From the IMG/VR virus record IMGVR_UViG_3300037575_000020, positions 1-55,316 of that record: 55,316 bases of DNA. The stretch is one strand, 5' to 3'. Position numbers and translations under genes: made by a program. Below the pieces are notes generated by a model. That model did no database searches, had not been told where the DNA came from, and worked only from the letters and a program-made list of their open reading frames with translations. Below are positions 1 to 55,316 of the stretch, one piece after another; positions within the stretch are counted from its first letter, which is position 1; the number at the start of each line of letters is the position of its first letter. This stretch comes from a virus (taxonomy: Duplodnaviria; Caudoviricetes).

Positions 1-128
1 ACCGTTATTATTGCCGCGTACAAGTAGCAGATACCGTTATTAATCGTAAGCTATCGTGTAATAGACAATAAAAAACCCTTGTAGCGCGTGGCATACAAAG
101 GATTATCGGTAATTAAAATTATATTTGA

Positions 129-151
129 TGGTGCGCCCACCAAGACTCGAA
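129..151. repeat. att core, left junction (TGGTGCGCCCACCAAGACTCGAA), displaced tRNA 3' fragment
   Basis: Exact 23-bp match to 55199-55221. Confidence 0.95.
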
Positions 152-197
152 TTTATAATGTAAGCCACTGATAAGCATAATGTTATTATTTTTATCA

Positions 198-227
198 GTG
201 GATGATACCTTATCGGATACCTTTATT
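198..227. promoter_or_regulatory. Putative integrase arm-type binding sites (tandem ATACCT, 12-bp period)
   Basis: ATACCT at 205 and 217 followed by TTATT; the same arrangement occurs at 55056 and 55068 inside the other att end. Confidence 0.6.
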
Positions 228-241
228 AATAAAAGTGAAGG

Positions 242-460
242 CTAATTATTGGCTGATTGGGTCCCAATATTAGGATCAACACTATTATCTTTCTTAGCGC
301 CCACAATAGCATCAATTGTTGATTTTAACCACTTGTTTGGGCTGCCCGGTAAATCAGGATCAGGAAGAAAGCCAGAATTACGCTTGCGGTACACAGTCGT
401 GTCAGACTTCCATCTAAAAATATTCTTGATCTCGTCTGTTGTATAATAGATACCTGTCAT
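242..460 (-). CDS. Excisionase / AlpA-like winged-helix recombination directionality factor
   Basis: 72 aa with the pattern YTTDEI..F...S..TVYR....G.LP.P.....KW; adjacent to att; GAGGT RBS. Confidence 0.75.
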   Translation of the reverse strand: MTGIYYTTDEIKNIFRWKSDTTVYRKRNSGFLPDPDLPGSPNKWLKSTIDAIVGAKKDNSVDPNIGTQSANN

Positions 461-490
461 AGTGTTACCTCACTTTTATTTGTCTTTGGG

Positions 491-694
491 CTAAGCGTGT
501 ATGTCATACTCAGTTAATATTGCTGGCTTGCCGTCCAGCTTTGAAACCGCAGGGTATAACTCAAATGCGACTTCACTATTTTTGACGATGTACCAGGCGC
601 TATGATCTAACGCCTTGTAAATTTGGATACCATCGTTATCACCTTGCAACTCAACTTCATTGCCGCGTATTTCTTTGATTAAATCTTTAAGCAT
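491..694 (-). CDS. Hypothetical phage protein
   Basis: 67-aa ORF in the early-left operon, AGGAG RBS, overlaps the upstream stop. Confidence 0.7.
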   Translation of the reverse strand: MLKDLIKEIRGNEVELQGDNDGIQIYKALDHSAWYIVKNSEVAFELYPAVSKLDGKPAILTEYDIHA

Positions 695-1655
695 GAAAAA
701 CTCCTATGTTGAAATGCTTGACGCACCAGGCTTTAGCGTCCTCTACCGTGTCAAAGTAACCATCATCAACAACACGATCGTCTGATTTTTTAATCGCAAT
801 GTAGGGCGCTGGTGCGTCGGGTCTTGAGCAAATATGATAGCTATCACCATTATCAATCTCCGCTATAGCTGGCAGGCCGTATTGCTCATGCCGCCAATTC
901 AATAACCGAATGTCTTTTATGGCTTGCTGGCAAGCTTTAATTAAGTAAGGCCTGTCTTTGATATTGTCGAATACCCAATCAAAATACTCGCGATCTTTAG
1001 CGTGACAAGCTACTTCTTTTATAACCTTGCCTTTGTGTTTGCCAAAATCAAAGATGATAGGCGTTCTGGCTTCCTCGCTGGCAAGATGCAAATCGTGCAT
1101 ATTAGTAATGCCGCTAATTTCACATAGATGCTCAAGCAACCAACGAGTGAACGTGACATCCCAGCCAGCATGATGAGCTTTGCGACAATACTCCCTAGCG
1201 CGATCAGGGTAAAGGTAGTACATGAGCGCACCGAGCGAATAACTGTCAACATCAGGTAGTAATTTACGCGCCAGTGCTTGTGTGCAGATACCTTTATATT
1301 GGCTAATATCGACACCAGCATTAGCAGCGACTTGGATGTCGAAATTCACGTTATGCCCGATAATGTAAGCTTCACCTTCAGGCAAATGCAGCGGCACTAT
1401 CTCTTTATGGTTTGGTGCTTCCGTTAAATCCCATTGCCCTATATGTGAAACAGCCATGGCCCCAAAACTTATAGGACGATCAGGTTGACAGTAGAGTTTT
1501 GAAGAAGCCACTAAGTCACCAAAAATACCAGCGTGCCTACTGAATAGTTGACCGCTTTCATGAAAAGACACTTCGTCATACCCAAGCTGTGTTGCTTCCG
1601 CTTCTTTACTCACGTCGGTTGCTTCAAAATCTATAATTAGTGCTGGCAGGTTCAT
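687..1655 (-). CDS. DEDDh 3'-5' exonuclease, exodeoxyribonuclease X-like
   Basis: IIDFEAT (ExoI), IIGHNVNFD (ExoII), HHAGWD (ExoIII) and C-terminal FGKHKG motif. Start placed at 1655 by the ATGA overlap with the upstream gene. Confidence 0.85.
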   Translation of the reverse strand: MNLPALIIDFEATDVSKEAEATQLGYDEVSFHESGQLFSRHAGIFGDLVASSKLYCQPDRPISFGAMAVSHIGQWDLTEAPNHKEIVPLHLPEGEAYIIGHNVNFDIQVAANAGVDISQYKGICTQALARKLLPDVDSYSLGALMYYLYPDRAREYCRKAHHAGWDVTFTRWLLEHLCEISGITNMHDLHLASEEARTPIIFDFGKHKGKVIKEVACHAKDREYFDWVFDNIKDRPYLIKACQQAIKDIRLLNWRHEQYGLPAIAEIDNGDSYHICSRPDAPAPYIAIKKSDDRVVDDGYFDTVEDAKAWCVKHFNIGVFHA

Positions 1656-2173
1656 GCTATCTCGTCCCATAAATAGTCGTAATCGTAAGGTTTAACCAAC
1701 CCCATGATTGGCACTTTCTTTTTCTGCTTCGCTTTGAGCGCTTCAACATCAATCTCTTTCGGAAACTTAGTCATGTCTTTTTGTGCTCGAATGATGACGT
1801 AGGACTCTTTCAAGTTCATAAGACCACTACCATTACGTGCTGCATCACATGCCATGTTCGCGGCATCTGGTATCGTCTCGCGACCGCCATAGCTTTGATA
1901 CTCGATAGTCGCGCAATATCGTTTACCGTCGTTCATATAAACGTGTGCCGTCACAACGAACATACGCGGCTCATTCATTATCTTTTTGCGCATCTTGCGG
2001 CTAACCCAATCACCTTCGTACTCAGTGTGAATCCTAACTTCATCACTGGTGAATGAATTGTTGAGGGGAACGCGCATAAAGCCTTCATACATTTCAGGCT
2101 TGCTAGCGCTGGCTTGATTGGCCTTTCTTTGCGCTATCTTCTTGCGCTTGTCGCGGTTTTTAGTCTTTGCCAT
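1652..2173 (-). CDS. Hypothetical phage protein with basic N-terminus
   Basis: 173-aa ORF, AGGAG RBS, in operon. Confidence 0.75.
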   Translation of the reverse strand: MAKTKNRDKRKKIAQRKANQASASKPEMYEGFMRVPLNNSFTSDEVRIHTEYEGDWVSRKMRKKIMNEPRMFVVTAHVYMNDGKRYCATIEYQSYGGRETIPDAANMACDAARNGSGLMNLKESYVIIRAQKDMTKFPKEIDVEALKAKQKKKVPIMGLVKPYDYDYLWDEIA

Positions 2174-2182
2174 AATTAGCTC

Positions 2183-2596
2183 CTATGCGAACATATCCAT
2201 TTGATTATCTGACACATCGTTTTGACTAACTTTTTTCAATGTTTTGAAGATAGCCTGTAAGTCGCTCTGTTCAAGCCATGCGCAATTGGTTAGAAGATTT
2301 ACTTTAACCTTCGACAAGGCGTTATCGACTATATGTATGTTTTTAAGATAATCATTTTTTGATATCAAGTAGTGCTCCTGCTCTTCGCTATGCCAACTAC
2401 TACTAAAATAGCGCCATAAAGAAACTCTGACAGTGGCGTCGTCATAGACATGAAAGTACAGATCGTACTTATAATTAGTGGTTGGGATATGAAGCAACTT
2501 ACTGCCTCTTTGAAAAGGTGGTTTATTGAAGAGTATTAAGTGATTAAAATTCGAGCATTGCGCCAACTGGTCATCGCTGATATCTCTCATAATCAT
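2183..2596 (-). CDS. Hypothetical phage protein
   Basis: 137-aa ORF in operon, preceded by the CTCTACTACGGA motif. Confidence 0.7.
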   Translation of the reverse strand: MIMRDISDDQLAQCSNFNHLILFNKPPFQRGSKLLHIPTTNYKYDLYFHVYDDATVRVSLWRYFSSSWHSEEQEHYLISKNDYLKNIHIVDNALSKVKVNLLTNCAWLEQSDLQAIFKTLKKVSQNDVSDNQMDMFA

Positions 2597-2620
2597 TCTT
2601 CCGTAGTAGAGAAAATAGGG

Positions 2621-2739
2621 TGTTTAGGTAGCAACGCCACTCTAGCGTTACCCTCGCGTCGTCGCCTTGGAGCGCCTGATCTCAGACACGCTCTTTTGAG
2701 CCATCACCTCACCAACTAGCTGATACAAGCTGCCTAAAC
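2621..2739 (-). ncRNA. Candidate structured, multibranched RNA element in the early-left operon
   Basis: Closing stem GUUUAGG/CCUAAAC with several internal hairpins (AGCU/AGCU, UGAG/CUCA, GAGCG/CGCUC, GGUAACGCUA/UGGCGUUGCU). Confidence 0.45.
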
Positions 2740-2757
2740 GATTCATGGTTTGTTTAA

Positions 2758-3189
2758 TTAATACTTTTTGCCACCGTCTTTGATGCGGTTTTCCATCTTG
2801 TGATCTGCACGCTGAGCGTTATAAGCCAGTTTTTCAGCGATAGCGCCGCCTAGGTCGTAACCTTTGCCGCCAGCCAAGTCGCAAATACGGATAACTGCAT
2901 CCGCTAATTCAACTTCCATCATTTTTCGGTGCGGTAGATGATCGTCCATCAAGTCTTTACGATCACCCTCCATTGCCTCGCTAAGCTCACTTACGCACAG
3001 CATTAGCATCTGACCGGTGTTGCGTTTCATACCACTGCCGTCAGCATCGCCTAGGTACTCGCCAGTCTCAGGGCAAGTCCACCAGCCGCCGTTAATACTA
3101 GCTGTGTGGCAAGCATCCTGTAATAGCATTACGGCGTCAGCAAGTGGCTGACCTTTTAAAATAGGGATTAATTCTTTTTGAGAAGTCAT
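2758..3189 (-). CDS. MazG-like all-alpha NTP pyrophosphohydrolase
   Basis: LMLCVSELSEAMEG...EVELADAVIRICDL (ExxE...ExxD metal-binding pattern); ends AEKLAYN..R. Confidence 0.8.
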   Translation of the reverse strand: MTSQKELIPILKGQPLADAVMLLQDACHTASINGGWWTCPETGEYLGDADGSGMKRNTGQMLMLCVSELSEAMEGDRKDLMDDHLPHRKMMEVELADAVIRICDLAGGKGYDLGGAIAEKLAYNAQRADHKMENRIKDGGKKY

Positions 3190-3253
3190 GATATTTACCT
3201 TTAAATTAGAGTAGGGTTGGCAGCTTACGGCTGCAAATCGTTATTCCAAAAAG

Positions 3254-4084
3254 TTAAAACTGACCGTCAAAATGAGTATTAAACGGGATATCGTCATCTA
3301 CTGGACCACTGCCACTCGGTGTTGAATTATTCGCTGGCGCGTTATTGCTCTGCTGATAACCCTGATTACCTTGCTGAGCTGGCGCACCACGCTGATAGGT
3401 GACGCCGTTATTCTGCGGTGCACCTTGATTGCTCATTTGGTTATTAAACTGCTGTGGCGGCTGACCGTTCATAGCAGCTTCGTTCTCAGCCTTCTCTTTA
3501 GACTTTGCGCTGTACTTAATCATTGCTTCCGTCACGGTGTTAAACGCCTCTGGATTGGCTGGCTGACTATTGGCTTTTTCGTGCGGTAGCTGGCGCGAAT
3601 CAGGATCAAAGACGTTGAATAGCTCAGGCGCACCGCGCTTAACTTCAAACTTCGTTTTGTGAAAGTAATATCTATCAGTTAAGAACATACCAACTTTCTT
3701 GCCAGCCAGTTCGGGCGCCACTATACCGTTGACGGTCACGTCTTTTTGCTGATCAAAGTCATATTCTTGGTGCGAGCCTTGTACTTGCGATAAAGATGGG
3801 ACGTTGGCACAAAGCATCATGGCATTGATAATATTTTCGCCTGACCAGCTTTTACCTGATTCGTCAGCGTAAGGGATCTCGATCATAGCGGTTGATTTAT
3901 CAGCGTTCATAATATGAACCGTTAAGTTATGGACAGCCGGACTCATGCGAGTGTTGGTTTTCCATGCTGCGCTTAGGATTTTATAAACATCGCTAGTATC
4001 ACCAGTGATGTAGTTTGACTGACCGACTTTAGCAGCCTTTGATTTGTCCAGTTGCCAAAAGGCTTGTTGTGATTGCTGATTCAT
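3254..4084 (-). CDS. Phage single-stranded DNA-binding protein
   Basis: Q/N/G-rich disordered tail ending DDDIPF(N); directly downstream of the Sak4-type ATPase. Confidence 0.7.
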   Translation of the reverse strand: MNQQSQQAFWQLDKSKAAKVGQSNYITGDTSDVYKILSAAWKTNTRMSPAVHNLTVHIMNADKSTAMIEIPYADESGKSWSGENIINAMMLCANVPSLSQVQGSHQEYDFDQQKDVTVNGIVAPELAGKKVGMFLTDRYYFHKTKFEVKRGAPELFNVFDPDSRQLPHEKANSQPANPEAFNTVTEAMIKYSAKSKEKAENEAAMNGQPPQQFNNQMSNQGAPQNNGVTYQRGAPAQQGNQGYQQSNNAPANNSTPSGSGPVDDDIPFNTHFDGQF

Positions 4085-4105
4085 GGTGTTACTCCTGATT
4101 TAAAA

Positions 4106-4765
4106 TTAAGCCTGTTCTGGCTGTTGATTTTGGTTTTTAGTAATACCGTAGTAGTCGCAAATAGCGTCATCCACAGCGTTAAGGTCATTCGGTATCAGTT
4201 CGGACTGAAACATATCTTCAGGACTTTTAACCGTGTTGAAGCCGTTATTCTTTGTCATAAAGAAATGACCGTCATCACGAAGCGTTGTTTGAAGTACGGT
4301 AGACACAAGGCCTTCTAGTACGATCTTGTCATCTAAAACCTTGCCCATTGTCTTAATACGCTGGCGTCCATTATCTTCTTGGATGTGCGCTAGTATATAA
4401 ACGCGCTTGTCGTTGCTAACGTGATTGATAGCAGTATCAAACACAGAAAAAGCGTTGTAGGACAAAATGTTGTAGCGATCAAAAGCAGCGCCTTTCTCAT
4501 ACTTCTGATTATTGCCACGTATGTACTCAAGGCTCATGATGTATTGAAAGTCATCAATAACGATAATAGGGGCTTTACTTCTAACTAGCGCGTCGCAAAT
4601 CTTGGCAGCGCTATCCGTTGCAAGTTTTTTAAAATCTTTGCCGCCACGAAAAGGTAGTGGTTTATTGACGACGTTGATAACACCAGTTTGGCTTGGGTCT
4701 AAATGCTTTAGGCTATAGGACTTGCCTTCACCGCTATTGCCTAGAATTAAAGTCACGATAGCCAT
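4106..4765 (-). CDS. Sak4-like (AAA_24) ATPase, single-strand annealing recombinase
   Basis: Walker A GNSGEGKS, Walker B IVIDDFQY, ILAH and KT.GK.LD motifs; next to SSB. Confidence 0.82.
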   Translation of the reverse strand: MAIVTLILGNSGEGKSYSLKHLDPSQTGVINVVNKPLPFRGGKDFKKLATDSAAKICDALVRSKAPIIVIDDFQYIMSLEYIRGNNQKYEKGAAFDRYNILSYNAFSVFDTAINHVSNDKRVYILAHIQEDNGRQRIKTMGKVLDDKIVLEGLVSTVLQTTLRDDGHFFMTKNNGFNTVKSPEDMFQSELIPNDLNAVDDAICDYYGITKNQNQQPEQA

Positions 4766-4968
4766 TAGTTACTCTCCTTACTTGGAATCATAAAGTGCGA
4801 GTCAAACTGAGCTAACAAGCACTCGAATTCTTTATTGTGTTTTGCTAGCTCGCTCATACTGACCTGCTTATCAGTTGGCTGGCGAGTCGCTGCAAGCGCC
4901 TGCTCAGCGTGCCAGCGTCGCTCGTCTTCCTGCGACCATTCCCACGCGGCTTGATTAGATTCACTCAT
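4765..4968 (-). CDS. Hypothetical phage protein
   Basis: 67 aa, overlapping starts and stops with both neighbours, GGAGG RBS. Confidence 0.7.
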   Translation of the reverse strand: MSESNQAAWEWSQEDERRWHAEQALAATRQPTDKQVSMSELAKHNKEFECLLAQFDSHFMIPSKESN

Positions 4969-5231
4969 GACTGCCTCCCATACGCCTTAGCGATAACGTC
5001 ATTTGCGTGCCTAGCTGTTTCAGCCTGCTGGCTAGACTCGTACTGATCATCGTTATCAGTAGTCGCATTTTCTTCAAGCCATAGCTTGTGCTCTAAGTGC
5101 GTGCGGTCTTGCGACTCGATGCCAGTATCGATAGCGTTTGCACCAGTCACGATGACTGCGCTGGCGAGTAGGGCGGATATTGCGAGCTTTGCTGTTAGCT
5201 CTATATTGATTTGCTTTATTAGATGTGTCAT
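4965..5231 (-). CDS. Hypothetical protein with N-terminal hydrophobic segment
   Basis: 88 aa, ACGGAG RBS. Confidence 0.7.
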   Translation of the reverse strand: MTHLIKQINIELTAKLAISALLASAVIVTGANAIDTGIESQDRTHLEHKLWLEENATTDNDDQYESSQQAETARHANDVIAKAYGRQS

Positions 5232-5292
5232 AATTTACGGACTCCGTAGTAGAGTGTTATGCCCCATTCAGTTCGTGCTGATTGGGGCTTTT

Positions 5293-5454
5293 CTATGCCT
5301 GATTGTTAAGTGCTTTGATTAAAGCGTCTGCGTGGTTTACTGCGGTTTCTGCCGTCGCGTAGCTGGACTTACCAGTATTGGCGGTGATAAGCGCTTGCAT
5401 GGCAATGGCGGCTAGTTGCTCGCGCTTGGTCAGTTGTTCTGTTTTGTCTGCCAA
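5293..5454 (-). CDS. Small 53-aa first gene of the pL operon (not in the ORF track)
   Basis: TAAGGAG RBS and TTG start; MADKTEQLTKREQLAAIAMQALIT...HADALIKAL resembles the common phage 'LT.R..FAA.AMQ' family. Confidence 0.75.
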   Translation of the reverse strand: MADKTEQLTKREQLAAIAMQALITANTGKSSYATAETAVNHADALIKALNNQA

Positions 5455-5497
5455 AATTGACTCCTTATCTAATTGGGTTAGTTGCTTCCATACATCT

Positions 5498-5551
5498 AAG
5501 GTAACTTAACTTACCTTTTAAGTCAAGAAAGAAAGTAAGAAAGGTTATCAT
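5498..5551 (-). promoter_or_regulatory. pL promoter with OL operators
   Basis: Minus-strand TTGACT-17-TACCTT overlapping the palindrome AAGGTAA-CTTAAC-TTACCTT (5498-5517); a second degenerate site at 5532-5551. Confidence 0.7.
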
Positions 5552-5567
5552 ATTTCTTGTAGACGAT

Positions 5568-5591
5568 AAAAAAGCCACTCAAAGGTGGCTT
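5568..5591 (-). terminator. Intrinsic terminator ending the cI operon
   Basis: AAGCCAC/GTGGCTT stem with a T-run on the minus strand. Confidence 0.65.
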
Positions 5592-5625
5592 GTGTGAACA
5601 AAGAGCTAGGACTTACCTAGTTACA

Positions 5626-6069
5626 TTAGGAGCGTGAGAATAAACACATATCATGAATAACAAAGTTTCCTAGACTGTTGGGGAAGGCTATATTAAAGTC
5701 ATTGGCTGTAAAATACTTATTACGATGACTATCTACCACTCTATTTTGTGCGTCATAAGCATTAAAGACAGGGGTATAGTAAGTGTTGTCATCGCAATTA
5801 ACTATGAAATAGTATTGCATATAGTACCAACCTTTCTTTCTATACTCATGATCGTCGAGATAAGAAAAATGTGCGAACCCTGACATATAATTACCGCCTG
5901 AGTTATCCAGCATGATTTCTTTTTCGTAAGGCTTGATTGAGTCTGTATCTAAATATACCTGAACGTTAGTATCGGTAGATTCAGCCAAGGCCACCCAGTC
6001 TACAGCACTGGCTTTAATGCTTGTGCAAAGACATGAAATTGACAAAAGAAGTCTTAATAGTTTACTCAT
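5626..6069 (-). CDS. Secreted protein, surface-adhesin-E-like, co-transcribed with cI
   Basis: Signal peptide ending ASA, W...........YLDTDSIK motif, VNC...Y and terminal C; starts 2 nt after the cI stop. Confidence 0.6.
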   Translation of the reverse strand: MSKLLRLLLSISCLCTSIKASAVDWVALAESTDTNVQVYLDTDSIKPYEKEIMLDNSGGNYMSGFAHFSYLDDHEYRKKGWYYMQYYFIVNCDDNTYYTPVFNAYDAQNRVVDSHRNKYFTANDFNIAFPNSLGNFVIHDMCLFSRS

Positions 6070-6071
6070 AA

Positions 6072-6770
6072 TTAAACCTTGTTGGATACCCAGTGCACTC
6101 TACCAAACAAATCAAAATGCCCGAAAGTATCACGGGTCACTATTTGGTCAGGGTAAGTCTGCTTATCAGGGTTATCTGATTTCAATAAAACAGTACCGTC
6201 CAAGTTCTTAATAGCACGCTTACAGATCATTTCACCGTCAACATTGAATACATATATCCTGTTATTTACAAAGTTATCAAACTCTCGGTTATTGGTATTT
6301 ACGATAATCAAAGAGGCATTAGGGATGGTGTAACCCATACTATCATTACAGGAGTGCATAACTATCACGCCTTTTCCGTCGATAGGTAGGTCGTTATCTC
6401 GCAAAAACTCAACACTTAGATACTCGGAATGTACGGTAGGGAAGTCTTCATTTGCATAACCAGCACCGCAGCTAGCTTTAATATCTAAATATTCAATTTT
6501 GACTGGCGCGTACTCGGAAGGCTTGCCGATGGCAACAATGTTCGATGGCAGCTCTACAACAGGACTGTCAGCCTTACCATCTACTAAGTAATCAATACTA
6601 CGGTTAAAAACATAAGAAAGCTTATCTAAATATTCATGCTTTGGAGTGTTTTCGTCGTCTTCCCAATTTTTAATTGATGTTTTAGACACACCAATTCTTT
6701 TGCCAAGCGCTTCTCTTGAAAGCTGCTTTTGTTTTCTTAAATTGAATATTCGCTGACCTAGTGTTTCCAT
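6072..6770 (-). CDS. cI: CI-like repressor (XRE HTH plus S24 autopeptidase)
   Basis: N-terminal HTH (LGQRI..LRK...LSREALG..IGVSKTSIKNWE), SCG cleavage site, DSM catalytic Ser, CKR catalytic Lys; divergent from cro. Confidence 0.93.
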   Translation of the reverse strand: METLGQRIFNLRKQKQLSREALGKRIGVSKTSIKNWEDDENTPKHEYLDKLSYVFNRSIDYLVDGKADSPVVELPSNIVAIGKPSEYAPVKIEYLDIKASCGAGYANEDFPTVHSEYLSVEFLRDNDLPIDGKGVIVMHSCNDSMGYTIPNASLIIVNTNNREFDNFVNNRIYVFNVDGEMICKRAIKNLDGTVLLKSDNPDKQTYPDQIVTRDTFGHFDLFGRVHWVSNKV

Positions 6771-6788
6771 TAAACCCTCCTAACCTAT

Positions 6789-6852
6789 AGTAAGTTATCT
6801 TACCAGTTGATAAGGTAAGTTTTCTGTGTTTTAATAGGTAATAAAACTTACT
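6789..6852 (+). promoter_or_regulatory. OR operators and pR promoter
   Basis: Three sites resembling GGTAAG-N4-CTTACC at 6789, 6814 and 6837; TTGATA-17-TTTAAT with a TG extension. Confidence 0.72.
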
Positions 6853-6879
6853 TTAACCGCGACAAAAGGAACTTTTAAA

Positions 6880-7068
6880 GTGACTAAACAAGAAGCTTTA
6901 AGCTATGCCGATGGCTCGGTTGTAAAGCTGGCAGGTATTTTAGGTATTGAGCATCCAGCAGTGTCTCAGTGGAGTGAAGACAAAATACCTGAACTTCGAG
7001 CCTACCAACTTCGAGAAATGTTCGGTGAACCAAAATCAACCGAAAATCAAAGTATCGAACACGCTTAA
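6880..7068 (+). CDS. cro: Cro-like repressor
   Basis: 62 aa, GSVVKLA..LGI...AVSQW...IPE.RAYQL pattern; divergent from cI. Confidence 0.88.
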   Translation: MTKQEALSYADGSVVKLAGILGIEHPAVSQWSEDKIPELRAYQLREMFGEPKSTENQSIEHA

Positions 7069-7092
7069 CCTCTACTACTACGGAGAATAACC

Positions 7093-7722
7093 ATGTCCAC
7101 AAATCAATTATCGCCTGAAAAAATGCACCAGTCACGCAACATGCAATCAGACGTCTTGCACGCTGTTGCAGAAACCAAGCAGGTAAACGTCGCCAAGCAC
7201 TTTGGCGTAGAGTCGAGCACAGTCGGTCGCTGGCTAGATTCAACCAAGCCTGACAGTCAATTAGTACGCTTTTGCGACATGCTTGCCATCTGCGGCCTAA
7301 AAATCGTCGATGCCAATGCGCAATGCTACAACAAAGACAAAATCGACATCCTTTTTCACATCACAAAATACCACTTCCAGAATTTAGAAGCGGTAGACGA
7401 CTTTTTTCAGAACGACGCTGGCATGTCTGATAGTCGTGACGTGCGTTTCAGTCGTGCCGCTGATCTGCCAGATACCAATGCAACTACTGCGTTCGGATGG
7501 GTCGCCAGCCTTTATACCGCAATCAAGCGCTCTATAGTTGCCAAAAACGAGTCTATTAGGCCGTCCGCACTGGTCGCAAGACAAAATATTGAAGCTGAGA
7601 TAGAAGAAGAGCGTCAAGCACTCACTGCTGACGAAGAGAAGCTTTGGAAAATGGTCTACATCCTTGTTCACGCTGTATTGGTACTGGTCGTACTGTCAGC
7701 AATTTATAGATTTTGGGGGTAA
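7093..7722 (+). CDS. CII-like transcription activator with C-terminal extension and hydrophobic tail
   Basis: Position after cro; Q.NVAKHFGVESSTVGRW HTH and ML.ICGLKIV motif typical of CII-like proteins. Confidence 0.7.
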   Translation: MSTNQLSPEKMHQSRNMQSDVLHAVAETKQVNVAKHFGVESSTVGRWLDSTKPDSQLVRFCDMLAICGLKIVDANAQCYNKDKIDILFHITKYHFQNLEAVDDFFQNDAGMSDSRDVRFSRAADLPDTNATTAFGWVASLYTAIKRSIVAKNESIRPSALVARQNIEAEIEEERQALTADEEKLWKMVYILVHAVLVLVVLSAIYRFWG

Positions 7723-7724
7723 TT

Positions 7725-8609
7725 ATGCAAGTAGAACATCATTTTGCAGATTTGAGTCGTTATCCAAAAAACAGTGATACAGCTACGTCGATTGACGATG
7801 TGGAATGGTTTGCTAAAAACGTCGGTATAACAAACTTGGACGACCCAAGTGTGAAGATAAAAACCATCATTGAAGATGTAAACGAGTGCGAGCTGGCAAG
7901 ACAGAAAGCTAGAAAAGAGCGTGAAGCGAAAGCACAAGATGCGTTCCTTGATGCCATGTTTAATCTCAATAACGGCACCGCTGAGTTACGTCAAAAGAAA
8001 GAGCGCACGCCAGCGCTCAAGGTCAGCAAAACCCAGACAACAAAGGTAGCTAAAAAAGTAGCTAAACCAGCTAAGAAGGTAGCTAGAGTTAGCACGACTC
8101 AGAAAGCGCCATCATCAAAGCATCTGGCTAAAGCGAGGCGTGATGTCCTCATAGCTGATCTGACCGCTGGCAAGATGGTAAAGATGGTGTCTGAGAGCGA
8201 AAAAAGTAATACGCAAAAAGATTATCAAAAGCAGCGCGCTGATCTGGTCTATATCAGAAGAAATATGGATATCACGCTGATTCGTCTAAATCGCCTTCAG
8301 ACCAGCGAGTCGTTTTTTATGATTGATAACCTTGAGCGTCATGAGCGAGTCAAAGTGACAGGTAACTTGATTGGGCCAGACCGTGAGCCGCTAATCAACG
8401 CGCTACGCAGTGGCAAGCTGTTTGAGGCATCAAACATCATCAAAGGTGGAAAGGCTGGGTCAGCAAGCGTAGCCAATCTAGCCGATAACCACGGTATGAA
8501 CATCTATTCGGTCATCAGCGGTCGTGACTTGGTTGGTTGGGTGATGCCAACTGATGTCGAAGTGGCGCTGACAGAAGAGCAGAAGCGTGCAGCGAAAGAC
8601 ACGCAATAA
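7725..8609 (+). CDS. Hypothetical basic phage protein
   Basis: Long ORF with K/A-rich linker; ATG at 7725 follows the cII stop. Confidence 0.75.
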   Translation: MQVEHHFADLSRYPKNSDTATSIDDVEWFAKNVGITNLDDPSVKIKTIIEDVNECELARQKARKEREAKAQDAFLDAMFNLNNGTAELRQKKERTPALKVSKTQTTKVAKKVAKPAKKVARVSTTQKAPSSKHLAKARRDVLIADLTAGKMVKMVSESEKSNTQKDYQKQRADLVYIRRNMDITLIRLNRLQTSESFFMIDNLERHERVKVTGNLIGPDREPLINALRSGKLFEASNIIKGGKAGSASVANLADNHGMNIYSVISGRDLVGWVMPTDVEVALTEEQKRAAKDTQ

Positions 8610-8642
8610 AAAACGCTCTCAGGTGCGAACTGAGAGCGTTTT
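8607..8642. terminator. Bidirectional intrinsic terminator
   Basis: AAAACGCTCTCAG/CTGAGAGCGTTTT perfect stem. Confidence 0.75.
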
Positions 8643-8688
8643 ACCAATTTACAAACATACATGAAGATATGCAAGGGAGATTATAACC

Positions 8689-9726
8689 ATGTTAGACACA
8701 GATATGCAAGAGATTCTAATGAGCGACTACCTAAGAGTGCCCACGCCAATCTTACAAATGCAGCAAGTGCTAAAAAACCCTAGCGCTTATGCTTGCCTGC
8801 AATTTATATGGGCAAAGACTGGTGGTTGGTTAAAAGGCAAAGACACGCTGTCTTACTCTCAATTTAAAAATGATGAAAGATACGGCACTGGTTTAAGTGA
8901 AAAAACCATACAGCGCGCAGTTGAGAAATTGGCAGAATTAGGTGTGATAAATACCAAGCCAAGTTTTGGTCGTATGTATGAGTTTTCTATTAATTTAGAA
9001 AAAGTGATCGATCTGGTAGCGGATTTAAAAACCAAAAAGACTGCTAAAGTCCGGTCAAATAGTCCCAACCTTATCAAATCAGGTCAGGTCAATTTGTCCT
9101 CTTATGCGGTCAATTTGTCTGCAAGTCCGGTCATTTTGTCCAGTAAGTCCGGTCAGATTGACCTACACACTATACCTTTTACACTAGACTTCTACACTAA
9201 AAAGATAAAGGCGCAAAAAACGCTTTCTGCTTCTCAGTCAAAAAAATCTGATAGTGACACGAAGAAAAAACCTCAAGCAAAAACCAAGACTACTACGAAG
9301 AAAAAACCTACCTTCTCAGCTAACGAGTATCCAATCCCTGACTTCATCCAAAAAGAAGTTTGGATTGCCTACAACGACATGCGCGTTACCAAGAAAAAAC
9401 CAGCTACCGAATACGCTTGTAAACTCTTAGTTGAGAGACTAACCGAATGGCATAACGCTGGCTTGGACATTCATCAGTCAATAAAAAAATCAATCGTTGA
9501 GATGTGGACGGATGTGTATCAGCCAAAAACACGCATTAACCAAGCAGCTCAGTCACCAGCCAGCAGGACACGAAGCACGTCTGATCCTTTGGCAGTTAAC
9601 GCAAAGTATGACGTACCGACTGAAATGACCGAAGAAGAGAAGCGCCAGTGGTTCGCAGGTGGCACAGAAAGCAATATGCCAAGCGATATCGCCTCAGATA
9701 ACAGCAACGACTACTACTACGGGTAA
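8689..9726 (+). CDS. Replication initiator (O-like)
   Basis: N-terminal winged HTH (KTGGW.K..D.LS.SQ.....GLSEKTIQRA..L..LG.I), internal iterons, C-terminal W..Y..MR..KKKP.T domain; upstream of the DnaC-like gene. Confidence 0.85.
   Translation: MLDTDMQEILMSDYLRVPTPILQMQQVLKNPSAYACLQFIWAKTGGWLKGKDTLSYSQFKNDERYGTGLSEKTIQRAVEKLAELGVINTKPSFGRMYEFSINLEKVIDLVADLKTKKTAKVRSNSPNLIKSGQVNLSSYAVNLSASPVILSSKSGQIDLHTIPFTLDFYTKKIKAQKTLSASQSKKSDSDTKKKPQAKTKTTTKKKPTFSANEYPIPDFIQKEVWIAYNDMRVTKKKPATEYACKLLVERLTEWHNAGLDIHQSIKKSIVEMWTDVYQPKTRINQAAQSPASRTRSTSDPLAVNAKYDVPTEMTEEEKRQWFAGGTESNMPSDIASDNSNDYYYG
9053..9162 (+). repeat. Replication origin iterons (5 x GGTCAATTTGTC-like)
   Basis: Copies at 9053, 9087, 9108, 9129 and 9151 (21-22 bp period for the last four), followed by an A-rich tract. 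Confidence 0.8.
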
Positions 9727-9732
9727 ATAATT

Positions 9733-10626
9733 ATGAATACAGCACACGAAAACGCCTCACTTAGAAACCCTAGACCTGAATTACTTGAGCCTACGCACAC
9801 GGCAGGTCGCGGTAACGCGCTAGATAACGTCATGAGCCGTATGCCAGTGTTTAACACCGTGTCAGTGACTACAGACTGCCCAATGCATGGCAAGCAGCGC
9901 TGGCAAGTCACACAAGCGGTTGCTAACGCTGGTAACGTCCAGTGCCAAAAATGTCAGTGGGAGCGTGACGCACAGCAAGCCAAGCTTGAAGAGCTAAAAG
10001 GCGACATGCTTGCCAGCCTAGACATACCAAGCGAGCACATCAATGCAGATTTTAGTCAGTGGACAGTGGGCGGTGATGATCAGACACGCGCGCGCATCGC
10101 CAAGATCATTAACTTTGCTAAGCATTATGCAGCGAACTACAGCAAAGGCCACGCCAATATCTTACTAACAGGCAACACAGGTACAGGCAAGACGAAGCTG
10201 GCGTGTTTGATCGCTAATGAGATTGTACGTCAGCGCTACTACGCACAGATGACCGTCGCATTTAAGCGCTCAGGTCAGATTCAGCACGAGATAAAAGCCA
10301 CTTGGGATAAGACCAGCAACGACAGTGCAGCGACTTACATTGAGCGTCTGAGTCGTTCTACCGCTTTGATAATTGACGAAGTGGGTGAGGGTGATACGTC
10401 AGCAGTGGATAAATGGGCTGACAAAGACCGCGAGCAGTTATCTGCAATCATCGATAGACGCTACCAGCTACGTCTGCCAACGATTATCACCACCAATATG
10501 ACCGAAAAAGAGTTTTATGACCATATGGGTGATAGAGCAGCGGACCGCTTGAGACAGAATATCGTGCAAATCCCTTGCGTATGGCCAAGCTATCGCGTGT
10601 TGACTGGTCGAGTGAGGACACTTTAA
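9733..10626 (+). CDS. DnaC/IstB-like helicase loader ATPase
   Basis: CPMH...CQKC zinc motif, GNTGTGKT Walker A, LIIDEVG Walker B, IIDRRY...PTIITTN, DRL. Confidence 0.9.
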   Translation: MNTAHENASLRNPRPELLEPTHTAGRGNALDNVMSRMPVFNTVSVTTDCPMHGKQRWQVTQAVANAGNVQCQKCQWERDAQQAKLEELKGDMLASLDIPSEHINADFSQWTVGGDDQTRARIAKIINFAKHYAANYSKGHANILLTGNTGTGKTKLACLIANEIVRQRYYAQMTVAFKRSGQIQHEIKATWDKTSNDSAATYIERLSRSTALIIDEVGEGDTSAVDKWADKDREQLSAIIDRRYQLRLPTIITTNMTEKEFYDHMGDRAADRLRQNIVQIPCVWPSYRVLTGRVRTL

Positions 10627-10651
10627 ACAAACATTACTACGGAGAAAGATC

Positions 10652-11173
10652 ATGGGATTAGATATTAGAGCGTACAAATGCACCAAGTTAATTGAAAACC
10701 TAAAGATGGGTGATACCAATCAACCAGAAGTAATGGCCAATCAGGTTTATATCGGTATTGGCAACTCAGAGTGGGAGCAGGGCGACGACTTAGAAGTAGG
10801 GCAGGTCTATGGGTTTAGCTATGCGCGTAGTTTTTACAGCAGTTCTTACTCTACTTACGGCAATTTGCGTAATGAGCTGGCACGTATCGCAGGGTATGAG
10901 CCATTGATTGCTGGCAGTAAGTATCGCGGTATCTATGCAGCCCGTGTCTGTGACGACTGGGAAAAAGGTCAGCGCGGTATTTTGTCAGAGCTTATTTATT
11001 TTGCAGACAACGAAGGCGAGATTGGCACCAAGACTTGCCGCAAGATACTGAATGACTTGCATGCAGTATCTAAACACGCTGGCGAGTTGAACGAGCGAAA
11101 TCAAGGCTTGCTTACCGACTTAATCCAAACCTTTGAATTTGCCGCAGTCGATGGCTTTGTTCAGTTCGCATAG
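10652..11173 (+). CDS. Conserved phage hypothetical protein (MGLDI N-terminus)
   Basis: MGLDI start, SYSTYG..R..LA and ELIYFADNEG.IG motifs; ACGGAG RBS. Confidence 0.75.
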   Translation: MGLDIRAYKCTKLIENLKMGDTNQPEVMANQVYIGIGNSEWEQGDDLEVGQVYGFSYARSFYSSSYSTYGNLRNELARIAGYEPLIAGSKYRGIYAARVCDDWEKGQRGILSELIYFADNEGEIGTKTCRKILNDLHAVSKHAGELNERNQGLLTDLIQTFEFAAVDGFVQFA

Positions 11174-11185
11174 GAGATAGCTGTA

Positions 11186-11590
11186 ATGGCATCAATACAA
11201 CTAGACGGTTTAACGATAGACCTAACTGACTCACTGGATTTTTACAATATGTGTAACGATTCAGCGAGCATCGAGCTATTGGGTGATAACACGCAGGTAC
11301 TAACAATCAATGTAGGGTTGGACAGTTTGAAAATACGTGCGTACTTCATGACGCTACTCGATGTGATGAACGCTATTGCAGAGGCTAACAGCTTTAAAGT
11401 GATTCCAGTGATTCCTGCCGAGCACGCCAAAGACGCAATCAATCACAGTGAATACTTTGACGCTGACGGTAAGTACCACGTTAATAAACCCAAAGCGAAA
11501 CCTAAAGCCAAGCCAGTAAGTCGCAAGGCTTATATCGCACAGACTGGCATGTTGGATTTTAACGAAAACAAGGATGCTAAAGGTGAGTGA
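11186..11590 (+). CDS. Hypothetical phage protein
   Basis: 134 aa, AGGAG RBS. Confidence 0.72.
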   Translation: MASIQLDGLTIDLTDSLDFYNMCNDSASIELLGDNTQVLTINVGLDSLKIRAYFMTLLDVMNAIAEANSFKVIPVIPAEHAKDAINHSEYFDADGKYHVNKPKAKPKAKPVSRKAYIAQTGMLDFNENKDAKGE

Positions 11591-11789
11591 TCATAAGTGG
11601 TTTCTATTCAGCATGATTTTGATATCAGCCTTTGTTGCGAACCTAGCTGGTTTTGCGATGGGACAACAAGCATCGTCTGATAACTGCAAGCGTTTTGGGA
11701 TGTCCCACTACTCAGGAAATGTCTATTCTTGCCAGCAAGTGAAAGCAAATGATGTGGTGGTTACGGATTTTAAGGAGGAAGGCAAGTGA
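11583..11789 (+). CDS. Small membrane-anchored protein
   Basis: One hydrophobic helix and a Cys pair; GTG start with AAGGA RBS. Confidence 0.6.
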   Translation: MSDHKWFLFSMILISAFVANLAGFAMGQQASSDNCKRFGMSHYSGNVYSCQQVKANDVVVTDFKEEGK

Positions 11790-12028
11790 AGCGACTAACG
11801 CAGGCAATATTCAGCGGACAACCATCTTGGGTGAAGAGCGCGGCAGTAAACGGCAGCAACGGCATAGCAGGATTATTTGATGTTGAGGCGAAGTATCTTG
11901 ACGAGTGTAGCGGCTATTGGGGTTATCACAAATATTTTCCGGTATCGACTGAGTTTAGGCACATAAAAGCAGGCAGAGGTTTTGATACAAAAAATTGGCG
12001 TGACAGCGCGATTGATAGGATTAAGTAG
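11786..12028 (+). CDS. Hypothetical phage protein
   Basis: 80 aa, AGGAGG RBS, GTGA overlap. Confidence 0.7.
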   Translation: MKRLTQAIFSGQPSWVKSAAVNGSNGIAGLFDVEAKYLDECSGYWGYHKYFPVSTEFRHIKAGRGFDTKNWRDSAIDRIK

Positions 12029-12336
12029 TGAAGAAGGACCCGAAAGACTACACAGCAGGCGAGCGTAAATTTGCTGATCTAGTAGCAGCGCTCAAGGCTG
12101 GCAAGCCGAACGCTATGATCTATCGTAAAAATTCAGCGGTGACGCAGGCAGGTGATTTTGTTATTGGCTTGTCGTATCACAGTAAATTACAGCGTTACTC
12201 ATGTAGCGCGATTGAGATAGACGGCGTGAGAGATAACGGCAAGGTGTGCGAGTGGGACCGAGAAGGCGGCGCACTGTATGACGATTTAAGCGCACTTAAC
12301 ATTGATTCGGTACATACGTCGGTCAGGACGATTTAA
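12028..12336 (+). CDS. Hypothetical phage protein
   Basis: 102 aa, coupled to the upstream stop. Confidence 0.68.
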   Translation: MKKDPKDYTAGERKFADLVAALKAGKPNAMIYRKNSAVTQAGDFVIGLSYHSKLQRYSCSAIEIDGVRDNGKVCEWDREGGALYDDLSALNIDSVHTSVRTI

Positions 12337-12350
12337 AAGGGCAGGAGGGT

Positions 12351-12815
12351 GTGAAATTGGCGCGAATTGCAAGGTTTAAGAAGGCTAGGGTGGTCACTGA
12401 TAAAGATGGTAAGAAAAGTATCGTCATGCCAGCGAAGTCAGAAGATGATATTCAGATATCAATCATTAACTGGGCGAAGTTGCAGAAATACAAGGGCAGG
12501 CCGTTAGCTTACTACCTAAGTCATCCGGCAAACGGTGGTTATCGCAAGGATAAGGAGGCTGCCAAGCTCAAACGCATGGGAGTGCAGGCAGGTTATCCGG
12601 ACTTAATGCTAGATATACCGAAAGGCGGTTATCACGGATTGCGGATTGAGCTTAAGAAGTTGAAAGGCGGTAGAACGCAAGACAACCAAAAAGAGCGTAT
12701 TGCGGTTCTGAATGAGGAAGGTTATTACGCGGTAGTGTGCAAGGGATTTCAAGACGCTACTGGAACGATTAAAAAATACATGGCAGGCGAGTTAGTAAGA
12801 GCGCTGAATAAATAA
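12351..12815 (+). CDS. VRR-NUC domain endonuclease (putative junction resolvase)
   Basis: SEDDIQ, HPANGG.R, GVQAGYPDL and IELK (PD-(D/E)xK) motifs. Confidence 0.88.
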   Translation: MKLARIARFKKARVVTDKDGKKSIVMPAKSEDDIQISIINWAKLQKYKGRPLAYYLSHPANGGYRKDKEAAKLKRMGVQAGYPDLMLDIPKGGYHGLRIELKKLKGGRTQDNQKERIAVLNEEGYYAVVCKGFQDATGTIKKYMAGELVRALNK

Positions 12816-12848
12816 AACCGCCCAGAGCTGGCAGGCAAGGGCGGTTTA
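12813..12848. terminator. Intrinsic terminator-like hairpin
   Basis: AAACCGCCC/GGGCGGTTT stem. Confidence 0.6.
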
Positions 12849-12911
12849 GACTGGCAAGTAATAGAGCAATGTTATTCCCAAAATGATTATACATTACTTT
12901 GGGGATGACAC

Positions 12912-13364
12912 ATGAGCGATACTATTGAAAAATCTGCGGTAACTGATTTATTAGAGGTGCAGGGCTGGCTGACTGGATGGGGAGACTTTTGTAATAATCG
13001 TGGCACTGTAGGTGGTCATCTGGGATATCAATCGCCGTGTGCGATTATCATGCGTGATAATGTAGAGCAGCACAGCGCAAGTGTTCGCCCGGTGCTGTGG
13101 AATATGGATGATCAGGCGTACTACACACTCATAGACCGCGAATTGGCTGGCATGAAGCAATCAGGAGATAAGGAGCTTATGATGTGGGCCAGTCTTATAC
13201 GGTGCTACTATCTTTACGGCATGCCTTACCGAAAGCTTAGCAAGTCGGTGCTAAGTAAGTATATACACAAAGATTCGGACAAGATATGCGACGTAAGGCG
13301 TGTTAAAAAGCATCTGGCTTATGCAGAGCGTCATATTTATGAAGCTATACTGGAGTTAAGTTGA
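12912..13364 (+). CDS. Q-like late antiterminator
   Basis: L..WG.F......LGYQSP N-terminus and C-terminal YYLYG..YRKL...L..AE HTH-like region; last gene of the nin-like block. Confidence 0.68.
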   Translation: MSDTIEKSAVTDLLEVQGWLTGWGDFCNNRGTVGGHLGYQSPCAIIMRDNVEQHSASVRPVLWNMDDQAYYTLIDRELAGMKQSGDKELMMWASLIRCYYLYGMPYRKLSKSVLSKYIHKDSDKICDVRRVKKHLAYAERHIYEAILELS

Positions 13365-13585
13365 TGGATAGCCGTTATCAAGAAACTATTACTTTTAAGC
13401 GTAAGCTTTCTGCCATTGAGCACAAGCTTAACAAGACTGGGTATCAAACAGAGCCTAATGAGCGCGAGTGCTGGCTAGGTGTGACGCGATATAAAAAACA
13501 AACTGAAGTAGCTTACTTTTTTATTATGGAAGAGTCTATAGATCGCGTTATCACTGACATTAAACGTTATTTAAGATACGCATAA
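13361..13585 (+). CDS. Hypothetical protein
   Basis: 74 aa, TGGAG RBS. Confidence 0.65.
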   Translation: MMDSRYQETITFKRKLSAIEHKLNKTGYQTEPNERECWLGVTRYKKQTEVAYFFIMEESIDRVITDIKRYLRYA

Positions 13586-13600
13586 TTAAGATACGCATAA
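13571..13600 (+). repeat. 15-bp perfect tandem duplication TTAAGATACGCATAA
   Basis: Two adjacent copies, 13571-13585 and 13586-13600. Confidence 0.9.
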
Positions 13601-13613
13601 TATTGGAGCTAAG

Positions 13614-14006
13614 TTGATGGGTAGACAAAGACCAGTAGTTACAAAGCCATTTATGATCATCGGTGGACATGCTGAAAACAGTCGAGACGGTGAGGTGATC
13701 TATCAAAACTGTTATGGTGATTTAGCACCAGCAGAACGTAGTGTGTTTTTGCCTGACCCTAACGATAATTTTGTTGGCAAAGTTATGGATTTGGGCTATC
13801 TATCGAGGTACGGCACGCCAGAGTTTAAACCAAGGGAGGAGGTTCTTTACGAGTATGTAGCTGACTGCGTGACTAAGTATGGCCCAGCAGGGCAAGGTGT
13901 TGTAAGGTATTGGTTTTATCGTTTGGCTGATGACCTACTATTCAAAGAGCGTTATACAGTAGACCATGTTTGGCAGCGATTGCATGATTTTTATAAAAAT
14001 AATTAA
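13614..14006 (+). CDS. Hypothetical protein
   Basis: 130 aa, TGGAG RBS. Confidence 0.68.
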   Translation: MMGRQRPVVTKPFMIIGGHAENSRDGEVIYQNCYGDLAPAERSVFLPDPNDNFVGKVMDLGYLSRYGTPEFKPREEVLYEYVADCVTKYGPAGQGVVRYWFYRLADDLLFKERYTVDHVWQRLHDFYKNN

Positions 14007-14014
14007 AATAAATG

Positions 14015-14043
14015 TTGACACCGCCCAAAATGGGAGCTATATT
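14015..14043 (+). promoter_or_regulatory. Sigma70-type promoter of a moron cassette
   Basis: TTGACA-17-TATATT, AT-rich upstream sequence, CCCA-AAA-TGGG palindrome in the spacer. Confidence 0.75.
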
Positions 14044-14096
14044 ATACACATACCAAGCAAATAACGGTATCAACTAATACTACGGAGTAATATATT

Positions 14097-14360
14097 ATGA
14101 CTATCTCAATCAACGCAAAAGAATTTGGCTTAACTAGCTCTAACGAAACTATTGAGTTAACTATCACTCAGGACGCTTACGTGTCTCACAATGACAGCCA
14201 ACCACACAACACAGAGTACGTTGGTACAGCTGAAGATAGAGACGGCAATGAGTATCTTGTAGTGTGGCACTTGCAAGATGATTTTGACCCACGGACTAAC
14301 GACGACGAAAGCATTGCTTGTGACTGGGATAATCCTTGGTCGGTAACGCTAAATGATTAA
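14097..14360 (+). CDS. Small acidic hypothetical protein (moron)
   Basis: 87 aa, own promoter, TACTACGGAG RBS. Confidence 0.75.
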   Translation: MTISINAKEFGLTSSNETIELTITQDAYVSHNDSQPHNTEYVGTAEDRDGNEYLVVWHLQDDFDPRTNDDESIACDWDNPWSVTLND

Positions 14361-14949
14361 TCTACCTGAAAGCGGTTACACGCCAGCCAACTACGCCAAG
14401 TTGGTTGAGCTGACCAAGCTATCAAACGTCGCCTTTTGTAAGCTATTCAACATACCAAAAGGCACGTTTGAGAAGCATAAAGCTGGCACGCGCACAATGA
14501 AGTGGCAAGACTGGCAAGAATTGCTAGAGACTGTCAAACAACACTTAACTACGGAGCAAGATACTATGTCAAATTACATTACCTGCGTTGGTCGTTCAAG
14601 CGTCAATAATTTTAGTTTTGATCTTTATGAAAACAAGGACGGATCAGCTAGTATTCGCCCTTGCAAGCTAGGGCATGATCTACCGACAACAACTTGGCTG
14701 ACCTATAAATCGGTTGATGAAGCTAGAGATTATATAGATAAAGTGTGTGGAGATTTAGAAGGAGCGCAACGAGCTATGTTCTTTTGGGAAAACTCAGGCA
14801 TAGCTGAGAAAATAAAAGAAGCGGCAGAAACTAAACTAACAAGAGAAAGGTTTGCTACGATGAGTGAGGCGGAGCAACAAGATCATATCTTGCAAAAAGA
14901 TTATGAAATAGGTGAAAAATTTATTAAAGATAATAATCATTTCATGTAA
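14353..14949 (+). CDS. HTH-domain protein with a probable in-frame internal start at 14566
   Basis: N-terminal YTPANY..L.....LS...FC.LF.I...T..K...G.R.M....W HTH; internal ACTACGGAG-N9-ATG. Confidence 0.7.
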   Translation: MINLPESGYTPANYAKLVELTKLSNVAFCKLFNIPKGTFEKHKAGTRTMKWQDWQELLETVKQHLTTEQDTMSNYITCVGRSSVNNFSFDLYENKDGSASIRPCKLGHDLPTTTWLTYKSVDEARDYIDKVCGDLEGAQRAMFFWENSGIAEKIKEAAETKLTRERFATMSEAEQQDHILQKDYEIGEKFIKDNNHFM

Positions 14950-14980
14950 ATTCTTTATTGAATGATGTATAGTGAGTATT

Positions 14981-15087
14981 CCAGCGCATAGCTGGCTTAG
15001 AAAATGCTATTACAAGAGAAAACTTACTTTTCACCACCGCATAGGTGGCTTCCTAAAACCCCACGGTCAAACGTGGGGTTTTTCTTT
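14981..15087 (+). ncRNA. Candidate small RNA with twin GCAUA-loop hairpins and a terminator
   Basis: CCAGC-GCATA-GCTGG and CCACC-GCATA-GGTGG; TATAGT at 14968; terminator 15055-15087. Confidence 0.5.
15055..15087 (+). terminator. Intrinsic terminator
   Basis: AAAACCCCACG/CGTGGGGTTTT stem with T-run. Confidence 0.8.
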
Positions 15088-15197
15088 ATGTGTCACTTAA
15101 TAAACTCCTTCAGCCCACCAACGCGCCAGCAAAACAACCCCATGCAAGCAAACATCAAGTGTTATTGCGTTAATTCATGTTTCACGATTAAAAAACC

Positions 15198-15226
15198 TTG
15201 ATTTTTGCTACGGCATAGGGTAAGTT
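15198..15226 (+). promoter_or_regulatory. Putative late promoter (pR'-like)
   Basis: TTGATT-17-TAAGTT upstream of tandem terminators and the terminase operon. Confidence 0.5.
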
Positions 15227-15310
15227 TGTGATATCGTGAACGGATAGGTTAGTGGATAACAGGTTGTGTATAGCAACTGCCACGCCTAGCCGCACTCTAA
15301 CTATATTCTA

Positions 15311-15390
15311 AAAAGCTCATACCTTAATTGGTGTGGGCTTTTTTTATGTCCTTTTGGCTCATAAGTATCTGCTTGTTGTGAGCCTTTTTT
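15311..15390 (+). terminator. Two tandem intrinsic terminators before terS (tR'-like)
   Basis: AGCTCATACC/GGTGTGGGCT plus T-run, then GGCTCATAA/TTGTGAGCC plus T-run. Confidence 0.7.
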
Positions 15391-15418
15391 ACATGCGAGG
15401 TAACGCTCAGGAGTCAGC

Positions 15419-16093
15419 ATGGCAGATAAAACTATTTGCGGTGCTAAGACTCGCTCAGGCAAGCCTTGCCAAAACAGACCGATCAACGGCAAGAAACGAT
15501 GCCGTTTGCATGGCGGTCTATCCCCTGGTGCGCCCAAGGGTAATAAGAATAGTCTTAAACATGGCATGTATAGCCGCATCTTTACCGATGAGCAGCTAGA
15601 TGAAGCTCAAGCCATGCAAGGTGATGTCAGTCGCGAGCTTGCGATTGCACGCATACAGTTAGCGAATTGTCTCAAACATCGACATATACAAGGCGATACG
15701 CCACAGCTTGATGAGATCAAAGACGAGACACTGGCTGATGAGGAAGATGAAGAGACAGTCAAGAAGGCACGCGCACGCGATGCCGAGCGCTGCGGTGAAT
15801 ACTACGACCCTGATGAAGATGATTATAGTGGTCAGGAATCTGAGCCACTAAAGCGTACTCGTGTGTATCGCGCTCGTGATTGGGCGAACGAAGAGAACCG
15901 GCTAATCAATTTGATCGCTAAGCTTGAGCTGCAATTAGTCAGACAGCGTATAAGTGTTGTTGAGCTTGAACAGAAACAAAAAGACCTTGAGAAACAGCAG
16001 CGTGATACTTCAGGAGAGAAACGCAACGTAGAAGAGATGACTGACGATGAGCTTGACAACTATCTTATTGACTTGCTCAGCGGAGACTCTTAG
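15419..16093 (+). CDS. terS: Terminase small subunit (HGGxSTG-type)
   Basis: CGAKTRSGKPC...RCRLHGGLS.GAP.GNKNSLKHG motif; directly before terL. Confidence 0.85.
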   Translation: MADKTICGAKTRSGKPCQNRPINGKKRCRLHGGLSPGAPKGNKNSLKHGMYSRIFTDEQLDEAQAMQGDVSRELAIARIQLANCLKHRHIQGDTPQLDEIKDETLADEEDEETVKKARARDAERCGEYYDPDEDDYSGQESEPLKRTRVYRARDWANEENRLINLIAKLELQLVRQRISVVELEQKQKDLEKQQRDTSGEKRNVEEMTDDELDNYLIDLLSGDS

Positions 16094-17558
16094 AAAACAC
16101 CTGCCTAGACTGACGTTTAAGCAAAAAATTGCGCTCATTAAGATCATCAAAGAGCGTGAGAAGCGTAAGAAGTACAAGCTACACCAGTTATTCCCTGATG
16201 ATGGGCCGTTCGCTAGGCATGGTTATACCAAGCACTTATCCTTCTTTAAAGACGGTGCGTTCTACGGTTCACGCCTATTCATGGCTGGTAACCGTGTTGG
16301 TAAGACGATTGCTGGCACGTATGAAGATACCTTGCACGCGACTGGCCTTTATCCGGATTGGTGGGACGGCAAGCGCTTTGATCATCCAACGAAAGGTTGG
16401 ATTGCTGGCAAGACCAACGAGACAACACGCGACATTCTACAAGCGGAGTTGTTCGGTAACGTCATCTACAAAGATGGTGGTAAGAAAAAGACCATAGATG
16501 GTAGTGGCATCATACCGATTCACCTGATTGATCAAAAGTCTATCAGGTGGAAGTCTGGCGTCGCTGACCTAATCGATACGGTTAAGGTCAAACATGCCAG
16601 CGGTGGTTGGTCATACATTGGCCTCAAGTCGTACCAACAAGGCCGAGGAAGCTTTGAAGGTACGGCAATGCACTACATCCACTTGGATGAAGAGCCGCCT
16701 GAAGAAGTTTACACTGAGTGTTTAACACGTACAGCGACGACACGCGGTCTGATTTACATCACGTTTACGCCACTGATGGGCGTAACACCGATGGTCAAAG
16801 GCTTTATTGAGAAAGCCGATGAAGGTATTAACAGTGTTACTCGCGCAACATGGGACGACGCACCGCATTTAAGCGAGGACGACAAGGCCAATTACTTAGC
16901 GTTATTCCCCAAGCACGAGCACAAAGCGCGTATGCAGGGTATCCCATACGCAGGCAGTGGTCTGATTTATCCGATTGATGAAGACTTGATCATCATTGAT
17001 CGTTTCGACATACCAGCGCATTGGCCTCAAATCAAGGGTATGGATTTTGGTTGGGATCACCCAACAACATGCGTCACGCTGGCATGGGACCGCGACAACG
17101 ACATTGTTTATGTCACAAACGAGTATGCAGCACGCGAGAGAACACCACGCGAACACGCGCCACACTTTAACGATAATGGATCATGGCAGCCAGTTGCTTG
17201 GCCGCATGATGGTTATCAGCACGATAAGGGCAGTGGTTTAACACTCGCAGAGCAGTACCGCGATGAAGGCGTGAACATGCTCGATGAGAACGCCACGCAT
17301 GATGACGGCACCAATGGCGTCGAAGCTGGCTTGATGGAAATACTACAGCGCATGGAGACAGGCAGACTGTTTGTCTTCCGTGATTGTACTGAGTGGCAGG
17401 ACGAACGACGGACCTATCATCGAGACAAGGGCAAGATTAAGAAGTTGTATGACGACTTGATGGATGCCACGCGCTATGGCGTGATGATGCTTAGATTTGC
17501 TGAGACGAAGCCCCGATATGGTGGAAGCACCGCCAGCAATACTACAACGGTTATTTAA
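16047..17558 (+). CDS. terL: Terminase large subunit (P22-like)
   Basis: MAGNRVGKT Walker A, LDEEPP Walker B, TFTPL.G, GMDFGWDHP and DDLMDATRY nuclease motifs; exact start uncertain. Confidence 0.95.
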   Translation: MSLTTILLTCSAETLRKHLPRLTFKQKIALIKIIKEREKRKKYKLHQLFPDDGPFARHGYTKHLSFFKDGAFYGSRLFMAGNRVGKTIAGTYEDTLHATGLYPDWWDGKRFDHPTKGWIAGKTNETTRDILQAELFGNVIYKDGGKKKTIDGSGIIPIHLIDQKSIRWKSGVADLIDTVKVKHASGGWSYIGLKSYQQGRGSFEGTAMHYIHLDEEPPEEVYTECLTRTATTRGLIYITFTPLMGVTPMVKGFIEKADEGINSVTRATWDDAPHLSEDDKANYLALFPKHEHKARMQGIPYAGSGLIYPIDEDLIIIDRFDIPAHWPQIKGMDFGWDHPTTCVTLAWDRDNDIVYVTNEYAARERTPREHAPHFNDNGSWQPVAWPHDGYQHDKGSGLTLAEQYRDEGVNMLDENATHDDGTNGVEAGLMEILQRMETGRLFVFRDCTEWQDERRTYHRDKGKIKKLYDDLMDATRYGVMMLRFAETKPRYGGSTASNTTTVI

Positions 17559-17569
17559 AGGATAAAGAT

Positions 17570-18049
17570 ATGTCAGAGCTACCGAATAAAGTAACACTCG
17601 AAGCGCTAACTGCATTGGCTGATAGCGGTTACACTGAATACAATCACTTGGCTGGCACGTTGACGCATTGCACAATCACATTGCCGTGTGGTTTTCAAGT
17701 CACTGGTGAATCAGCTTGTATTGATCCAGATAATTTTAACGAAGAGTTAGGTCAAGAGATTGCACGCAAGAAAGCGGTAAACGCATTATGGCCGCTAGAA
17801 GGTTACTTGCTCGCTAATGATCGTTATCGTGCCGAGCTTGCCAGCGCTCATGATAATTACTTGGGTCGTATGCGCAAAGAGTTTGCATACTTGGATTCTA
17901 ATACAACAAAGCTGATCACCTTCCTGTCCAAGCCGCAGCCCACGTTTGTTTCTGACTATCAGTGGGAAGCGATGAAAGATCAGTGTGAGCTTATGAAAGC
18001 CTATCGTGAAATATTGAATATGCGTATCAATAACGCGATGGCTAGTTAA
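17570..18049 (+). CDS. N4 Gp49/Sf6 gp66-family domain fused to a crAss001_48-like helical domain; candidate anti-defence sponge
   Basis: T.C.ITL..GF.VTGESAC.DP.NF..ELG..IA...A...LW.LEGYLL, followed by RM..E...L....KL..FL......Q...M..Y..IL..RI. Confidence 0.8.
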   Translation: MSELPNKVTLEALTALADSGYTEYNHLAGTLTHCTITLPCGFQVTGESACIDPDNFNEELGQEIARKKAVNALWPLEGYLLANDRYRAELASAHDNYLGRMRKEFAYLDSNTTKLITFLSKPQPTFVSDYQWEAMKDQCELMKAYREILNMRINNAMAS

Positions 18050-18078
18050 AGGCGACGCATAACAAACAACCAAACACC

Positions 18079-18108
18079 AAAAGCCACCTCATCGAAGGTG
18101 GCTTTTTT
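18079..18108 (+). terminator. Intrinsic terminator
   Basis: AAAAGCCACCT/AGGTGGCTTTT stem with T-run. Confidence 0.8.
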
Positions 18109-18123
18109 GTGGGAGTTATTAGC

Positions 18124-18294
18124 ATGTCGCATTACAAGATAACCAACAGCAGGCTGTACGGTAGAGCGCTTGGTGGTCATGTGACTAAAGAGCTACAAGC
18201 TTACAGCCACAAGACGCTACAAGACCGCGCTAACAACGGTAATGCGGAAGCTAAGCGACTGATTCAGCAATTAAAGGATAAGCAATGTCACTAA
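18124..18294 (+). CDS. Small hypothetical protein
   Basis: GGGAG RBS then ATG at 18124; overlaps the next start. Confidence 0.55.
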   Translation: MSHYKITNSRLYGRALGGHVTKELQAYSHKTLQDRANNGNAEAKRLIQQLKDKQCH

Positions 18295-18725
18295 CGATAC
18301 GATATGGCGTGCCAGCCCCAGCAGTAGTACGCAAAGGCTACGGCCTACTTGCCTTCACCTCAAACGTGTTCTATGAAAACGAAGCAACAGGCGAAGTCGC
18401 TAATGATGCTGCATTGGTGCTGGCACGTCGTGCGTTTAGTTATGGCAAGTCATATGTCGCTATACAGCGCAATGAAGCTTACAAGCTGCTTAATGATGAT
18501 GGTTTATTCCTCGCTCAGACCGCTGTTGATTGTGCTGACTTCTTATGGAATGGACACGCAACAGACCGCGAACGTCACGTCGTCATGGATGCTTTGCTTG
18601 AAAACATAGATCAGTTAGTCATGCACAAGCCCGAAGGCGAAGATTTAAACCGTAAGGCGCTTGATAAATATTTTGAGGGTGAGCACAAGTTTACCCACGG
18701 ACTAATGGATATTGCCAACTCATGA
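18285..18725 (+). CDS. Hypothetical protein upstream of portal
   Basis: 146 aa, AAGGA RBS, ATGA overlap with portal. Confidence 0.75.
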   Translation: MSLTIRYGVPAPAVVRKGYGLLAFTSNVFYENEATGEVANDAALVLARRAFSYGKSYVAIQRNEAYKLLNDDGLFLAQTAVDCADFLWNGHATDRERHVVMDALLENIDQLVMHKPEGEDLNRKALDKYFEGEHKFTHGLMDIANS

Positions 18726-21097
18726 ACAAAACAGGCACCCACGAGCTAAGCCCAGATTTTAAGACCACGGCAGACGGCAAGTTTCTTGTGTGGGCGCATG
18801 ATATGTATGAGTACGAGCGCGAGCGTCAGGCAGAAGGCCGAGCACTACGCGCACGCGATGAAAAGTTTTACGACGGTCATCAACATACTGATGAAGAGAA
18901 GCAGGTGTATTTTGAGCGCAACCAAAAGCCGCGCACGTATAACGAGATCAAGCCAGCCGTTGATTGGATTATCGGTAGTGAAAGACGTGCACGCTCAGAC
19001 TGGAACGTGCTACCACGCACACAAGATGATGTCGAGCCAGCACACCTTAAGACTAAGCTTATAAAGTACATCGACGATATCAATAAGGCTAAATGGCAGC
19101 GCAGCAGTGCGTTTGAGGATTGCGTCAAGACTGGCGAAGGTTGGACACGTATTAGCGTAGAACCTAATGAAGATGGTGAGCTTATGATTAAGCTTAACTA
19201 TGAGAATTGGCAGAACATGCTGGCGGCTGGAAGCTCAGTCAAAGCGGATATGTCAGATTGCCCTTATCTATGGTCATCAAAGATTGTCGAAATGGAGACA
19301 CTGCAACAATGGTTCCCCGGCAAAGAGGCAGAGATTGCGCGTGACGCTGGCGAGCATGAAGAGTTAGAGGAAGATTTACGCTTTGATCAAGTGGGTGATG
19401 AGGGTAACGACTTGTACGGTGCAGGTCGTAGCACTCGATGGTCTGGCGATTGCAATGATGCAAGCGTCAATGTTGTGCGCTCAGGCAGTATGAGCATCAC
19501 TGGCGGTCACTACTCATCAACACGTCGCGCTGTACGTGTATGGGAAATGTGGTATCGCAAAACCGAGCGTGTGGAATTGCTCGCTAAAGCTGGTGGCCTC
19601 ACTGGTCAGATATTTGACAGCAATGATCAAGCACACCTAGCAGCGCTAGAGAATGGCGCAAACAAGCGCACTACGGTGCGCGAACAGATGCACATGGCTA
19701 TCTATACCAATACAACGGTATTGTTCAATGGTAAGTCGATATATAAGCATAATCGCTATCCGTTTGTGCGTCGTCTAGCCTTCATTGATAAGACAACCAA
19801 GTCGCCTTATGGCGTGGTCCGTCAGATTGTTGATCCTCAGTCGGATTTGAACGCACGTCGTAACCAAGCGCTTTATCTCATGGCAACACGTCAGGTGATT
19901 GCCGAAGAGGGCGCAGTAGACGATAAAGACAAGGCTTTAAAAGAAGTTGCCAAGGTCAATGGTTGGATTGAGGTTAAACGCGGTAAGCAGTTTGAAGTAA
20001 GAGATAATCAATCGCTGGCAGGCCCTCATGTGCAGTTTGCTGAAATGGACAGCGCATATCTAAAGCAGATCAGCGGTGTGACCAGTGAGAACCGTGGTAT
20101 GAATAGCAATGCTATGTCCGGTATCGCTATCCAGTCGCTACAAGAGCAGGGCACAGTCATTACCACGCCTATCATTGATAACCATCAATTAGCCCATCAG
20201 CTTGAGGGTGAGATTGTCTTGTCTTTGTGTGAGCAATACATTGACCGTGAAATGCAGTTCCGTGTCACAAGCGATGTTAAGAACCCCGGTGAAAAAGACT
20301 TTGTTGTACTCAACAGCACGCCTGAGACAAGTATCACTAATACGCAGGCTGACTTTGTGGTTGCTGAACGTGATTATAGACAGACGATGCGTCAAGCGCT
20401 GTCTGAGCAGCTGCTAAACGTATCAGGACAAATCACGCAAGCCACTGGTGATCCAGCCCTAGCGATTGCCTTCATTGAAATGGCGATTGACTTGCAAGAC
20501 CTGCCAAACAAAGAGCGCTTATCAAGTCGATTGCGCGAAGCCACAGGACTACCACCAATTGATGAAAACGAAGATGCGAAGAAAGCTCGTGAGGAATCAC
20601 AAGCGCAAGAGCAAGCGAAACAACAGGCGATGCAAGAGTTGTTGCAGCAGCTCGAAATTGACAAGAAGAAGTCAGACATCAACCTCGACAACTCGCGTGC
20701 CAACCAATACAACCGTGAAGGCGAGCGTGAGAAAGCCAATGCTCGACGTGCTCAAGCGGAAGCAATGGTTAAATACCTTGAAGCCGCTGGCGTGGTTGTC
20801 GAAAATGCCCAACTTACTACTATTGCTGATGATCTTATTAGCAACATGGATAACATTATGAATGGCACTGTGCCAAACAGCATACAACCAGTGCAAGGGC
20901 AACCAGTAGAGCAAGCACCAGTACCTATGCAGGTTGACATGCCAGCACCGCCTGAGCAGCAACCACCAATGCCACAGCCCGAACAGCCAGTACCAGCAGA
21001 AGGTGAGATAGATTTTTCAAACATGACGCCTGAAGAAGCCGCAATGATGGAACAAGCGTTAATGCAGCAACAATCAACCGAACAACCTAATCCATAA
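18722..21097 (+). CDS. Portal protein (P22-like podovirus type)
   Basis: FYDG.Q, N.IKP.VDWIIG.E, PYGVVR...DPQ..LN.R, ISGV..E..G...NA.SG.AI motifs; C-terminal coiled-coil barrel. Confidence 0.92.
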   Translation: MNKTGTHELSPDFKTTADGKFLVWAHDMYEYERERQAEGRALRARDEKFYDGHQHTDEEKQVYFERNQKPRTYNEIKPAVDWIIGSERRARSDWNVLPRTQDDVEPAHLKTKLIKYIDDINKAKWQRSSAFEDCVKTGEGWTRISVEPNEDGELMIKLNYENWQNMLAAGSSVKADMSDCPYLWSSKIVEMETLQQWFPGKEAEIARDAGEHEELEEDLRFDQVGDEGNDLYGAGRSTRWSGDCNDASVNVVRSGSMSITGGHYSSTRRAVRVWEMWYRKTERVELLAKAGGLTGQIFDSNDQAHLAALENGANKRTTVREQMHMAIYTNTTVLFNGKSIYKHNRYPFVRRLAFIDKTTKSPYGVVRQIVDPQSDLNARRNQALYLMATRQVIAEEGAVDDKDKALKEVAKVNGWIEVKRGKQFEVRDNQSLAGPHVQFAEMDSAYLKQISGVTSENRGMNSNAMSGIAIQSLQEQGTVITTPIIDNHQLAHQLEGEIVLSLCEQYIDREMQFRVTSDVKNPGEKDFVVLNSTPETSITNTQADFVVAERDYRQTMRQALSEQLLNVSGQITQATGDPALAIAFIEMAIDLQDLPNKERLSSRLREATGLPPIDENEDAKKAREESQAQEQAKQQAMQELLQQLEIDKKKSDINLDNSRANQYNREGEREKANARRAQAEAMVKYLEAAGVVVENAQLTTIADDLISNMDNIMNGTVPNSIQPVQGQPVEQAPVPMQVDMPAPPEQQPPMPQPEQPVPAEGEIDFSNMTPEEAAMMEQALMQQQSTEQPNP

Positions 21098-21108
21098 GGA
21101 TAATTGAC

Positions 21109-22059
21109 ATGACAGTAGACACGCACGACGACGATTTTGACATCGATACTACAGACCTAGACAACTTACAAGACAATGACGATGATCTTGATGAAGATTT
21201 TGGTCTGAGCTACGACGGTTTAACCCAAGCTGAGATTGATGCTATCAATAGCCCCGATGGTGATGATTACAATGAAGGCGATGAGGGCGACGATGATCAA
21301 GATGAAGATAACGAAGCCGATACTACTGACGATAGCGATGCTGGCGACGACGATGCAGCCGACGACGCTGCGACTGACAGCGCTGATGATGCTGATACTA
21401 CTGATCAGGATGACTTTGCACAAGAAGCCTCGACGGTAGCAGATAAGCGCACCGCTATTGATGCAGAGTTTGACGCTAAGCACGCAGAGCTTGTCGCATT
21501 GGGTGAGCAATACGATAACGGTGACATCTTAGACGGTGCCTACAATGCCGCCAAGGTTCGCATTGAGCGCGATTTAAAACGCATTGAAGCACGCGAGTCC
21601 GAGCTGGTCGCCAAAGAAGATGAGATTGCCGAGCGCACATCAAGCCAGCAAGAACAAGAAATGCAAAAGTTTGCATCAGCGGTCACTGACTTTATGAGCA
21701 AGCCTGAAAACAAAGTGTTTGCCGAAGGCAGCCCTGAACATGCCGCGCTAGATACACAGCTACGCGTGATTGCTGCAAACGTAGCACCGGGCACCACTTA
21801 TGCAGAAATGCTAGGTAAGGCACGCATGGCAGTCTCATCTTATATGACCTTGCCTGATGCGACTGAGACTGACAAGCCTGCGCCAAAGCAAAAAGAAGAA
21901 CACGGTGTAATGCCTAGTATCTCAAACATGCCAGCAGTCGTTGCTAACAGCAATGAGGGTAGTAAGTTTGCACACTTAGATAAGCTTGACGGTCCAGCGC
22001 TTGAGCGTGCATTGGCAGACATGACGCCTGAGCAAGAAGCTGAATACCTAAACTCTTAA
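21109..22059 (+). CDS. Capsid scaffolding protein
   Basis: Very acidic N-terminus, helical core, ends MTPEQEAEYL; lies between portal and capsid. Confidence 0.8.
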   Translation: MTVDTHDDDFDIDTTDLDNLQDNDDDLDEDFGLSYDGLTQAEIDAINSPDGDDYNEGDEGDDDQDEDNEADTTDDSDAGDDDAADDAATDSADDADTTDQDDFAQEASTVADKRTAIDAEFDAKHAELVALGEQYDNGDILDGAYNAAKVRIERDLKRIEARESELVAKEDEIAERTSSQQEQEMQKFASAVTDFMSKPENKVFAEGSPEHAALDTQLRVIAANVAPGTTYAEMLGKARMAVSSYMTLPDATETDKPAPKQKEEHGVMPSISNMPAVVANSNEGSKFAHLDKLDGPALERALADMTPEQEAEYLNS

Positions 22060-22086
22060 ACCAATATCACAGGTTAATACTAACTT

Positions 22087-22290
22087 ATGAGTAAGATACG
22101 CTATCGAGATTGCAGCATAGGCGATGTTATCGAGGTCACTGGCCCTTGCACCATAACCATTGAGAGTAAGAGTGGTCGTGCAACAAGGGTTAAGCTCGTA
22201 ACCGATCAAGATAGCGATATAAATTTCCCCACAGGTGAACGAGCGCATACGTGCTGTGATACCAAAAATAGTCTAAATAAAGGAGACTAA
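22087..22290 (+). CDS. CsrA/RsmA-like small beta-strand protein
   Basis: R..IGDVIEV....TITI.SK.G...RV.L....D..I aligns by eye with CsrA ([37 protein letters not shown]); same position as the CsrA-like gene recalled from Bcep22-like phages. Confidence 0.6.
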   Translation: MSKIRYRDCSIGDVIEVTGPCTITIESKSGRATRVKLVTDQDSDINFPTGERAHTCCDTKNSLNKGD

Positions 22291-22294
22291 TATC

Positions 22295-23425
22295 ATGGCA
22301 CAATCCAAGATTAACGACCAACAAGCGGTTAAAAAATGGGCAGGCGCGTTATTCGGCTCAGCTGTTGCTAAGTCTTTTTATGGCAGCAAGCTGATGGCCT
22401 CAACCAAACTGGTCGGTAAGGCTGGATCAATGGCAAACGCGCCAATCGGTGTTATTACCGACTTGGAGCAGGGCGCTGGTGATCTCGTATCGTTCGATAT
22501 GTTTGTCCAGCTAAAAGGTCGCGGTACTTATGGCGATGACGTACTCGAAGGCAACGAGGAAGATTTAACCTCTTTCACGGATGAGATTAAAATCAACCAA
22601 GTTCGTCACGGTGTGACGCCTGGTGGCAAGATGAACCAAAAGCGTACCATCAATGATCTACGCGCCATTGCCAAGGTCAAGCTTGAGCGCTGGCACGCCA
22701 GCCACTTTGATGATGTTGTAATGACAACATTGGGCGGTGGTCGTGGTCACGCCAAAGATTTGTATATCGGTATGGGCGCTACAGCACCAATCCGAGGCGC
22801 GTCAGAATACACACAGTATGATGAAGATAGTATCGTCTATGGCGGTTCAGCGACCTCTAAGGCCAGTCTGACTGCAAGCGACACCATGACTCTTGATCTA
22901 ATCGACGAGCTTGTACTTAACGCCAAACGTGGCGGTAAGGCTGATGGTGAGTTCCGTATGGAGCCGTTAGAAGAGTCGGCAGAAGAGTATTACATGCTGA
23001 CGCTATCACCTGAGCAAATTCATGACTTGCGCAAAGACACTGGCACTGGTGGTTGGTTGGATATTCAAAAGGCAGCAGCTGCTTCTAACGGTTATCAAAA
23101 CCATATCTTTAAAGGCAGTGCTGGCGAGTACAACAAGGTTCACATCAAAGAAGTGAACAGTGTTGTTACTTACAATGATTTTGGTGCTGGTAATAACATC
23201 AAAGCGCATACAGGCGTATTCATGGGCCGTCAGGCTGCTGTGGTCGCCTTTGGTAGCGCGAGCGATAAAAACCTACGCGCCAATTGGGAAGAGAAAGAAA
23301 AAGATTACGGCAACCAAGTCGGCATCAGTGCTGGTATGGTTTACGGCACCAAGCTACCAGCGTTTGACGGCAAGGTTGTCAATTCTATGGCAGCCTATAC
23401 CGCAGTATCTAAATCTCGCACCTAA
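22295..23425 (+). CDS. Major capsid protein (N4-gp56 / DUF4043 type)
   Basis: AVKKW...LF, GD.V.FD...QL.G...GD..LEGNEE.L, Q.RH.V..GG.M.QKRT..DLR, W.DIQKAA motifs. Confidence 0.92.
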   Translation: MAQSKINDQQAVKKWAGALFGSAVAKSFYGSKLMASTKLVGKAGSMANAPIGVITDLEQGAGDLVSFDMFVQLKGRGTYGDDVLEGNEEDLTSFTDEIKINQVRHGVTPGGKMNQKRTINDLRAIAKVKLERWHASHFDDVVMTTLGGGRGHAKDLYIGMGATAPIRGASEYTQYDEDSIVYGGSATSKASLTASDTMTLDLIDELVLNAKRGGKADGEFRMEPLEESAEEYYMLTLSPEQIHDLRKDTGTGGWLDIQKAAAASNGYQNHIFKGSAGEYNKVHIKEVNSVVTYNDFGAGNNIKAHTGVFMGRQAAVVAFGSASDKNLRANWEEKEKDYGNQVGISAGMVYGTKLPAFDGKVVNSMAAYTAVSKSRT

Positions 23426-23520
23426 TACGAGCGATTAGCTGATTGGTAGGTTGGTCGTGCCAGCCTACTGATTTATTACCCCTCTTTTTACACAGTATCT
23501 TTATATAAGGACACAGGACT

Positions 23521-23973
23521 ATGGCTAAGCTTCAGTCAGAACGATACCTGCATAATGCGCAGGTGCAAAGCTCGATGATTAGTGGTGTTGGTAACTTCCC
23601 TACTATTACTTACGACTTCACCGCGGCAACCACGGTTGCTAATGGTGATTTTATTATGATGTGCAAGCTACCTCCACGCGCTTCAATCATGGGTATTGAG
23701 GTCGTATGTAGTGCGCTAGGCGCTGGCATCATTGCTGATGTTGGTGTTATGAACGCAGACGAGTCAGATATTGCTGCCAAGTGGATTGCAGATGGCAATA
23801 TGGCTGCACAAAAGTGGTTTAAGATCAGCGATAACGTCATCGAAGGCCGACTCGCTAAAGTAAATGAAGATCCGGTGACAATTGCCATTAAGTTAAAAGC
23901 AGCTGGCACGATTCCTCAAGGTGCGTTTATTCATGTGACACCGCACTACCGACACGCCAATAACACCGAATAA
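23521..23973 (+). CDS. Virion structural protein (capsid decoration or cement candidate)
   Basis: 150 aa, beta-rich, GD.I....LP..A.I motif, immediately after the capsid gene. Confidence 0.65.
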   Translation: MAKLQSERYLHNAQVQSSMISGVGNFPTITYDFTAATTVANGDFIMMCKLPPRASIMGIEVVCSALGAGIIADVGVMNADESDIAAKWIADGNMAAQKWFKISDNVIEGRLAKVNEDPVTIAIKLKAAGTIPQGAFIHVTPHYRHANNTE

Positions 23974-23998
23974 ACAGTAAGGTCGAGATAAACAGCAA

Positions 23999-24037
23999 TA
24001 AAGCCCATAGCGCCAGTCGTTGTGGGCTTTCTCGTTT
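23999..24037 (+). terminator. Intrinsic terminator
   Basis: AAAGCCCATAGC/GTTGTGGGCTTT stem. Confidence 0.65.
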
Positions 24038-24069
24038 CTATTCATTTATAAACAAAAGGAGCCTACATC

Positions 24070-24822
24070 ATGGCTGATACTAAAACGAGCACAACCAAAG
24101 CTGATGAAGATAAAGCAGCCGCTACCAAAAAAGAAGCTGATGCAGCGGTTGAGCAAGCCAGCAAAGATGCAGAAGCTATTAAGGCGCAAGCTGATTTGAT
24201 CGAAGAGCTGAAAAAAAAGCTTGCTGAATCTGAATCCAAAAATCTATCACAAGATAAATTGCAATCCGCTGCGCTATCAGTTGCGGAGGCAACCACTGTT
24301 GGTAATAAAAAAGGGTTAACCATTCAGTGTATCTTACGTCGCAAAGGTGGCACCACTGTCGCGTTTGGTCATAACGCTGCAAAGCAGACTGTTTATAAAT
24401 TCAAGCCTATCAACCCAGAAGATAGCAACTCACCGCACGTCTGTAATGTGGCTAACTCAGAACACGCTCAGCGCTTTCTTGGTATTCCTGAATCCTATCG
24501 TCTCTATGATGAAGATAACGCCAACATCGACAAGATTGAAGTCACCAGCGGCAACAACTTAACCGAAGATGCGTTCTTAAATAAGTTTGATGACATTCTG
24601 TCTATCAATTTTGATACCGCTGAAAACGAAACGATCAAAGCATGGGCCAAAGAAGTGCTAGGTCTGACGCCCTCACACACCGCAAAGATTCGTGAAAAAG
24701 CCGCCAGCCTTGATGTCAAAGAAGCTAAAGGCGACAACATGAACGAGCTGTTACGCAAAATTGGTGTCGCCATGCAACAAGAAGAGCTTGCTGCAAGCGA
24801 GCAAGCCAAGAAAGACAAATAA
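24070..24822 (+). CDS. Virion-associated hypothetical protein
   Basis: I.CIL.RKGGT.V.......YKF.P......HVC.V...EH..RFL.IPE.YR core with charged flanks. Confidence 0.75.
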   Translation: MADTKTSTTKADEDKAAATKKEADAAVEQASKDAEAIKAQADLIEELKKKLAESESKNLSQDKLQSAALSVAEATTVGNKKGLTIQCILRRKGGTTVAFGHNAAKQTVYKFKPINPEDSNSPHVCNVANSEHAQRFLGIPESYRLYDEDNANIDKIEVTSGNNLTEDAFLNKFDDILSINFDTAENETIKAWAKEVLGLTPSHTAKIREKAASLDVKEAKGDNMNELLRKIGVAMQQEELAASEQAKKDK

Positions 24823-24831
24823 GGACAGACC

Positions 24832-25476
24832 ATGATTAGTAGCCGTAGTGTAGTGATAGGTTTGCAACGAACCCAGCTTAATGATCCAGAAGGTGAGACT
24901 TTTCAAGAGCCTGAATTGATTGACGCGCTCAATCAAGCACTACGCACGCTAACCTTGTTACGTCCAGATGCTACTGCTAAGTATGCGACAGTTAATATCC
25001 AGCGTGGTGCGCGGCAGATCATACCTGCCGATGGTGTGCGCCTTATTCGTGTGATTAGCAACATACGTGAAAGCGGTCAAAGAGGGCAGATTCCGCGACT
25101 GGTACAAAAAGAAGATATGGACAGTATGAGCCATGACTGGATGCAGGCCGCTGGCACGCATGTCAAAGAGTATATGTTTGATGCTCGCGTGCCTAAGCAG
25201 TTTTTTATCTATCCAACAGTATCATCAAATCTAAAGCTTGAGATTGAGTACAGCGCACACCCTAAGCTTGTCACGCCTGAGAACTTTGATGAAGCGCTAC
25301 CAGTCGATGATATGTACTCACAACCTATCCAAGAGCTGATGCTATACATATTGCTATCAGGTGATAGCACCAACGGCAGTAGCGGTACCGAACACTTAAC
25401 CATAGCGACGCAGTTGCTAGGCGTTCAAGATTTAAACGATGAGCGACTATCACCAGCGCGCAAAACGAGTAACTGA
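24832..25476 (+). CDS. Head-to-tail adaptor protein
   Basis: L.D....F...EL..ALN.A......RPDA and F.IYP motifs; position in the structural operon. Confidence 0.72.
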   Translation: MISSRSVVIGLQRTQLNDPEGETFQEPELIDALNQALRTLTLLRPDATAKYATVNIQRGARQIIPADGVRLIRVISNIRESGQRGQIPRLVQKEDMDSMSHDWMQAAGTHVKEYMFDARVPKQFFIYPTVSSNLKLEIEYSAHPKLVTPENFDEALPVDDMYSQPIQELMLYILLSGDSTNGSSGTEHLTIATQLLGVQDLNDERLSPARKTSN

Positions 25477-25478
25477 TT

Positions 25479-26078
25479 ATGGATATGGCTCAATATGACG
25501 ATTGGCTCGATGGCATCAACGTCCGACTTGCCAGCAGTGCAGGTAGTGCAGCGAACGTACCTCGTGTGATTGTGGTGCACGCTGTGCGGTCAGTGGTTAA
25601 AGATTTTTTACAGCGCACTAAGATATGGGTATACAGCCCAAGAGTTGCTACATCAAGGTTGGCTGTGCGCGCTGTCTCTATCCCTCGTGACAGTTTTATC
25701 TGCAAGTTATGGACTAACGATTGTAAGCCATGCTTTGAAAAGCATGCTTATTTTGAGCATCCGAACATCATCAACTTATCAGGCATGCGTGATAGTGATA
25801 TTGAGAATGAAACACTAGAGGGTATGCAGGTGTCTCTATCCGTGACGCAATCAAGCCTTGAGTGTCCGATGTTTATCTTTGATCGCTATTACGAAGCAAT
25901 ACTGGCTGGCACGATGGCGTCATTGCAGGCAATGCCTGGTAAGGATTGGTCTAATCCGAATATGGTTGAGTACCATTCAACGATCTACGATCAAGCGGTT
26001 AAAGACGCAAGAACCAATTTAGACAACAGCTTTAACAAAACAAAGAAAGATTATTCTATTCCACCTAACTTTATGTAG
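25479..26078 (+). CDS. Second adaptor / head-completion protein
   Basis: AVR....DF..RT..W and Y.EAI..G..A.L..MPGK.WSNP motifs. Confidence 0.7.
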   Translation: MDMAQYDDWLDGINVRLASSAGSAANVPRVIVVHAVRSVVKDFLQRTKIWVYSPRVATSRLAVRAVSIPRDSFICKLWTNDCKPCFEKHAYFEHPNIINLSGMRDSDIENETLEGMQVSLSVTQSSLECPMFIFDRYYEAILAGTMASLQAMPGKDWSNPNMVEYHSTIYDQAVKDARTNLDNSFNKTKKDYSIPPNFM

Positions 26079-26089
26079 AGGACACTGAC

Positions 26090-28456
26090 ATGCCTGATAG
26101 CCAAGAAAATTTAAACGGTGTATTTTCATTAGCAATAGATGTTATACGTCTTGGTATCACCTTGCCAGTTGATGAGGTGACAGTAAAAAATGTATATGTT
26201 GATGTTGATGATGTCCATATTCGCGTGGTGCCGTTTGAATTTACCGCAGAGATTGATGCATCTGGCTTAATTGTTAACTTGCCACCAACCACACTTGGTA
26301 GTATCTATGAGATACAGCTATTAAGCCAAGGTAAGGTTGTGCTTAGTGCATACTTTGACATGCCTAAAAATGACTGCTTTTTGTCTGACCTACCCTTATA
26401 TACAGCTTTCCCACCACGCGAGAGTTATCCGGTTGATGAGGTGAATTGGGGTGATATAAAAGGTGATTTTGTAAATCAGACAGACTTGTCCAGCCTGATA
26501 TTTACAGCAACCCAAGCTAATCAGCTTAAGCAAGAATTGACTGAAACCACTAATACTCAAAACACTATTATCAACGAAGGGCTTTCGGATATTAGTGAGG
26601 AATTGAGCGGACAGGTCTATGAGCTTACTCAATCAACAAATACAAAAACAACCCAGCTGGAACAGAAGATAAATACCGATATTGCTGGCGTGAGTAGCGA
26701 AATAACAACTCTTGATGAGAAGGTTCTTTTAAATAAAAACCAGTTGGAAGCTAAAAACGTAGAGCTTCAAAACCAAATCAACGCCAATGGTGGCGGTAAG
26801 TTTGCTTATACCGCATACGCAAAAATGGAAGCAGCGGCGGCATTACCTGCAGAAGACCCTCTTAAGTTACCTGCCAACTCAAGCATTGATGTCACTAACG
26901 ATCCAGACCTCACAAAAAACGGTACTTATGCTTACGATGGCACTGTATTCACTAAGTCACCTTATGATCCGTTAACGCTAAGTAAGGGTTATACGGATGC
27001 TAAAATTGAAATTGACGATACTGATACCGAAAACATCGTTAATGTAAAAGATGCTAACGGCATATCATTGATGCGCACAGATATAGATGGTAAACATTGG
27101 TTTCATGGCATTGACGATGACTTAAAAACAGCTCTTGATAATTCAGCTACTAATACCCTTATAGCGCTCGAAGAGTCTGAGACTATTGCTGAAATAAGAG
27201 ATAGTAATAATACATTAACTTTTAAACAGACTTTGGACGGAGATATACACGCGGTCGGCACAGGAAATATATCTCAAGCTATTAGAGAGCTTAAATCAGG
27301 GACTAACTCTACTGATAGCGCACTAGATGCAAAGTATTTAGCGGGTAAGTATGCTGATTATACACTTGCAGAAACTATTGATAGCTACAAAGACGTCGGA
27401 TCACTACTAACAGCCACGCAAGTTGACGCCCTTGGTTTGTTTACGCATCCTGTTGGGGTTATTCGCATACCTACTATCACACGTATCGGTAAAACAAAAT
27501 ACTTGTTATTTTACGAAGCTCGCGAGTCATTTGACGACTACGGAACTATCAGCCAAGGCGTTGTAACTCTTAATATTGACCCTGTTACGCTTGCGCCTAC
27601 ATTATCAAATCATCAGTCTTTAGGTGATGGCTATATAGATGTGGCTGACAAACTGTGGACATTTATGTACGGCTGCGGTCTAAAGTTAGCTAGCGGCCGC
27701 ATCATCTGCATGTATGTTGAGCGTCAAAAAAACTTTGAGCATAAGCTAATCACTCGCTACTCAGACGACGACGGTGTTACTTGGAGCGCACCCGAAGACA
27801 TATCTTACGTAAAGGGCGGTTTCACTAATGGCATGTTACCGTGCTCGCAAGGGCTAGAAAAACGCTTTGGGCAGCACGTAGGGCGTATTGTTTTTCCAGT
27901 CTGGACGAGCGGCGTTAACTATACTGTGTCTGATTTTAGAGCAACTTATATCTACTCCGATGACGGGGGTTTAACTTGGTTGCGTGGTGAGGAAGCGCCA
28001 TACGGTACGGGCAATGAAGTGCAAATAGCCGAAGATTTAAACGGCGATATGCTGTTCGCAATTCGTTTGCAGAACAAGACACCCGCCAAAATTATCGCAA
28101 GACACTCAGACAAGACAAAAGAGTACCGCACAGTCGAGGTTAACAAATCCCTGACTGATGAAAAGATTATGAGTGGGCTTATCCAAGGGGACAACCTCTA
28201 TGATTTTTCAGCTGCTAAATTTATTTTATCAACTTGTCTAACTGAGTCACGCACTACGTTGCTAATACATACAAGCTATGATGGCGGTGTTAACTGGCGA
28301 ACCCACATGTTGCCGGAGGCGCTAAATCAACCTGTGGGCTATACGTGCATTGAGAGCATCAGTGCAAGTCACAAGTTAATAATTTGGGAAGCTGACGGCT
28401 TAGTTAATCTTGACTACACAATCATATCGCTTAATACATTAATTGCAGGAGCATAA
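26090..28456 (+). CDS. Tailspike with C-terminal sialidase-like (GH33-type, BNR) beta-propeller
   Basis: RIP motif (about 27464), Asp-boxes SDDDGVTW, SDDGGLTW and SYDGGVNW, NE and GY near the expected catalytic positions; N-terminal virion-anchor and coiled-coil region. Confidence 0.85.
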   Translation: MPDSQENLNGVFSLAIDVIRLGITLPVDEVTVKNVYVDVDDVHIRVVPFEFTAEIDASGLIVNLPPTTLGSIYEIQLLSQGKVVLSAYFDMPKNDCFLSDLPLYTAFPPRESYPVDEVNWGDIKGDFVNQTDLSSLIFTATQANQLKQELTETTNTQNTIINEGLSDISEELSGQVYELTQSTNTKTTQLEQKINTDIAGVSSEITTLDEKVLLNKNQLEAKNVELQNQINANGGGKFAYTAYAKMEAAAALPAEDPLKLPANSSIDVTNDPDLTKNGTYAYDGTVFTKSPYDPLTLSKGYTDAKIEIDDTDTENIVNVKDANGISLMRTDIDGKHWFHGIDDDLKTALDNSATNTLIALEESETIAEIRDSNNTLTFKQTLDGDIHAVGTGNISQAIRELKSGTNSTDSALDAKYLAGKYADYTLAETIDSYKDVGSLLTATQVDALGLFTHPVGVIRIPTITRIGKTKYLLFYEARESFDDYGTISQGVVTLNIDPVTLAPTLSNHQSLGDGYIDVADKLWTFMYGCGLKLASGRIICMYVERQKNFEHKLITRYSDDDGVTWSAPEDISYVKGGFTNGMLPCSQGLEKRFGQHVGRIVFPVWTSGVNYTVSDFRATYIYSDDGGLTWLRGEEAPYGTGNEVQIAEDLNGDMLFAIRLQNKTPAKIIARHSDKTKEYRTVEVNKSLTDEKIMSGLIQGDNLYDFSAAKFILSTCLTESRTTLLIHTSYDGGVNWRTHMLPEALNQPVGYTCIESISASHKLIIWEADGLVNLDYTIISLNTLIAGA

Positions 28457-28459
28457 CAA

Positions 28460-29389
28460 ATGGCAGCACTTATTTTAAAATCAGGTAACGCATTAAATAA
28501 TAATGTTGAGTCGCTAGACTACGCAGCTTACAGAGATAGGGTTTTAGCTGATGGTGGTATGATTGTTAATGAGCAAGCGGTTCGGGACGCAATGACGTTT
28601 GTGCAAACGCAAGGCATCAGCCAGAGTGAGGTCTTTAGTGCTACGTCAGCAGATTGGGGCATCCGTCTGCTATCAGGAGCACCTAATAAGCTATACAGCT
28701 TGTTTGGTGATGCGGGTGACTTGGACGCTATCATTGGTGGTGCAGGGCTGCTTAACTATAATGACACTCGTTACAACCACTCTGTTATTGAGTTTAAAGG
28801 ATACTTTAACTCAAGTAATGCGCTTGTCAGTAAAGGGGTTGCTAACAACGTAACATCGACTGGCTTATGCGTTATCTCAAAAGTACCAGTGCTAGCGTCT
28901 GCTAGCGATTATGGTTCGACAACTTCTGTGGGTGGTGTCGCAGAATTGGCAGACTTTAGCAATAGTGCTACGTCAGCAGAAGCCTTAAGTAAAAAAATAC
29001 TATCAATATCTCAAACACGGGCAACAACATCTGATATGCCGAATTTGTGGTATGACTCGCTATACGGGTATGCAGGTAGTGCGACCGCAATTACCAAAAC
29101 AACATCGCCTGATTTAACAAAATGGCGCACAAACTCGACGCTATTGACTGCAAGCAAGTTGGAAGTGTATGTAAACGGAACCGTGTCAGTATCAGATACC
29201 ACGGTTACACCCACTGCTATCACTGACAACCTAAAACTTAACATTGGGCGTACACGCTCAGGTGCAGCAGCATTAGCTTATCAAAACCCACTTTGGGGCG
29301 ATGTTGCCGAGGCGTGGTGTATGGTCAATACAAGTGAAGCTACAATGAAAGCTCTGTCTGTTAGAGCAGCAGCAAAGTATATTGATTAA
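28460..29389 (+). CDS. Tail-associated protein with LamG/ConA-like beta-sandwich
   Basis: Y..RV.ADGG N-terminus; W......L....LEVYVNG...LNIGR......G.VAE pattern. Confidence 0.65.
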   Translation: MAALILKSGNALNNNVESLDYAAYRDRVLADGGMIVNEQAVRDAMTFVQTQGISQSEVFSATSADWGIRLLSGAPNKLYSLFGDAGDLDAIIGGAGLLNYNDTRYNHSVIEFKGYFNSSNALVSKGVANNVTSTGLCVISKVPVLASASDYGSTTSVGGVAELADFSNSATSAEALSKKILSISQTRATTSDMPNLWYDSLYGYAGSATAITKTTSPDLTKWRTNSTLLTASKLEVYVNGTVSVSDTTVTPTAITDNLKLNIGRTRSGAAALAYQNPLWGDVAEAWCMVNTSEATMKALSVRAAAKYID

Positions 29390-29414
29390 TCATACACCCA
29401 AAAATCTTTATATA

Positions 29415-31346
29415 TTATTTTCGATCGAAAATATTACTTTCGATTAAATCCTTTAACTTTAAACTGCCATCGACTGATAAATGATCGTCATCAAAGTAGT
29501 ACGAGACAATCTCATTACCTACGGGGCAGTTTAATCTACCGCACATCGTCGAAGTTGGGTCTACAACGGTTATATTTTTATACTTCTTAGCTTCTTCGAT
29601 AATCATGGCATTTGTAGTTGCCTGAAAATCATTATTTTGCTTAAGAGGTATTGATTTATTGCTGATTTCCCCGCTTGTTAAACGATCATTAATCAATGAG
29701 TTATAAAAAATTTGGTCGGGTGTCGTTTTTTGCAAAGGTACTTGTAGTATTACAATTACTTTTGTATCTGTTTTTGCGTACTCTGCAAACGTATCCTGCA
29801 AACCTTTTTTGAAGGCTTCTAATGATGTTTCTTGATTACTTGGATGGTCTGCATTGCTGCGGATATACTGCATGTCACCGCCGTCATAATCTCCAGCTGT
29901 ATAGTATGTCCAGCGCGACGCTAACACAAGATAATCCACATTGTTGTTTTTAATATAGTCTACAACTTTGTCATTTAGCGCGTGACAGTCTTTATCGACT
30001 TGGTCTTGTCGATCAGGATATACATTTAAAAAGGGGACACATCCGCTATAGCCTGTGTATGTAAACTCTAGGTCATTATCTTTTGCAATACTTTCAATTG
30101 CTGGCAAACTAGAATATGAATGACTATCACCATAGGCAAAAATTTTCTTACTACCACTGGATATTGTACAAAACTCACTATCTTTTTGATGTTGTCCAGG
30201 TTTATCAAAGCATTCGTAATCACCTCTTTTCATGCTTTGTAGTACGCTATTTGGTACTAAACCAAGTTTATAAGGATACTGATTTGCAAGTGCCAATCCG
30301 GTTGCCGAAACTACAACTGTGGCGGCAAATATTTTTTTGTAGTTTAAATAGTTATAACTAGAGATAAACTTACTACGCTCAATATATTTATAGCTTAAAA
30401 ATCCTAGCAATATAGATAAGGCTAAACCGAGATAGACATAAATTTCGGGCAGCTCAAAGTAATATATTGCGACAACTAATGGCCAATGCCAAAGATATAT
30501 AGAGTAAGACCAGGAGCCAAGCTTTTGGAATACAATATTACCCGTGATAATGCTTTCATTACGTTGAGCTTGAATAATTAAAAATGAACCTAGAACTGGG
30601 AATATAGCCAAATAGCCCGGCCACAAGTTTTCTGCTGAGATTAATGCATAAGAACCAATAATTAGTGCGATCCCTAACCATTCAGCTGCTTTCTTTCTAG
30701 TGTCTGACATTGTCAAAGGATAAAGATAAGCAACGCCACCCATGGTCATCTCCCACGCGCGAGTTGGGAATAGGTAATATGAAGCACTTGGGTATTGGTA
30801 CGTAGCCCAAGCTGAAAACAAAAACCCAAAGACTGTAGCAAGGACTACAGCCACTTTCAGGGCATTGAGAGACATAAATTTTCGCAGCACAATCAGTACC
30901 AGCGGGTATATGATATAAAATTGCCACTCGACTGATAGTGACCACGTATGCAGAAGCCATTTTTTATGAGAGTCCGCGTCAAAATAACCGGACTCCATAA
31001 AATACACGAAGTTTGATAAAAAACTAACGCTACTAATAGAGTGTTTACCTAGAATCTTGTAATCTGAGGGAGTGAGATAATACCAGCCCCATATGAGCAA
31101 AACGAAGCAAAGCAATGCTAAAGCTGGAATGATCCGATTAGCACGAGCTATATAGAATTTTATAATAGAAAAGTTATCTTGCTCGATACCTCGGAAGATT
31201 ATACCTGTCATCAAAAAACCTGAGATGACAAAAAACACATCGACGCCCGCAAAGCCACCAGGCGACAATGCAGCGTTAAAATGAAATAGTACGACGGCAA
31301 TGACGGCGAAAGCCCTAAGGCCGTTGATATCTTTTCTAAATTTCAT
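29415..31346 (-). CDS. Acyltransferase-3/SGNH fusion O-acetyltransferase (OafA-like), lysogenic conversion moron
   Basis: FRKDINGLRA.AV..VV.FH, GGFAGVDVFFVISG, HTWSLSVEWQFY, multiple TM segments; SGNH motifs GDSH and DDDHLS; opposite strand and AT-rich. Confidence 0.93.
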   Translation of the reverse strand: MKFRKDINGLRAFAVIAVVLFHFNAALSPGGFAGVDVFFVISGFLMTGIIFRGIEQDNFSIIKFYIARANRIIPALALLCFVLLIWGWYYLTPSDYKILGKHSISSVSFLSNFVYFMESGYFDADSHKKWLLHTWSLSVEWQFYIIYPLVLIVLRKFMSLNALKVAVVLATVFGFLFSAWATYQYPSASYYLFPTRAWEMTMGGVAYLYPLTMSDTRKKAAEWLGIALIIGSYALISAENLWPGYLAIFPVLGSFLIIQAQRNESIITGNIVFQKLGSWSYSIYLWHWPLVVAIYYFELPEIYVYLGLALSILLGFLSYKYIERSKFISSYNYLNYKKIFAATVVVSATGLALANQYPYKLGLVPNSVLQSMKRGDYECFDKPGQHQKDSEFCTISSGSKKIFAYGDSHSYSSLPAIESIAKDNDLEFTYTGYSGCVPFLNVYPDRQDQVDKDCHALNDKVVDYIKNNNVDYLVLASRWTYYTAGDYDGGDMQYIRSNADHPSNQETSLEAFKKGLQDTFAEYAKTDTKVIVILQVPLQKTTPDQIFYNSLINDRLTSGEISNKSIPLKQNNDFQATTNAMIIEEAKKYKNITVVDPTSTMCGRLNCPVGNEIVSYYFDDDHLSVDGSLKLKDLIESNIFDRK

Positions 31347-31434
31347 AAGCTGAACTTTGTTGAATATAGTAGTGTCAGCATTATAACCATATTGTAAGTA
31401 TCTGTGTTGATTGTTAATGCAGAGTTATTAAACC

Positions 31435-31455
31435 AAACCCCTTAATTGGGGTTTT
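31435..31455. terminator. Hairpin AAACCCCTTAATTGGGGTTTT, copy 1
   Basis: Stem-loop with T-run; identical to 32359-32379. Confidence 0.7.
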
Positions 31456-31481
31456 TTATTATCTAAAATTTGAGGGTTCTT

Positions 31482-32003
31482 ATGGACATCAAACAAACAC
31501 TGTTGAGGATGTTTTTATTCAATAAATGGCTATGTAAATCGGAATCTGCCAGAAAAACAAGCAAGATACTTGCTAAATTTAAACGATACTTGGCTATCAG
31601 CATTACGTTTGCTGAGGCTGTCAATGCGCTATTTATACTGAGCTTTAGCCTTGTTTTCATCTACAACAAGGCTTTTGATACGGGTGGATTAGCAATGCCC
31701 AGCTATAGGGTTTTTGACTCAGTATCTATTTGGTGGTTTGTAGGATTTTTCGTTTTAGGTGTCCTACAAGTAATAGCAATGCTAGTGCCATCACTAAGAG
31801 CCGTCAAAGCAAGTGGACTTTGTCAGATAGCATCATCATTGGCGTGGGGTGTGATCACAGGCGCTTACTATGCAGCACAACACGGCATGATAACACCGGC
31901 AACAGTCATCTTTAGCATATGGGCAGCCGCCATGTTTTTCACAGGCAATAAAATCATCAAGCGAGCGATCTTAAAAGAGCGAGTCACTACTAAGGAGGCG
32001 TAA
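31482..32003 (+). CDS. Multi-pass membrane protein of the lysis cassette (holin or antiholin candidate)
   Basis: About 4 hydrophobic helices, basic termini, upstream of the endolysin. Confidence 0.6.
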   Translation: MDIKQTLLRMFLFNKWLCKSESARKTSKILAKFKRYLAISITFAEAVNALFILSFSLVFIYNKAFDTGGLAMPSYRVFDSVSIWWFVGFFVLGVLQVIAMLVPSLRAVKASGLCQIASSLAWGVITGAYYAAQHGMITPATVIFSIWAAAMFFTGNKIIKRAILKERVTTKEA

Positions 32004-32341
32004 TGAGCTTAGCATCAGAGGTTATCACCTCATTCACTCCACAGGTAATATTCGGTATGTTTGGCGGATTTGTTGGCGGTATTTACGGTATCAACAAAAA
32101 AGGGTACGACTTAAAAATATCAGTAATTCTAATCTTCACAGCGATCGTAGCAGGTAGTGCAATCGCGGAAGTCTTGCAAAAGAAGTTTGGACTGACGTAC
32201 CTTTTACTGCTTTGTTTAATATCAATTCCAGCTGGTGCGTTCTCAGGTTATCTGATGGTCGCGCTAGATGTGGTTAGCCCTAAGTTTGCAGCCAAGGTTG
32301 CTGACAAGATAGGCGAAAAGGTGGTTGAGAATGTAGATTAA
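32003..32341 (+). CDS. Holin candidate
   Basis: 112 aa, 3 hydrophobic helices, charged C-terminus, AGGAGG RBS, directly before the endolysin. Confidence 0.7.
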   Translation: MSLASEVITSFTPQVIFGMFGGFVGGIYGINKKGYDLKISVILIFTAIVAGSAIAEVLQKKFGLTYLLLLCLISIPAGAFSGYLMVALDVVSPKFAAKVADKIGEKVVENVD

Positions 32342-32358
32342 TAATAAACTTTAACCAA

Positions 32359-32379
32359 AAACCCCTTAATTGGGGTTTT
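32359..32379. terminator. Hairpin AAACCCCTTAATTGGGGTTTT, copy 2
   Basis: Identical to 31435-31455. Confidence 0.7.
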
Positions 32380-32401
32380 GTTGTTTTTGGAGAATATAAG
32401 T

Positions 32402-33082
32402 ATGAGTGAGCAACATATTATAACTGCGCAAACGCTATTAGAGGACGCTGGCGTTTACACCGATGAAATTGACGGTGTGTTTGGCGATAACTCACTAAAA
32501 GCGGTACGAAAGCTATTATTGAAAGCCGGTGTCGTGCCAGCAAAAAGCAATCCAGTAGTTAAGCCAGCACAAACAAGTGCGCCAGCATGGATTATCGAAG
32601 GCTTAAAGCATTTAGGTCTAAAAGAAATCAAAGGCCCAAAGCATAACAAAACCATCTTGCAATGGATCAAAAACTTGGGCGGTTGGTTCACTGATGATGA
32701 AACACCTTGGTGTGGGACATTCATTGCTCAGTGTTTAAAAGAAGCTGGACGCAGCGTACCTAAGCATTGGTATCGTGCGCTCGCTTATGAAAGCTATGGT
32801 ACTAAGTTAAACAAGCCAGCTTACGGTTGTATTGGTGTTATGTCTCGCACTGGCGGTGGTCATGTGACTTTTATCGTCGGAATCACTAATGATGGTCGAT
32901 ACTTAGTAGGCTTGGGCGGTAATCAATCTGATGCGGTTAATTTAATGAAATTCCCTATCGCAAGATTTACCGCATTTGTATGGCCTGCATACAGCAACAA
33001 CGTACCATCTTCACCATATCCTGATCGCTACAATCTACCTAAGTACGATAACAGCCTCAAGGTGTCAACCAAAGAGTCATAA
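32402..33082 (+). CDS. Endolysin: peptidoglycan-binding domain plus TIGR02594-type (NlpC/P60-like) catalytic domain
   Basis: IDGVFG..S PG-binding motif; PAWI..G.KE..G..HN, DDETPWCG.F, GGGHV.F, LGGNQSD.V. Confidence 0.9.
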   Translation: MSEQHIITAQTLLEDAGVYTDEIDGVFGDNSLKAVRKLLLKAGVVPAKSNPVVKPAQTSAPAWIIEGLKHLGLKEIKGPKHNKTILQWIKNLGGWFTDDETPWCGTFIAQCLKEAGRSVPKHWYRALAYESYGTKLNKPAYGCIGVMSRTGGGHVTFIVGITNDGRYLVGLGGNQSDAVNLMKFPIARFTAFVWPAYSNNVPSSPYPDRYNLPKYDNSLKVSTKES

Positions 33083-33101
33083 CCTTTGTATGGAGCTAGT
33101 C

Positions 33102-33578
33102 ATGTATCTTATCTTATTGGTCAGATATTGGCAGTATGTTGTGATAGTAGTGCTGACCTTGATGCTTGCTATCGCATCCTGGTGTCTTCAGGACGCCACC
33201 AAAGAAATGCAATTAATGCGCGTGACTCATGATTTAGAGGTAGCCAACAATACCGCTGAAACAAGCTTAAAGCTGGCTGAGATAGCACGACTAAATAACG
33301 AGAGGTACCACAATGCTATATCCGAAAACACCAAAGCGACACGTCTTGTGGCTGATAGCTATGCTAGCAATAACATCGTTGTCAACAGCTTGTCAGACAC
33401 AATCGACAAAAACACCGCAGCCTTTATCGCAGCCAATGCCGATGCCGACGCTCAGTACACCCTTGCCCTCGCAGACATATCAAAGCAGTGTGTCTTTGAC
33501 ATTAAAGAGCTGGCAAGACAAGCTGACGGACACGTCAACGACATCAGAATGATGCAACAAGCATGGCCTAAACAATAA
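33102..33578 (+). CDS. Inner-membrane spanin (Rz-like)
   Basis: N-terminal TM helix, helical periplasmic domain, follows the endolysin, contains a nested lipoprotein gene; GGAG RBS before ATG 33102. Confidence 0.8.
   Translation: MYLILLVRYWQYVVIVVLTLMLAIASWCLQDATKEMQLMRVTHDLEVANNTAETSLKLAEIARLNNERYHNAISENTKATRLVADSYASNNIVVNSLSDTIDKNTAAFIAANADADAQYTLALADISKQCVFDIKELARQADGHVNDIRMMQQAWPKQ
33313..33552 (+). CDS. Outer-membrane spanin lipoprotein (Rz1-like), fully nested in the +1 frame
   Basis: GAGG RBS, basic and hydrophobic signal with lipobox STA-C, proline-rich mature part. Confidence 0.85.
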   Translation: MLYPKTPKRHVLWLIAMLAITSLSTACQTQSTKTPQPLSQPMPMPTLSTPLPSQTYQSSVSLTLKSWQDKLTDTSTTSE

Positions 33579-33588
33579 AGGTGACCTA

Positions 33589-35541
33589 ATGCACATACGA
33601 ATTAACGACTTTGCTGGCACGTTCCCTCAGTTGCACCCAACCAAACTGCCGGACTATGCCGCACAAGATTGCAAAAACGTCATTGTTGAAAGGGGTGTTT
33701 TGTCACCAAGCACAAAAGCAACGCTTGCTAGTGGCTCAATCTATCTCAACGATAATAATTTTCTTAGTGCGATTTTCTTTAATCACAATGGTCATACTTA
33801 TAAAAAATATAGCAACGATATTGTTAACTTCACCTTCTCACCAGTAAATGACTCTTTTAGATTGTACTGGACGACTGAAGATAAAGATAAGCCATTGATG
33901 TTTATGGATTGGGATGTTGCGAGTGATAATAGTCTTACAACTGACGGTAACGCATATCAAGCAGGTATGCCGCCACCAGTGTTTGAGGCAATTAAGATCG
34001 AGGGTATCGTTACAGCAGAAGAGTATGCAGCCAAAATTGTTGACGCATCTGAACCAGAACCGGAAGTAGAGCCAGAACCGGAAGTGGACAACGTGGTTTA
34101 TATAACCGTTTTTGGAAAAAAGTTTGCATTGAAACTAGAGCCGAAAACAAAACTATTTTCTAGCCCTACTGCTACCACTACGACACAAGCACAAAAAAGC
34201 GTGTCAGCAGAAGATCTAAAAAAAGCAATGATGATTGATGATCCGCTTACCCAAGCGATTGCAGATGTACCTGGTGACGAGGAAGCTAGAATCTACGGAT
34301 TCACCTATGTCAACAAGTTTGGTGACGAATCTGCGCCTACTGTGCATGATGAGATACTGTATATCAAGATAGGCGACAAGCCAGTATTGACGTTTAGCTA
34401 TGATGCCAGTGATGTAGATGAGCTGCAAAACAAGTATGCAGTGACAATCATTCGAGTTTATCGATCATTAACTGACTCGTTAGGCCAAGCTCAACTGTTA
34501 TTTGTAAAAGATGTGCCTTTCGATGTTGATGACAACAATCAGTTATTAATTATGGATGAACTTGAAAAAGACTCTTTATTGCTAGGCGAGCCAATAGTAA
34601 CCACAAACTACGACCCGCCTAGAGATAACCTGAAAGGTTTAGGCGTTACTGATTATGGTGTTGGTTATGCTTATCAAGGTAAGAACATCTGTCTATCAGA
34701 GCCCTACCTGCTTTATGCTTGGCCTCGTTATTATGAATTAAGCTCGCAGCAGACCATTATGGGTATGGGTCATTATGACAATACGATTGTCGTTGCCACG
34801 TCAGGCAATCCTATATTACTGAACGGTATTAGTCCTGAGAGCATGGGTGTGCTGAGTTTGCCGTTATATGAAGGGTGCGTATCTTCTCGCAGCATGGTTA
34901 ACCTCGCACATGGGTGTATGTATGCTAGTAACAACGGTCTTGTGTTGGTGTCATCTAATAGCGCCAAACTGCTAACTGATGGCGTATTTGCCACTGATGA
35001 TTGGCAAAAAATCAACCCATCAAGCATACATGCCAGCGCCTACAAAGGTGGGTATCTGTTCTTTTGGGATAACGGCACAGAAAAAGGCAGTGGTTATATC
35101 GACCTGAATAATCCAAACAAAGGGGTGTTGTGGTTTGATGATCATGCGCTAAACACCTTTTTGGACGATGGATTGGTTCAACTGGTCAATAATAAGATTA
35201 ATGCCTTTGGTGAGAGTGTCAATATCCATCAAACATTCAATCCTGATTATGGTGATAACCGCAGTAACAAGGTGTTATTTTGGCAATCAAAGGTCTTTAA
35301 TGTTGATTCAGCTAGGCGATTGCTGGCAGGTCAAGTGATTGCAGATAGTTATGAGGATAGCCGTGTTGTCTTTCGCTTATATGGCAATGAGGCTTTGATA
35401 CACGAGGGTGTGGTTAAAAACGCAAAACCTTTTCGTATTAAAAACCACAGCGGCAAGCGAGACTTCTATATAGAAATAGAGTCGAACGTACCAGTGCGTG
35501 AGATTGCTATTGGTGAAACGATGAGAGACTTGATTATATAG
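33589..35541 (+). CDS. Tail tube / nozzle protein (P22 gp10-like position and size)
   Basis: I.DF.G..P...P..LP..AAQ...N, Y.FTYV..FG.ES.P, SEPY..YAWP..Y, CVS.RSMV, YAS.NGLV motifs. Confidence 0.78.
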   Translation: MHIRINDFAGTFPQLHPTKLPDYAAQDCKNVIVERGVLSPSTKATLASGSIYLNDNNFLSAIFFNHNGHTYKKYSNDIVNFTFSPVNDSFRLYWTTEDKDKPLMFMDWDVASDNSLTTDGNAYQAGMPPPVFEAIKIEGIVTAEEYAAKIVDASEPEPEVEPEPEVDNVVYITVFGKKFALKLEPKTKLFSSPTATTTTQAQKSVSAEDLKKAMMIDDPLTQAIADVPGDEEARIYGFTYVNKFGDESAPTVHDEILYIKIGDKPVLTFSYDASDVDELQNKYAVTIIRVYRSLTDSLGQAQLLFVKDVPFDVDDNNQLLIMDELEKDSLLLGEPIVTTNYDPPRDNLKGLGVTDYGVGYAYQGKNICLSEPYLLYAWPRYYELSSQQTIMGMGHYDNTIVVATSGNPILLNGISPESMGVLSLPLYEGCVSSRSMVNLAHGCMYASNNGLVLVSSNSAKLLTDGVFATDDWQKINPSSIHASAYKGGYLFFWDNGTEKGSGYIDLNNPNKGVLWFDDHALNTFLDDGLVQLVNNKINAFGESVNIHQTFNPDYGDNRSNKVLFWQSKVFNVDSARRLLAGQVIADSYEDSRVVFRLYGNEALIHEGVVKNAKPFRIKNHSGKRDFYIEIESNVPVREIAIGETMRDLII

Positions 35542-35553
35542 GTGGGTTTTATA

Positions 35554-36018
35554 ATGAGTAGACAAGGGCCGCCAGCCATACCTAAAGACTTGGGCCGCGA
35601 CATGATAATACTGATGCAGTATATCACCAGCAGTCTTGCCAGCCTTGAGAAAGAAAGTATTGATAACAAGAGCCGCTTAGCCTCAGAAGAGCAGACCAAG
35701 CGGCTTGATAAAAAGAACAAGCTTGGCACTATCAAAGAAGTTAATAGCAACCTAGAAGAGTTGGACGATAATATAAAGTGGGCAATTATCGGAGAAGTCG
35801 AATCTCTTGAAGCGCGAGTGGAAGATTATATCAAGCTTGTCCGGCTAGAGCTGCTAACCTCAATCGCTGAAGCTGTAACCCTCAACAACGAACAGTTGCT
35901 TCTTGACGCTGGGTTAATGATGGATGAAAAAATACAAGCCAGCAACGAGCAGTTATTGATAGATATTGAGCAGTTGATTGATGAAAAAATAACCGCGCAA
36001 CACCCACCGCCAGCATGA
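35554..36018 (+). CDS. Hypothetical coiled-coil virion protein
   Basis: Helical ORF directly after the nozzle gene. Confidence 0.65.
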   Translation: MSRQGPPAIPKDLGRDMIILMQYITSSLASLEKESIDNKSRLASEEQTKRLDKKNKLGTIKEVNSNLEELDDNIKWAIIGEVESLEARVEDYIKLVRLELLTSIAEAVTLNNEQLLLDAGLMMDEKIQASNEQLLIDIEQLIDEKITAQHPPPA

Positions 36019-36038
36019 TAGTTTGCTATACTAATAAG

Positions 36039-36128
36039 GCGTTACTTTGCTTTATTTGTAAGTCTTTGGCAGTCTTTGCCACCTCACAACACTCAGATAC
36101 CTAGCCATGTTTACATGACTGGGTTTTT
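36039..36128 (+). ncRNA. Candidate small RNA of about 90 nt
   Basis: TGcTATACT extended -10 at 36024-36032, TGGCA/TGCCA hairpin at 36067-36081, terminator at 36099-36128. Confidence 0.4.
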
Positions 36129-36179
36129 CTCGTGTCTAAAATTTATCAAAATCAATGAATCATATATAAGGAGTGGGCT

Positions 36180-36803
36180 ATGTTCGGTTTAGCTGGAATA
36201 GCGTTGGGCATCATATCAGGCAATAAAAATTCTAAAAATGAGAAGAAGGCGAACGACCAGTCCTACCAGATTCAAAAAGAGCAATTAGATTTTGCTAAGG
36301 ACAGATTCGAGCAGGCAGACGTCACTTATACTCCTATCGAAAACTCGCTTGTTTCTATGGCGCTAGACAGCAATAAGCCGCGATACGGTGAGGCCACAAG
36401 CAATGCGATAGGCGATATTAATACGCAGTTTGCTGGTGCCGAAGATGCTCGTAAGAGAAACATGCAGCGCATGGGTGTTAACCCTAACAGCGGCAGAGCT
36501 GACTCAATGGACAGGCAGTTGTCGTTGTCACGCGCAATGGCGCTGGCAGGCGGCATTAATGGTGCCAGAGTACAAGAGCGCGACCGCGCTGATAGCGTAG
36601 GTTGGGAGCGTTTATACAATAGTATGACGTTGGGCGCAAACAAAATGAATGGTACACAAAACAGCCTTACCGAAGCGCAGAATAGCATGGCAGCCACGCG
36701 AGACAGACAGGCTGACTACTACGCTAAAAAATCACAAGCTGGTTACGGTATGGCTGGTCAGATTGCTGGTATGGGTTTATCTGCAATGATGGGAGGTATG
36801 TAA
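36180..36803 (+). CDS. Internal virion (DNA ejection) protein
   Basis: G/A/M-rich amphipathic termini, R.MQRMGVNP.SG motif; position before the other ejection proteins. Confidence 0.72.
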   Translation: MFGLAGIALGIISGNKNSKNEKKANDQSYQIQKEQLDFAKDRFEQADVTYTPIENSLVSMALDSNKPRYGEATSNAIGDINTQFAGAEDARKRNMQRMGVNPNSGRADSMDRQLSLSRAMALAGGINGARVQERDRADSVGWERLYNSMTLGANKMNGTQNSLTEAQNSMAATRDRQADYYAKKSQAGYGMAGQIAGMGLSAMMGGM

Positions 36804-36804
36804 T

Positions 36805-38766
36805 ATGTCAGCACTTGATGGATTGGCTCAATTTGGTTTAAGCATGACCAATAGCTATTTGGCGAACAAAGAGAAGCTTGACGCTAAAAAAGCCGCTGAA
36901 GAAGAAAAGCAGTATCAGCGTGGGCGCGAAAAGGTTTCAGATCTTCGTGCTCAAGAGCAGTTTGACATGGAAAAAAGCAGCGCACAAATCAAGTTGAAAA
37001 ATGAGCAGCAAGGCGCAGCTGACATTGACGACGAGCGAGGCTATAAGCAGGCTTACAATCAGTATGAGTATAGTCGGTCGGTTGGTGATACCAATGGCGC
37101 GATTAATGCAATTATCAGTGGCACTAATAGTAATAGTAAAATTCCTTTCAAGGTTGATGTTGAGCGCGATGAAACTGGAAAACCAGTAGAGCGTAAAGAC
37201 GAAAAAGGTAATGTTTATTATCATCAAAACGTCTACGACAAAGATACTGGCGAGCTGATGAGCACTAGCACAACTACCGCAGACGGCCTGCTAGAAAGCT
37301 TTAATAAGCTTGAAAACGCAAGTGAGATTGCAGCCGCCAATGCTGCTTATGCAGCTGCTAAGAAAAAGAAGCAAGAAGAAGATCAAAGCGCGCTATCTTT
37401 ATACACCGCCAAAAAAGGCGTCGATGTTCGTGCTGATGGCATAAAAGCTGAACGCGATCATATCTACAAAATTGATGAAATGGGCGTCAAGCATGGGTAT
37501 ACCATCGACGAGCTTGGTATCAAACATGGATACACCATCGATCTCGAAGGTATCAAGCACGCCAATGCAGTTGATTTATCCAACGTAAATGCTCAAAACA
37601 ACATTGGTATTCGTACCGCGCAGTCAGACCTTGATGCAGGTGGTACGCCTATTGTTGGTGGTGGTGACGATATTCAATCCATTATCAATTCACTCACTGG
37701 CACAGAGAGCAGTGGTAATAGTGCAGCCTTTCGTACCAATACTGACGGTAGAAATTTTGGTGGCTTAATACAGATGGGTGATGCGCGTTTGCAAGACTAC
37801 GCTAACGCCACAGGAACAAGGCCAATTACAGCAACTCAGTTTAAAAACCTGCCAGCAGCACAGCAGCGTGCAGTTAATGAGTGGCACGTTAGTGATTTGA
37901 CAAAAGCAGCACAAGCTACTGGCGCGGTTGGCAAGGTAATTAACGGTGTGCCAGTGACGCTTAGTGGGTTGGTTGCCGTCGGTCATCTTGGTGGCAAAGG
38001 TGGCATGAATAAGTTTGTGCAAACCAACGGCAGATACAACCCTAAAGACCAGCTAGGTACCTCGCTTACTGACTACCTATCAAAGCACAGCTCAGGCCCT
38101 ATACAAGTACAGCGCTCAGTACCAGGCGTACCGAAAGCCGCTAAAGGTAGCAAGACAACACAAGCGCAATCGGGCGAAGGCATTACAAACACAAAAAGCT
38201 ATAACGCTAATATCGACAAGGGTGTTAATACTGCCTTGAAAGGCGTTAAGAGTCTTGGAATAAAGTCAGATGCCGCAACGACTGCGACGTTTGCACGTGC
38301 TGGCACGAAACTAAAAGAGATGGGCAAAGCGCAAAACGAGCAAGAGTTTTTAGGTCTGTATCAAGAAGCGTTTGATTTGGTGATCGGTGCTGTACCCGAA
38401 CGCGCCCGTAAGAATATGGGTAAGGCTGATCAAAATGCATTAGGCCATAAGGTGCTGCTATCAATGGTAGGTGCTTCTTCTCTTGGCAATCTAAAAGAGA
38501 TTGTCTATCGCATCAACCCAGCAGCCAGAAGTGGCGGCAGCGTGACCGCAGGCGGCTTAACCTTGCCCGGTCGGCAGGCACCAAAAGGTGCTGCAAATTC
38601 TGGTTGGAGGTCAATAAGCAAAGAGGAGTTTGTTGGAGCATCAACACCGCAAACTGGTAAGCTGCAAGCGCTGTACTCGCGTGGATTGACGCCACCAAAA
38701 ATCGATCCAGCAGCCGCAGAAAGCTTTGATTATATGAACAACTTAAACGACAACATGGACTGGTAG
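36805..38766 (+). CDS. Internal virion protein with lytic transglycosylase-like domain
   Basis: TESSGN...GLIQMG motif near 37700-37780; KHGYTID repeats. Confidence 0.72.
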   Translation: MSALDGLAQFGLSMTNSYLANKEKLDAKKAAEEEKQYQRGREKVSDLRAQEQFDMEKSSAQIKLKNEQQGAADIDDERGYKQAYNQYEYSRSVGDTNGAINAIISGTNSNSKIPFKVDVERDETGKPVERKDEKGNVYYHQNVYDKDTGELMSTSTTTADGLLESFNKLENASEIAAANAAYAAAKKKKQEEDQSALSLYTAKKGVDVRADGIKAERDHIYKIDEMGVKHGYTIDELGIKHGYTIDLEGIKHANAVDLSNVNAQNNIGIRTAQSDLDAGGTPIVGGGDDIQSIINSLTGTESSGNSAAFRTNTDGRNFGGLIQMGDARLQDYANATGTRPITATQFKNLPAAQQRAVNEWHVSDLTKAAQATGAVGKVINGVPVTLSGLVAVGHLGGKGGMNKFVQTNGRYNPKDQLGTSLTDYLSKHSSGPIQVQRSVPGVPKAAKGSKTTQAQSGEGITNTKSYNANIDKGVNTALKGVKSLGIKSDAATTATFARAGTKLKEMGKAQNEQEFLGLYQEAFDLVIGAVPERARKNMGKADQNALGHKVLLSMVGASSLGNLKEIVYRINPAARSGGSVTAGGLTLPGRQAPKGAANSGWRSISKEEFVGASTPQTGKLQALYSRGLTPPKIDPAAAESFDYMNNLNDNMDW

Positions 38767-38773
38767 AGACAAT

Positions 38774-41700
38774 ATGAGCTTAAACGATAAATTATTCAGC
38801 ATTGCTAGTTCAGCCGTTGAGAAGCAGCGCAAAACTCGTGATAGCCGCAGTGCGGTATCAAAAGGTTTTGATGTGGCCACCAATAAAAGCTACTCGAATG
38901 AAGATAAGAAAGTGGCAGCCAAAGCCTTGCGCGAGTGGGAAAATAAAACTTGGAAGCCAAAGGTTGAGGCCAAACTCAAGCAAGAGCTAAAAGCGCGTGC
39001 GCCTCACTTAAAGCCGGGCAGCCCAAAATACAATCAGACTTATGAAAGCCTATTCAATAAAAACTATAAAGACCTGCAGGCCGCCAAAGCGGAAGCACAA
39101 CAAAAAATTGGTACGCTACGCAAGCCTAAGCAAACGCAGCGCGAGCTTGATAATGAGTACCGCACCAATGAGTCTATCCGTAATGACACCGTAGGTGTTC
39201 AAGCCGCCTCACATGCAGCGCGTGACACAGTGTCAGCCGTAGGCGGTGCGCTTGCTACTGGCACATCACGCTTACTACGTGCGCCATTACAGCTTGCCGC
39301 TGACGTGGGCGACAATGACGACGGTGGTATCTTTGACCGTGGCGCAAAAGCGCTAGAGAGCTATGAAGATGATATATCTAATAACGTCTATCAGGCGTAT
39401 GGCGATATTCAGCAGAACGGCAACTTCTCACAAAAGCTTGCTGTATCAGCCGTTGAGCAGGTGCCAGCGCTTGCTGCTAGTTTTGGGGCAGCAGGTGTAG
39501 CTGCTAAAGGTGTTCAGGCCGTAGGCGCAGGCGCCAAAGCAACGGCAGCCGCTTCTTATGGTGTGGCTGGCGCGTCTATGTACCCACAAGCTTATCTTGA
39601 TGGTAGCGATAGCACCAAAGATGAGCTGGAAAATGCAACGTCAGAGCAGCTTGCCAGCGCTGAACGCTCGCAAGATATCTACAAAGGCATGTTTGACAAA
39701 AACGTCAAAGCTGGCATGAGTGAGGATGAGGCGCACGCGAAAGCACGCGATCAGACCATCAGTGAAATTGCTGAAGAGTCAGGCGAGAATGTGGGCCTTG
39801 CGACACTAGCACTTAGCATGATGGCGCCAGGCGTCGGCTCATTCACTGCCAACCGAGCTGCTGGTGGTGCGGTTAGTCAATGGGGCCAAAAGGTATTCAA
39901 TAAGCTTGCCGTCAAAGCAGATGCAAGCAAGGTAGCAGGAGCCGCCATTCCTACAGCTGTTGGCGCTGGCATTGTGGGGTTAAACGTCGCTGAGGAAGGC
40001 TTGCAAGAAGGTTATACCGACTTAGTGGCGCAGCAAGCGGCTGTCGATGTGGGTGTCAAAGAAGAAATAGACAGAGCGCAAAGCACCGAAGCTGTCCTGA
40101 TGGGCGGTATTTTAGGCGGCTTAATGGGCGGTGGCACCTATATCGGTACGCGTAATTCAAAACTACAACAAGCGCAAGACGGACTCAAAGTCGCGCAGCA
40201 AAACTATGCTGATATTGCATCAACCATACCGCAGCTACAAGAGCAAATTACAGCTGTGTCGCCACGCTCAGCAGAAGGTCAGGCGCTAATCACACAGTTA
40301 GAGCAGACCAAATCAGCGCTTAATGCTATGGCAAGTGATGCTGAGAGTCGCGGTATTCCTCGCACGTCGCTGGCACGTCGCGCACCACGTATTGACCCAA
40401 GTAACAGTATCGATCAAGAATTTGACGGTCAAGTCGATGGTGCAACTGAGATTGACGAACAAGGTTTTGATGCTGCATTAAATCCGCAAGGCACGCCAGC
40501 CGCGCCAGTACAACCAGTCGTTGACAGTCAACCTAGCGAGCAAGAGCTTGACGCGCAAGATGCGCAGATCGCTGAGCTTATCGCAGAGCAGCAAGCGCTC
40601 GATGAAGCCATTGACGATGACAGCGCTGGTAAGCCGGTCGAAGAATCTTTAGCAGCCGCGCAAGCATGGTACGACGACAAGCGCGGTGAGAACAAACAAG
40701 GGTTATCAGGCGTCGTGAGCCGAGCAGCTGCTAAGGTTGAAGATGCCGCGTTCGCAGAGCAACAACAAGTGATTGCTGGTACAGGCGCTACTATTAACGA
40801 CTATATAGCGAGTAGGCGCGCTGAGCAGGCGCAGATTGATGCAGAGATCGCACAAGTCGCAGCAGACGCTAAGACGGAGCGCGAACGCCAAGCCGCTGAG
40901 CAATTAAAGCAGAAGCGTGATATAGAGCGTGCAGAAGCAGAAGCCGAGATTGCCAAGCGTGCAGAGCTTGCACAGCCTTATGAGAATGAAGCGTTTGATA
41001 CTACCGTTGTGGGTGCTGATGGTACACCGTTTAACCTAGCAAGGTTCTGGGATAGCAATATGCCAGCCGCTATCAAAGCCAAGGCAATCGCTGATGCGTT
41101 CGGTGGTCAGGTAGAGCAGAATGTCGCAAAGGCAGATTGGGCAAGTTTGCCTGAAGGTGTGCAAAAGCAGTTGCACCAGTGGATGACCGGGCAGCTTGAA
41201 GCGGTACGTCAAAGACGTGAAGCGCAGATTCAGCCGGACCAAGCAGTGCAGGAAGAGCAAAACAAAGCTAGTATCAGTCGTCAGCTTAATGACTCACAGG
41301 TCGCTAGTGGTCTTACTATGCCTGTGCGTGCAGAACAAGCGCCAGCGGCACCAGTAGAGACAGATGCAGCCACACAGTTGACTGATGAAAACCCTACTAT
41401 CAATATTCCGGCACCAGTTTCCGATACATCGTCCGTAGAATTAAATAACAAGCCGTCAGGCAGGCATGCACCTACCAAGACATATGGTCGTGAACCTTGG
41501 GCGTTTATTGGAGAGAATGAGTACGGAATGCCTATCTACCAAAGCCAAAGCGGTGAGCGAATTACCCAAAAGGCAAGTGGTGACTTCTTAGGCGCTGAAA
41601 CAGTTAATCCAGAAACTTACAAGGTCGATCCTAAAGAGCTTGCGAAAGAACACTATACAGTATCCGAAGTTGCTGCAGCTAGAGAGAGATACCAAAAGGT

Positions 41701-44700
41701 TCAGGATCAAAATAAAAAACAAGTAATTAGTGCGCCTCAGCAAGTAGATGCGCTACCTGATGGCGTCTATAAAAGTCAGCCAGCCGCACGCGCTGCTATC
41801 AAGCAGCAAAAACTTAATCCAAAAGAAGCATCTATTGTCAAAGTTGATAATGGGTGGGAGTTAGTAGAATCTACACCAGCCACTAGAGCACAAGCAAGAG
41901 TGGACAGCAAAAACGCAGACAGAAAAGAGCAGGAAGCCGACCAACGATCAGATGACACCGCAATACCTAACAATGATGTCGCTATTGGTAAAGACGGTAA
42001 TGCTAAGTGGTTCGGTAAGCAGGATAAGGCGCAAGCGTTTATTGATAAGAAGGGTATTAGCAATACGCATGAAGTCGTGCAGGCTGGCAAGCGTTTTGAG
42101 ATACAACCGAAGGCGCAAACATCAGGAGCTAGCAAGCAAACCTCGCAACCTACCGATGTATCAATTGAAAACAGAGGTCCTGATACTCAGGAGCTAACCG
42201 CAACAGGCAAGGCTAAGATTACAGGTCAAGCAGGATGGGACGGCAACATTGCCAAGTCTCGTGATTTGGTTCGACAGCTACATGAAGCAGGGTATTTATC
42301 CAAGATTGAAACAGAAAATGCTTTTACAGGAGGTGTTTATACTCTATCGGAAGCTGCTAAGCTGGGATTGAAACGCCAAGATAACCCACCGCCAGTTAAA
42401 AATATTGGTGACAACATTACCGACAAAGGTGGTCGAGAACATAGACTGGTTAGTGTCAATTACAATAAGTCAGGCGGTATAGACAGTGTTAGCACTCAAT
42501 ACTACTCAGAAGCAGACGGCAAATATAAATCCATTCAAGAAAGATCGCTTGGTGATTTTTGGAGAATGTTTGGTGAGCTGGATTTATCTTCTACTGAATC
42601 GGAGCAAGTTAAGGCAACTACCGCCAAGAAGCCTAAACCACTGACTGACGAGCAGTTTGCAGAATTAACCAGCAGTCGCACCACGCCTTCTACACCGACT
42701 GGCGAGCAGTCCGCGCCAGCCAAACGAGCAGCAGCGAAGAAAGGAGTTAAGGAAAACAAGGTATTTGGCGTTGCTCAACAATATTATGAGCCAAAGCAAG
42801 AAAGGCTAACTGTAGAGCCAGGCGATGTTAAGTGGAGAGATAGCTATTCCGATACAAACGCTGTAATAAGACAGCTTGTTAAGAAAGGGTACTTGGAAAA
42901 ATCAGAGTTCGATAATTCCAACAAGGAACATTCGTCGTTAATTGAGTTAGCTATTAAGGGTATCAAGGCGGAGCGCGAAGCTGCTAATATCGCACCTCAA
43001 GCCACTACCGAAAAAACACAAAATGATGTAGCGCCAGAACCCAAAGGACGCTTTGCTGATAACAAGCTATTCACTGAAGATAAGGTAGCAGCGGCACGCG
43101 CTCGCCTAAAATCCAAGCTAACACAGGTCAACTCAGGCCTAGACCCTGAAATACTAATGGACGGCATGACGCTGGCAGGGGCGTACATTGAAAGCGGCGT
43201 TCGTAAGTTTGGTGACTATGCCAAAATGATGATGAGTGATGTAGGGCCAGAGATTAAACCCTACCTACTAACACTGTGGAATGGTGTGCGTGATTACCCT
43301 GGATTAGATAACGAGGGCATGACCAACGAAGTTGATAGTCGTGCTGAGTTTAATAAGTTAATGGCTGAGACTGAGCAGGCAAGCGAACCTACCACGCCAG
43401 CCAAAACCAAACACCCTGAATCCATCGACGTAGGCAACGACAAGCGCCTATTTGTTGGTGAAAACACGGAGGGCGAACCTATCTATGAAGATAAAAACGG
43501 TATAAGATCAAAGCCAGAAGGTAACTTTATGGCAAGCGAGCCAGTAGGTATCAATCTAGGTAGCGAAGGTCCTGCTTATGATGTGAGCCGACGCGCTGAT
43601 AAATTCAAGACAGTGGAAGAGATAAGCGAGAATAACAATGATGACACCGAAGCAGGCACGCAGGATCAAGCAGGAGCGCCGGAAGTACGAGCGCGAGGAA
43701 GTGACCCACAATCAGGAGCTACACCAGCAGATAGTGGAGACGTGGCAACAGAACAGCCCACAAATGACAGCGCGACTGACGAAATTGCAAGTGCTGGACG
43801 ACCTAGCGTTCGTGGTGCAGGAGCGAATGTGGCAGACGAAGGATCAGTACCAAGCCAGCGGAATGCCGAGATCGGACGCGAAGGAACAGGCGACACGCGA
43901 ACATCTAATGCTAGAGCCGGAAAGCGAGCAACAGACAGCGGAACCACTTCACCAGCCGCTACCAAAGCAAGCGCAACCGACCTATTAATTGAAAACCCAC
44001 TAGAGATCGTCGGTGGCACACCAGTACAGCGATTCAATAAAAACCGTGAAGCGCTAGAGCTGCTACAGCGTCTTGAAACAGAAAGTCGCCAAGCCAGCCC
44101 AGCAGAACAAAAGATATTAGCCGGATATATTGGCTGGGGTTCTTTTGGTCAAGAGCTATTTCAAGGTTCATGGGATCATCCTAAATATAAAGACGAGGGC
44201 GTCTGGAAAGATCGCGGTGAATGGTTGCGTGAGACGATGGGCGAGTCTGCCTGGAAGTCAGCACAGCGCTCAATCACCAATGCCCACTATACTGATCCAC
44301 CTACTGTTATGGCGATGTGGGCTATGGTTGAGCGCATAGGCTTTACTGGTGGGCGCGTACTAGAGCCGTCAATGGGTACTGGTAACTTCTTTAGCATGAT
44401 GCCAGCGCAGGTACAATCGCGCAGTCAACTCACTGGTATTGAGCTTGATGAAATGACAGGCTCGATTGCTAAGCAGTTATTCCCACAATCAAACATTCAA
44501 GTCATGGGGTATCAGGAGTCTAAAACGCCTGATAACTTCTATGACGTGGTGATCGGTAACTATCCTTTTGAAAACACACCAGTAGCAGACCGTCGCTACA
44601 ACAAGCTAAACCCAATGCTACACGATTACTTCTTTTTAAAGTCGATGGACCAAGTAAGACCAGGCGGTCTTGTGATTAGTATCACATCGTCCGGCACAAT

Positions 44701-47700
44701 GGATAAGCAGAACGAAGGTATCAGACGCGAACTTGCCAAACAAGCTGACCTAGTGGCTGCTATTCGTTTGCCGTCTGGCGCGTTTAAAGATTATGCTGGT
44801 ACAGCCGTAGTAACCGATATTGTCATCTTGCGCAAGCGTGCCGAGAAAGCCGCTATCGTGCCAGAAGATGCAACATGGGTGGCAGTTAATGATTATGTTA
44901 CCCCATCAGGTGAAACCATCAAGCTGAGCCAATACTATATCGATAACCCTCAAAACATCATTGGTACGATTGATTTTGGCACAGGCACCACTAAATTTGG
45001 TGCAGGCATGATTGTTCGTCGCCCAGACAATATGGAAGAGCGCTTACAACAGGCAATCGACTTGGTGCCTGAGAACGTCATGCAGGCCGACACCACAACC
45101 GACCATCTAACCTACTATGCTAACACAACAGGCGAGCGTCACGGTTCATTGTTCAGCAATGATGCAGGCGAGCTTATGCTTGCTCGCGGTGATCAGATGG
45201 TTAAGGCCCAAGACGTTACCAGTTATGAGGTGAAATCCAAAGCAACGACGCTTGATCGTGAGACTCAGATCAAGGACGCTATTGATTTACGTCAAAAATT
45301 TACCGCACTTGTTGATAAAGAGCGTGCCGGGCAAGAAGCTGAGACAGAACGCAAGGCGTTAAAATCAGCCTACAATGCTTTTGTTAAAAATCACGGCAGT
45401 CTGCGCGACTCTTACGCACTTAAATACATGGATCGCGTCAATGACCCATTCTATTATGACTTAGCAGCACTTGAGCAAGACGACGGCAAGCCAGCTATCA
45501 TTATGAGCAGAAGTACAACACGTGGTAAGGCTGCTATCAAAAACCCAAGTGTGCGTGATGCTTATGTGCTGGCACGTAACAACTCAGTAAACCCCACGTT
45601 AAAAGAGATTGCAGCGCTAACGGATAAGTCTGAGCAAGAAATCCGTAAAGAGCTTAAAGATAGCGGTGCGGTGTTTGAAGGCCCGAACGGTGACATCGTG
45701 CCGTCTGATATTTACTTATCAGGCAACGTGCGCCAAAAACTAAGAGAAGCAGAAGCGGCCCTTAAAGATGGAAATAAGGCGATGAAAGATAACGTCGCTT
45801 CATTAAAAGCCGTTGTGCCTGAAGATGTGCCTTACTTTAATATCGAAACCAAACTAGGTGCAACCTGGATACCGCCAGAAGCCTATCAAGATTATATTGC
45901 TCACATGCTAGGCAAGAGCGACGCGGACAATATAAACGTATCATTTCTATCAGGTCGCTGGAAGGTCAAGCTGGGCAAGGGTATGAACCATGCCGCAGAA
46001 GCGCGCACAAACTACGGCACCCATCATTATCACTTTAGTGCATTGGTTCAGGCCGCCTTTAGTAACCAGGTCGTTCGTATCACAAGAAAGATTGACGGTG
46101 AAGAGGTTTATGACCATGAAGCCACAAGCGAAGCCAATGAGCGTATCGCCAAAATTCGCGGTGACTTTAGCGAGTGGCTGTGGAGTGACCCTGAGCGCCG
46201 AACCGACTTAGAAAAAGAATACAACGAAGCGCGTAATGCTTGGGCCACACCTAAGTATGACGGCAGCTTCTTAACCTTTGAGGGTATGGCGCTATCACTA
46301 GGCAAGGGTGAGTTTAACTTGCGTGAGCACCAAGCCAATGCGATATGGCGTGCTATCGTCAACCGTCGTAGTATTAATGCTCATGAAGTAGGTACTGGTA
46401 AGACGTTTACGATGGGCGGTATCGCTATCGAGTCGCGTCGATATGGTATCGCTAAAAAGCCGATTATCTTTGCTCATAACGCCAACAGCGCAGCGGTAGC
46501 GGAAGAAATCCGCATGATGTACCCATCAGCACGTGTGCTATATGTGAACAACCTTGAGCCTAAATTCCGTGATATTCGTTTGCGTCAAATTGCCAACGAT
46601 GATTGGGATGTTATCGTGATGCCGCACTCTCTTCTTGATCGCATGACATTAACCGAAGATACCTTAATGGCTATGGCGGCTGATGATATTGCCGCACTTG
46701 AGCAAGAGTTTAGAGAAGCTGCTGAAGAAGATGGCGAGAATGTCAGTAAAATCAATCTCGATGATGACGAGTCTATTGGCAAGATTCGCTCTACCACTGC
46801 AAAAGAGTTGGCCAAGTCTCGCAAACGTATCATTGAAACCATCAAAAAGCAGGCCCAGCAATCAAGCAAGGCGAACGCAGTTACTTTTGAGGACTTAGGC
46901 ATCGACATGATCTTAGTCGATGAGGTGCATGAGTTTAAGAAGCCGCCTATTGTGACGCGCATGAAGATGAAAGGCTTGAATACAAGCACGTCGCAACGCT
47001 CTATTCAGATGCAATTTTTAACGCGATATGTTCGTCAGATGAACAATGGCGGTAACGTGCACACCTTTACTGGTACACCTATCACCAATACCATTACTGA
47101 GATTTACCATCAGATGCGCTATGTGATGGAAACGGAAATGAATGAAGCCGCTGTGTCAGATTGGGATGGTTGGTTTGGCTCGTTTGCTACTGAGACACAG
47201 GACGTTGAGTTGTCGAGTGCTGGTGATTATGAAATGGTCACACGCTTAGCAGGCTTTGTGAACGTGCCTGAGTTGCGTCAGATGATCGGTCAGTACATGG
47301 ACACCGTGTTTGCAGAAGATATGCCTGAAATGCAGCCACGTAAAACAGAGTCCGGCAAGACAATGGGTGATGATCTTACCGATCTTGAACGCGCTCATCT
47401 ATTAAATGGCAGAACCGAAGGCGCAAAAGACAGACCGTACAAAAAGGTTATTAACGAGTCTGCAGACATGACCGCAGAACAGAAGCGGATATTTGCACAG
47501 GTGCAAGAGTACGCGGCAGAATGGCGCGACGCTGACGGTAAGACTCGCAGAAAATGGATGAAAGATGGAGATCATCGCTCACCATTAATCTATGGCCGCT
47601 TGGCTGATACCGCTAGTTTTGACGCCCGATTGCTAGACCCTGATTTGGTTGGTAAAGAAGGGCAAGTGCCTGATGACGAGAACAGCAAAACCAGTCGCGT

Positions 47701-50700
47701 GATCAAAAATGTTAGAGATATTTATGACAGTCACGAATTGGCTAGTCAGGTTATCTTTATGGATCAAGGGTACGGAACCAAAGCAAAACGCAGTGGTGGC
47801 CGTAACGCACAAGGCGAGAAAAACCCAGACATCACCGTTGATATATTCTCACCAGTGCTGGATTTGGTGGAACGATTGGTTCAGTCTGGCATACCGCGAG
47901 AGCAGATAGCAGTGGTCAGCGGTAAAACCAAGAAGGAGGAGCGCAGTAGAATTGCAGCCGCCATGAACACCGGTGAGATTCGCGTTGTGATTGGTAGCAC
48001 GCAAACGCTAGGCGTCGGTGTGAACATGCAGCGCAACTTGCGCGCCATGCACCACATGGACGCCCCTTATATGCCTGGTGAGTTAGAGCAGCGTAACGGA
48101 CGTGGCCAGCGACAGGGGAACCAATGGAATACGGTTTTAGAATACCGCTATATGACTGACCGCTTGGACGGTAAGCGCTGGCAGATACTCGCGGTCAAGC
48201 AGCGCTTTATCACCGCCTTTATGAAAGCGAAAGGTAACGCTCGTACAATCGAGGGTGATGCAGTAGAGGAAGAAAGCGATATTTTAGAGTCGTTCTCAGA
48301 AGCCGCTGGTGATCCGCGTATTTTGCAGCGCGTCAAACTACAGAAAAAGCAGGACCAACTAAACAGTAAAGAGCGCTTATACACTCGCGGCATTGCTGAC
48401 ATGCGTAGAGAAATCCGCACGCAAACAGAGCTTGCAGTTAATAACCAGGCAGCACTCGATGCAATCAATCCTCAAGCGGTTGAAGATGCACTTGCCAGCC
48501 AGCGCGACAACTTTAATGTAACTATTGATGGTAAAACCTACGATAAGCGCGCTGATGCTACAGCAGCACTAGATGAATACATTAAGAAAAATGTCAGACT
48601 TGGTGACCCATTAACCAAGGTTGGGAGTTATGCTGGCACGCCTATGTCAATAGTGTTTAAGCATGGCGCACCTAATCCTGAGTTGGTGCTAACAATGGGC
48701 GGCCAGACATTTAGCGGCAAGGGCATTACTGGCTTAGAGTCAGTCATGCGCAATCTACCTAAGCAAATAGAGAAGAAGCAGGCAAGTATTGAAAAATCAA
48801 AAGCCACGGTTGAGCATTTAAAGAAAGCCGTTACACAGCCATTTACCCAGAAGGCAGAGCTTGAGCGTGTTGGTAAGCAGATCAAAGCGCTTGAAGCTGA
48901 TTTAGATTTAAACCCAATTCCAGCGCCAGTATGGTTGCGTCAAGGTGCGCCAATGGATTCTGAGGTTTTCTACGGCAAACAGCCTTTTGTGGTAACTGGT
49001 CATCAATACAGCAAGGACGGTTACTTTGTTGTCGCAGAGGACGATAAAGGCTCAACCACCATTCCTTATCTTGAAGCAAAAGACAGTGTAGGTATGCCGT
49101 TGTACGACGAGCAAGAGTTTATTGCACCTGAGATTGTCACAAAAAAGGATGCTGATAGCCTTACCGAAGAAGATCGCGTACCTGGTACTGAAGAGCCTAA
49201 GTTTTCTAAAACCAATCCAGCCAAAGGATTAACTGGCACTACCAGCCAGCAAGTTATTGGTTTGCTGCAAAATCGTTTTGGTAAAGAGGCAGTCGCCCAG
49301 CTTATCAAGGCTGGCAAGCTACGAGTGCGCACGCTCAATGATTTTGTTGGTAGCAATGGTCGATTACTCATCCCAAACGACGCAGAAGGCTTTTACCATC
49401 AAGGCAAAGTTGTGTTGATTGCTGATAATCTTAAATCTGATACAGCTGTAGCGACACTACTTCATGAGCTTGGCGGTCATGCTGGTATTCAATCGATGCT
49501 TTCAACCCAAACTTACATGGGGCTTATGGAAAACTTCTATGATTTAGTGAAGTCTGGTAACAAGTATGCAGTAAGAGCCAAGCAGCGTGCAGAGGCAAGC
49601 ACCTACAGCGCTAGTGAAGCACGCGATGAATATATCCCATATCTAATTACTGAATATTCGCAAGCGACTGAGCGTGGCGGTCCGCTTGCTGTTATCAAGC
49701 GTTTTGTGAATCGCGTCATGGCTGGCGTGCGCGCATGGGTTCGAGACAATACAGGCGTTCAGTTAAAAATAACGCCTAATGATATAACGCAACTTGCTGA
49801 GCGTATGGTTAAGCGTCTGGCAGAGCAGAGCATGGATAGTGTGACTATTGCTGGCATGGATAATACCGCAGCAATGCCGCAGTACAGTCAGGAATCCACC
49901 AATCAAACAACCACGGCAGCGTTTAAAAAATGGTTTGGTGATAGCAAGGTGGTGGACAGTAATGGCAAGCCGTTAGTTGTTTATCACGGTACAATCAAAT
50001 CATTCAACGAGTTTAATACGACTGATTTTGGTGCGCTGTTGGGTAGAGGGGGTTACTTCACCTCGAATGAGTTAGAAGCGAACAGTTATTCAGGTGGCGG
50101 TACTCGTATCGTGCCAGCTTATCTATCAATAGAAAACCCTTACTATGTTGATTCAGGCTTGGCATCGGTTCCAAGTCGTCAGCAGATGCTAAAAGATGGT
50201 CATGACGGGGTTATCTATAGAGATACGGATGGTAGCGTAAAGTGGGCAGTCGCTCATAAGCCAACGCAGATTAAGTCGGCCACCAACAATATTGGTACGT
50301 TTGATCCATCAAATCCTGATATTCGCTTTAGCCGTCGCTATTCAAACTTAGGTACAGACACAAGCCCAACCACAGCGAAAGAAAAAGCGATTGATGCTGC
50401 TAAGCAGTCAGCAGCTACCGCACTGTCATCTAAGTTTAACTTGAGCTTGTTGCTACGTCGTCATCTAGCCACACCGCTACACGTCGGTATGCTAAACCCA
50501 AGCTTTAAAACCTTCTTTGAAAACGTGCAGTCGCGTATTGCTTACGAGAACAACGAAGCCGGGCGCATACAAGAGTATCTACCTGAGATTTGGGATACCA
50601 AGCTGATGGTAGGCAAGCGCAAAAAAGCAATCGATAAAGTCAGTCGTGCTTTGTTTGATGGCACAATGGCAGATCAGGTGTGGACCGATCCCGAGCTTGA

Positions 50701-53086
50701 GGCAAAATTCAATCTTGATGACAAGCAAAAAGATATGTACCGACGCGCTCGCGCTGCTATTGATTCGTCTGTACTTCACATGACAGTTGATACGCTATCA
50801 TCATTAGCTAAGGGCACCAAGCTGGTTAACATTCATACCATCAATAGATTGAAGCTGGCAGGACTAACCCCTATCGGTCATAACCTGATGATTCAGCAGC
50901 ACATGACGGACGAGCTCAAGAAGTTGGCTCAGTCTGGCAGTATCACGCCAGCCGCAGAGAAGCGTTTGCAAAATCAGTTAGACGGCGTGTTTGACGTGAT
51001 GGATAGTATCGCGGTCAAGTATGACGATCTTGTTGAAAAAGGCTATGCGCCGTTGATGCGATTTGGACACTATGCCGTTGAGGTTCGTGATAAATCCAAC
51101 AATGAGCTGGACTTGTTTGAGCTCTACGAAACCAAAGGCCAACAGCGCAAAGCTATTAAAGAGCTTAAAGAAAAATATGATGAGAATGATTTTGAAGTTG
51201 GCACTGGTACGCTCAATCCTGATGCGTTTAAGCAATTCACAGGCAAAGGTTTATCCCCTGAGACAGTGCAGTTGTTTGCCGCTGAGCTTGGCCTTGATGA
51301 TGACGGTGCCTATCAAGCGTACCTCAAAGTAGCAATCAGCAATCAAAGCGCGCTTAAACGTCTGATTCACCGTAAAAAGGTGCCGGGGTATAGCGAGGAC
51401 TTGCCGCGAGTCTTATCGTCATTCGTCATGAGTAACGCACGCTACAGTGGTCGTGCTCTGTATAATGGCGAGATCGAGAACGCCATACAAAAGATTGAGG
51501 ACGGTAACTTACAAGGTGAAGCGCAGAACGTCTTTGCTAACATGGAAAACCCACAAGAGGAGTTTGCAGGCGTGCGCGGTTTACTCTTCCATTACTATAT
51601 GGGATTTTCTACCGCATTTATGGTGCTTAACTTTACCCAGCCATTTACTCAGACCATACCTAAGCTGACCGCTTATGTTGGCGCAGCGCGTGCGCATAGA
51701 GACATGACACAGGCGCTAGGCATTATCACCAAGTACTCAGGCAAAGCGACATTTGAGTTCGGTAAAAAGGTCACAGGTAATGCTACACCTAGCTGGAAAG
51801 GTTTTGAGGACCACTTGCCAGCATGGGTGAAAAAAGAGGACTACTTACGCATGACTCGTGAGGGTCATCTTGATCCGCAAAATATCTGGATGATTCGAGG
51901 GCTTGAGCGCGGTAAGGCTGGCGTGATTAGCGGTCTATGGGGTAACTTATCGCGTGCCGCTGGTTGGGCCGCTGAGGTGTCAGAGACAATCAACCGTCGT
52001 GGCACTATGATTGCTGCCTTTAAAGTTGCGCAGACGATGGGTGATGCTAAGTTGAAAGCGGAAGGCTTTAACAGTCGCTATGACTTTGCAGTATCGATCA
52101 TTCAACAGACGCAAGGGGTTTATAATAAGGGCAATCGTTCAGGGCTGGCGCGTGGTACTGGTAAGCTTGGACAGTTTGGGCCATTGGTCATGGTGTTTAA
52201 GCAGTTCAGTATTAATTATGCTGAGCAGATGATTCGTCACGGGCGCGATAAAGAGGTTAAATCAATCGCAGTCGCTATGACGTGGCAGTTCTTATTGGCT
52301 GGCGCGTTAGGCTTGCCATTCACTGATGACTTGCGTGATATTGTAGAGGGCTTGCTATACCGCCTATTTGGTCGTGCAACCAACTTGACCGCATTCCTTC
52401 AGGACGAGCTTGGCAAAGATAATGCCGATGCCCTTATGTACGGCTTACTCAGTGAGAAAACACGCTTTGATATGTATGGTCGCTCAAACATGGGTAACTT
52501 TATCCCTGGTACTGACTTTGCTAGACCAAAAGAGGGCGATTGGGCGGAAGTCATTGGAGCATCAAGCGGATTCTTTGAAAACTTCTTTACCGCAGGCGAT
52601 ATGATCACCAAAGGCCAGTATAAAGATGCAGCAGTGATAGCAGCACCGCGTTATGTTCGAGATGCGGCAGCAGGTATTGAGATTTGGAACAATGGCGCTT
52701 ACCGCAACCAAAAAGGCGATAAGGTGATGGATATGGACCGCACTGATGCTGTCATCAAAGGTGCGTTACAGTTCAACCCAGCGTCCAATGCTAAACAAGG
52801 CCGTGAACGTAGCGAGAAGTACCACATGAAAAACATGGTGCTTGACAAGCAAAATCAGTTTGCTCTACAGTTGACAGAGGCGCTATATCAAGAGGACTAC
52901 GATAGAGTTGACGAGCTTTATAATGACATGGACGCCTGGAACGAACGCAATCCCGAACACTTTAATGTAGATATTGATAAGATTGAAGATTCGGCAGAGC
53001 GTCGTTTGGATAAGAAGGACTTTACCAGCGAGGATCGTCAGAAACTACCGGAGCAGTTAGATGACTATTTCACCGAAAGAGAATAA
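38774..53086 (+). CDS. darB: Giant DarB-like polyvalent virion protein (N6-methyltransferase, SNF2 helicase, metallopeptidase-like, ART-like and PLxRFG regions)
   Basis: EPSMGTG (44363), NYPF (44558), HEVGTGKT (46382), DEVH (46919), QRNGRGQRQG, HELGGH (49463), FKKWFG..YHGT..QIKS (from 49922), PLMRFG (51050). Confidence 0.9.
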   Translation: MSLNDKLFSIASSAVEKQRKTRDSRSAVSKGFDVATNKSYSNEDKKVAAKALREWENKTWKPKVEAKLKQELKARAPHLKPGSPKYNQTYESLFNKNYKDLQAAKAEAQQKIGTLRKPKQTQRELDNEYRTNESIRNDTVGVQAASHAARDTVSAVGGALATGTSRLLRAPLQLAADVGDNDDGGIFDRGAKALESYEDDISNNVYQAYGDIQQNGNFSQKLAVSAVEQVPALAASFGAAGVAAKGVQAVGAGAKATAAASYGVAGASMYPQAYLDGSDSTKDELENATSEQLASAERSQDIYKGMFDKNVKAGMSEDEAHAKARDQTISEIAEESGENVGLATLALSMMAPGVGSFTANRAAGGAVSQWGQKVFNKLAVKADASKVAGAAIPTAVGAGIVGLNVAEEGLQEGYTDLVAQQAAVDVGVKEEIDRAQSTEAVLMGGILGGLMGGGTYIGTRNSKLQQAQDGLKVAQQNYADIASTIPQLQEQITAVSPRSAEGQALITQLEQTKSALNAMASDAESRGIPRTSLARRAPRIDPSNSIDQEFDGQVDGATEIDEQGFDAALNPQGTPAAPVQPVVDSQPSEQELDAQDAQIAELIAEQQALDEAIDDDSAGKPVEESLAAAQAWYDDKRGENKQGLSGVVSRAAAKVEDAAFAEQQQVIAGTGATINDYIASRRAEQAQIDAEIAQVAADAKTERERQAAEQLKQKRDIERAEAEAEIAKRAELAQPYENEAFDTTVVGADGTPFNLARFWDSNMPAAIKAKAIADAFGGQVEQNVAKADWASLPEGVQKQLHQWMTGQLEAVRQRREAQIQPDQAVQEEQNKASISRQLNDSQVASGLTMPVRAEQAPAAPVETDAATQLTDENPTINIPAPVSDTSSVELNNKPSGRHAPTKTYGREPWAFIGENEYGMPIYQSQSGERITQKASGDFLGAETVNPETYKVDPKELAKEHYTVSEVAAARERYQKVQDQNKKQVISAPQQVDALPDGVYKSQPAARAAIKQQKLNPKEASIVKVDNGWELVESTPATRAQARVDSKNADRKEQEADQRSDDTAIPNNDVAIGKDGNAKWFGKQDKAQAFIDKKGISNTHEVVQAGKRFEIQPKAQTSGASKQTSQPTDVSIENRGPDTQELTATGKAKITGQAGWDGNIAKSRDLVRQLHEAGYLSKIETENAFTGGVYTLSEAAKLGLKRQDNPPPVKNIGDNITDKGGREHRLVSVNYNKSGGIDSVSTQYYSEADGKYKSIQERSLGDFWRMFGELDLSSTESEQVKATTAKKPKPLTDEQFAELTSSRTTPSTPTGEQSAPAKRAAAKKGVKENKVFGVAQQYYEPKQERLTVEPGDVKWRDSYSDTNAVIRQLVKKGYLEKSEFDNSNKEHSSLIELAIKGIKAEREAANIAPQATTEKTQNDVAPEPKGRFADNKLFTEDKVAAARARLKSKLTQVNSGLDPEILMDGMTLAGAYIESGVRKFGDYAKMMMSDVGPEIKPYLLTLWNGVRDYPGLDNEGMTNEVDSRAEFNKLMAETEQASEPTTPAKTKHPESIDVGNDKRLFVGENTEGEPIYEDKNGIRSKPEGNFMASEPVGINLGSEGPAYDVSRRADKFKTVEEISENNNDDTEAGTQDQAGAPEVRARGSDPQSGATPADSGDVATEQPTNDSATDEIASAGRPSVRGAGANVADEGSVPSQRNAEIGREGTGDTRTSNARAGKRATDSGTTSPAATKASATDLLIENPLEIVGGTPVQRFNKNREALELLQRLETESRQASPAEQKILAGYIGWGSFGQELFQGSWDHPKYKDEGVWKDRGEWLRETMGESAWKSAQRSITNAHYTDPPTVMAMWAMVERIGFTGGRVLEPSMGTGNFFSMMPAQVQSRSQLTGIELDEMTGSIAKQLFPQSNIQVMGYQESKTPDNFYDVVIGNYPFENTPVADRRYNKLNPMLHDYFFLKSMDQVRPGGLVISITSSGTMDKQNEGIRRELAKQADLVAAIRLPSGAFKDYAGTAVVTDIVILRKRAEKAAIVPEDATWVAVNDYVTPSGETIKLSQYYIDNPQNIIGTIDFGTGTTKFGAGMIVRRPDNMEERLQQAIDLVPENVMQADTTTDHLTYYANTTGERHGSLFSNDAGELMLARGDQMVKAQDVTSYEVKSKATTLDRETQIKDAIDLRQKFTALVDKERAGQEAETERKALKSAYNAFVKNHGSLRDSYALKYMDRVNDPFYYDLAALEQDDGKPAIIMSRSTTRGKAAIKNPSVRDAYVLARNNSVNPTLKEIAALTDKSEQEIRKELKDSGAVFEGPNGDIVPSDIYLSGNVRQKLREAEAALKDGNKAMKDNVASLKAVVPEDVPYFNIETKLGATWIPPEAYQDYIAHMLGKSDADNINVSFLSGRWKVKLGKGMNHAAEARTNYGTHHYHFSALVQAAFSNQVVRITRKIDGEEVYDHEATSEANERIAKIRGDFSEWLWSDPERRTDLEKEYNEARNAWATPKYDGSFLTFEGMALSLGKGEFNLREHQANAIWRAIVNRRSINAHEVGTGKTFTMGGIAIESRRYGIAKKPIIFAHNANSAAVAEEIRMMYPSARVLYVNNLEPKFRDIRLRQIANDDWDVIVMPHSLLDRMTLTEDTLMAMAADDIAALEQEFREAAEEDGENVSKINLDDDESIGKIRSTTAKELAKSRKRIIETIKKQAQQSSKANAVTFEDLGIDMILVDEVHEFKKPPIVTRMKMKGLNTSTSQRSIQMQFLTRYVRQMNNGGNVHTFTGTPITNTITEIYHQMRYVMETEMNEAAVSDWDGWFGSFATETQDVELSSAGDYEMVTRLAGFVNVPELRQMIGQYMDTVFAEDMPEMQPRKTESGKTMGDDLTDLERAHLLNGRTEGAKDRPYKKVINESADMTAEQKRIFAQVQEYAAEWRDADGKTRRKWMKDGDHRSPLIYGRLADTASFDARLLDPDLVGKEGQVPDDENSKTSRVIKNVRDIYDSHELASQVIFMDQGYGTKAKRSGGRNAQGEKNPDITVDIFSPVLDLVERLVQSGIPREQIAVVSGKTKKEERSRIAAAMNTGEIRVVIGSTQTLGVGVNMQRNLRAMHHMDAPYMPGELEQRNGRGQRQGNQWNTVLEYRYMTDRLDGKRWQILAVKQRFITAFMKAKGNARTIEGDAVEEESDILESFSEAAGDPRILQRVKLQKKQDQLNSKERLYTRGIADMRREIRTQTELAVNNQAALDAINPQAVEDALASQRDNFNVTIDGKTYDKRADATAALDEYIKKNVRLGDPLTKVGSYAGTPMSIVFKHGAPNPELVLTMGGQTFSGKGITGLESVMRNLPKQIEKKQASIEKSKATVEHLKKAVTQPFTQKAELERVGKQIKALEADLDLNPIPAPVWLRQGAPMDSEVFYGKQPFVVTGHQYSKDGYFVVAEDDKGSTTIPYLEAKDSVGMPLYDEQEFIAPEIVTKKDADSLTEEDRVPGTEEPKFSKTNPAKGLTGTTSQQVIGLLQNRFGKEAVAQLIKAGKLRVRTLNDFVGSNGRLLIPNDAEGFYHQGKVVLIADNLKSDTAVATLLHELGGHAGIQSMLSTQTYMGLMENFYDLVKSGNKYAVRAKQRAEASTYSASEARDEYIPYLITEYSQATERGGPLAVIKRFVNRVMAGVRAWVRDNTGVQLKITPNDITQLAERMVKRLAEQSMDSVTIAGMDNTAAMPQYSQESTNQTTTAAFKKWFGDSKVVDSNGKPLVVYHGTIKSFNEFNTTDFGALLGRGGYFTSNELEANSYSGGGTRIVPAYLSIENPYYVDSGLASVPSRQQMLKDGHDGVIYRDTDGSVKWAVAHKPTQIKSATNNIGTFDPSNPDIRFSRRYSNLGTDTSPTTAKEKAIDAAKQSAATALSSKFNLSLLLRRHLATPLHVGMLNPSFKTFFENVQSRIAYENNEAGRIQEYLPEIWDTKLMVGKRKKAIDKVSRALFDGTMADQVWTDPELEAKFNLDDKQKDMYRRARAAIDSSVLHMTVDTLSSLAKGTKLVNIHTINRLKLAGLTPIGHNLMIQQHMTDELKKLAQSGSITPAAEKRLQNQLDGVFDVMDSIAVKYDDLVEKGYAPLMRFGHYAVEVRDKSNNELDLFELYETKGQQRKAIKELKEKYDENDFEVGTGTLNPDAFKQFTGKGLSPETVQLFAAELGLDDDGAYQAYLKVAISNQSALKRLIHRKKVPGYSEDLPRVLSSFVMSNARYSGRALYNGEIENAIQKIEDGNLQGEAQNVFANMENPQEEFAGVRGLLFHYYMGFSTAFMVLNFTQPFTQTIPKLTAYVGAARAHRDMTQALGIITKYSGKATFEFGKKVTGNATPSWKGFEDHLPAWVKKEDYLRMTREGHLDPQNIWMIRGLERGKAGVISGLWGNLSRAAGWAAEVSETINRRGTMIAAFKVAQTMGDAKLKAEGFNSRYDFAVSIIQQTQGVYNKGNRSGLARGTGKLGQFGPLVMVFKQFSINYAEQMIRHGRDKEVKSIAVAMTWQFLLAGALGLPFTDDLRDIVEGLLYRLFGRATNLTAFLQDELGKDNADALMYGLLSEKTRFDMYGRSNMGNFIPGTDFARPKEGDWAEVIGASSGFFENFFTAGDMITKGQYKDAAVIAAPRYVRDAAAGIEIWNNGAYRNQKGDKVMDMDRTDAVIKGALQFNPASNAKQGRERSEKYHMKNMVLDKQNQFALQLTEALYQEDYDRVDELYNDMDAWNERNPEHFNVDIDKIEDSAERRLDKKDFTSEDRQKLPEQLDDYFTERE
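43638..43988 (+). CDS. Candidate overprinted gene in the +1 frame of darB (116 aa, helical)
   Basis: Protein-like amphipathic helical sequence spanning a disordered DarB linker and ending where the methyltransferase region begins. Confidence 0.6.
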   Translation: MMTPKQARRIKQERRKYEREEVTHNQELHQQIVETWQQNSPQMTARLTKLQVLDDLAFVVQERMWQTKDQYQASGMPRSDAKEQATREHLMLEPESEQQTAEPLHQPLPKQAQPTY

Positions 53087-53258
53087 CTTGCCAACCAGAC
53101 AAAGTAAGTTTATAGAATATCCAGTGCACTTCATTGTAGGCGCAGTGGATATCTATGTACGACTTGCTATGATTGCTGTGGTTATTGGTATCGCCTTGTC
53201 GATACTTTACACAGTTATCTATTTGCCGCTGGCATGGCTGTATGGTTTGATAGCGTAA
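53061..53258 (+). CDS. Small membrane protein
   Basis: 65 aa with a long hydrophobic C-terminal half, GGAG RBS, followed by a terminator. Confidence 0.45.
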   Translation: MTISPKENNLPTRQSKFIEYPVHFIVGAVDIYVRLAMIAVVIGIALSILYTVIYLPLAWLYGLIA

Positions 53259-53264
53259 ATTATC

Positions 53265-53298
53265 AAAACACCATTTTAGTAGCTAAAATGGTGTTTTT
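53265..53298. terminator. Terminator at the end of the late operon
   Basis: AAAACACCATTTTAG/CTAAAATGGTGTTTT perfect stem. Confidence 0.8.
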
Positions 53299-53344
53299 AG
53301 CAGGGTGGTTGTTGCTTTATGGCAGGGTAAACCTATTCAAATCA

Positions 53345-53374
53345 TTGTTATGCAGGTGTTTATACTGCTATAAT
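53345..53374 (+). promoter_or_regulatory. Extended -10 promoter of the ncRNA unit
   Basis: TTGTTA-18-TATAAT with TGc extension; the predicted +1 near 53381 coincides with the first base of a stem. Confidence 0.7.
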
Positions 53375-53380
53375 TGCTAT

Positions 53381-53738
53381 GCAAGGTTAAGCTGTTAAGC
53401 CGCAGGAACGAGAAACCAGCGGTGAGGTCGGATCGGGGTTACCCGGTTGCCTTGCAAACTTATTCAGTGCAGACTCTAACGTAAAAAGAGAAAGCCTAAT
53501 TGACTGGCAAAGCGCCCGATTAATACCGTAAGTTATAGCAGGTGGTGGAATAAGCAGGCACAAAGCGAAATAGACGTAGAAATCGGCTAGCCACTAGCGA
53601 ATTGTAGATGAAGCTTTAGTGCTGAAGCAGTAGAGGTGTCAAGCGCTTGGCATACAACTCTAGGAATACGGTTAAACTCCGTGCGTCTACCCCAACACCC
53701 AAAAGCCCACTCAGATTATTGAGTGGGCTTTTTTTATT
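53381..53738 (+). ncRNA. Candidate non-coding transcript of about 355 nt with tRNA-like modules
   Basis: Promoter, cloverleaf-like module 53381-53456, structured middle region, cloverleaf 53604-53694 ending in CCA, terminator; no plus-strand ORF of 60 aa or more. Confidence 0.65.
53604..53694 (+). ncRNA. tRNA-like RNA with expanded anticodon loop
   Basis: Acceptor GTAGATG/CGTCTAC, D-stem GCTT/AAGC, stem TAGAG/CTCTA with 22-nt loop, T-arm TACGG-TTAAACT-CCGTG, discriminator C, CCA. Confidence 0.65.
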
Positions 53739-53739
53739 T
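53701..53739. terminator. Bidirectional terminator between the ncRNA unit and integrase
   Basis: AAAAGCCCACTCA/TGAGTGGGCTTTT stem with T-run. Confidence 0.85.
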
Positions 53740-53817
53740 GCGTTCATAAACGCAAAACAGCCGCAGCCCTTATATATCAGCCGGGAGCCATAAGAATCGA
53801 TCAAGCGCAAGGGCGTT

Positions 53818-55023
53818 TTATCTAGCCTTTAATTCATCAAGATAGTCAGCATACGCTTGCATCATATCGCGTCTCTCTTCCAAAAATACCGTTCTATTAT
53901 AGGCGCGCCCATGCATATCGCGCACTCTATGGCCTAGTTGCATTTCTACCAGATTTTCAGGGTATTTTAGCTTTTCAACAATTAAAGTCCTGGCAGTCGC
54001 TCGAAAACCGTGTATAGTTTGCTTAGTCCCATCATAACCCAGGCGCTTTAGTGCCTGATTCATGGTGTTTTCACTCATTGGCTGAACGGTGGTGTGTATA
54101 GCAGGGAATAAATATTTACTACGTGCGTGATCTGATAACTCACGTATTAGCGCTATCGCCTGTCTTGGCAGTGGCACAATCAACTCTAAACCAGTCCTAC
54201 GCTGCGTTTTACGAGGCGTAAAGGACCAAGTACCCTCGTCTAAACAAAAGTCATTCCAGAGGGCATAACGTAGCTCGCCAGCCCTCACAAACAGCATAGG
54301 CATAAGCTTGATAGCCGTCCTTACTTCAAACGATCCTTGATAGTCATCAATCGCATTTAGTAATATACCGAGCTCTTTTGGGTCAAGCGTGGTTGGGTGG
54401 TGCTCGGTCACTGGTGTTTGCAATGCGCCTATTAAATCTTGCGTAATGTCACGCTCGCACCTTGCTGTTTGCACCGCATACCTAAATACCTGTCCAGCCA
54501 TTGTTCGCATTTTTATTGCCGTCTCCAGATACCCTTGCGCTTCAGCACTGCGGCACGCTTCTAGTATATCCATCGGCTTAATATCAGTCATAGGCGTATC
54601 ACCGATAAATTTATTCAATCGCTTGATTTGCCTGTAGTTATTGGCTTGCGTGGATTTTGCTATATGTGTTTTACGGCTCATGTACTCTTCGGCTATCGCT
54701 GCAAATGTGTTATTGGCTTGTAGTAATTGCTCGCGCTCATCCTCTAGTTTTTGTTGTTGTGGGTCAATACCTTCTGCCAATAGCGCACGAATACCTTTGC
54801 GCTGATCGCGTGCCTGAGCGAGCGTAATATCAGGATAAAGCCCCAACGTAATAGTCGCGTGCTTCTTAGTTATTGGTCTAACATAGTTCATTCGCCAGGA
54901 TTTAGCGCCTAGCTTTGTCACATATAAATACATGCCGCCACCGTCAGCAAGTTTATATGCCTTGTCTGCAGGCTTGGCTTGCTTAACCTGGCTATCGGTT
55001 AATGGTTTAATTATTTTAGCCAT
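53818..55023 (-). CDS. int: Tyrosine integrase, P4-like
   Basis: N-terminal arm-binding domain (DGGGMYL.V...G.KSW, LG.YP..TLA.AR); catalytic R (VRAGEL), HGFR, LGH and AYNR. Confidence 0.96.
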   Translation of the reverse strand: MAKIIKPLTDSQVKQAKPADKAYKLADGGGMYLYVTKLGAKSWRMNYVRPITKKHATITLGLYPDITLAQARDQRKGIRALLAEGIDPQQQKLEDEREQLLQANNTFAAIAEEYMSRKTHIAKSTQANNYRQIKRLNKFIGDTPMTDIKPMDILEACRSAEAQGYLETAIKMRTMAGQVFRYAVQTARCERDITQDLIGALQTPVTEHHPTTLDPKELGILLNAIDDYQGSFEVRTAIKLMPMLFVRAGELRYALWNDFCLDEGTWSFTPRKTQRRTGLELIVPLPRQAIALIRELSDHARSKYLFPAIHTTVQPMSENTMNQALKRLGYDGTKQTIHGFRATARTLIVEKLKYPENLVEMQLGHRVRDMHGRAYNRTVFLEERRDMMQAYADYLDELKAR

Positions 55024-55028
55024 TTTAA

Positions 55029-55080
55029 AGGTATCCTATTTTGAGGTATTAGTGGATACCTCGTAGAATACCTTTATTTT
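55029..55080. promoter_or_regulatory. Putative integrase arm-type sites over the int upstream region
   Basis: ATACCT at 55056 and 55068, inverted AGGTAT at 55029 and 55044. Confidence 0.6.
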
Positions 55081-55140
55081 TAGGGTATGAAAAGGTATTT
55101 TAAGGTAGGGTATGGTAGAACATGGTAGAGTTCGGGCATT

Positions 55141-55172
55141 AAAAAACCCCACAGCACGTGGCTTGTGGGGTT
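55141..55172 (-). terminator. Phage-supplied terminator downstream of the tRNA
   Basis: AACCCCACA/TGTGGGGTT stem with a T-run on the minus strand. Confidence 0.75.
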
Positions 55173-55198
55173 ATTTGGGAGATTAAAGTATAGTTTAG

Positions 55199-55221
55199 TG
55201 GTGCGCCCACCAAGACTCGAA
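55199..55221. repeat. att core, right junction, inside the tRNA 3' end
   Basis: Exact 23-bp match to 129-151. Confidence 0.95.
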
Positions 55222-55274
55222 CTCGGATCGATCGCTTAGGAGGCAACTGCTCTATCCTGTTGAGCTATAGGCGC
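55199..55274 (-). tRNA. tRNA-Arg(CCT), integration target
   Basis: 76-nt cloverleaf GCGCCTA...CT-CCT-AA...GTTCGAGTC...TGGGCGC-A-CCA on the minus strand. Confidence 0.97.
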
Positions 55275-55316
55275 ATTATGGAGTGACATTGTAGGAAAAA
55301 GCCGCCATAAAAGCAA

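Follow-up and report, generated by a model that had tools for sequence, protein, structure and literature searches.

Overlapping genes are well known from small phages, examples being gene B within A and E within D of phiX174, and the L gene of MS2. In these very small genomes, which are under size pressure, such stretches code twice, one frame being well conserved while the other tolerates change. Rz1 is encoded in the +1 frame of Rz with its own translation start, and the lambda proteins G and GT represent a frameshift pair. In phage P1, the small gene for Ulx adjoins darB, and Ulx aids the packaging of DarB. An "embedded" class of spanin genes has been described in the available text on phage JC1, in which the DarB-like giant gene occupies 22.1% of the genome (PMC9144972). 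In this podophage group, DarB-like giant genes take up about one fifth of the genome. The window, i.e., the whole stretch of 55,316 nucleotides analyzed (Caudoviricetes, IMG/VR record IMGVR_UViG_3300037575_000020), contains a comparable arrangement. An ORF of 116 aa, termed X, lies wholly within a longer phage gene with which it shares the strand but not the frame, as Rz1 does in Rz, and it is considered here, with a probability of about 0.82, to be a genuine protein-coding gene nested in the +1 frame of a giant gene for a polyvalent virion protein. In contrast to Rz1, which is a lipoprotein acting with Rz in lysis, the X product appears soluble and helical and showed no signal-peptide features by eye; moreover, it is hosted by the gene of a 4770-aa virion protein and located in an inter-domain linker. 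Dual coding with one conserved and one tolerant frame is shared with the small phages, whereas the genome here is of ∼55–60 kb, it is the larger gene whose frame is tolerant, and of the two the embedded one is seemingly older.

The giant DarB-like ORF (38774–53086, plus strand; 4770 aa) resembles P1 DarB in its LPD36-like segment with a GxGU motif, adenine-methyltransferase motif and SF2/SNF2 helicase, and also carries an ART-PolyVal domain. Pfam analysis placed ART-PolyVal at residues 3728–3843 (E 7.9e-18) and ResIII, SNF2-rel (weak) and Helicase_C across residues 2514–3115, and revealed no methyltransferase family at E ≤ 0.01. Phage relatives of this ORF carry the annotation DarB-like antirestriction. 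Upstream of X, a domain termed A' lies at 43052–43378 (plus strand; residues 1427–1535 of the giant frame). When a 3-kb query spanning 43000–46000 was compared by blastn, A' was the only part with matches at DNA level (query 50–364), except in the two best phage records. Its alignment A3 comprised 17 sequences with 14 invariant columns, and Pfam gave nothing above chance-level matches for it. It is followed in the giant frame by a mini-domain (KRLFVGEN...EPV; 43442–43546, plus strand), called A2 by the earlier reader; an A2-like segment, judged by eye to be a repeat, is also present earlier in the giant protein. Further downstream lie the giant-frame motifs EPSMGTGNF and GNYPFEN (44363–44575, plus strand), which are methyltransferase motifs of the kind seen in gamma-class N6-adenine methyltransferases; GNYPFEN, at 44555–44575, is an NYPF variant of the NPP(Y/F) type and has the SF2 helicase downstream. 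The methyltransferase module itself starts with the conserved segment DLLIENPLEIVGG ... GWGS (43979–44149, plus strand), where GWGS within GWGSFG (44132–44149), N-terminal to the methyltransferase, matches the LPD36-type GxGU motif, by motif presence only. The definition of this motif and the meaning of the methyltransferase motif follow the available text of PMC5512222.

X occupies positions 43638–43988 of the plus strand (116 aa plus stop, starting with ATG-ATG and terminating with TAA), between the mini-domain and the methyltransferase module, which begins at the end of X, the stop codon of X overlapping with the opening codons of DLLIENPLEIVGG. Read in the giant frame, the same bases (43637–43984, plus strand; residues 1622–1737) encode a low-complexity linker with 91% G/A/S/T/D/R/P/E/Q/N and 7% hydrophobic residues, as against 24% hydrophobic residues in X. 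The first-pass annotation had described an ORF of this length at this place, in the +1 frame of a darB-like gene between A2 and the methyltransferase and opposite a disordered-type linker, and its coordinates, frame, location and linker composition were all confirmed.

Analysis by tblastn, as had been suggested for the +1 product, matched X to the Pseudomonas phages USP_18 and USP_25 with 58.9% identity (E 1e-33), again in the +1 frame of a giant ORF. In 23 of the first 29 loci, X occupied the +1 frame of an ORF exceeding 3,800 codons over a GC range of 0.42–0.67; as these loci were gathered by searching for X, their intactness is ascertainment-biased. An X-independent sample was drawn by the A' domain, comprising the best 80 of 261 viral relatives. 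The giant frame was open to the locus end in 80/80 of these, and the profiles X1, X2 and X3 matched 43 loci (9, 11 and 23, respectively), always in the +1 frame and never in frames 0 or +2, while 37/80 had no match to these three profiles. Frequent +1 stops in homologous linkers, which the first-pass annotation had named as evidence against a gene, were not seen inside X, an outcome that favors the gene. Since the loci share ancestry, P values from locus counts overstate independence. Some of the 37 unmatched loci bear +1 ORFs of further families; X4 is the one that was tested, the rest having been judged by eye only. In phages of the X2 clade, X was embedded in 7/8 and in-frame in 1/8. Comparison by hhalign gave 85% (E 5.9e-6) for X1 and X2, which are probably homologous, and 16% only for X3 and X2; X3, from the Bcep22 group, is regarded as a probable embedded family.

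Sequence comparison showed that the bases of X are constrained chiefly by the X frame. In clade X1 (20 loci), amino-acid identity was 0.495 in X and 0.339 in the giant frame, X being higher in 189/190 pairs, and 13 columns were invariant in X as against 2 in the giant frame. Nucleotide diversity at X codon positions 1, 2 and 3 was 0.406, 0.350 and 0.468, respectively, the least variable being the third position of the giant frame. Four close independent pairs showed 96 changes that are silent in X and alter the giant frame and 19 of the reverse kind, with a mutational opportunity of 3585:4501 (P = 5e-18); in the 150 codons downstream of X, the ratio was reversed to 24:142 (Fisher 2e-32). Purifying selection in the +1 frame, which had been put forward for testing, is thus borne out by these pairs. 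The closest relative of the window (L002, within a block of 95.8% identity) differed at 2 of 348 nt in X, both changes being X-silent and giant-altering, and at 45 of 1275 nt in the flanks. Similar results were obtained for clade X2 (PEp14, Itty13, SopranoGao, Atu_ph08, POI1126, VvAW1 and Mwe-JY07), with identities of 0.545 in X and 0.373 in the giant frame (X higher in 21/21 pairs), and for clade X4 (8P type, GC 0.40–0.66), with 0.554 and 0.323 (10/10 pairs) and diversities of 0.324, 0.294 and 0.535 at X codon positions 1, 2 and 3. Purifying selection was stronger in the X frame than in the giant frame in X1, X2 and X4. In clade X3, the result was equivocal, with silent-change counts of 16:14 and identities of 0.77 in X and 0.75 in the giant frame. 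The comparisons support the giant frame over X being a poorly conserved low-complexity linker.

The stretch is poor in T (10.5%, compared with 22.1% across the giant gene), has an AT skew of 0.5, and is likewise open in the antisense frame for 160 codons. Synonymous resampling of the giant frame with gene-wide usage left the +1 frame open for at least 120 codons in 47% of 2000 trials, and a local shuffle did so in 21% of trials. The length of X alone hence proves nothing, because in such a T-poor stretch a reshuffled giant frame yields an equal +1 length in 21–47% of cases, and ORF length, not being significant within the window, was dropped as proof. These figures are what would be expected if the T-poor linker amino acids kept stops infrequent whatever the frame, and if X looked helical by accident. 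Such a compositional artefact is nevertheless very improbable, as it accounts neither for the +1 frame being the better conserved at the amino-acid level, the 96:19 bias that reverses downstream and the codon-periodic diversity, nor for a conserved start codon and Shine-Dalgarno (SD) signal, the 211 clusters of this protein in the database and the existence of free-standing and in-frame homologues. T is found at the third position of 5/116 X codons, compared with 30–32% in the giant gene and in six further phage genes; the third positions of X are G-rich and T-poor, like a first codon position. By avoiding T-ending codons, X leaves the giant frame without stops, which explains the T-poor make-up. 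The antisense ORF (43666–44037, minus strand; 123 aa) was judged a by-product of this composition and rejected as a gene; by coordinate arithmetic, its third positions coincide with X codon position 2, the least variable. A constraint on the nucleic acid itself, such as RNA structure or a DNA site serving as a regulatory or packaging signal, could be read from the 2/348 nt in the stretch as against 45/1275 nt in the flanks between the window and L002. However, variation in three clades follows a three-base period in the phase of X (position 3 > 1 > 2), other close pairs differ by 13–15% in the stretch, mostly at X-silent sites, and the protein pattern persists between clades far apart in sequence, which leaves this explanation the most remote of those weighed.

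Translation initiation was surveyed in 30 non-redundant embedded loci from X1, X2 and X4. A start codon for X was present in 30/30 (ATG in 29, GTG in 1), preceded by a family signal with A at −12 in 21/30, G at −11 in 23/30 and G at −10 in 27/30; SD-like 4-mers were found in 20/25 loci against a background of 17%. In the window, the weak SD-like sequence GCGAGA (43626–43631, plus strand) fits this signal by its G at −10 and −8 and misses the 4-mer criterion, as does the same motif in L002, scored "--". Apart from the start codon and the SD-like positions, information per position remained under about 0.8 bit. A search for internal promoter-like sites near X found none, which fits translation from the giant mRNA and adds no support. 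An X-frame stop, TAA (43623–43625, plus strand), lies 4 codons upstream of the X ATG, leaving almost no room for entry into X by frameshift; the stop is likewise 4 codons upstream in L002, and such stops occur 1–5 codons upstream in 10/30 loci. These data bear on a programmed ribosomal frameshift, i.e., a +1 (or −2) slip near 43626–43640 that would yield a truncated N-terminal product ending in X, in the manner of lambda G/GT, which the locus resembles in that a single stretch of a virion-module gene would give rise to two products. The constant +1 phase of all 43 profile matches agrees with such a slip, as do the common frame of A' and X in Psychrobacter and in gp22 of phage PBC5 and the presence of an X2 domain at the end of phrog_938, a profile of 2185 positions. 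Yet the start codon is kept in 30/30 loci though the giant-frame codon contributing its first bases varies (GAT, AAT, CAT, AGT), the in-frame forms of Psychrobacter have no start codon at that position, and the SD-like signal stands at a fixed distance from it. Furthermore, the stops at 1–5 codons in 10/30 loci leave no room for a conserved shift site, no in-phase X_XXY_YYZ slippery heptamer was detected in any of the 30 loci (this site class being the one scanned; +1 sites have a looser definition), the giant frame at this place shows neither a stop nor an evident pause codon, and X exists as a free-standing gene. Frameshifting is accordingly regarded as improbable, and the locus differs from lambda G/GT in that no slippery site was found and a start with SD is conserved.

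The embedded gene reading is also supported by the relatives of X. A profile search of X retrieved 211 representative clusters at E ≤ 1e-3; among the 150 listed, most were of ∼100–135 aa, with the match mostly beginning within the first 20 residues. At one locus (L023), X is a free-standing gene of 133 aa. In Psychrobacter, it forms the in-frame C-terminus of A'-X proteins of 221–390 aa, and PBC5 gp22 likewise bears the X domain in-frame at its C-terminus, behind the A' domain. These proteins, together with phrog_938, thus present the same X domain behind the same A' domain, but there X is read in the frame of the upstream protein, whereas X of the window needs its own start or a change of frame. 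Because free-standing and in-frame versions exist and the linker itself lacks any identity, the X frame is probably older than the linker reading over it. The first-pass annotation is supported in that a conserved coding frame is present in the linker, but its term "overprinted gene" does not stand in that form; these homologues and a weak TnpV-like similarity indicate that the linker is probably the overprint and X the older frame. The X profiles found nothing in the P1 region: P1 darB is without X, and Ulx is unrelated to X by these profiles.

Structure prediction of X by AF2 gave five helices with a mean pLDDT of 73.8, and a disordered acidic tail is predicted, in keeping with the earlier impression of a folded helical protein. 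A fold search of this model yielded no match in the PDB at E ≤ 0.001; the best BFVD match was Q8W6J4_2 (E 0.58, TM 0.55 by query, rmsd 1.0 over 66 columns), presumably the PBC5 protein with an X2 domain at its end. The X sequence profile matched nothing in the PDB at E ≤ 1, and neither X (P0001) nor the Psychrobacter A'-X protein matched a PADLOC-DB family at E ≤ 1e-5; the structure and family searches run gave no function-indicating match. Pfam TnpV (PF14198), a small transposon-encoded protein of unknown function, matches X2 over ∼60 residues, with 20.7 bits for PEp14 (E 4e-4) and 15.7 bits for Itty13 (E 0.015), both under the gathering cut-off of 27 bits. X2 and TnpV have the pattern W..P..Y..L...G.L in common, and the X1 sequences of the window's type (P0001, P0010, P0018) gave no match to the TnpV profile even at E ≤ 10. 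An Atlas lead (rank 25) also points to TnpV.

Taken as an embedded gene, X would be expressed through internal initiation on the giant gene's late mRNA, to give a five-helix TnpV-like protein of ∼13 kDa, while ribosomes on the giant frame would decode these bases from one position further upstream, yielding a disordered, change-tolerant linker rich in G/A/S/T/D/R. The giant gene may have arisen, or may persist, through out-of-frame reading across the older X. Tentatively, X may act in trans with neighboring modules of the giant protein, either the A' domain or the LPD36-methyltransferase-helicase module. A' is fused to X in some genomes, and the LPD36-methyltransferase-helicase module always follows X. 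Predicted co-folding of X with the A' domain (alignments A3 and A2), run without controls, gave a score of 0.00 (mark 0.32) and speaks neither for nor against a contact. The role of X could be in assembly or packaging, or in regulating the enzyme within producing cells; it is also possible that X is a separate anti-defence protein. If X partners the methyltransferase-helicase or A', it would provide a handle on the assembly or control of very large virion proteins.

In the phage records inspected, the giant gene is annotated as one CDS, as two where it is split (PBC5), or off the giant strand (Itty13), and none of these records carries a second-frame gene inside it; the PBC5 split could be a sequencing error in an old sequence. 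No description of X was found in the literature searched. The words "overlapping", "frameshift" and "TnpV" are absent from the available text of PMC5512222, and a second frame in the DarB-like gene is not mentioned in that of PMC9144972; the domain alignments (FTP) of PMC5512222 might hold an in-frame X under an LPD name. X thus adds an unannotated protein to the USP_18/USP_25, PEp14, LASTA, Itty13 and 8P groups, and probably to the Bcep22 group. "Silent" engineering of an X-bearing linker is not silent, and evolutionary rates from the X-covering part of the giant gene mislead. The locus also offers a natural case of an embedded gene seemingly older than the frame covering it, which would amount to gene fusion via out-of-frame read-through.

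A broader and rather unlikely reading joins these points: the linker would be a conserved slot always holding a +1 gene from exchangeable families, the giant gene would be two large genes fused across an older small gene, and the small protein would be an obligatory trans partner or a co-delivered counter-defence factor. Of the families in this position, X1, X2 and X4 were demonstrated and X3 is probable; another two were noted by eye. Were the slot reading true, the A'-X gene of Psychrobacter would have been captured by the host and would play a part in the conflict that its neighbors suggest. This phage-like gene lies beside a type I Zorya system and a type IIG restriction gene.

The window represents a temperate phage or prophage with genes for a terminase, portal, major head protein and internal virion protein and an integrase (53818–55023). 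The last gene of its virion module is a giant ORF of 4770 aa (38774–53086, plus strand), in which Pfam identified ART-PolyVal and SF2-helicase domains and which harbors motifs of the LPD36-adenine methyltransferase type (definitions from the available text of PMC5512222); its homologue in related phages is labelled "DarB-like antirestriction." X, an ORF of 116 aa (43638–43988, plus strand), lies in the +1 frame of this gene, exactly where the first-pass annotation had placed it. The giant-frame linker encoded by the same bases consists of 91% G/A/S/T/D/R/P/E/Q/N, and X ends over the initial codons of DLLIENPLEIVGG...GWGS, a conserved segment with which the methyltransferase module opens. Inspection by eye showed a short segment present twice in the N-terminal half of the giant protein, at residues about 880–920 (..FIGENEYGMPIY...ITQKASGDF..) and 1557–1591 (..FVGENTEGEPIY...IRSKPEGNF..), which may be a repeated mini-domain. 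A 643-aa ORF on the minus strand inside the virion module (29415–31346) matched the PHROG "O-antigen acetylase" (E 6.9e-151) and is likely a lysogenic-conversion gene.

The X stretch is poor in T (10.5% vs. 22.1% gene-wide), with an AT skew of about 0.5 and an antisense frame open for 160 codons. When the giant protein was held constant and its synonymous codons were redrawn in 2000 trials, the +1 frame was open for 120 codons or more at the site in 47% of them if gene-wide usage was applied and in 21% if codons were shuffled locally. The single-sequence argument thus fails, and the ORF is not beyond chance from the window sequence alone; the "helical look" of the +1 translation, earlier taken as the sign of a gene, carries no evidential weight. 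Only 5 of the 116 X codons end in T, compared with 30–32% in the giant gene and six other genes of the same phage, and all five are either followed by a codon starting with C or are the last sense codon. Third positions of X are 51% G and coincide with the first positions of the giant frame. Such a make-up would be predicted if neither frame may be interrupted and the giant frame retains a linker rich in Gly/Ala/Asp/Thr/Ser.

Relatives of X were found in several collections. A tblastn search of 50,697 phage records matched solely Pseudomonas phages USP_18 and USP_25 (58.9% identity, E 1e-33), where X is again in the +1 frame of the giant ORF. The protein database contained 16 stand-alone calls of X (97–174 aa, 44–68% identity), with invariant W, P, A.V.QERMW, G, D, E.A, and LMLEPE positions. 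An X profile run against 1.84 billion representatives gave 211 clusters at E ≤ 1e-3; among the 150 listed of these, most were about 100–135 aa long and in most the match began no later than residue 20. A scan of contig collections with the X alignment yielded 17 viral and 11 genomic loci. Among these 28 and locus L001, a set chosen by searching for X, the +1 frame of an ORF longer than 3,800 codons held X in 23 of 29, with GC contents of 0.42–0.67. The six exceptions were four Psychrobacter loci with X in-frame behind the A' domain (the giant-frame domain upstream of X, 43052–43378 in the window); a Pseudomonas contig (L023) in which X stands alone as a 133-aa gene following an unrelated ORF; and a Pseudomonadaceae metagenome-assembled genome (L025, about 8000–8300). 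In the last, a frameshift leaves profile positions 7–79 in one frame and 73–102 in another with no giant ORF over them, so that the split of X reflects either pseudogenization or misassembly.

Selection on the two frames was evaluated with 20 non-redundant embedded loci, leaving out the duplicates L004, L027, and L028 along with L023 (free-standing X), the four loci with X in-frame, and the locus with the frameshift. Mean identity over the 93 columns compared in both frames was 49.5% for X and 33.9% for the giant frame; X was the more similar in 189 of 190 pairs, with 13 invariant columns vs. 2. Nucleotide diversity at X positions 1/2/3 was 0.406/0.350/0.468, the least diverse being X position 2, i.e., the third position of the giant frame, and the most diverse X position 3. 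In four phylogenetically separate close pairs, substitutions that altered the giant protein without affecting the X protein outnumbered the reverse kind (16:3, 20:7, 34:0, and 26:9), a total of 96:19 vs. an opportunity of 3585:4501 (P = 5e-18). The same pairs gave 24:142 over the next 150 codons, the methyltransferase N-terminus, and 128:174 in the region 110–260 codons upstream, which is near the neutral expectation and poorly aligned. The window and its closest relative, L002, share 95.8% identity over 43363–49894. Within X, they differ at 2 of 348 nt, and both changes alter the giant protein but leave the X protein as it was; the flanks differ at 45 of 1275 nt, and most of these changes are silent in the giant frame. 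This low divergence is not general, as overall divergence in X was not below that in the methyltransferase in other close pairs. A 123-aa antisense ORF (43666–44037, minus strand) inside the 160-codon open stretch was considered as a gene and is probably non-coding because its third codon positions fall, by coordinate arithmetic, on the least variable sites of the alignment. Comparative evidence across loci supports X as a real hidden gene.

The first-pass annotation took X for the overprint. Conservation and selection bear out the hidden gene; the newcomer, however, appears to be the linker. Some relatives of X stand alone and others are in-frame, and X bears a distant family resemblance, whereas the linker lacks recognisable relatives and is less conserved; hence, X is read as the older gene and the linker as the probable overprint, a reading based on these comparisons and not on a dated tree. 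Modules of the giant gene have also been exchanged by recombination, as seen from the mismatch between A' and X. The block shared by the window and L002 from 43363 comprises the mini-domain (43442–43546), X, methyltransferase, and helicase, whereas the A' region just upstream (42112–43363) is largely unalignable with L002. Among the best 80 of 261 A' relatives, the A' domains closest to that of the window (L044, 90%; L045, 82%) occur in phages with an embedded gene of another family, X3. In L008, L010–L012, L017, L018, L024, and L029, A' and X are separated by a conserved domain of roughly 200 aa (..QDWGV.HIDGW...GG.KDAFL...), which some giant genes lack; X stays immediately ahead of the methyltransferase module.

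X could be expressed by internal initiation or by frameshifting from the giant frame. Among 30 non-redundant embedded loci of X (clade X1) and the clades X2 and X4, the start codon was ATG in 29 and GTG in one, although the overlapping giant-frame codon varied. A, G, and G occupied positions −12, −11, and −10 in 21, 23, and 27 loci, respectively, a Shine–Dalgarno (SD) signal at fixed distance, and an SD 4-mer was found in 20 of 25 loci vs. a background of 17% elsewhere in the same frame. An X-frame stop lay 1–5 codons ahead of the start in 10 of the 30 loci, none of the 30 had a slippery heptamer, and a start codon is lacking at this position in Psychrobacter, where X is in-frame. Together, these features favor internal initiation over frameshifting. 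The weak SD-like signal of the window itself (GCGAGA) counts against it, as does L002, which has the same motif and fails the 4-mer test. No promoter-like site was found near X in the window; therefore, X is presumably translated from the mRNA of the giant gene. X would be made by the same mechanism as embedded out-of-frame phage genes such as Rz1 in Rz, and it agrees with that class in the three features tested. On the features examined, it does not qualify as a frameshift pair, nor does it belong to TnpV at the Pfam threshold. No description of X was found in the literature searched, including the available text of PMC5512222 and PMC9144972, and none of the phage records inspected annotated it.

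The AF2 model of X (17-sequence alignment) had a mean pLDDT of 73.8 with five helices and a disordered acidic tail. Foldseek, PDB sequence search, Pfam, PHROGs, and PADLOC gave no functional lead. X always directly precedes the LPD36-methyltransferase-helicase module, moving with it in the window and L002 while A' is swapped, and is fused to A' in Psychrobacter and phage PBC5. This context points to the giant protein itself, though physical linkage could explain the constant adjacency without a functional tie. That X is a trans-acting partner of the giant protein, close to the dedicated partner of the DarB enzyme core proposed earlier, is our best guess, though one that we hold to be less likely than not. 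The Psychrobacter contigs (L019–L022, about 7100–16250 each) carry a phage-like gene of 221–390 aa with A' fused in-frame to X. In all four, it is flanked on one side by a type IIG restriction-methyltransferase gene, encoded on the opposite strand, and on the other side by a complete type I Zorya operon (PADLOC in L021: ZorA1, E 1.6e-250; ZorB1, 9e-106; ZorC1, 1e-251; ZorD1, E 0); being syntenic, the loci count as one event. The A'-X protein matched no PADLOC model, and its gene can be described as a piece of a phage counter-restriction protein within a host defence island.

In a sample chosen by A' (the best 80 of 261 relatives among viral contigs searched with the A' alignment), the first-pass annotation's counter-evidence, frequent +1 stops in homologous linkers, did not materialize: the giant frame was open to the locus end in all 80, and profiles of three families matched 43 loci (X1, 9; X2, 11; X3, 23), always in +1 and never in frame 0 or +2. 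The low-GC loci among the 37 without a match hold other long +1 ORFs. Those in L104–L106, L109–L116, and L119–L120 (126–161 codons, protein-like translations) lie 200–1400 nt after the A' start; the longest +2 ORFs there have 42–94 codons. At least two recurrent groups were seen by eye (L106/L112/L115/L119–120 and L109–111/L113–114), neither matching the X1–X3 profiles. Length in low-GC contigs is weak evidence, since +1 frames are generally longer than +2 frames in these genes; the wider pattern, a possible conserved +1 "slot" in giant polyvalent genes, is worth following.

X4, one family of these further +1 ORFs (the type of Pseudomonas phage 8P, GC 0.40–0.66), showed 55.4% identity in the embedded frame vs. 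32.3% in the giant frame (10/10 pairs), with a diversity of 0.324/0.294/0.535. X3 (Bcep22 group) is conserved, with equivocal selection counts of 16:14. X2, present in PEp14, Pavtok, Stean, SopranoGao, LASTA, SJM3, Itty13, Atu_ph08, POI1126, VvAW1, PBC5, and Mwe-JY07, was +1 embedded in seven of eight phages checked, PBC5 being in-frame, and showed 54.5% vs. 37.3% identity (21/21 pairs). X1 and X2 match each other weakly by HMM and also by hhalign (85%, E 5.9e-6), and X2 matches Pfam TnpV below the cut-off and the C-terminal end of phrog_938. In the Sinorhizobium phage PBC5 (L040), the giant gene is split; gp22 follows the X frame and has the X2 domain at its C-terminal end, and the downstream frame opens at 2733, which leaves both frames open for about 570 nt (2733–3306). 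The split may reflect either a genuine one-base difference or a mistake in an old sequence. In Pseudomonas phage Itty13 (NC_070969.1, L033; 68% GC), three annotated CDS lie opposite a 2758-codon open frame homologous to the giant gene, and the antisense strand seems to have been annotated in its place.

What the first reader, a model, noticed from the sequence alone, without database searches (positions are those of the whole stretch)
53345..53739. Stand-alone non-coding operon of tRNA-like modules beside the integrase
An extended -10 promoter places +1 at the first base of a 7-bp stem (GCAAGGU/GCCUUGC, 53381-53455) that closes a cloverleaf-like fold without CCA. A middle region of about 140 nt has several possible helices (CUCU/AGAG, GCC/GGC, CCGAUU/AAUCGG). 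A second cloverleaf ends in CCA six bases before a strong terminator. The unit is insulated by terminators on both sides, so it should be expressed independently, probably in lysogens. I do not recognise it as a known family. Hypotheses: RNase P-processed regulatory RNAs like C4/CI, tRNA-mimic decoys against tRNA-targeting defences, or decaying tRNA genes. This is my best candidate for an undescribed system.
Basis: partly seen in the sequence, partly recalled or inferred. Interest (0 to 1): 0.82.

Follow-up and report, generated by a model that had tools for sequence, protein, structure and literature searches.

The report
Mobile phage gene for tRNA-like RNA
A Psychrobacter prophage carries a small self-contained gene for a non-coding RNA whose last third folds like a tRNA that cannot decode; the RNA is found in environmental RNA data and matches no described family, but its function is unknown.

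Summary
The promoter-to-terminator unit at 53345-53735 is real, non-coding and on the + strand. Only one of the two proposed "cloverleaves" holds up.

- **tRNA-like part (53604-53694):** it has a 7-bp acceptor stem, a 5-bp T stem, a 7-nt UUxxA loop and N73-CCA. This grammar is expected 0.007 times per random 55 kb. The anticodon loop is replaced by a closed 7-bp helix with a tetraloop, so it cannot decode.
- **First module (53381-53455):** this is a context-specific leader. In two other phages unrelated hairpins replace it.
- **Conserved core:** about 222 nt (53474-53695). It is found after a Q-like antiterminator gene in two other phages. Three close relatives lack it.
- **RNA data:** three metatranscriptome contigs start at 53474/5. 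One has a sequencing adapter directly against 53474.
- **Known families:** Rfam, default ARAGORN and BLAST against phages and plasmids give nothing.
- **Distribution:** 2 of 151 Psychrobacter genomes.
- **Limits:** structure support is modest because only four near-identical sequences are available. Function is unknown.

Best reading: a mobile phage cargo gene for a processed, stable, non-decoding tRNA mimic. The scan noted the same stretch before (e1-6309978).

The parts
53265..53297 (+). AT-rich 15-bp hairpin ending in a T run. It probably terminates the preceding operon (4770-aa gene plus 65-aa membrane ORF) and marks the left boundary of the unit.
   Evidence: Read from the sequence. The terminator scan did not call it. 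L004 lacks it.
53345..53374 (+). Sigma-70 type promoter: TTGTTA, 18-nt spacer, TG-n-TATAAT (extended -10).
   Evidence: 10 of 12 matches, TG present. Both hexamers are identical in L004. The start site near 53381 is inferred.
53381..53473 (+). Context-specific 5' leader. It holds a Y-shaped fold closed by the 7-bp stem 53381-87/53449-55, then a linker at 53456-73. The last ~15 nt (53459-73) are shared with the other copies.
   Evidence: Fold: (z -1.93; 10 of 200 shuffles fold as well). Unrelated hairpins replace it in L006 and L010. It is absent from the three RNA-library contigs.
53474..53603 (+). A-rich 5' domain of the conserved core. It holds hairpin A (53474-90), hairpin B (53497-53522) and long helix C (53538-98).
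   Evidence: RNAalifold. Compensatory changes at 53507/53515 and 53542/53594. The RNA 5' end at 53474/5 comes from 3 contigs, one with an adapter directly against 53474. The fold is not more stable than shuffles (z +0.77).
53604..53694 (+). tRNA-like domain:
- acceptor stem 53604-10/53684-90
- D arm 53613-28 (6 bp, 4-nt loop)
- closed extended 'anticodon' arm 53631-62 (5 + 7 bp, tetraloop 53643-46)
- T arm 53667-83 (5 bp, loop UUAAACU)
- C73 at 53691
- CCA at 53692-94
   Evidence: Model R2 built from this domain finds host tRNA-Ala genes as its best non-self hits (26.6 bits). Homology between phage contexts stops at 53695.
53695..53735 (+). Variable 3' trailer and a bidirectional intrinsic terminator (stem 53701-53732). 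The terminator is shared with the convergent integrase gene.
   Evidence: The sequence differs in every context.
53818..55023 (-). Context only: tyrosine integrase, convergent with the RNA unit. The attachment-site tRNA-Arg(CCT) lies at 55199-55274.
   Evidence: phrog_1 integrase, E 9e-63. tRNA. att repeat at 129-151 / 55199-55221.

Best explanation
This is a small mobile cargo gene ('moron') of Psychrobacter temperate phages. It encodes a processed, stable, non-decoding tRNA mimic.

**Transcription.** Here it has its own extended -10 promoter. In other phages it sits in the leader between a Q-like antiterminator gene and the first terminator. Either position should give expression in lysogens and during late transcription (inferred).

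**Processing.** The primary transcript is about 355 nt. The context-specific leader is removed, leaving a 5' end at C53474 (suggested by RNA-library contigs). The 3' trailer is expected to be trimmed to the encoded CCA at 53694 by the host tRNA 3'-maturation enzymes (inferred). RNase P should recognise the 12-bp acceptor/T-arm stack with U-1/G+1 and C73-CCA at 53603|53604 (inferred). It may then release a 91-nt tRNA-like RNA and a 130-nt A-rich RNA.

**Action.** The anticodon loop is replaced by a closed helix and tetraloop, so the RNA cannot read codons. I think it most likely acts in trans, in one of two ways:
- as a mimic that binds a protein recognising the acceptor/T-arm/CCA end of tRNAs;
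- with the tRNA-like fold also giving stability to the attached 5' domain.
For: **Unit and strand**
- Promoter and terminator.
- Terminators with T runs on the same strand in all four contexts.

**Non-coding**
- No ORF is shared by all copies.
- One frame gains a stop in L004 and L010.

**Conserved core with sharp edges**
- Copies are 92.3-98.2% identical over 222 nt, with unrelated flanks.
- Homology ends at CCCCAA.

**Accessory and mobile**
- Present in the window, L004 (genome G001), L006 and L010 (genome G322).
- Absent from close relatives L003, L005 and L066.
- A Q-like gene lies directly upstream in L006 and L010.

**tRNA likeness**
- Grammar: 2 sites in the window against 0.007 expected.
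- Model R2 hits real tRNA-Ala genes full-length at 26.6 bits.

**Structure kept**
- 235 of 236 pair cells are standard pairs, and 2 pairs show compensatory change.
- The 4 variable columns of the tRNA-like domain all lie in hairpin loops. Variable columns are 4 of 92 there against 18 of 130 in the 5' domain (Fisher p 0.022).

**RNA data**
- 3 of the 4 runs laid hold one short contig each (204-331 nt) covering 53474/5 to 53676-53695.
- One contig has word depth 188 and an adapter directly against 53474.
- 20 runs from 17 studies hold part of the stretch.
Against: - Only four near-identical DNA copies exist, so covariation is weak. 25 of 500 shuffles reach the observed score.
- The window and L004 differ as much in the core (92.3% identity) as in neighbouring coding DNA (92.7%). 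That pair shows no excess conservation.
- Fold energies are not exceptional: core z +0.48, tRNA-like domain z -1.40.
- Rfam's tRNA model gives nothing even at E 10 on 101 nt, and default ARAGORN finds nothing.
- The contigs come from RNA libraries that can hold DNA, and contigs cannot prove RNA ends. The deepest one runs 85 nt past 53695, so a CCA 3' end is not shown.
- No partner protein, no target and no phenotype is known. The 'mimic' step is inference only.
Confidence: 0.5

Rival explanations
1. The working part is the A-rich 130-nt 5' domain (53474-53603), a trans-acting base-pairing or protein-binding small RNA. The tRNA-like domain is only a processing and stability element. RNase P cutting at 53603|53604 would define the small RNA's 3' end, as tRNAs punctuate other transcripts.
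For: - The 5' domain is weakly structured and A-rich.
- It has invariant single-stranded stretches, for example 53522-53541.
- The RNA 5' end lies at its first base.
- U-1/G+1 and CCA fit RNase P preferences (recalled, not from a call).
Against: - No complementary target above chance was found in the phage or in two host genomes.
- The 5' domain varies more than the tRNA-like domain (18 of 130 against 4 of 92 columns).
- The contigs span 53603/4 unbroken, although contigs cannot exclude cleavage.
Confidence: 0.22
2. It is a decaying tRNA gene (or a scar of an old integration into an anticodon loop) that hitch-hikes in phage cargo sites. It is transcribed but has no function.
For: - The T arm and D arm resemble a real host tRNA.
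- The window-L004 pair shows no excess conservation over flanking DNA.
- It is rare: 2 of 151 genus genomes.
Against: - The same 222 nt were kept, with sharp edges, in two unrelated phage contexts while everything around them changed.
- All 11 variable stem columns keep pairing, except in one cell.
- No change falls in the acceptor, T-arm or closed-arm stems.
- Each context has its own promoter and terminator.
- Word depth is high in one RNA library.
Confidence: 0.13
3. It is a working tRNA-Asp(GUC) with a 15-nt insert after position 37. The insert is either removed or tolerated.
For: ARAGORN at an 80% threshold with introns allowed draws exactly this.
Against: - The same ARAGORN setting gives 46 hits in the window and 48.5 per random 55 kb, so the call carries no weight.
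- The GUC triplet lies inside a 7-bp helix.
- The discriminator is C, whereas bacterial tRNA-Asp has G73 (recalled).
- The D loop has no GG, and the T loop has A where tRNAs have C56.
- Bacteria are not known to splice short tRNA introns (recalled).
- The fold is not a bulge-helix-bulge.
Confidence: 0.04
4. It is an immunity or antisense regulator of the P1 C4 / P4 CI type, processed by RNase P, or a cis-acting element of the late-operon leader.
For: - It lies next to the integrase here and in the Q-controlled leader elsewhere.
- It has an RNase P-like substrate shape.
Against: - No match to Rfam C4 or any other family at E 10.
- The best complementary matches in the phage are 12 nt at E 0.82.
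- Close relatives live without it, so it is not essential for immunity or late transcription.
- In the window no gene lies downstream on its strand.
Confidence: 0.06

Closest known systems
Phage T4 small RNAs RNAC and RNAD (from the T4 tRNA gene region)
   Same: They are phage-encoded small stable RNAs linked to tRNA genes and their processing, with function still unknown. I read passages of PMC3014915 and PMC9697503.
   Different: BLASTN against 50,697 phage records, a collection I assume includes T4 (I did not check), found no sequence similarity. T4 is a lytic phage of another host. I did not compare structures.
P1/P7 C4 and P4 CI antisense RNAs (Rfam C4, RF01695)
   Same: They are small phage RNAs cut out of a longer transcript by RNase P, because part of them mimics a tRNA acceptor/T-arm stack (recalled, not from a call).
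   Different: There is no covariance-model match. No complementary target was found in the phage. This RNA is longer, has a full cloverleaf-like domain, and sister phages do without it.
Ordinary phage-borne tRNA genes placed after the Q antiterminator (as in Shiga-toxin phages; recalled)
   Same: They share the genomic slot, between a Q-like gene's promoter and the first terminator. They also share the acceptor/T-arm/CCA architecture.
   Different: This RNA has no anticodon loop, fails Rfam tRNA and default ARAGORN, and carries a fused 130-nt 5' domain.
tmRNA and bacterial Y-RNA-like (YrlA) tRNA mimics
   Same: They are non-decoding RNAs that combine a tRNA-like module with another domain.
   Different: ARAGORN finds no tmRNA at default settings. 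There are no Rfam matches. No tag reading frame is kept. Here the acceptor stem is local, not formed by the two RNA ends as in tmRNA. Unlike YrlA (recalled), the acceptor end here is free.

Membership tests
tRNA (Rfam RF00005) | Score at or above the covariance-model gathering threshold, or a default ARAGORN call | tested here: not met
   No RF00005 hit at gathering, nor at E<=10 on 651 nt or 101 nt. Default ARAGORN finds nothing. The relaxed ARAGORN hit equals the noise level.
tRNA (Rfam RF00005) | 7-bp acceptor stem stacked on a 5-bp T stem, a 7-nt T loop with U54, U55 and A58, a discriminator base and CCA | tested here: met
   Found at 53604-10/53684-90, 53667-83 and 53691-94. The grammar is expected 0.007 times per random 55 kb. 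Model R2 aligns full-length to host tRNA-Ala.
tRNA (Rfam RF00005) | 7-nt anticodon loop presenting three free bases | tested here: not met
   The arm is a 5-bp plus 7-bp helix capped by a tetraloop, in all 4 copies.
tmRNA | Acceptor stem formed by the 5' and 3' ends, a tag reading frame, and a detector or covariance-model match | tested here: not met
   Default ARAGORN and Rfam find nothing. The only relaxed 'permuted' call places its tag outside the unit. The frames are broken by stops in L004 and L010.
C4/CI antisense RNA (RF01695) | Covariance-model match, plus complementary target sites in the same phage | tested here: not met
   No match at E<=10. The best complementarity in the window is 12 nt at E 0.82.
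C4/CI antisense RNA (RF01695) | 5' end made by RNase P | not testable with these tools
   The substrate shape at 53603|53604 fits. The observed contig start at 53474/53475 lies at the base of a 4-bp hairpin with no CCA after it.
Phage moron (self-contained cargo gene) | Own promoter and terminator, with presence/absence differences between close relatives | tested here: met
   L003 and L005 lack it at the same site. L066 lacks it after a Q-like gene whose protein is 89% identical to L006's.
T4 RNAC/RNAD | Sequence or structure homology | tested here: not met
   BLASTN (word size 11) against the phage collection found nothing. I did not compare structures.

The most novel reading that the evidence does not exclude
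The RNA is a phage-made tRNA decoy. It has a closed anticodon arm, so it stays out of translation, but it keeps a genuine acceptor/T-arm/CCA end. That end could soak up a host or rival factor acting on tRNA 3' ends. Candidates (recalled, not from a call) are defence toxins that add nucleotides to the acceptor end or cut it, such as the MenT/AbiEii type and acceptor-stem RNases. This would protect the phage or its lysogen. The self-complementary tetraloop (GCGC, or UCGA in other copies) might let two molecules pair.
Probability: 0.15. Interest if true: 0.8.

Novelty: new variant of a known kind. Interest (0 to 1): 0.55.

Why it matters
Phages are known to carry tRNAs and a few tRNA-shaped regulators. 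A conserved, mobile RNA present in RNA libraries, with a true tRNA 3' end, a sealed anticodon arm and a second fused domain, is not in Rfam. My three literature searches did not turn it up either.

If it is a mimic that engages tRNA-handling enzymes or tRNA-targeting defences, it would add an RNA-only counter-measure or lysogen trait to phage biology. It would also be a natural example of the 'tRNA scaffold' trick used to stabilise RNAs.

Its rarity (2 of 151 Psychrobacter genomes) and unknown function limit its present weight.

Tried and rejected
**Searches for known families and similar DNA**
- Rfam at gathering on the whole window, and at E<=10 on three sub-regions. I found only terminator-driven or junk matches.
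- BLASTN (word size 11) against phages and plasmids: nothing.

**Searches for more copies**
- Two metagenome contigs pattern scans: 0 hits each.
- A loose T-loop/CCA pattern in viral contigs gave 32 hits, all chance matches, mostly recurring sequences that read like coding DNA (not checked with an ORF call).
- BLAST of 401 Moraxellaceae genomes: 2 real hits and 3 chance hits.
- Model R1 on 151 genus genomes: 2 real hits. The 5 weak ones (12-16.5 bits) were judged chance. Three were aligned; of these one was checked and lies antisense inside a gene.

**ARAGORN with relaxed settings**
- It reads 'tRNA-Asp with a 15-nt intron', but this is at noise level.
- The relaxed 'permuted tmRNA' call was rejected for the same reason.

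**Target search**
- The phage and two host genomes gave only short matches at chance E-values; the six I read in sequence looked like coding DNA (not checked with an ORF call).
- A 15-of-16 match to the host flank at window 83-98 has E 0.82 and was treated as chance.

**Other checks**
- Fold z-scores gave no support.
- X21 raw RNA reads: 0 reads laid with 12% of the run read, so this is no test.
- An internal promoter for the 53474 end was rejected by eye: the -10 is poor.
- An archaeal-type intron was rejected: the fold is not a bulge-helix-bulge.

**Not used or not available**
- Complex prediction, structure prediction and the protein searches were not used, because there is no protein to test.
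- Supplementary files were not consulted.

Full report
**Setting.**
The window is a complete provirus record of 55,316 bases. It is bounded by a 23-nt repeat of the 3' end of tRNA-Arg(CCT), at 129-151 and 55199-55221.

The finding lies between three features. Upstream is the last forward operon, a 4770-aa gene ending at 53086 and a 65-aa membrane ORF at 53061-53258. Downstream is a convergent tyrosine integrase at 55023-53818. One related genome carries a record title naming Psychrobacter.

**The observation.**
- The scan finds TTGTTA-18-TATAAT with an upstream TG at 53345-53374, and a 14-bp terminator at 53701-53732.
- The 7-bp stem 53381-87/53449-55 and the CCA at 53692-94 are as described.
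- No ORF is common to all copies.
- Default ARAGORN, and Rfam at gathering or at E<=10, find nothing meaningful.

**Relatives.**
- *Same phage type.* Three viral contigs encode a 97-100% identical C-terminus of the giant protein. Only one, L004, has the unit, at 91% identity. It is the same DNA as L007-L009 in genome G001. L003 has a clean absence at the same site. L005 has an unrelated small ORF cassette there.
- *Other contexts.* Pattern and genome searches added L006 (a viral contig) and L010 (genome G322). These share only window ~53459-53695, at 94.6-98.2% identity over the 222-nt core. Unrelated hairpins replace the first 'cloverleaf'.
- *Position in those contexts.* There the unit lies directly after a Q-like antiterminator gene (phrog_79, E 9e-26 and 4e-18) and a TTGACA promoter. 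It lies before a terminator and the late genes. A phage whose Q-like protein is 89% identical (L066) lacks it.
- *Edges.* Homology stops exactly after CCCCAA at 53695.
- *Frequency.* BLAST found it in 2 of 401 Moraxellaceae genomes. Both covariance models found it in 2 of 151 Psychrobacter-genus genomes. Two metagenome scans found 0.

The conserved entity is therefore a ~222-nt core, an accessory cassette that sits in two classic cargo sites.

**Structure.**
RNAalifold on the four copies gives the following elements:
- hairpin A (53474-90)
- hairpin B (53497-53522)
- long helix C (53538-98)
- a cloverleaf at 53604-53691

The cloverleaf has these parts:
- a 7-bp acceptor stem
- a 6-bp D arm with a 4-nt loop
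- a 5 + 7 bp closed arm with a tetraloop, where the anticodon arm should be
- a 4-nt variable region
- a 5-bp T stem with loop UUAAACU
- then C73 and CCA

Evidence on the structure:
- Of 236 pair cells, 235 are standard pairs. Two pairs changed on both sides (53507/53515 and 53542/53594). 25 of 500 column shuffles reach the observed score, so support is modest.
- Variable columns number 18 of 130 in the 5' domain and 4 of 92 in the tRNA-like domain (Fisher p 0.022). The 4 all lie in hairpin loops.
- Two of those four turn the tetraloop GCGC into UCGA and keep a 10-nt palindrome.
- Against selection: window and L004 are 92.3% identical in the core and 92.7% in 2361 nt of flanking coding DNA.
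- Fold energies are unremarkable: core z +0.48, tRNA-like domain z -1.40, first module z -1.93.

**How tRNA-like is it?**
- *ARAGORN.* With introns allowed and an 80% threshold, it draws 'tRNA-Asp(GUC) with a 15-nt intron'. That setting gives 46 hits in the window and 48.5 per random 55 kb, so I give it no weight.
- *Generic grammar.* It requires a 7-bp acceptor stem, a 5-bp T stem, a 7-nt loop UUxxA, N73 and CCA. It finds exactly the real tRNA-Arg and 53604-53694 in the window. It finds 0.007 sites per random 55 kb (2 of 300). I wrote it after seeing the module.
- *Reciprocal model search.* A model built from the domain (R2) finds real tRNA-Ala(UGC) genes as its best non-self matches in two host genomes. 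The matches are full-length at 26.6 bits, with a near-identical T arm.
- *Rfam.* Its tRNA model still does not score the domain.

The domain is tRNA-shaped at the acceptor/T end and non-canonical elsewhere. It cannot present an anticodon.

**RNA evidence.**
Twenty runs from 17 studies hold part of the stretch, and 6 of them are RNA libraries. I could lay four runs.

| Run | Contig found | Covers | Note |
|---|---|---|---|
| X15 | one, 233 nt | 53474-53695 | starts at 53474 |
| X17 | one, 204 nt | 53475-53676 | |
| X18 | one, 331 nt | 53474-53695 | word depth 188; adapter letters directly before 53474; runs on 85 nt into a terminator like that of L006 |
| X21 | none | - | raw reads, 12% of the run read, so no test |

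- I recognise the adapter letters in X18 as an Illumina adapter from memory, not from a call.
- In 3 of 3 holders the contigs are short, confined to the core and share a start. That points to an RNA with a defined 5' end at C53474, and to removal of the leader.
- The caveats are that contigs cannot prove ends, and that DNA can be present in RNA libraries.
- A CCA 3' end is not shown.

**Mechanism.**
- *Shown:* a self-contained + strand unit; a conserved mobile core; a tRNA-like 3' domain without an anticodon loop; presence in RNA libraries, with contigs starting at 53474/53475.
- *Inferred:* constitutive expression; leader removal by an endonuclease; RNase P recognition at 53603|53604; trimming to CCA; action in trans as a tRNA mimic, or as a tRNA-stabilised small RNA.

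No antisense target stands out.

**Comparison and novelty.**
The closest analogues are listed below. None matches by sequence or model.
- T4 RNAC and RNAD, whose function is unknown. I read only passages of PMC3014915 and PMC9697503.
- The P1 C4 and P4 CI RNAs made by RNase P (recalled).
- tRNA genes placed after Q in lambdoid phages (recalled).
- tmRNA and YrlA mimics.

Three literature searches found no description. I class it as a new variant of a known kind, phage tRNA-derived stable RNAs. Interest is moderate because function is unknown and the family is narrow.

Noticed in passing
window 53259-53340; L003 5370-5440; L005 5380-5960: The gap between the 65-aa membrane ORF and the integrase is a cargo hot spot. 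The window and L004 hold the RNA unit there, L003 holds nothing, and L005 holds a promoter, a small ORF and a terminator.
   Followed up: partly
window 53737-53756; L003 ~5440-5500: A palindrome (TTTGCGTT CAT AAACGCAAA) lies just past the shared terminator on the integrase side. In L003 the related 10-nt unit is repeated five times in tandem. These may be binding sites for recombination proteins.
   Followed up: no
window 53643 and 53646: The tetraloop of the closed arm differs between copies by two changes together (GCGC to UCGA). Both versions keep a perfect 10-nt DNA palindrome and a self-complementary loop. Possible causes are RNA dimer formation, a protein site, or a template-switch mutation in a quasi-palindrome.
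   Followed up: partly
L011 1492-1521 (genome G315): A 21-nt stretch identical to the 5' strand of the window's first module lies at the end of a chromosomal gene, just before a terminator hairpin. It is probably chance (E 0.0013 per genome).
   Followed up: no
window 129-151 and 55199-55221: A 23-nt direct repeat of the tRNA-Arg(CCT) 3' end marks the prophage ends. The record includes about 128 nt of host DNA on the left and about 95 nt on the right.
   Followed up: yes
window 12912-13364 and 14950-15350: The window's own phage has a Q-like gene (phrog_79, E 2e-9). A separate leader region ends in a terminator (15333-15354) whose 3' half resembles the terminators that follow the RNA core in L006 and L010. 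This hints at how the cassette moved.
   Followed up: partly
window 53573-79, 53474-78 and 53525-30: Short segments of the 5' domain repeat strands of the tRNA-like domain: AUAGACG against GUAGAUG, CUCUA twice, and ACCGUA against the T-stem 3' strand. They could form alternative pairings with it. The MFE of the whole core uses a different alternative, pairing GGUGGUGG with the CCA end.
   Followed up: no

Follow-up and report, generated by a model that had tools for sequence, protein, structure and literature searches.

A CCA-ending, tRNA-like module in a mobile non-coding prophage RNA as a candidate processing and stability handle

INTRODUCTION

A non-coding RNA unit encoded by a temperate phage ends in a 91-nt, CCA-terminated domain whose cloverleaf fold exceeds what is expected by chance. 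The domain is the 3ʹ part of a longer unit that runs from a promoter to a terminator, and not an independent RNA gene. It represents a tRNA-like module in a non-coding RNA that lies outside every named family and has no match in Rfam. The unit was examined in a virus record of 55,316 bases, which is called the window here. We tentatively read the domain as a non-decoding module derived from a tRNA, which would serve as a handle for RNase P and for 3ʹ trimming and would thereby stabilize a processed prophage RNA. To this reading we assign a probability of about 0.45, somewhat short of an even chance.

Handles and mimics that resemble tRNAs have been described elsewhere: in plant viruses, in tmRNA, in the Y RNAs of bacteria and in one long non-coding RNA of mammals. 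In the literature searched, mainly at the level of abstracts, no description was found of a tRNA-like tail on a late-leader or cargo RNA of a prophage. If the proposed processing is real, then it illustrates how a phage can convert a tRNA gene into a tool for setting the ends of an RNA and stabilizing the molecule. If the domain acts as a decoy, it would be an RNA-based addition to the counter-measures available to phages, and also a clue to a host factor that reads the acceptor end.

RESULTS AND DISCUSSION

Architecture of the RNA unit

The window phage encodes terminase, portal, major head and internal virion proteins, together with a polyvalent protein of 4770 residues that carries an ART-PolyVal domain and helicase domains. 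The RNA unit (Table 1) occupies a 730-base gap between the giant gene on one side and the integrase gene on the other. It is thus placed after the last virion gene and before the integrase gene, and does not reside behind a Q gene. A 65-codon ORF overlaps the end of the giant gene.

Promoter and terminator enclose approximately 350 nt, and transcription probably starts near position 53381. The promoter core, GCTATAAT/GCTATACT, is found at the same slot in related phages. Four hairpins are predicted in the upstream half of the conserved core, at 53474-53490, 53497-53522, 53524-53547 and 53573-53587.

Table 1. Features of the RNA unit and its surroundings (window coordinates).
Feature	Position	Strand	Basis or remark
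Sigma-70-type promoter (TTGTTA, 18-nt spacer, TG-extended TATAAT)	53345-53374	+	10/12 matches
Type-1 5ʹ domain, closed by GCAAGG/CCUUGC	53381-53455	+	Fold, alignment
Conserved stretch just 5ʹ of the RNA end	53460-53473	+	Alignment; homology between types starts at about 53460
Upstream half of conserved core	53474-53603	+	RNA contigs, alignment
Upstream strand UAGACGU	53571-53577	+	Possible substitute for the acceptor 5ʹ strand
tRNA-like cloverleaf, CCA-ending, 91 nt	53604-53694	+	Sequence, fold, descriptor, ARAGORN intron mode
Acceptor, GUAGAUG/CGUCUAC	53604-53610/53684-53690	+	7 bp, including one U-G pair
D arm	53613-53628	+	
Long anticodon arm	53631-53662	+	
15-nt insert, tRNA position 37/38	53641-53655	+	ARAGORN intron mode, 70% threshold
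T arm, UACGG/CCGUG with 7-nt loop UUAAACU	53667-53683	+	
Discriminator C, then CCA	53691, 53692-53694	+	
Intrinsic terminator, 14-bp stem and T run	53701-53739	+	Terminator call at 53701-53732; faces the convergent integrase gene
Tyrosine integrase gene	53818-55023	-	Convergent to the terminator of the RNA unit
tRNA-Arg(CCT) gene	55199-55274		Beside the integrase gene; ARAGORN, Rfam

The initial annotation of this DNA had listed the stems, T loop, discriminator and CCA of the 91-nt element, as well as A8, the D loop and a 22-nt segment at the position of the anticodon loop, and all of these are present in the sequence. Two of its details required correction. The D and anticodon stems had been given a single intervening base, whereas two bases (A and G) are found there, at tRNA position 26, which is a deviation from canonical tRNA. 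Similarly, an 8-bp pairing of GUGUCAAG with CUUGGCAU had been suggested for the 22-nt segment. This pairing would leave a loop of only 2 nt, whereas the predicted fold has 7 bp and a 4-nt loop.

Apart from the two-base junction, the element follows the canonical spacing of acceptor, T stem, T loop, discriminator and CCA. The T loop retains U54, U55 and A58, and the G53-C61 pair that closes it is also kept. In contrast, several universal tRNA bases are missing, such that A8, U14 and A56 stand in place of U8, A14 and C56, and G18G19 has no counterpart in the D loop, which reads UAGUGCUG. These losses include the D-loop GG and C56 that build the tRNA elbow. There is no canonical 7-nt anticodon loop. 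Instead, the 22-nt segment is predicted to fold as a 7-bp hairpin with a 4-nt bulge, in which the 15-nt insert and its flanks form the helix and a 4-nt loop of sequence GCGC or UCGA. Because the flanking AA dinucleotides repeat, the insert can be placed only to within a base or two.

When the 91 nt are folded in isolation, the minimum-energy structure is exactly the four-arm cloverleaf. The folding energy itself is ordinary (z -1.40), and 16 of 200 shuffled sequences fold equally well or better.

An RNA with a defined 5ʹ end

Parts of the window occur in 24 public sequencing runs from 18 studies, six of which runs are RNA libraries, a type of sample that may also contain DNA. Contigs were aligned from four of the 24 runs. 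The RNA exists and carries a defined 5ʹ end at position 53474, in that the RNA contigs of two runs from two studies (X19, with a length of 233 nt and a depth of 2.3; X22, with 331 nt and a depth of 188) both start exactly at this base. In X22, adapter letters directly abut base 53474. We take these letters to be the end of an Illumina adapter, and their position immediately before the base indicates that a physical fragment end lies there. A DNA contig (X8), by comparison, continues upstream of 53474 into a flank of the second type described below. The type-1 5ʹ domain lies outside the RNA contigs. No acceptable -10 element was recognized by eye before 53474, and the end is therefore read as a processed 5ʹ end.

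Both RNA contigs cross the 53603/53604 boundary without interruption, and that of X22 extends 85 nt beyond the CCA and base 53695, where it enters a terminator resembling the one in X8. Thus, unprocessed forms of the RNA exist, although assembled contigs show neither internal ends nor levels and may miss rare forms. Since the contigs contain no joint or indel, the 15-nt insert is kept in the RNA.

Detection of the cloverleaf and its distinction from tRNA

Established search tools do not classify the element as a tRNA or as any other known RNA. With default settings, ARAGORN reports the tRNA-Arg gene as the sole call in the window, with none at 53604-53694, and Rfam at its gathering scores likewise returns tRNA-Arg alone. 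When the Rfam search of positions 53200 to 53800 was relaxed to E values up to 10, it yielded 10 rows at chance level, most of them on the terminator and none for tRNA. Among 12 related loci, the Rfam matches were tRNAs and Proteo-phage-1 alone, none of them on this RNA.

A generic structural descriptor gave a different outcome. It specified an acceptor of 7 bp, a D stem of 3 to 4 bp, an anticodon stem of 5 bp with any loop, a variable region of 4 to 5 nt, a T stem of 5 bp with a T loop UUNRA, and any nucleotide followed by CCA. Although drawn up after the element was known, this descriptor matched the host tRNA-Arg and 53604-53694 and nothing else on either strand of the window. When the whole window was shuffled 300 times with dinucleotides preserved, none of the shuffles gave a match on either strand. 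A stricter version that demands one base between the D and anticodon stems misses the element. The cloverleaf shape is therefore real, and either derived from tRNA or mimicking it, but the element is not a tRNA. Like tRNA genes (RF00005), it has a cloverleaf, a T loop, an encoded CCA and a terminator a few bases further on, but it lacks an anticodon loop and falls below every tRNA detection threshold.

The initial judgement that the element is unlikely to decode agrees with these data. There is no 7-nt anticodon loop to present an anticodon, every tRNA model tried rejected the element, and the insert is kept in all four DNA copies and, without any joint, in both RNA contigs. Removal of the insert had also been suggested to give an Asp anticodon. 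With intron mode switched on and the threshold lowered to 70% of normal, ARAGORN does report a tRNA-Asp(gtc) of 76 nt plus a 15-nt insert at position 37/38, and so reproduces the GUC, but the program is noisy at this setting and also produced a plainly wrong call in these 501 bases. Beyond the loop letters nothing supports Asp: the discriminator is C, U-A forms the 2-71 pair, and all relatives carry the insert.

It is very hard to credit that the element is an intron-containing tRNA-Asp from which the 15 nt are removed to give a decoding tRNA. Such an intron would occupy the canonical 37/38 position and expose a GUC anticodon, as the ARAGORN call indicates. However, the insert is retained in both RNA contigs, even if contigs can miss rare forms, and the site offers no bulge-helix-bulge but rather a 7-bp helix with one 4-nt bulge on its 3ʹ side. 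In addition, 15 nt are far too few for a self-splicing (group I) intron, and to our knowledge bacteria have no tRNA splicing endonuclease. The discriminator and the absence of U8, G18, G19 and C56 also weigh against this reading.

A mobile cassette of limited distribution

Four distinct DNA copies of the RNA were identified. Besides the window, these are L004 (on the same contig as loci L016, L026 and L028), L003, and a copy in genome G322 that is covered by loci L030 and L060. From about 53460 to the A that follows the CCA (53695), the copies are 93-97% identical and align without gaps. Beyond the core, two types can be distinguished: the 75-nt type-1 domain is present in the window and L004, whereas L003 and L030 have an unrelated type-2 sequence. 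The terminator sequences vary between copies, the flanks of the cassette cannot be aligned between backbones, and the core stops sharply at CCAA.

The genomic context differs as well. In L060, a gene for a Q-like antiterminator (PHROG 79) is followed by a promoter (TTGACA-17-TAAAGT, scoring 10/12), the RNA and a terminator, with terminase genes downstream. L003 likewise has a Q-like gene immediately upstream of the unit, and its promoter (TTGACA-17-TAAGGT) was recognized by eye and is absent from the output of the promoter scan. Thus, the RNA holds the late-leader (PR'-tR') position in L060 and, with the promoter identified by eye, in L003, but not in the window. Relatives of the window phage use the same slot in other ways. 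In L015, which shares 100% identity at the C-terminus of the giant protein, the slot has no RNA and the shared motif leads straight to the terminator. In L017 to L024, small ORFs or short RNA-like units are present behind a similar promoter. The empty slot in L015 and the other cargo of these relatives indicate that the unit is a self-contained cassette. Its core, present in two different phage backbones, is mobile and has been transferred between backbones that are unrelated.

The RNA family is rare. A BLAST search of 401 genomes from the family of G001, which we take to be the Moraxellaceae, recovered two true matches, with the next best at E 0.0013 over 21 nt. A covariance model of the RNA (R1) detected one of 151 genomes, namely G001 itself, and in a set of 24 sources it found the four known copies alone. 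No copy was found in a phage collection, and two exact scans of viral contigs returned L003 and L004 only. Loci chosen for a related integrase carried the RNA in none of 10 cases, and those chosen for a related giant protein in one of 10, which is the L004 contig again. Of two loci with a related Q gene, one is on the contig of L003 itself and the other is without the RNA. Scans with 20-mers gave one true match and two unrelated Clostridia loci in the genome collection, and no copy in metagenomes, where a single chance match was located inside an ORF.

An origin of the element as a relic of an attachment-site tRNA was rejected: its similarity to the tRNA-Arg next to the integrase gene of the window, and to the tRNA-Met next to that of L004, lies within the range of shuffle scores.

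Sequence variation in the tRNA-like part and upstream core

All 30 base pairs of the cloverleaf are invariant in the four copies, an observation that speaks neither for nor against them. With stems that do not vary among four near-identical copies, the cloverleaf receives no support from covariation. The distribution of the changes is more informative. Only four of 91 columns vary in the tRNA-like part, versus 18 of 130 upstream (Fisher p 0.023), and all four are in loops, which has a chance of about 0.013. Two are in the D loop (53620 and 53622) and two in the loop of the long hairpin (53643 and 53646). The hairpin loop is GCGC in the window and X8, and UCGA in L003, L004, L030, X19 and X22. 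Its two changes are always linked, occur on differing D-loop backgrounds, and leave the loop self-complementary. It is unlikely that these bases form a pair closing a 2-nt loop within one molecule. The linkage may reflect either the pairing of two RNA molecules or common descent of the double change. The palindrome was also considered as a repeated operator, and this idea was discarded when the only exact match proved to be the site itself.

These patterns bear on whether the element is simply a phage tRNA gene in decay, which has acquired a 15-nt insert and point changes, no longer functions and is carried as a passenger in a leader or cargo transcript, so that its conservation reflects nothing but recent spread. 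We consider this rather unlikely. Identities of 93-97% among copies do imply that little time has elapsed, several universal tRNA bases are gone, and late promoters of phages often have tRNA genes in their vicinity. An Stx2 phage, for example, has tRNA genes downstream of tR', according to the part of one study that deals with this region (PMC7547250). However, the sharp end of the core at CCAA between flanks that cannot be aligned does not fit a passenger, nor does a tRNA-like part that varies less than the upstream core and does so in its loops alone. Both changes in the hairpin loop preserve self-complementarity, and neither a broken stem nor a missing insert was seen in any of the four DNA copies and three run-derived variants.

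The upstream core shows a different kind of change. Pairs altered on both sides occur in its hairpins at 53507/53515 (two copies) and 53575/53585 (one copy), in addition to several one-sided changes that preserve pairing. When 224 nt of context are folded, the local cloverleaf is not the form preferred by the energy model for two of the four copies. An alternative fold had been pointed out at the outset, and the upstream strand is indeed able to pair, UAGACGU (53571-53577) with GCGUCUA (53683-53689). The fold is possible but not favoured. A structural switch, in which 53571-53577 and 53604-53610 compete for the 3ʹ strand so that a processable cloverleaf alternates with a closed form and maturation is regulated, seems quite improbable to us. 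Both pairings can form with close evaluated energies, the consensus fold of three copies used the upstream strand, and two changes in the upstream strand of L004 preserve its pairing with the 3ʹ strand. These L004 changes also suit the local hairpin at 53573-53587, though, where one pair is changed on both sides. Moreover, transitions opposite G preserve pairing by default, and the comparison involves only four sequences.

A possible RNase P and 3ʹ-trimming handle

The class of explanation that appears best is the one raised in the initial annotation, a mimic or processing tag. Our preferred version, the processing and stability handle, would operate as follows. The unit would be transcribed from its own constitutive-looking promoter, which in two lambdoid relatives is the late promoter directly behind a Q-like gene, and transcription would stop at the intrinsic terminator. 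The primary transcript would then be cut at 53473/53474, freeing the variable 5ʹ part and leaving a core of about 220 nt plus a trailer, with the cloverleaf at the end of the core. RNase P would probably cut before G53604, 3ʹ trimming would probably halt at the CCA, and the compact tRNA-like fold would be expected to stabilize the RNA. The released pieces may have regulatory activity of their own. In a search for antisense targets across the rest of the window, the best complementarity spanned 12-16 nt, with E values no lower than 0.83.

The element keeps several features of bacterial RNase P substrates. The acceptor and T stems would stack into a 12-bp helix (7 + 5 bp), the T loop has U54 and A58, U53603 occupies position -1, and G53604-C53690 corresponds to the G+1/C+72 pair. 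As regards the 3ʹ RCCA motif, a CCA is encoded, but C stands in place of the purine. According to the part of a published account that concerns substrate recognition, bacterial RNase P uses the 12-bp stack as a ruler and also reads the T stem-loop, U -1, the G+1/C+72 pair and CCA (PMC11143913). The handle is favoured because the features kept are those that RNase P reads, whereas the features lost are those needed for decoding. This reading leaves the rebuilt anticodon arm, with its long hairpin and self-complementary loop, unexplained.

The same conserved parts could instead serve to bind a host factor. As a tRNA mimic or decoy, the 'top half' composed of acceptor, T arm and CCA would titrate its target, and the gain to the phage would come from sequestration and not from processing. 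Proposed targets include toxins of defence systems, which would modify or cleave tRNAs, and proteins that process or bind tRNAs. Defence systems directed at tRNA exist. Conservation is higher in the acceptor, T arm and CCA, which do not vary, than in the remainder of the RNA, while the decoding loop has been abolished. The cassette moves between unrelated backbones without a fixed protein neighbour, from which it follows that a decoy would have to work through factors of the host. The depth of 188 in X22 indicates that the RNA can reach high abundance. We nevertheless regard a decoy as unlikely, if worth keeping in view. The RNA has no linked gene for defence or a toxin, the observations fit mere processing as well as binding, and the rarity of the family (two of 401 genomes) means that any target would be narrow.

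A more elaborate possibility is that the RNA belongs to a new class, a mobile cassette of about 220 nt that encodes a dimeric tRNA decoy or regulator traded among prophages. Its 'top half' and CCA would engage the tRNA-end machinery or a tRNA-directed defence, and the self-complementary loop would pair two molecules. We judge this arrangement to be improbable, and reserve a small share of probability for readings other than those set out here.

Relationship to known RNAs

Several described RNAs share individual aspects of the proposed handle. The longer non-coding RNA MALAT1 carries mascRNA at its 3ʹ end, and cleavage by RNase P at this tRNA-like fold sets the ends of the two resulting products. 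Yet mascRNA is eukaryotic, is unrelated in sequence and receives its CCA after cleavage, and the corresponding cleavage in the phage RNA is one that we infer. In tmRNA and the Y RNA YrlA, a mimic of the acceptor and T arm is combined with a long helix that replaces the anticodon arm. YrlA differs from the present RNA in that it ends inside the long helix and has an Rsr gene alongside, whereas the topology here is that of a normal tRNA. An identification as tmRNA was tried and rejected: the tmRNA mode of ARAGORN made no call, the 3-70 pair is A3-U70 and not G3-U70, and candidate frames for a tag are not preserved in L004 when the alignment is read by eye.

The C4 RNA and the phi80 M3 RNA are not known to form four-arm cloverleaves, and no Rfam family, C4 included, matches the present RNA at E values up to 10. 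A likeness exists in their maturation: the C4 antisense RNA of phages P1 and P7 and the M3 RNA are substrates of RNase P, and so are phage-encoded small RNAs matured by the host enzyme, as stated in the passages on phage RNAs of the same account (PMC11143913).

The closest parallel in layout is StxS of Stx phages. There, RNase E cuts the 258-nt PR'-tR' transcript into a stable 74-nt sRNA, and a constitutive short RNA thus runs from the late promoter behind Q to an intrinsic terminator and yields a stable 3ʹ fragment, as set out in the part of PMC7547250 that treats this transcript. The gene order in L003 and L060 is the same, with a Q-like gene, promoter, RNA, terminator and late genes in series, and the 5ʹ end at 53474 looks processed as well. 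The likeness is one of layout. StxS is a 74-nt sRNA that is bound by Hfq and acts through base pairing (PMC7547250), and it has no tRNA-like fold. In addition, the window unit differs by its location after the last late gene and beside the integrase gene.

A host for experimental study

A near-identical copy of the RNA is present in the cultured isolate Psychrobacter sp. MES7-P7E (L026), which identifies Psychrobacter as the type of host. The system is workable, in that this isolate holds a full copy and environmental RNA data can contain the RNA in abundance. The tRNA genes of the host also encode CCA.

The variable slot and its surroundings

The gap that lies 3ʹ of the giant-protein gene and extends to the integrase gene is a variable cargo slot. 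Within the slots of related phages (L015 and L017–L024), either nothing, or small open reading frames (ORFs), or short RNA-like units of ~60–100 nt are found. These slots have in common a promoter core, GCTATAAT/GCTATACT, which is preceded by repeated TAGCT-type words and stands 5ʹ of the short RNA-like units, and a similar terminator is located 3ʹ of the cargo across the related phages. The coordinates of the slot and neighbouring features are collected in the table below.

Just past the slot, a search with Rfam gave matches to the Proteo-phage-1 family in half of the related loci (6 of 12). The window yielded no match of this kind. Tandem 10-nt repeats of the TGAACGCAAA type, present in up to ~5 copies, were also observed between the slot terminator and the integrase gene in the relatives L015 and L020–L022, and a mere remnant of them is left at window positions 53740–53760. 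These repeats could serve as arm sites for the integrase or for an excisionase.

The polyvalent protein gene is the last in the virion region of the window, and the hydrophobic ORF that overlaps its end is kept in L015–L017. An O-antigen acetylase-type gene resides within the virion gene block on the strand opposite to that of the block, and it looks like lysogenic-conversion cargo.

Features in and around the slot and elsewhere in the window
Feature	Record	Position	Strand	Description
Variable cargo slot	window	53259–53345 and 53740–53800		
Variable cargo slot	L015, L017–L024	about 5770–6700		
Proteo-phage-1 (RF03044)	L019	6131–6213	minus	Rfam, 44–47 bits across six loci
Proteo-phage-1 (RF03044)	L020	6648–6730	minus	Rfam, 44–47 bits across six loci
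Proteo-phage-1 (RF03044)	L021	7859–7941	minus	Rfam, 44–47 bits across six loci
Proteo-phage-1 (RF03044)	L022	6724–6806	minus	Rfam, 44–47 bits across six loci
Proteo-phage-1 (RF03044)	L023	6832–6914	minus	Rfam, 44–47 bits across six loci
Proteo-phage-1 (RF03044)	L024	6801–6883	minus	Rfam, 44–47 bits across six loci
Polyvalent protein gene	window	38774–53086		4770 residues; ART-PolyVal domain (residues 3728–3843) and helicase domains
Hydrophobic ORF	window	53061–53258		65 codons; overlaps end of polyvalent protein gene
O-antigen acetylase-type gene	window	29415–31346	minus	PHROG 6705, E 7e-151

Matches of the RNA to other sequences

At 22 of its positions, a 24-nt segment of the prophage RNA (window 53646–53669) is complementary to a host mRNA. 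The conserved ORF on this mRNA spans at least 739 residues and looks like aminopeptidase N. The complementarity (E about 0.02 per genome) recurs at about 1501–1524 of 11 loci (L029 and L041–L050) from 11 Psychrobacter-family genomes, including G001, and is probably due to chance because the site lies deep inside the coding region.

A 20-mer covering the variable region together with the T arm of the tRNA-like cloverleaf has exact matches in two unrelated Clostridia-type genomes (L025 and L027), where the sites presumably fall inside the core of cobalamin riboswitches. The match probably reflects a shared T-loop-type motif rather than homology.

In X19, a public RNA run made from an oligo-dT library, the contig continues past position 53695 for 11 final, A-rich letters, which are unlike any sequence downstream of other copies of the RNA. 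These letters may derive from a flank of another kind, or they may be a tail that was added without a template close to the CCA end.
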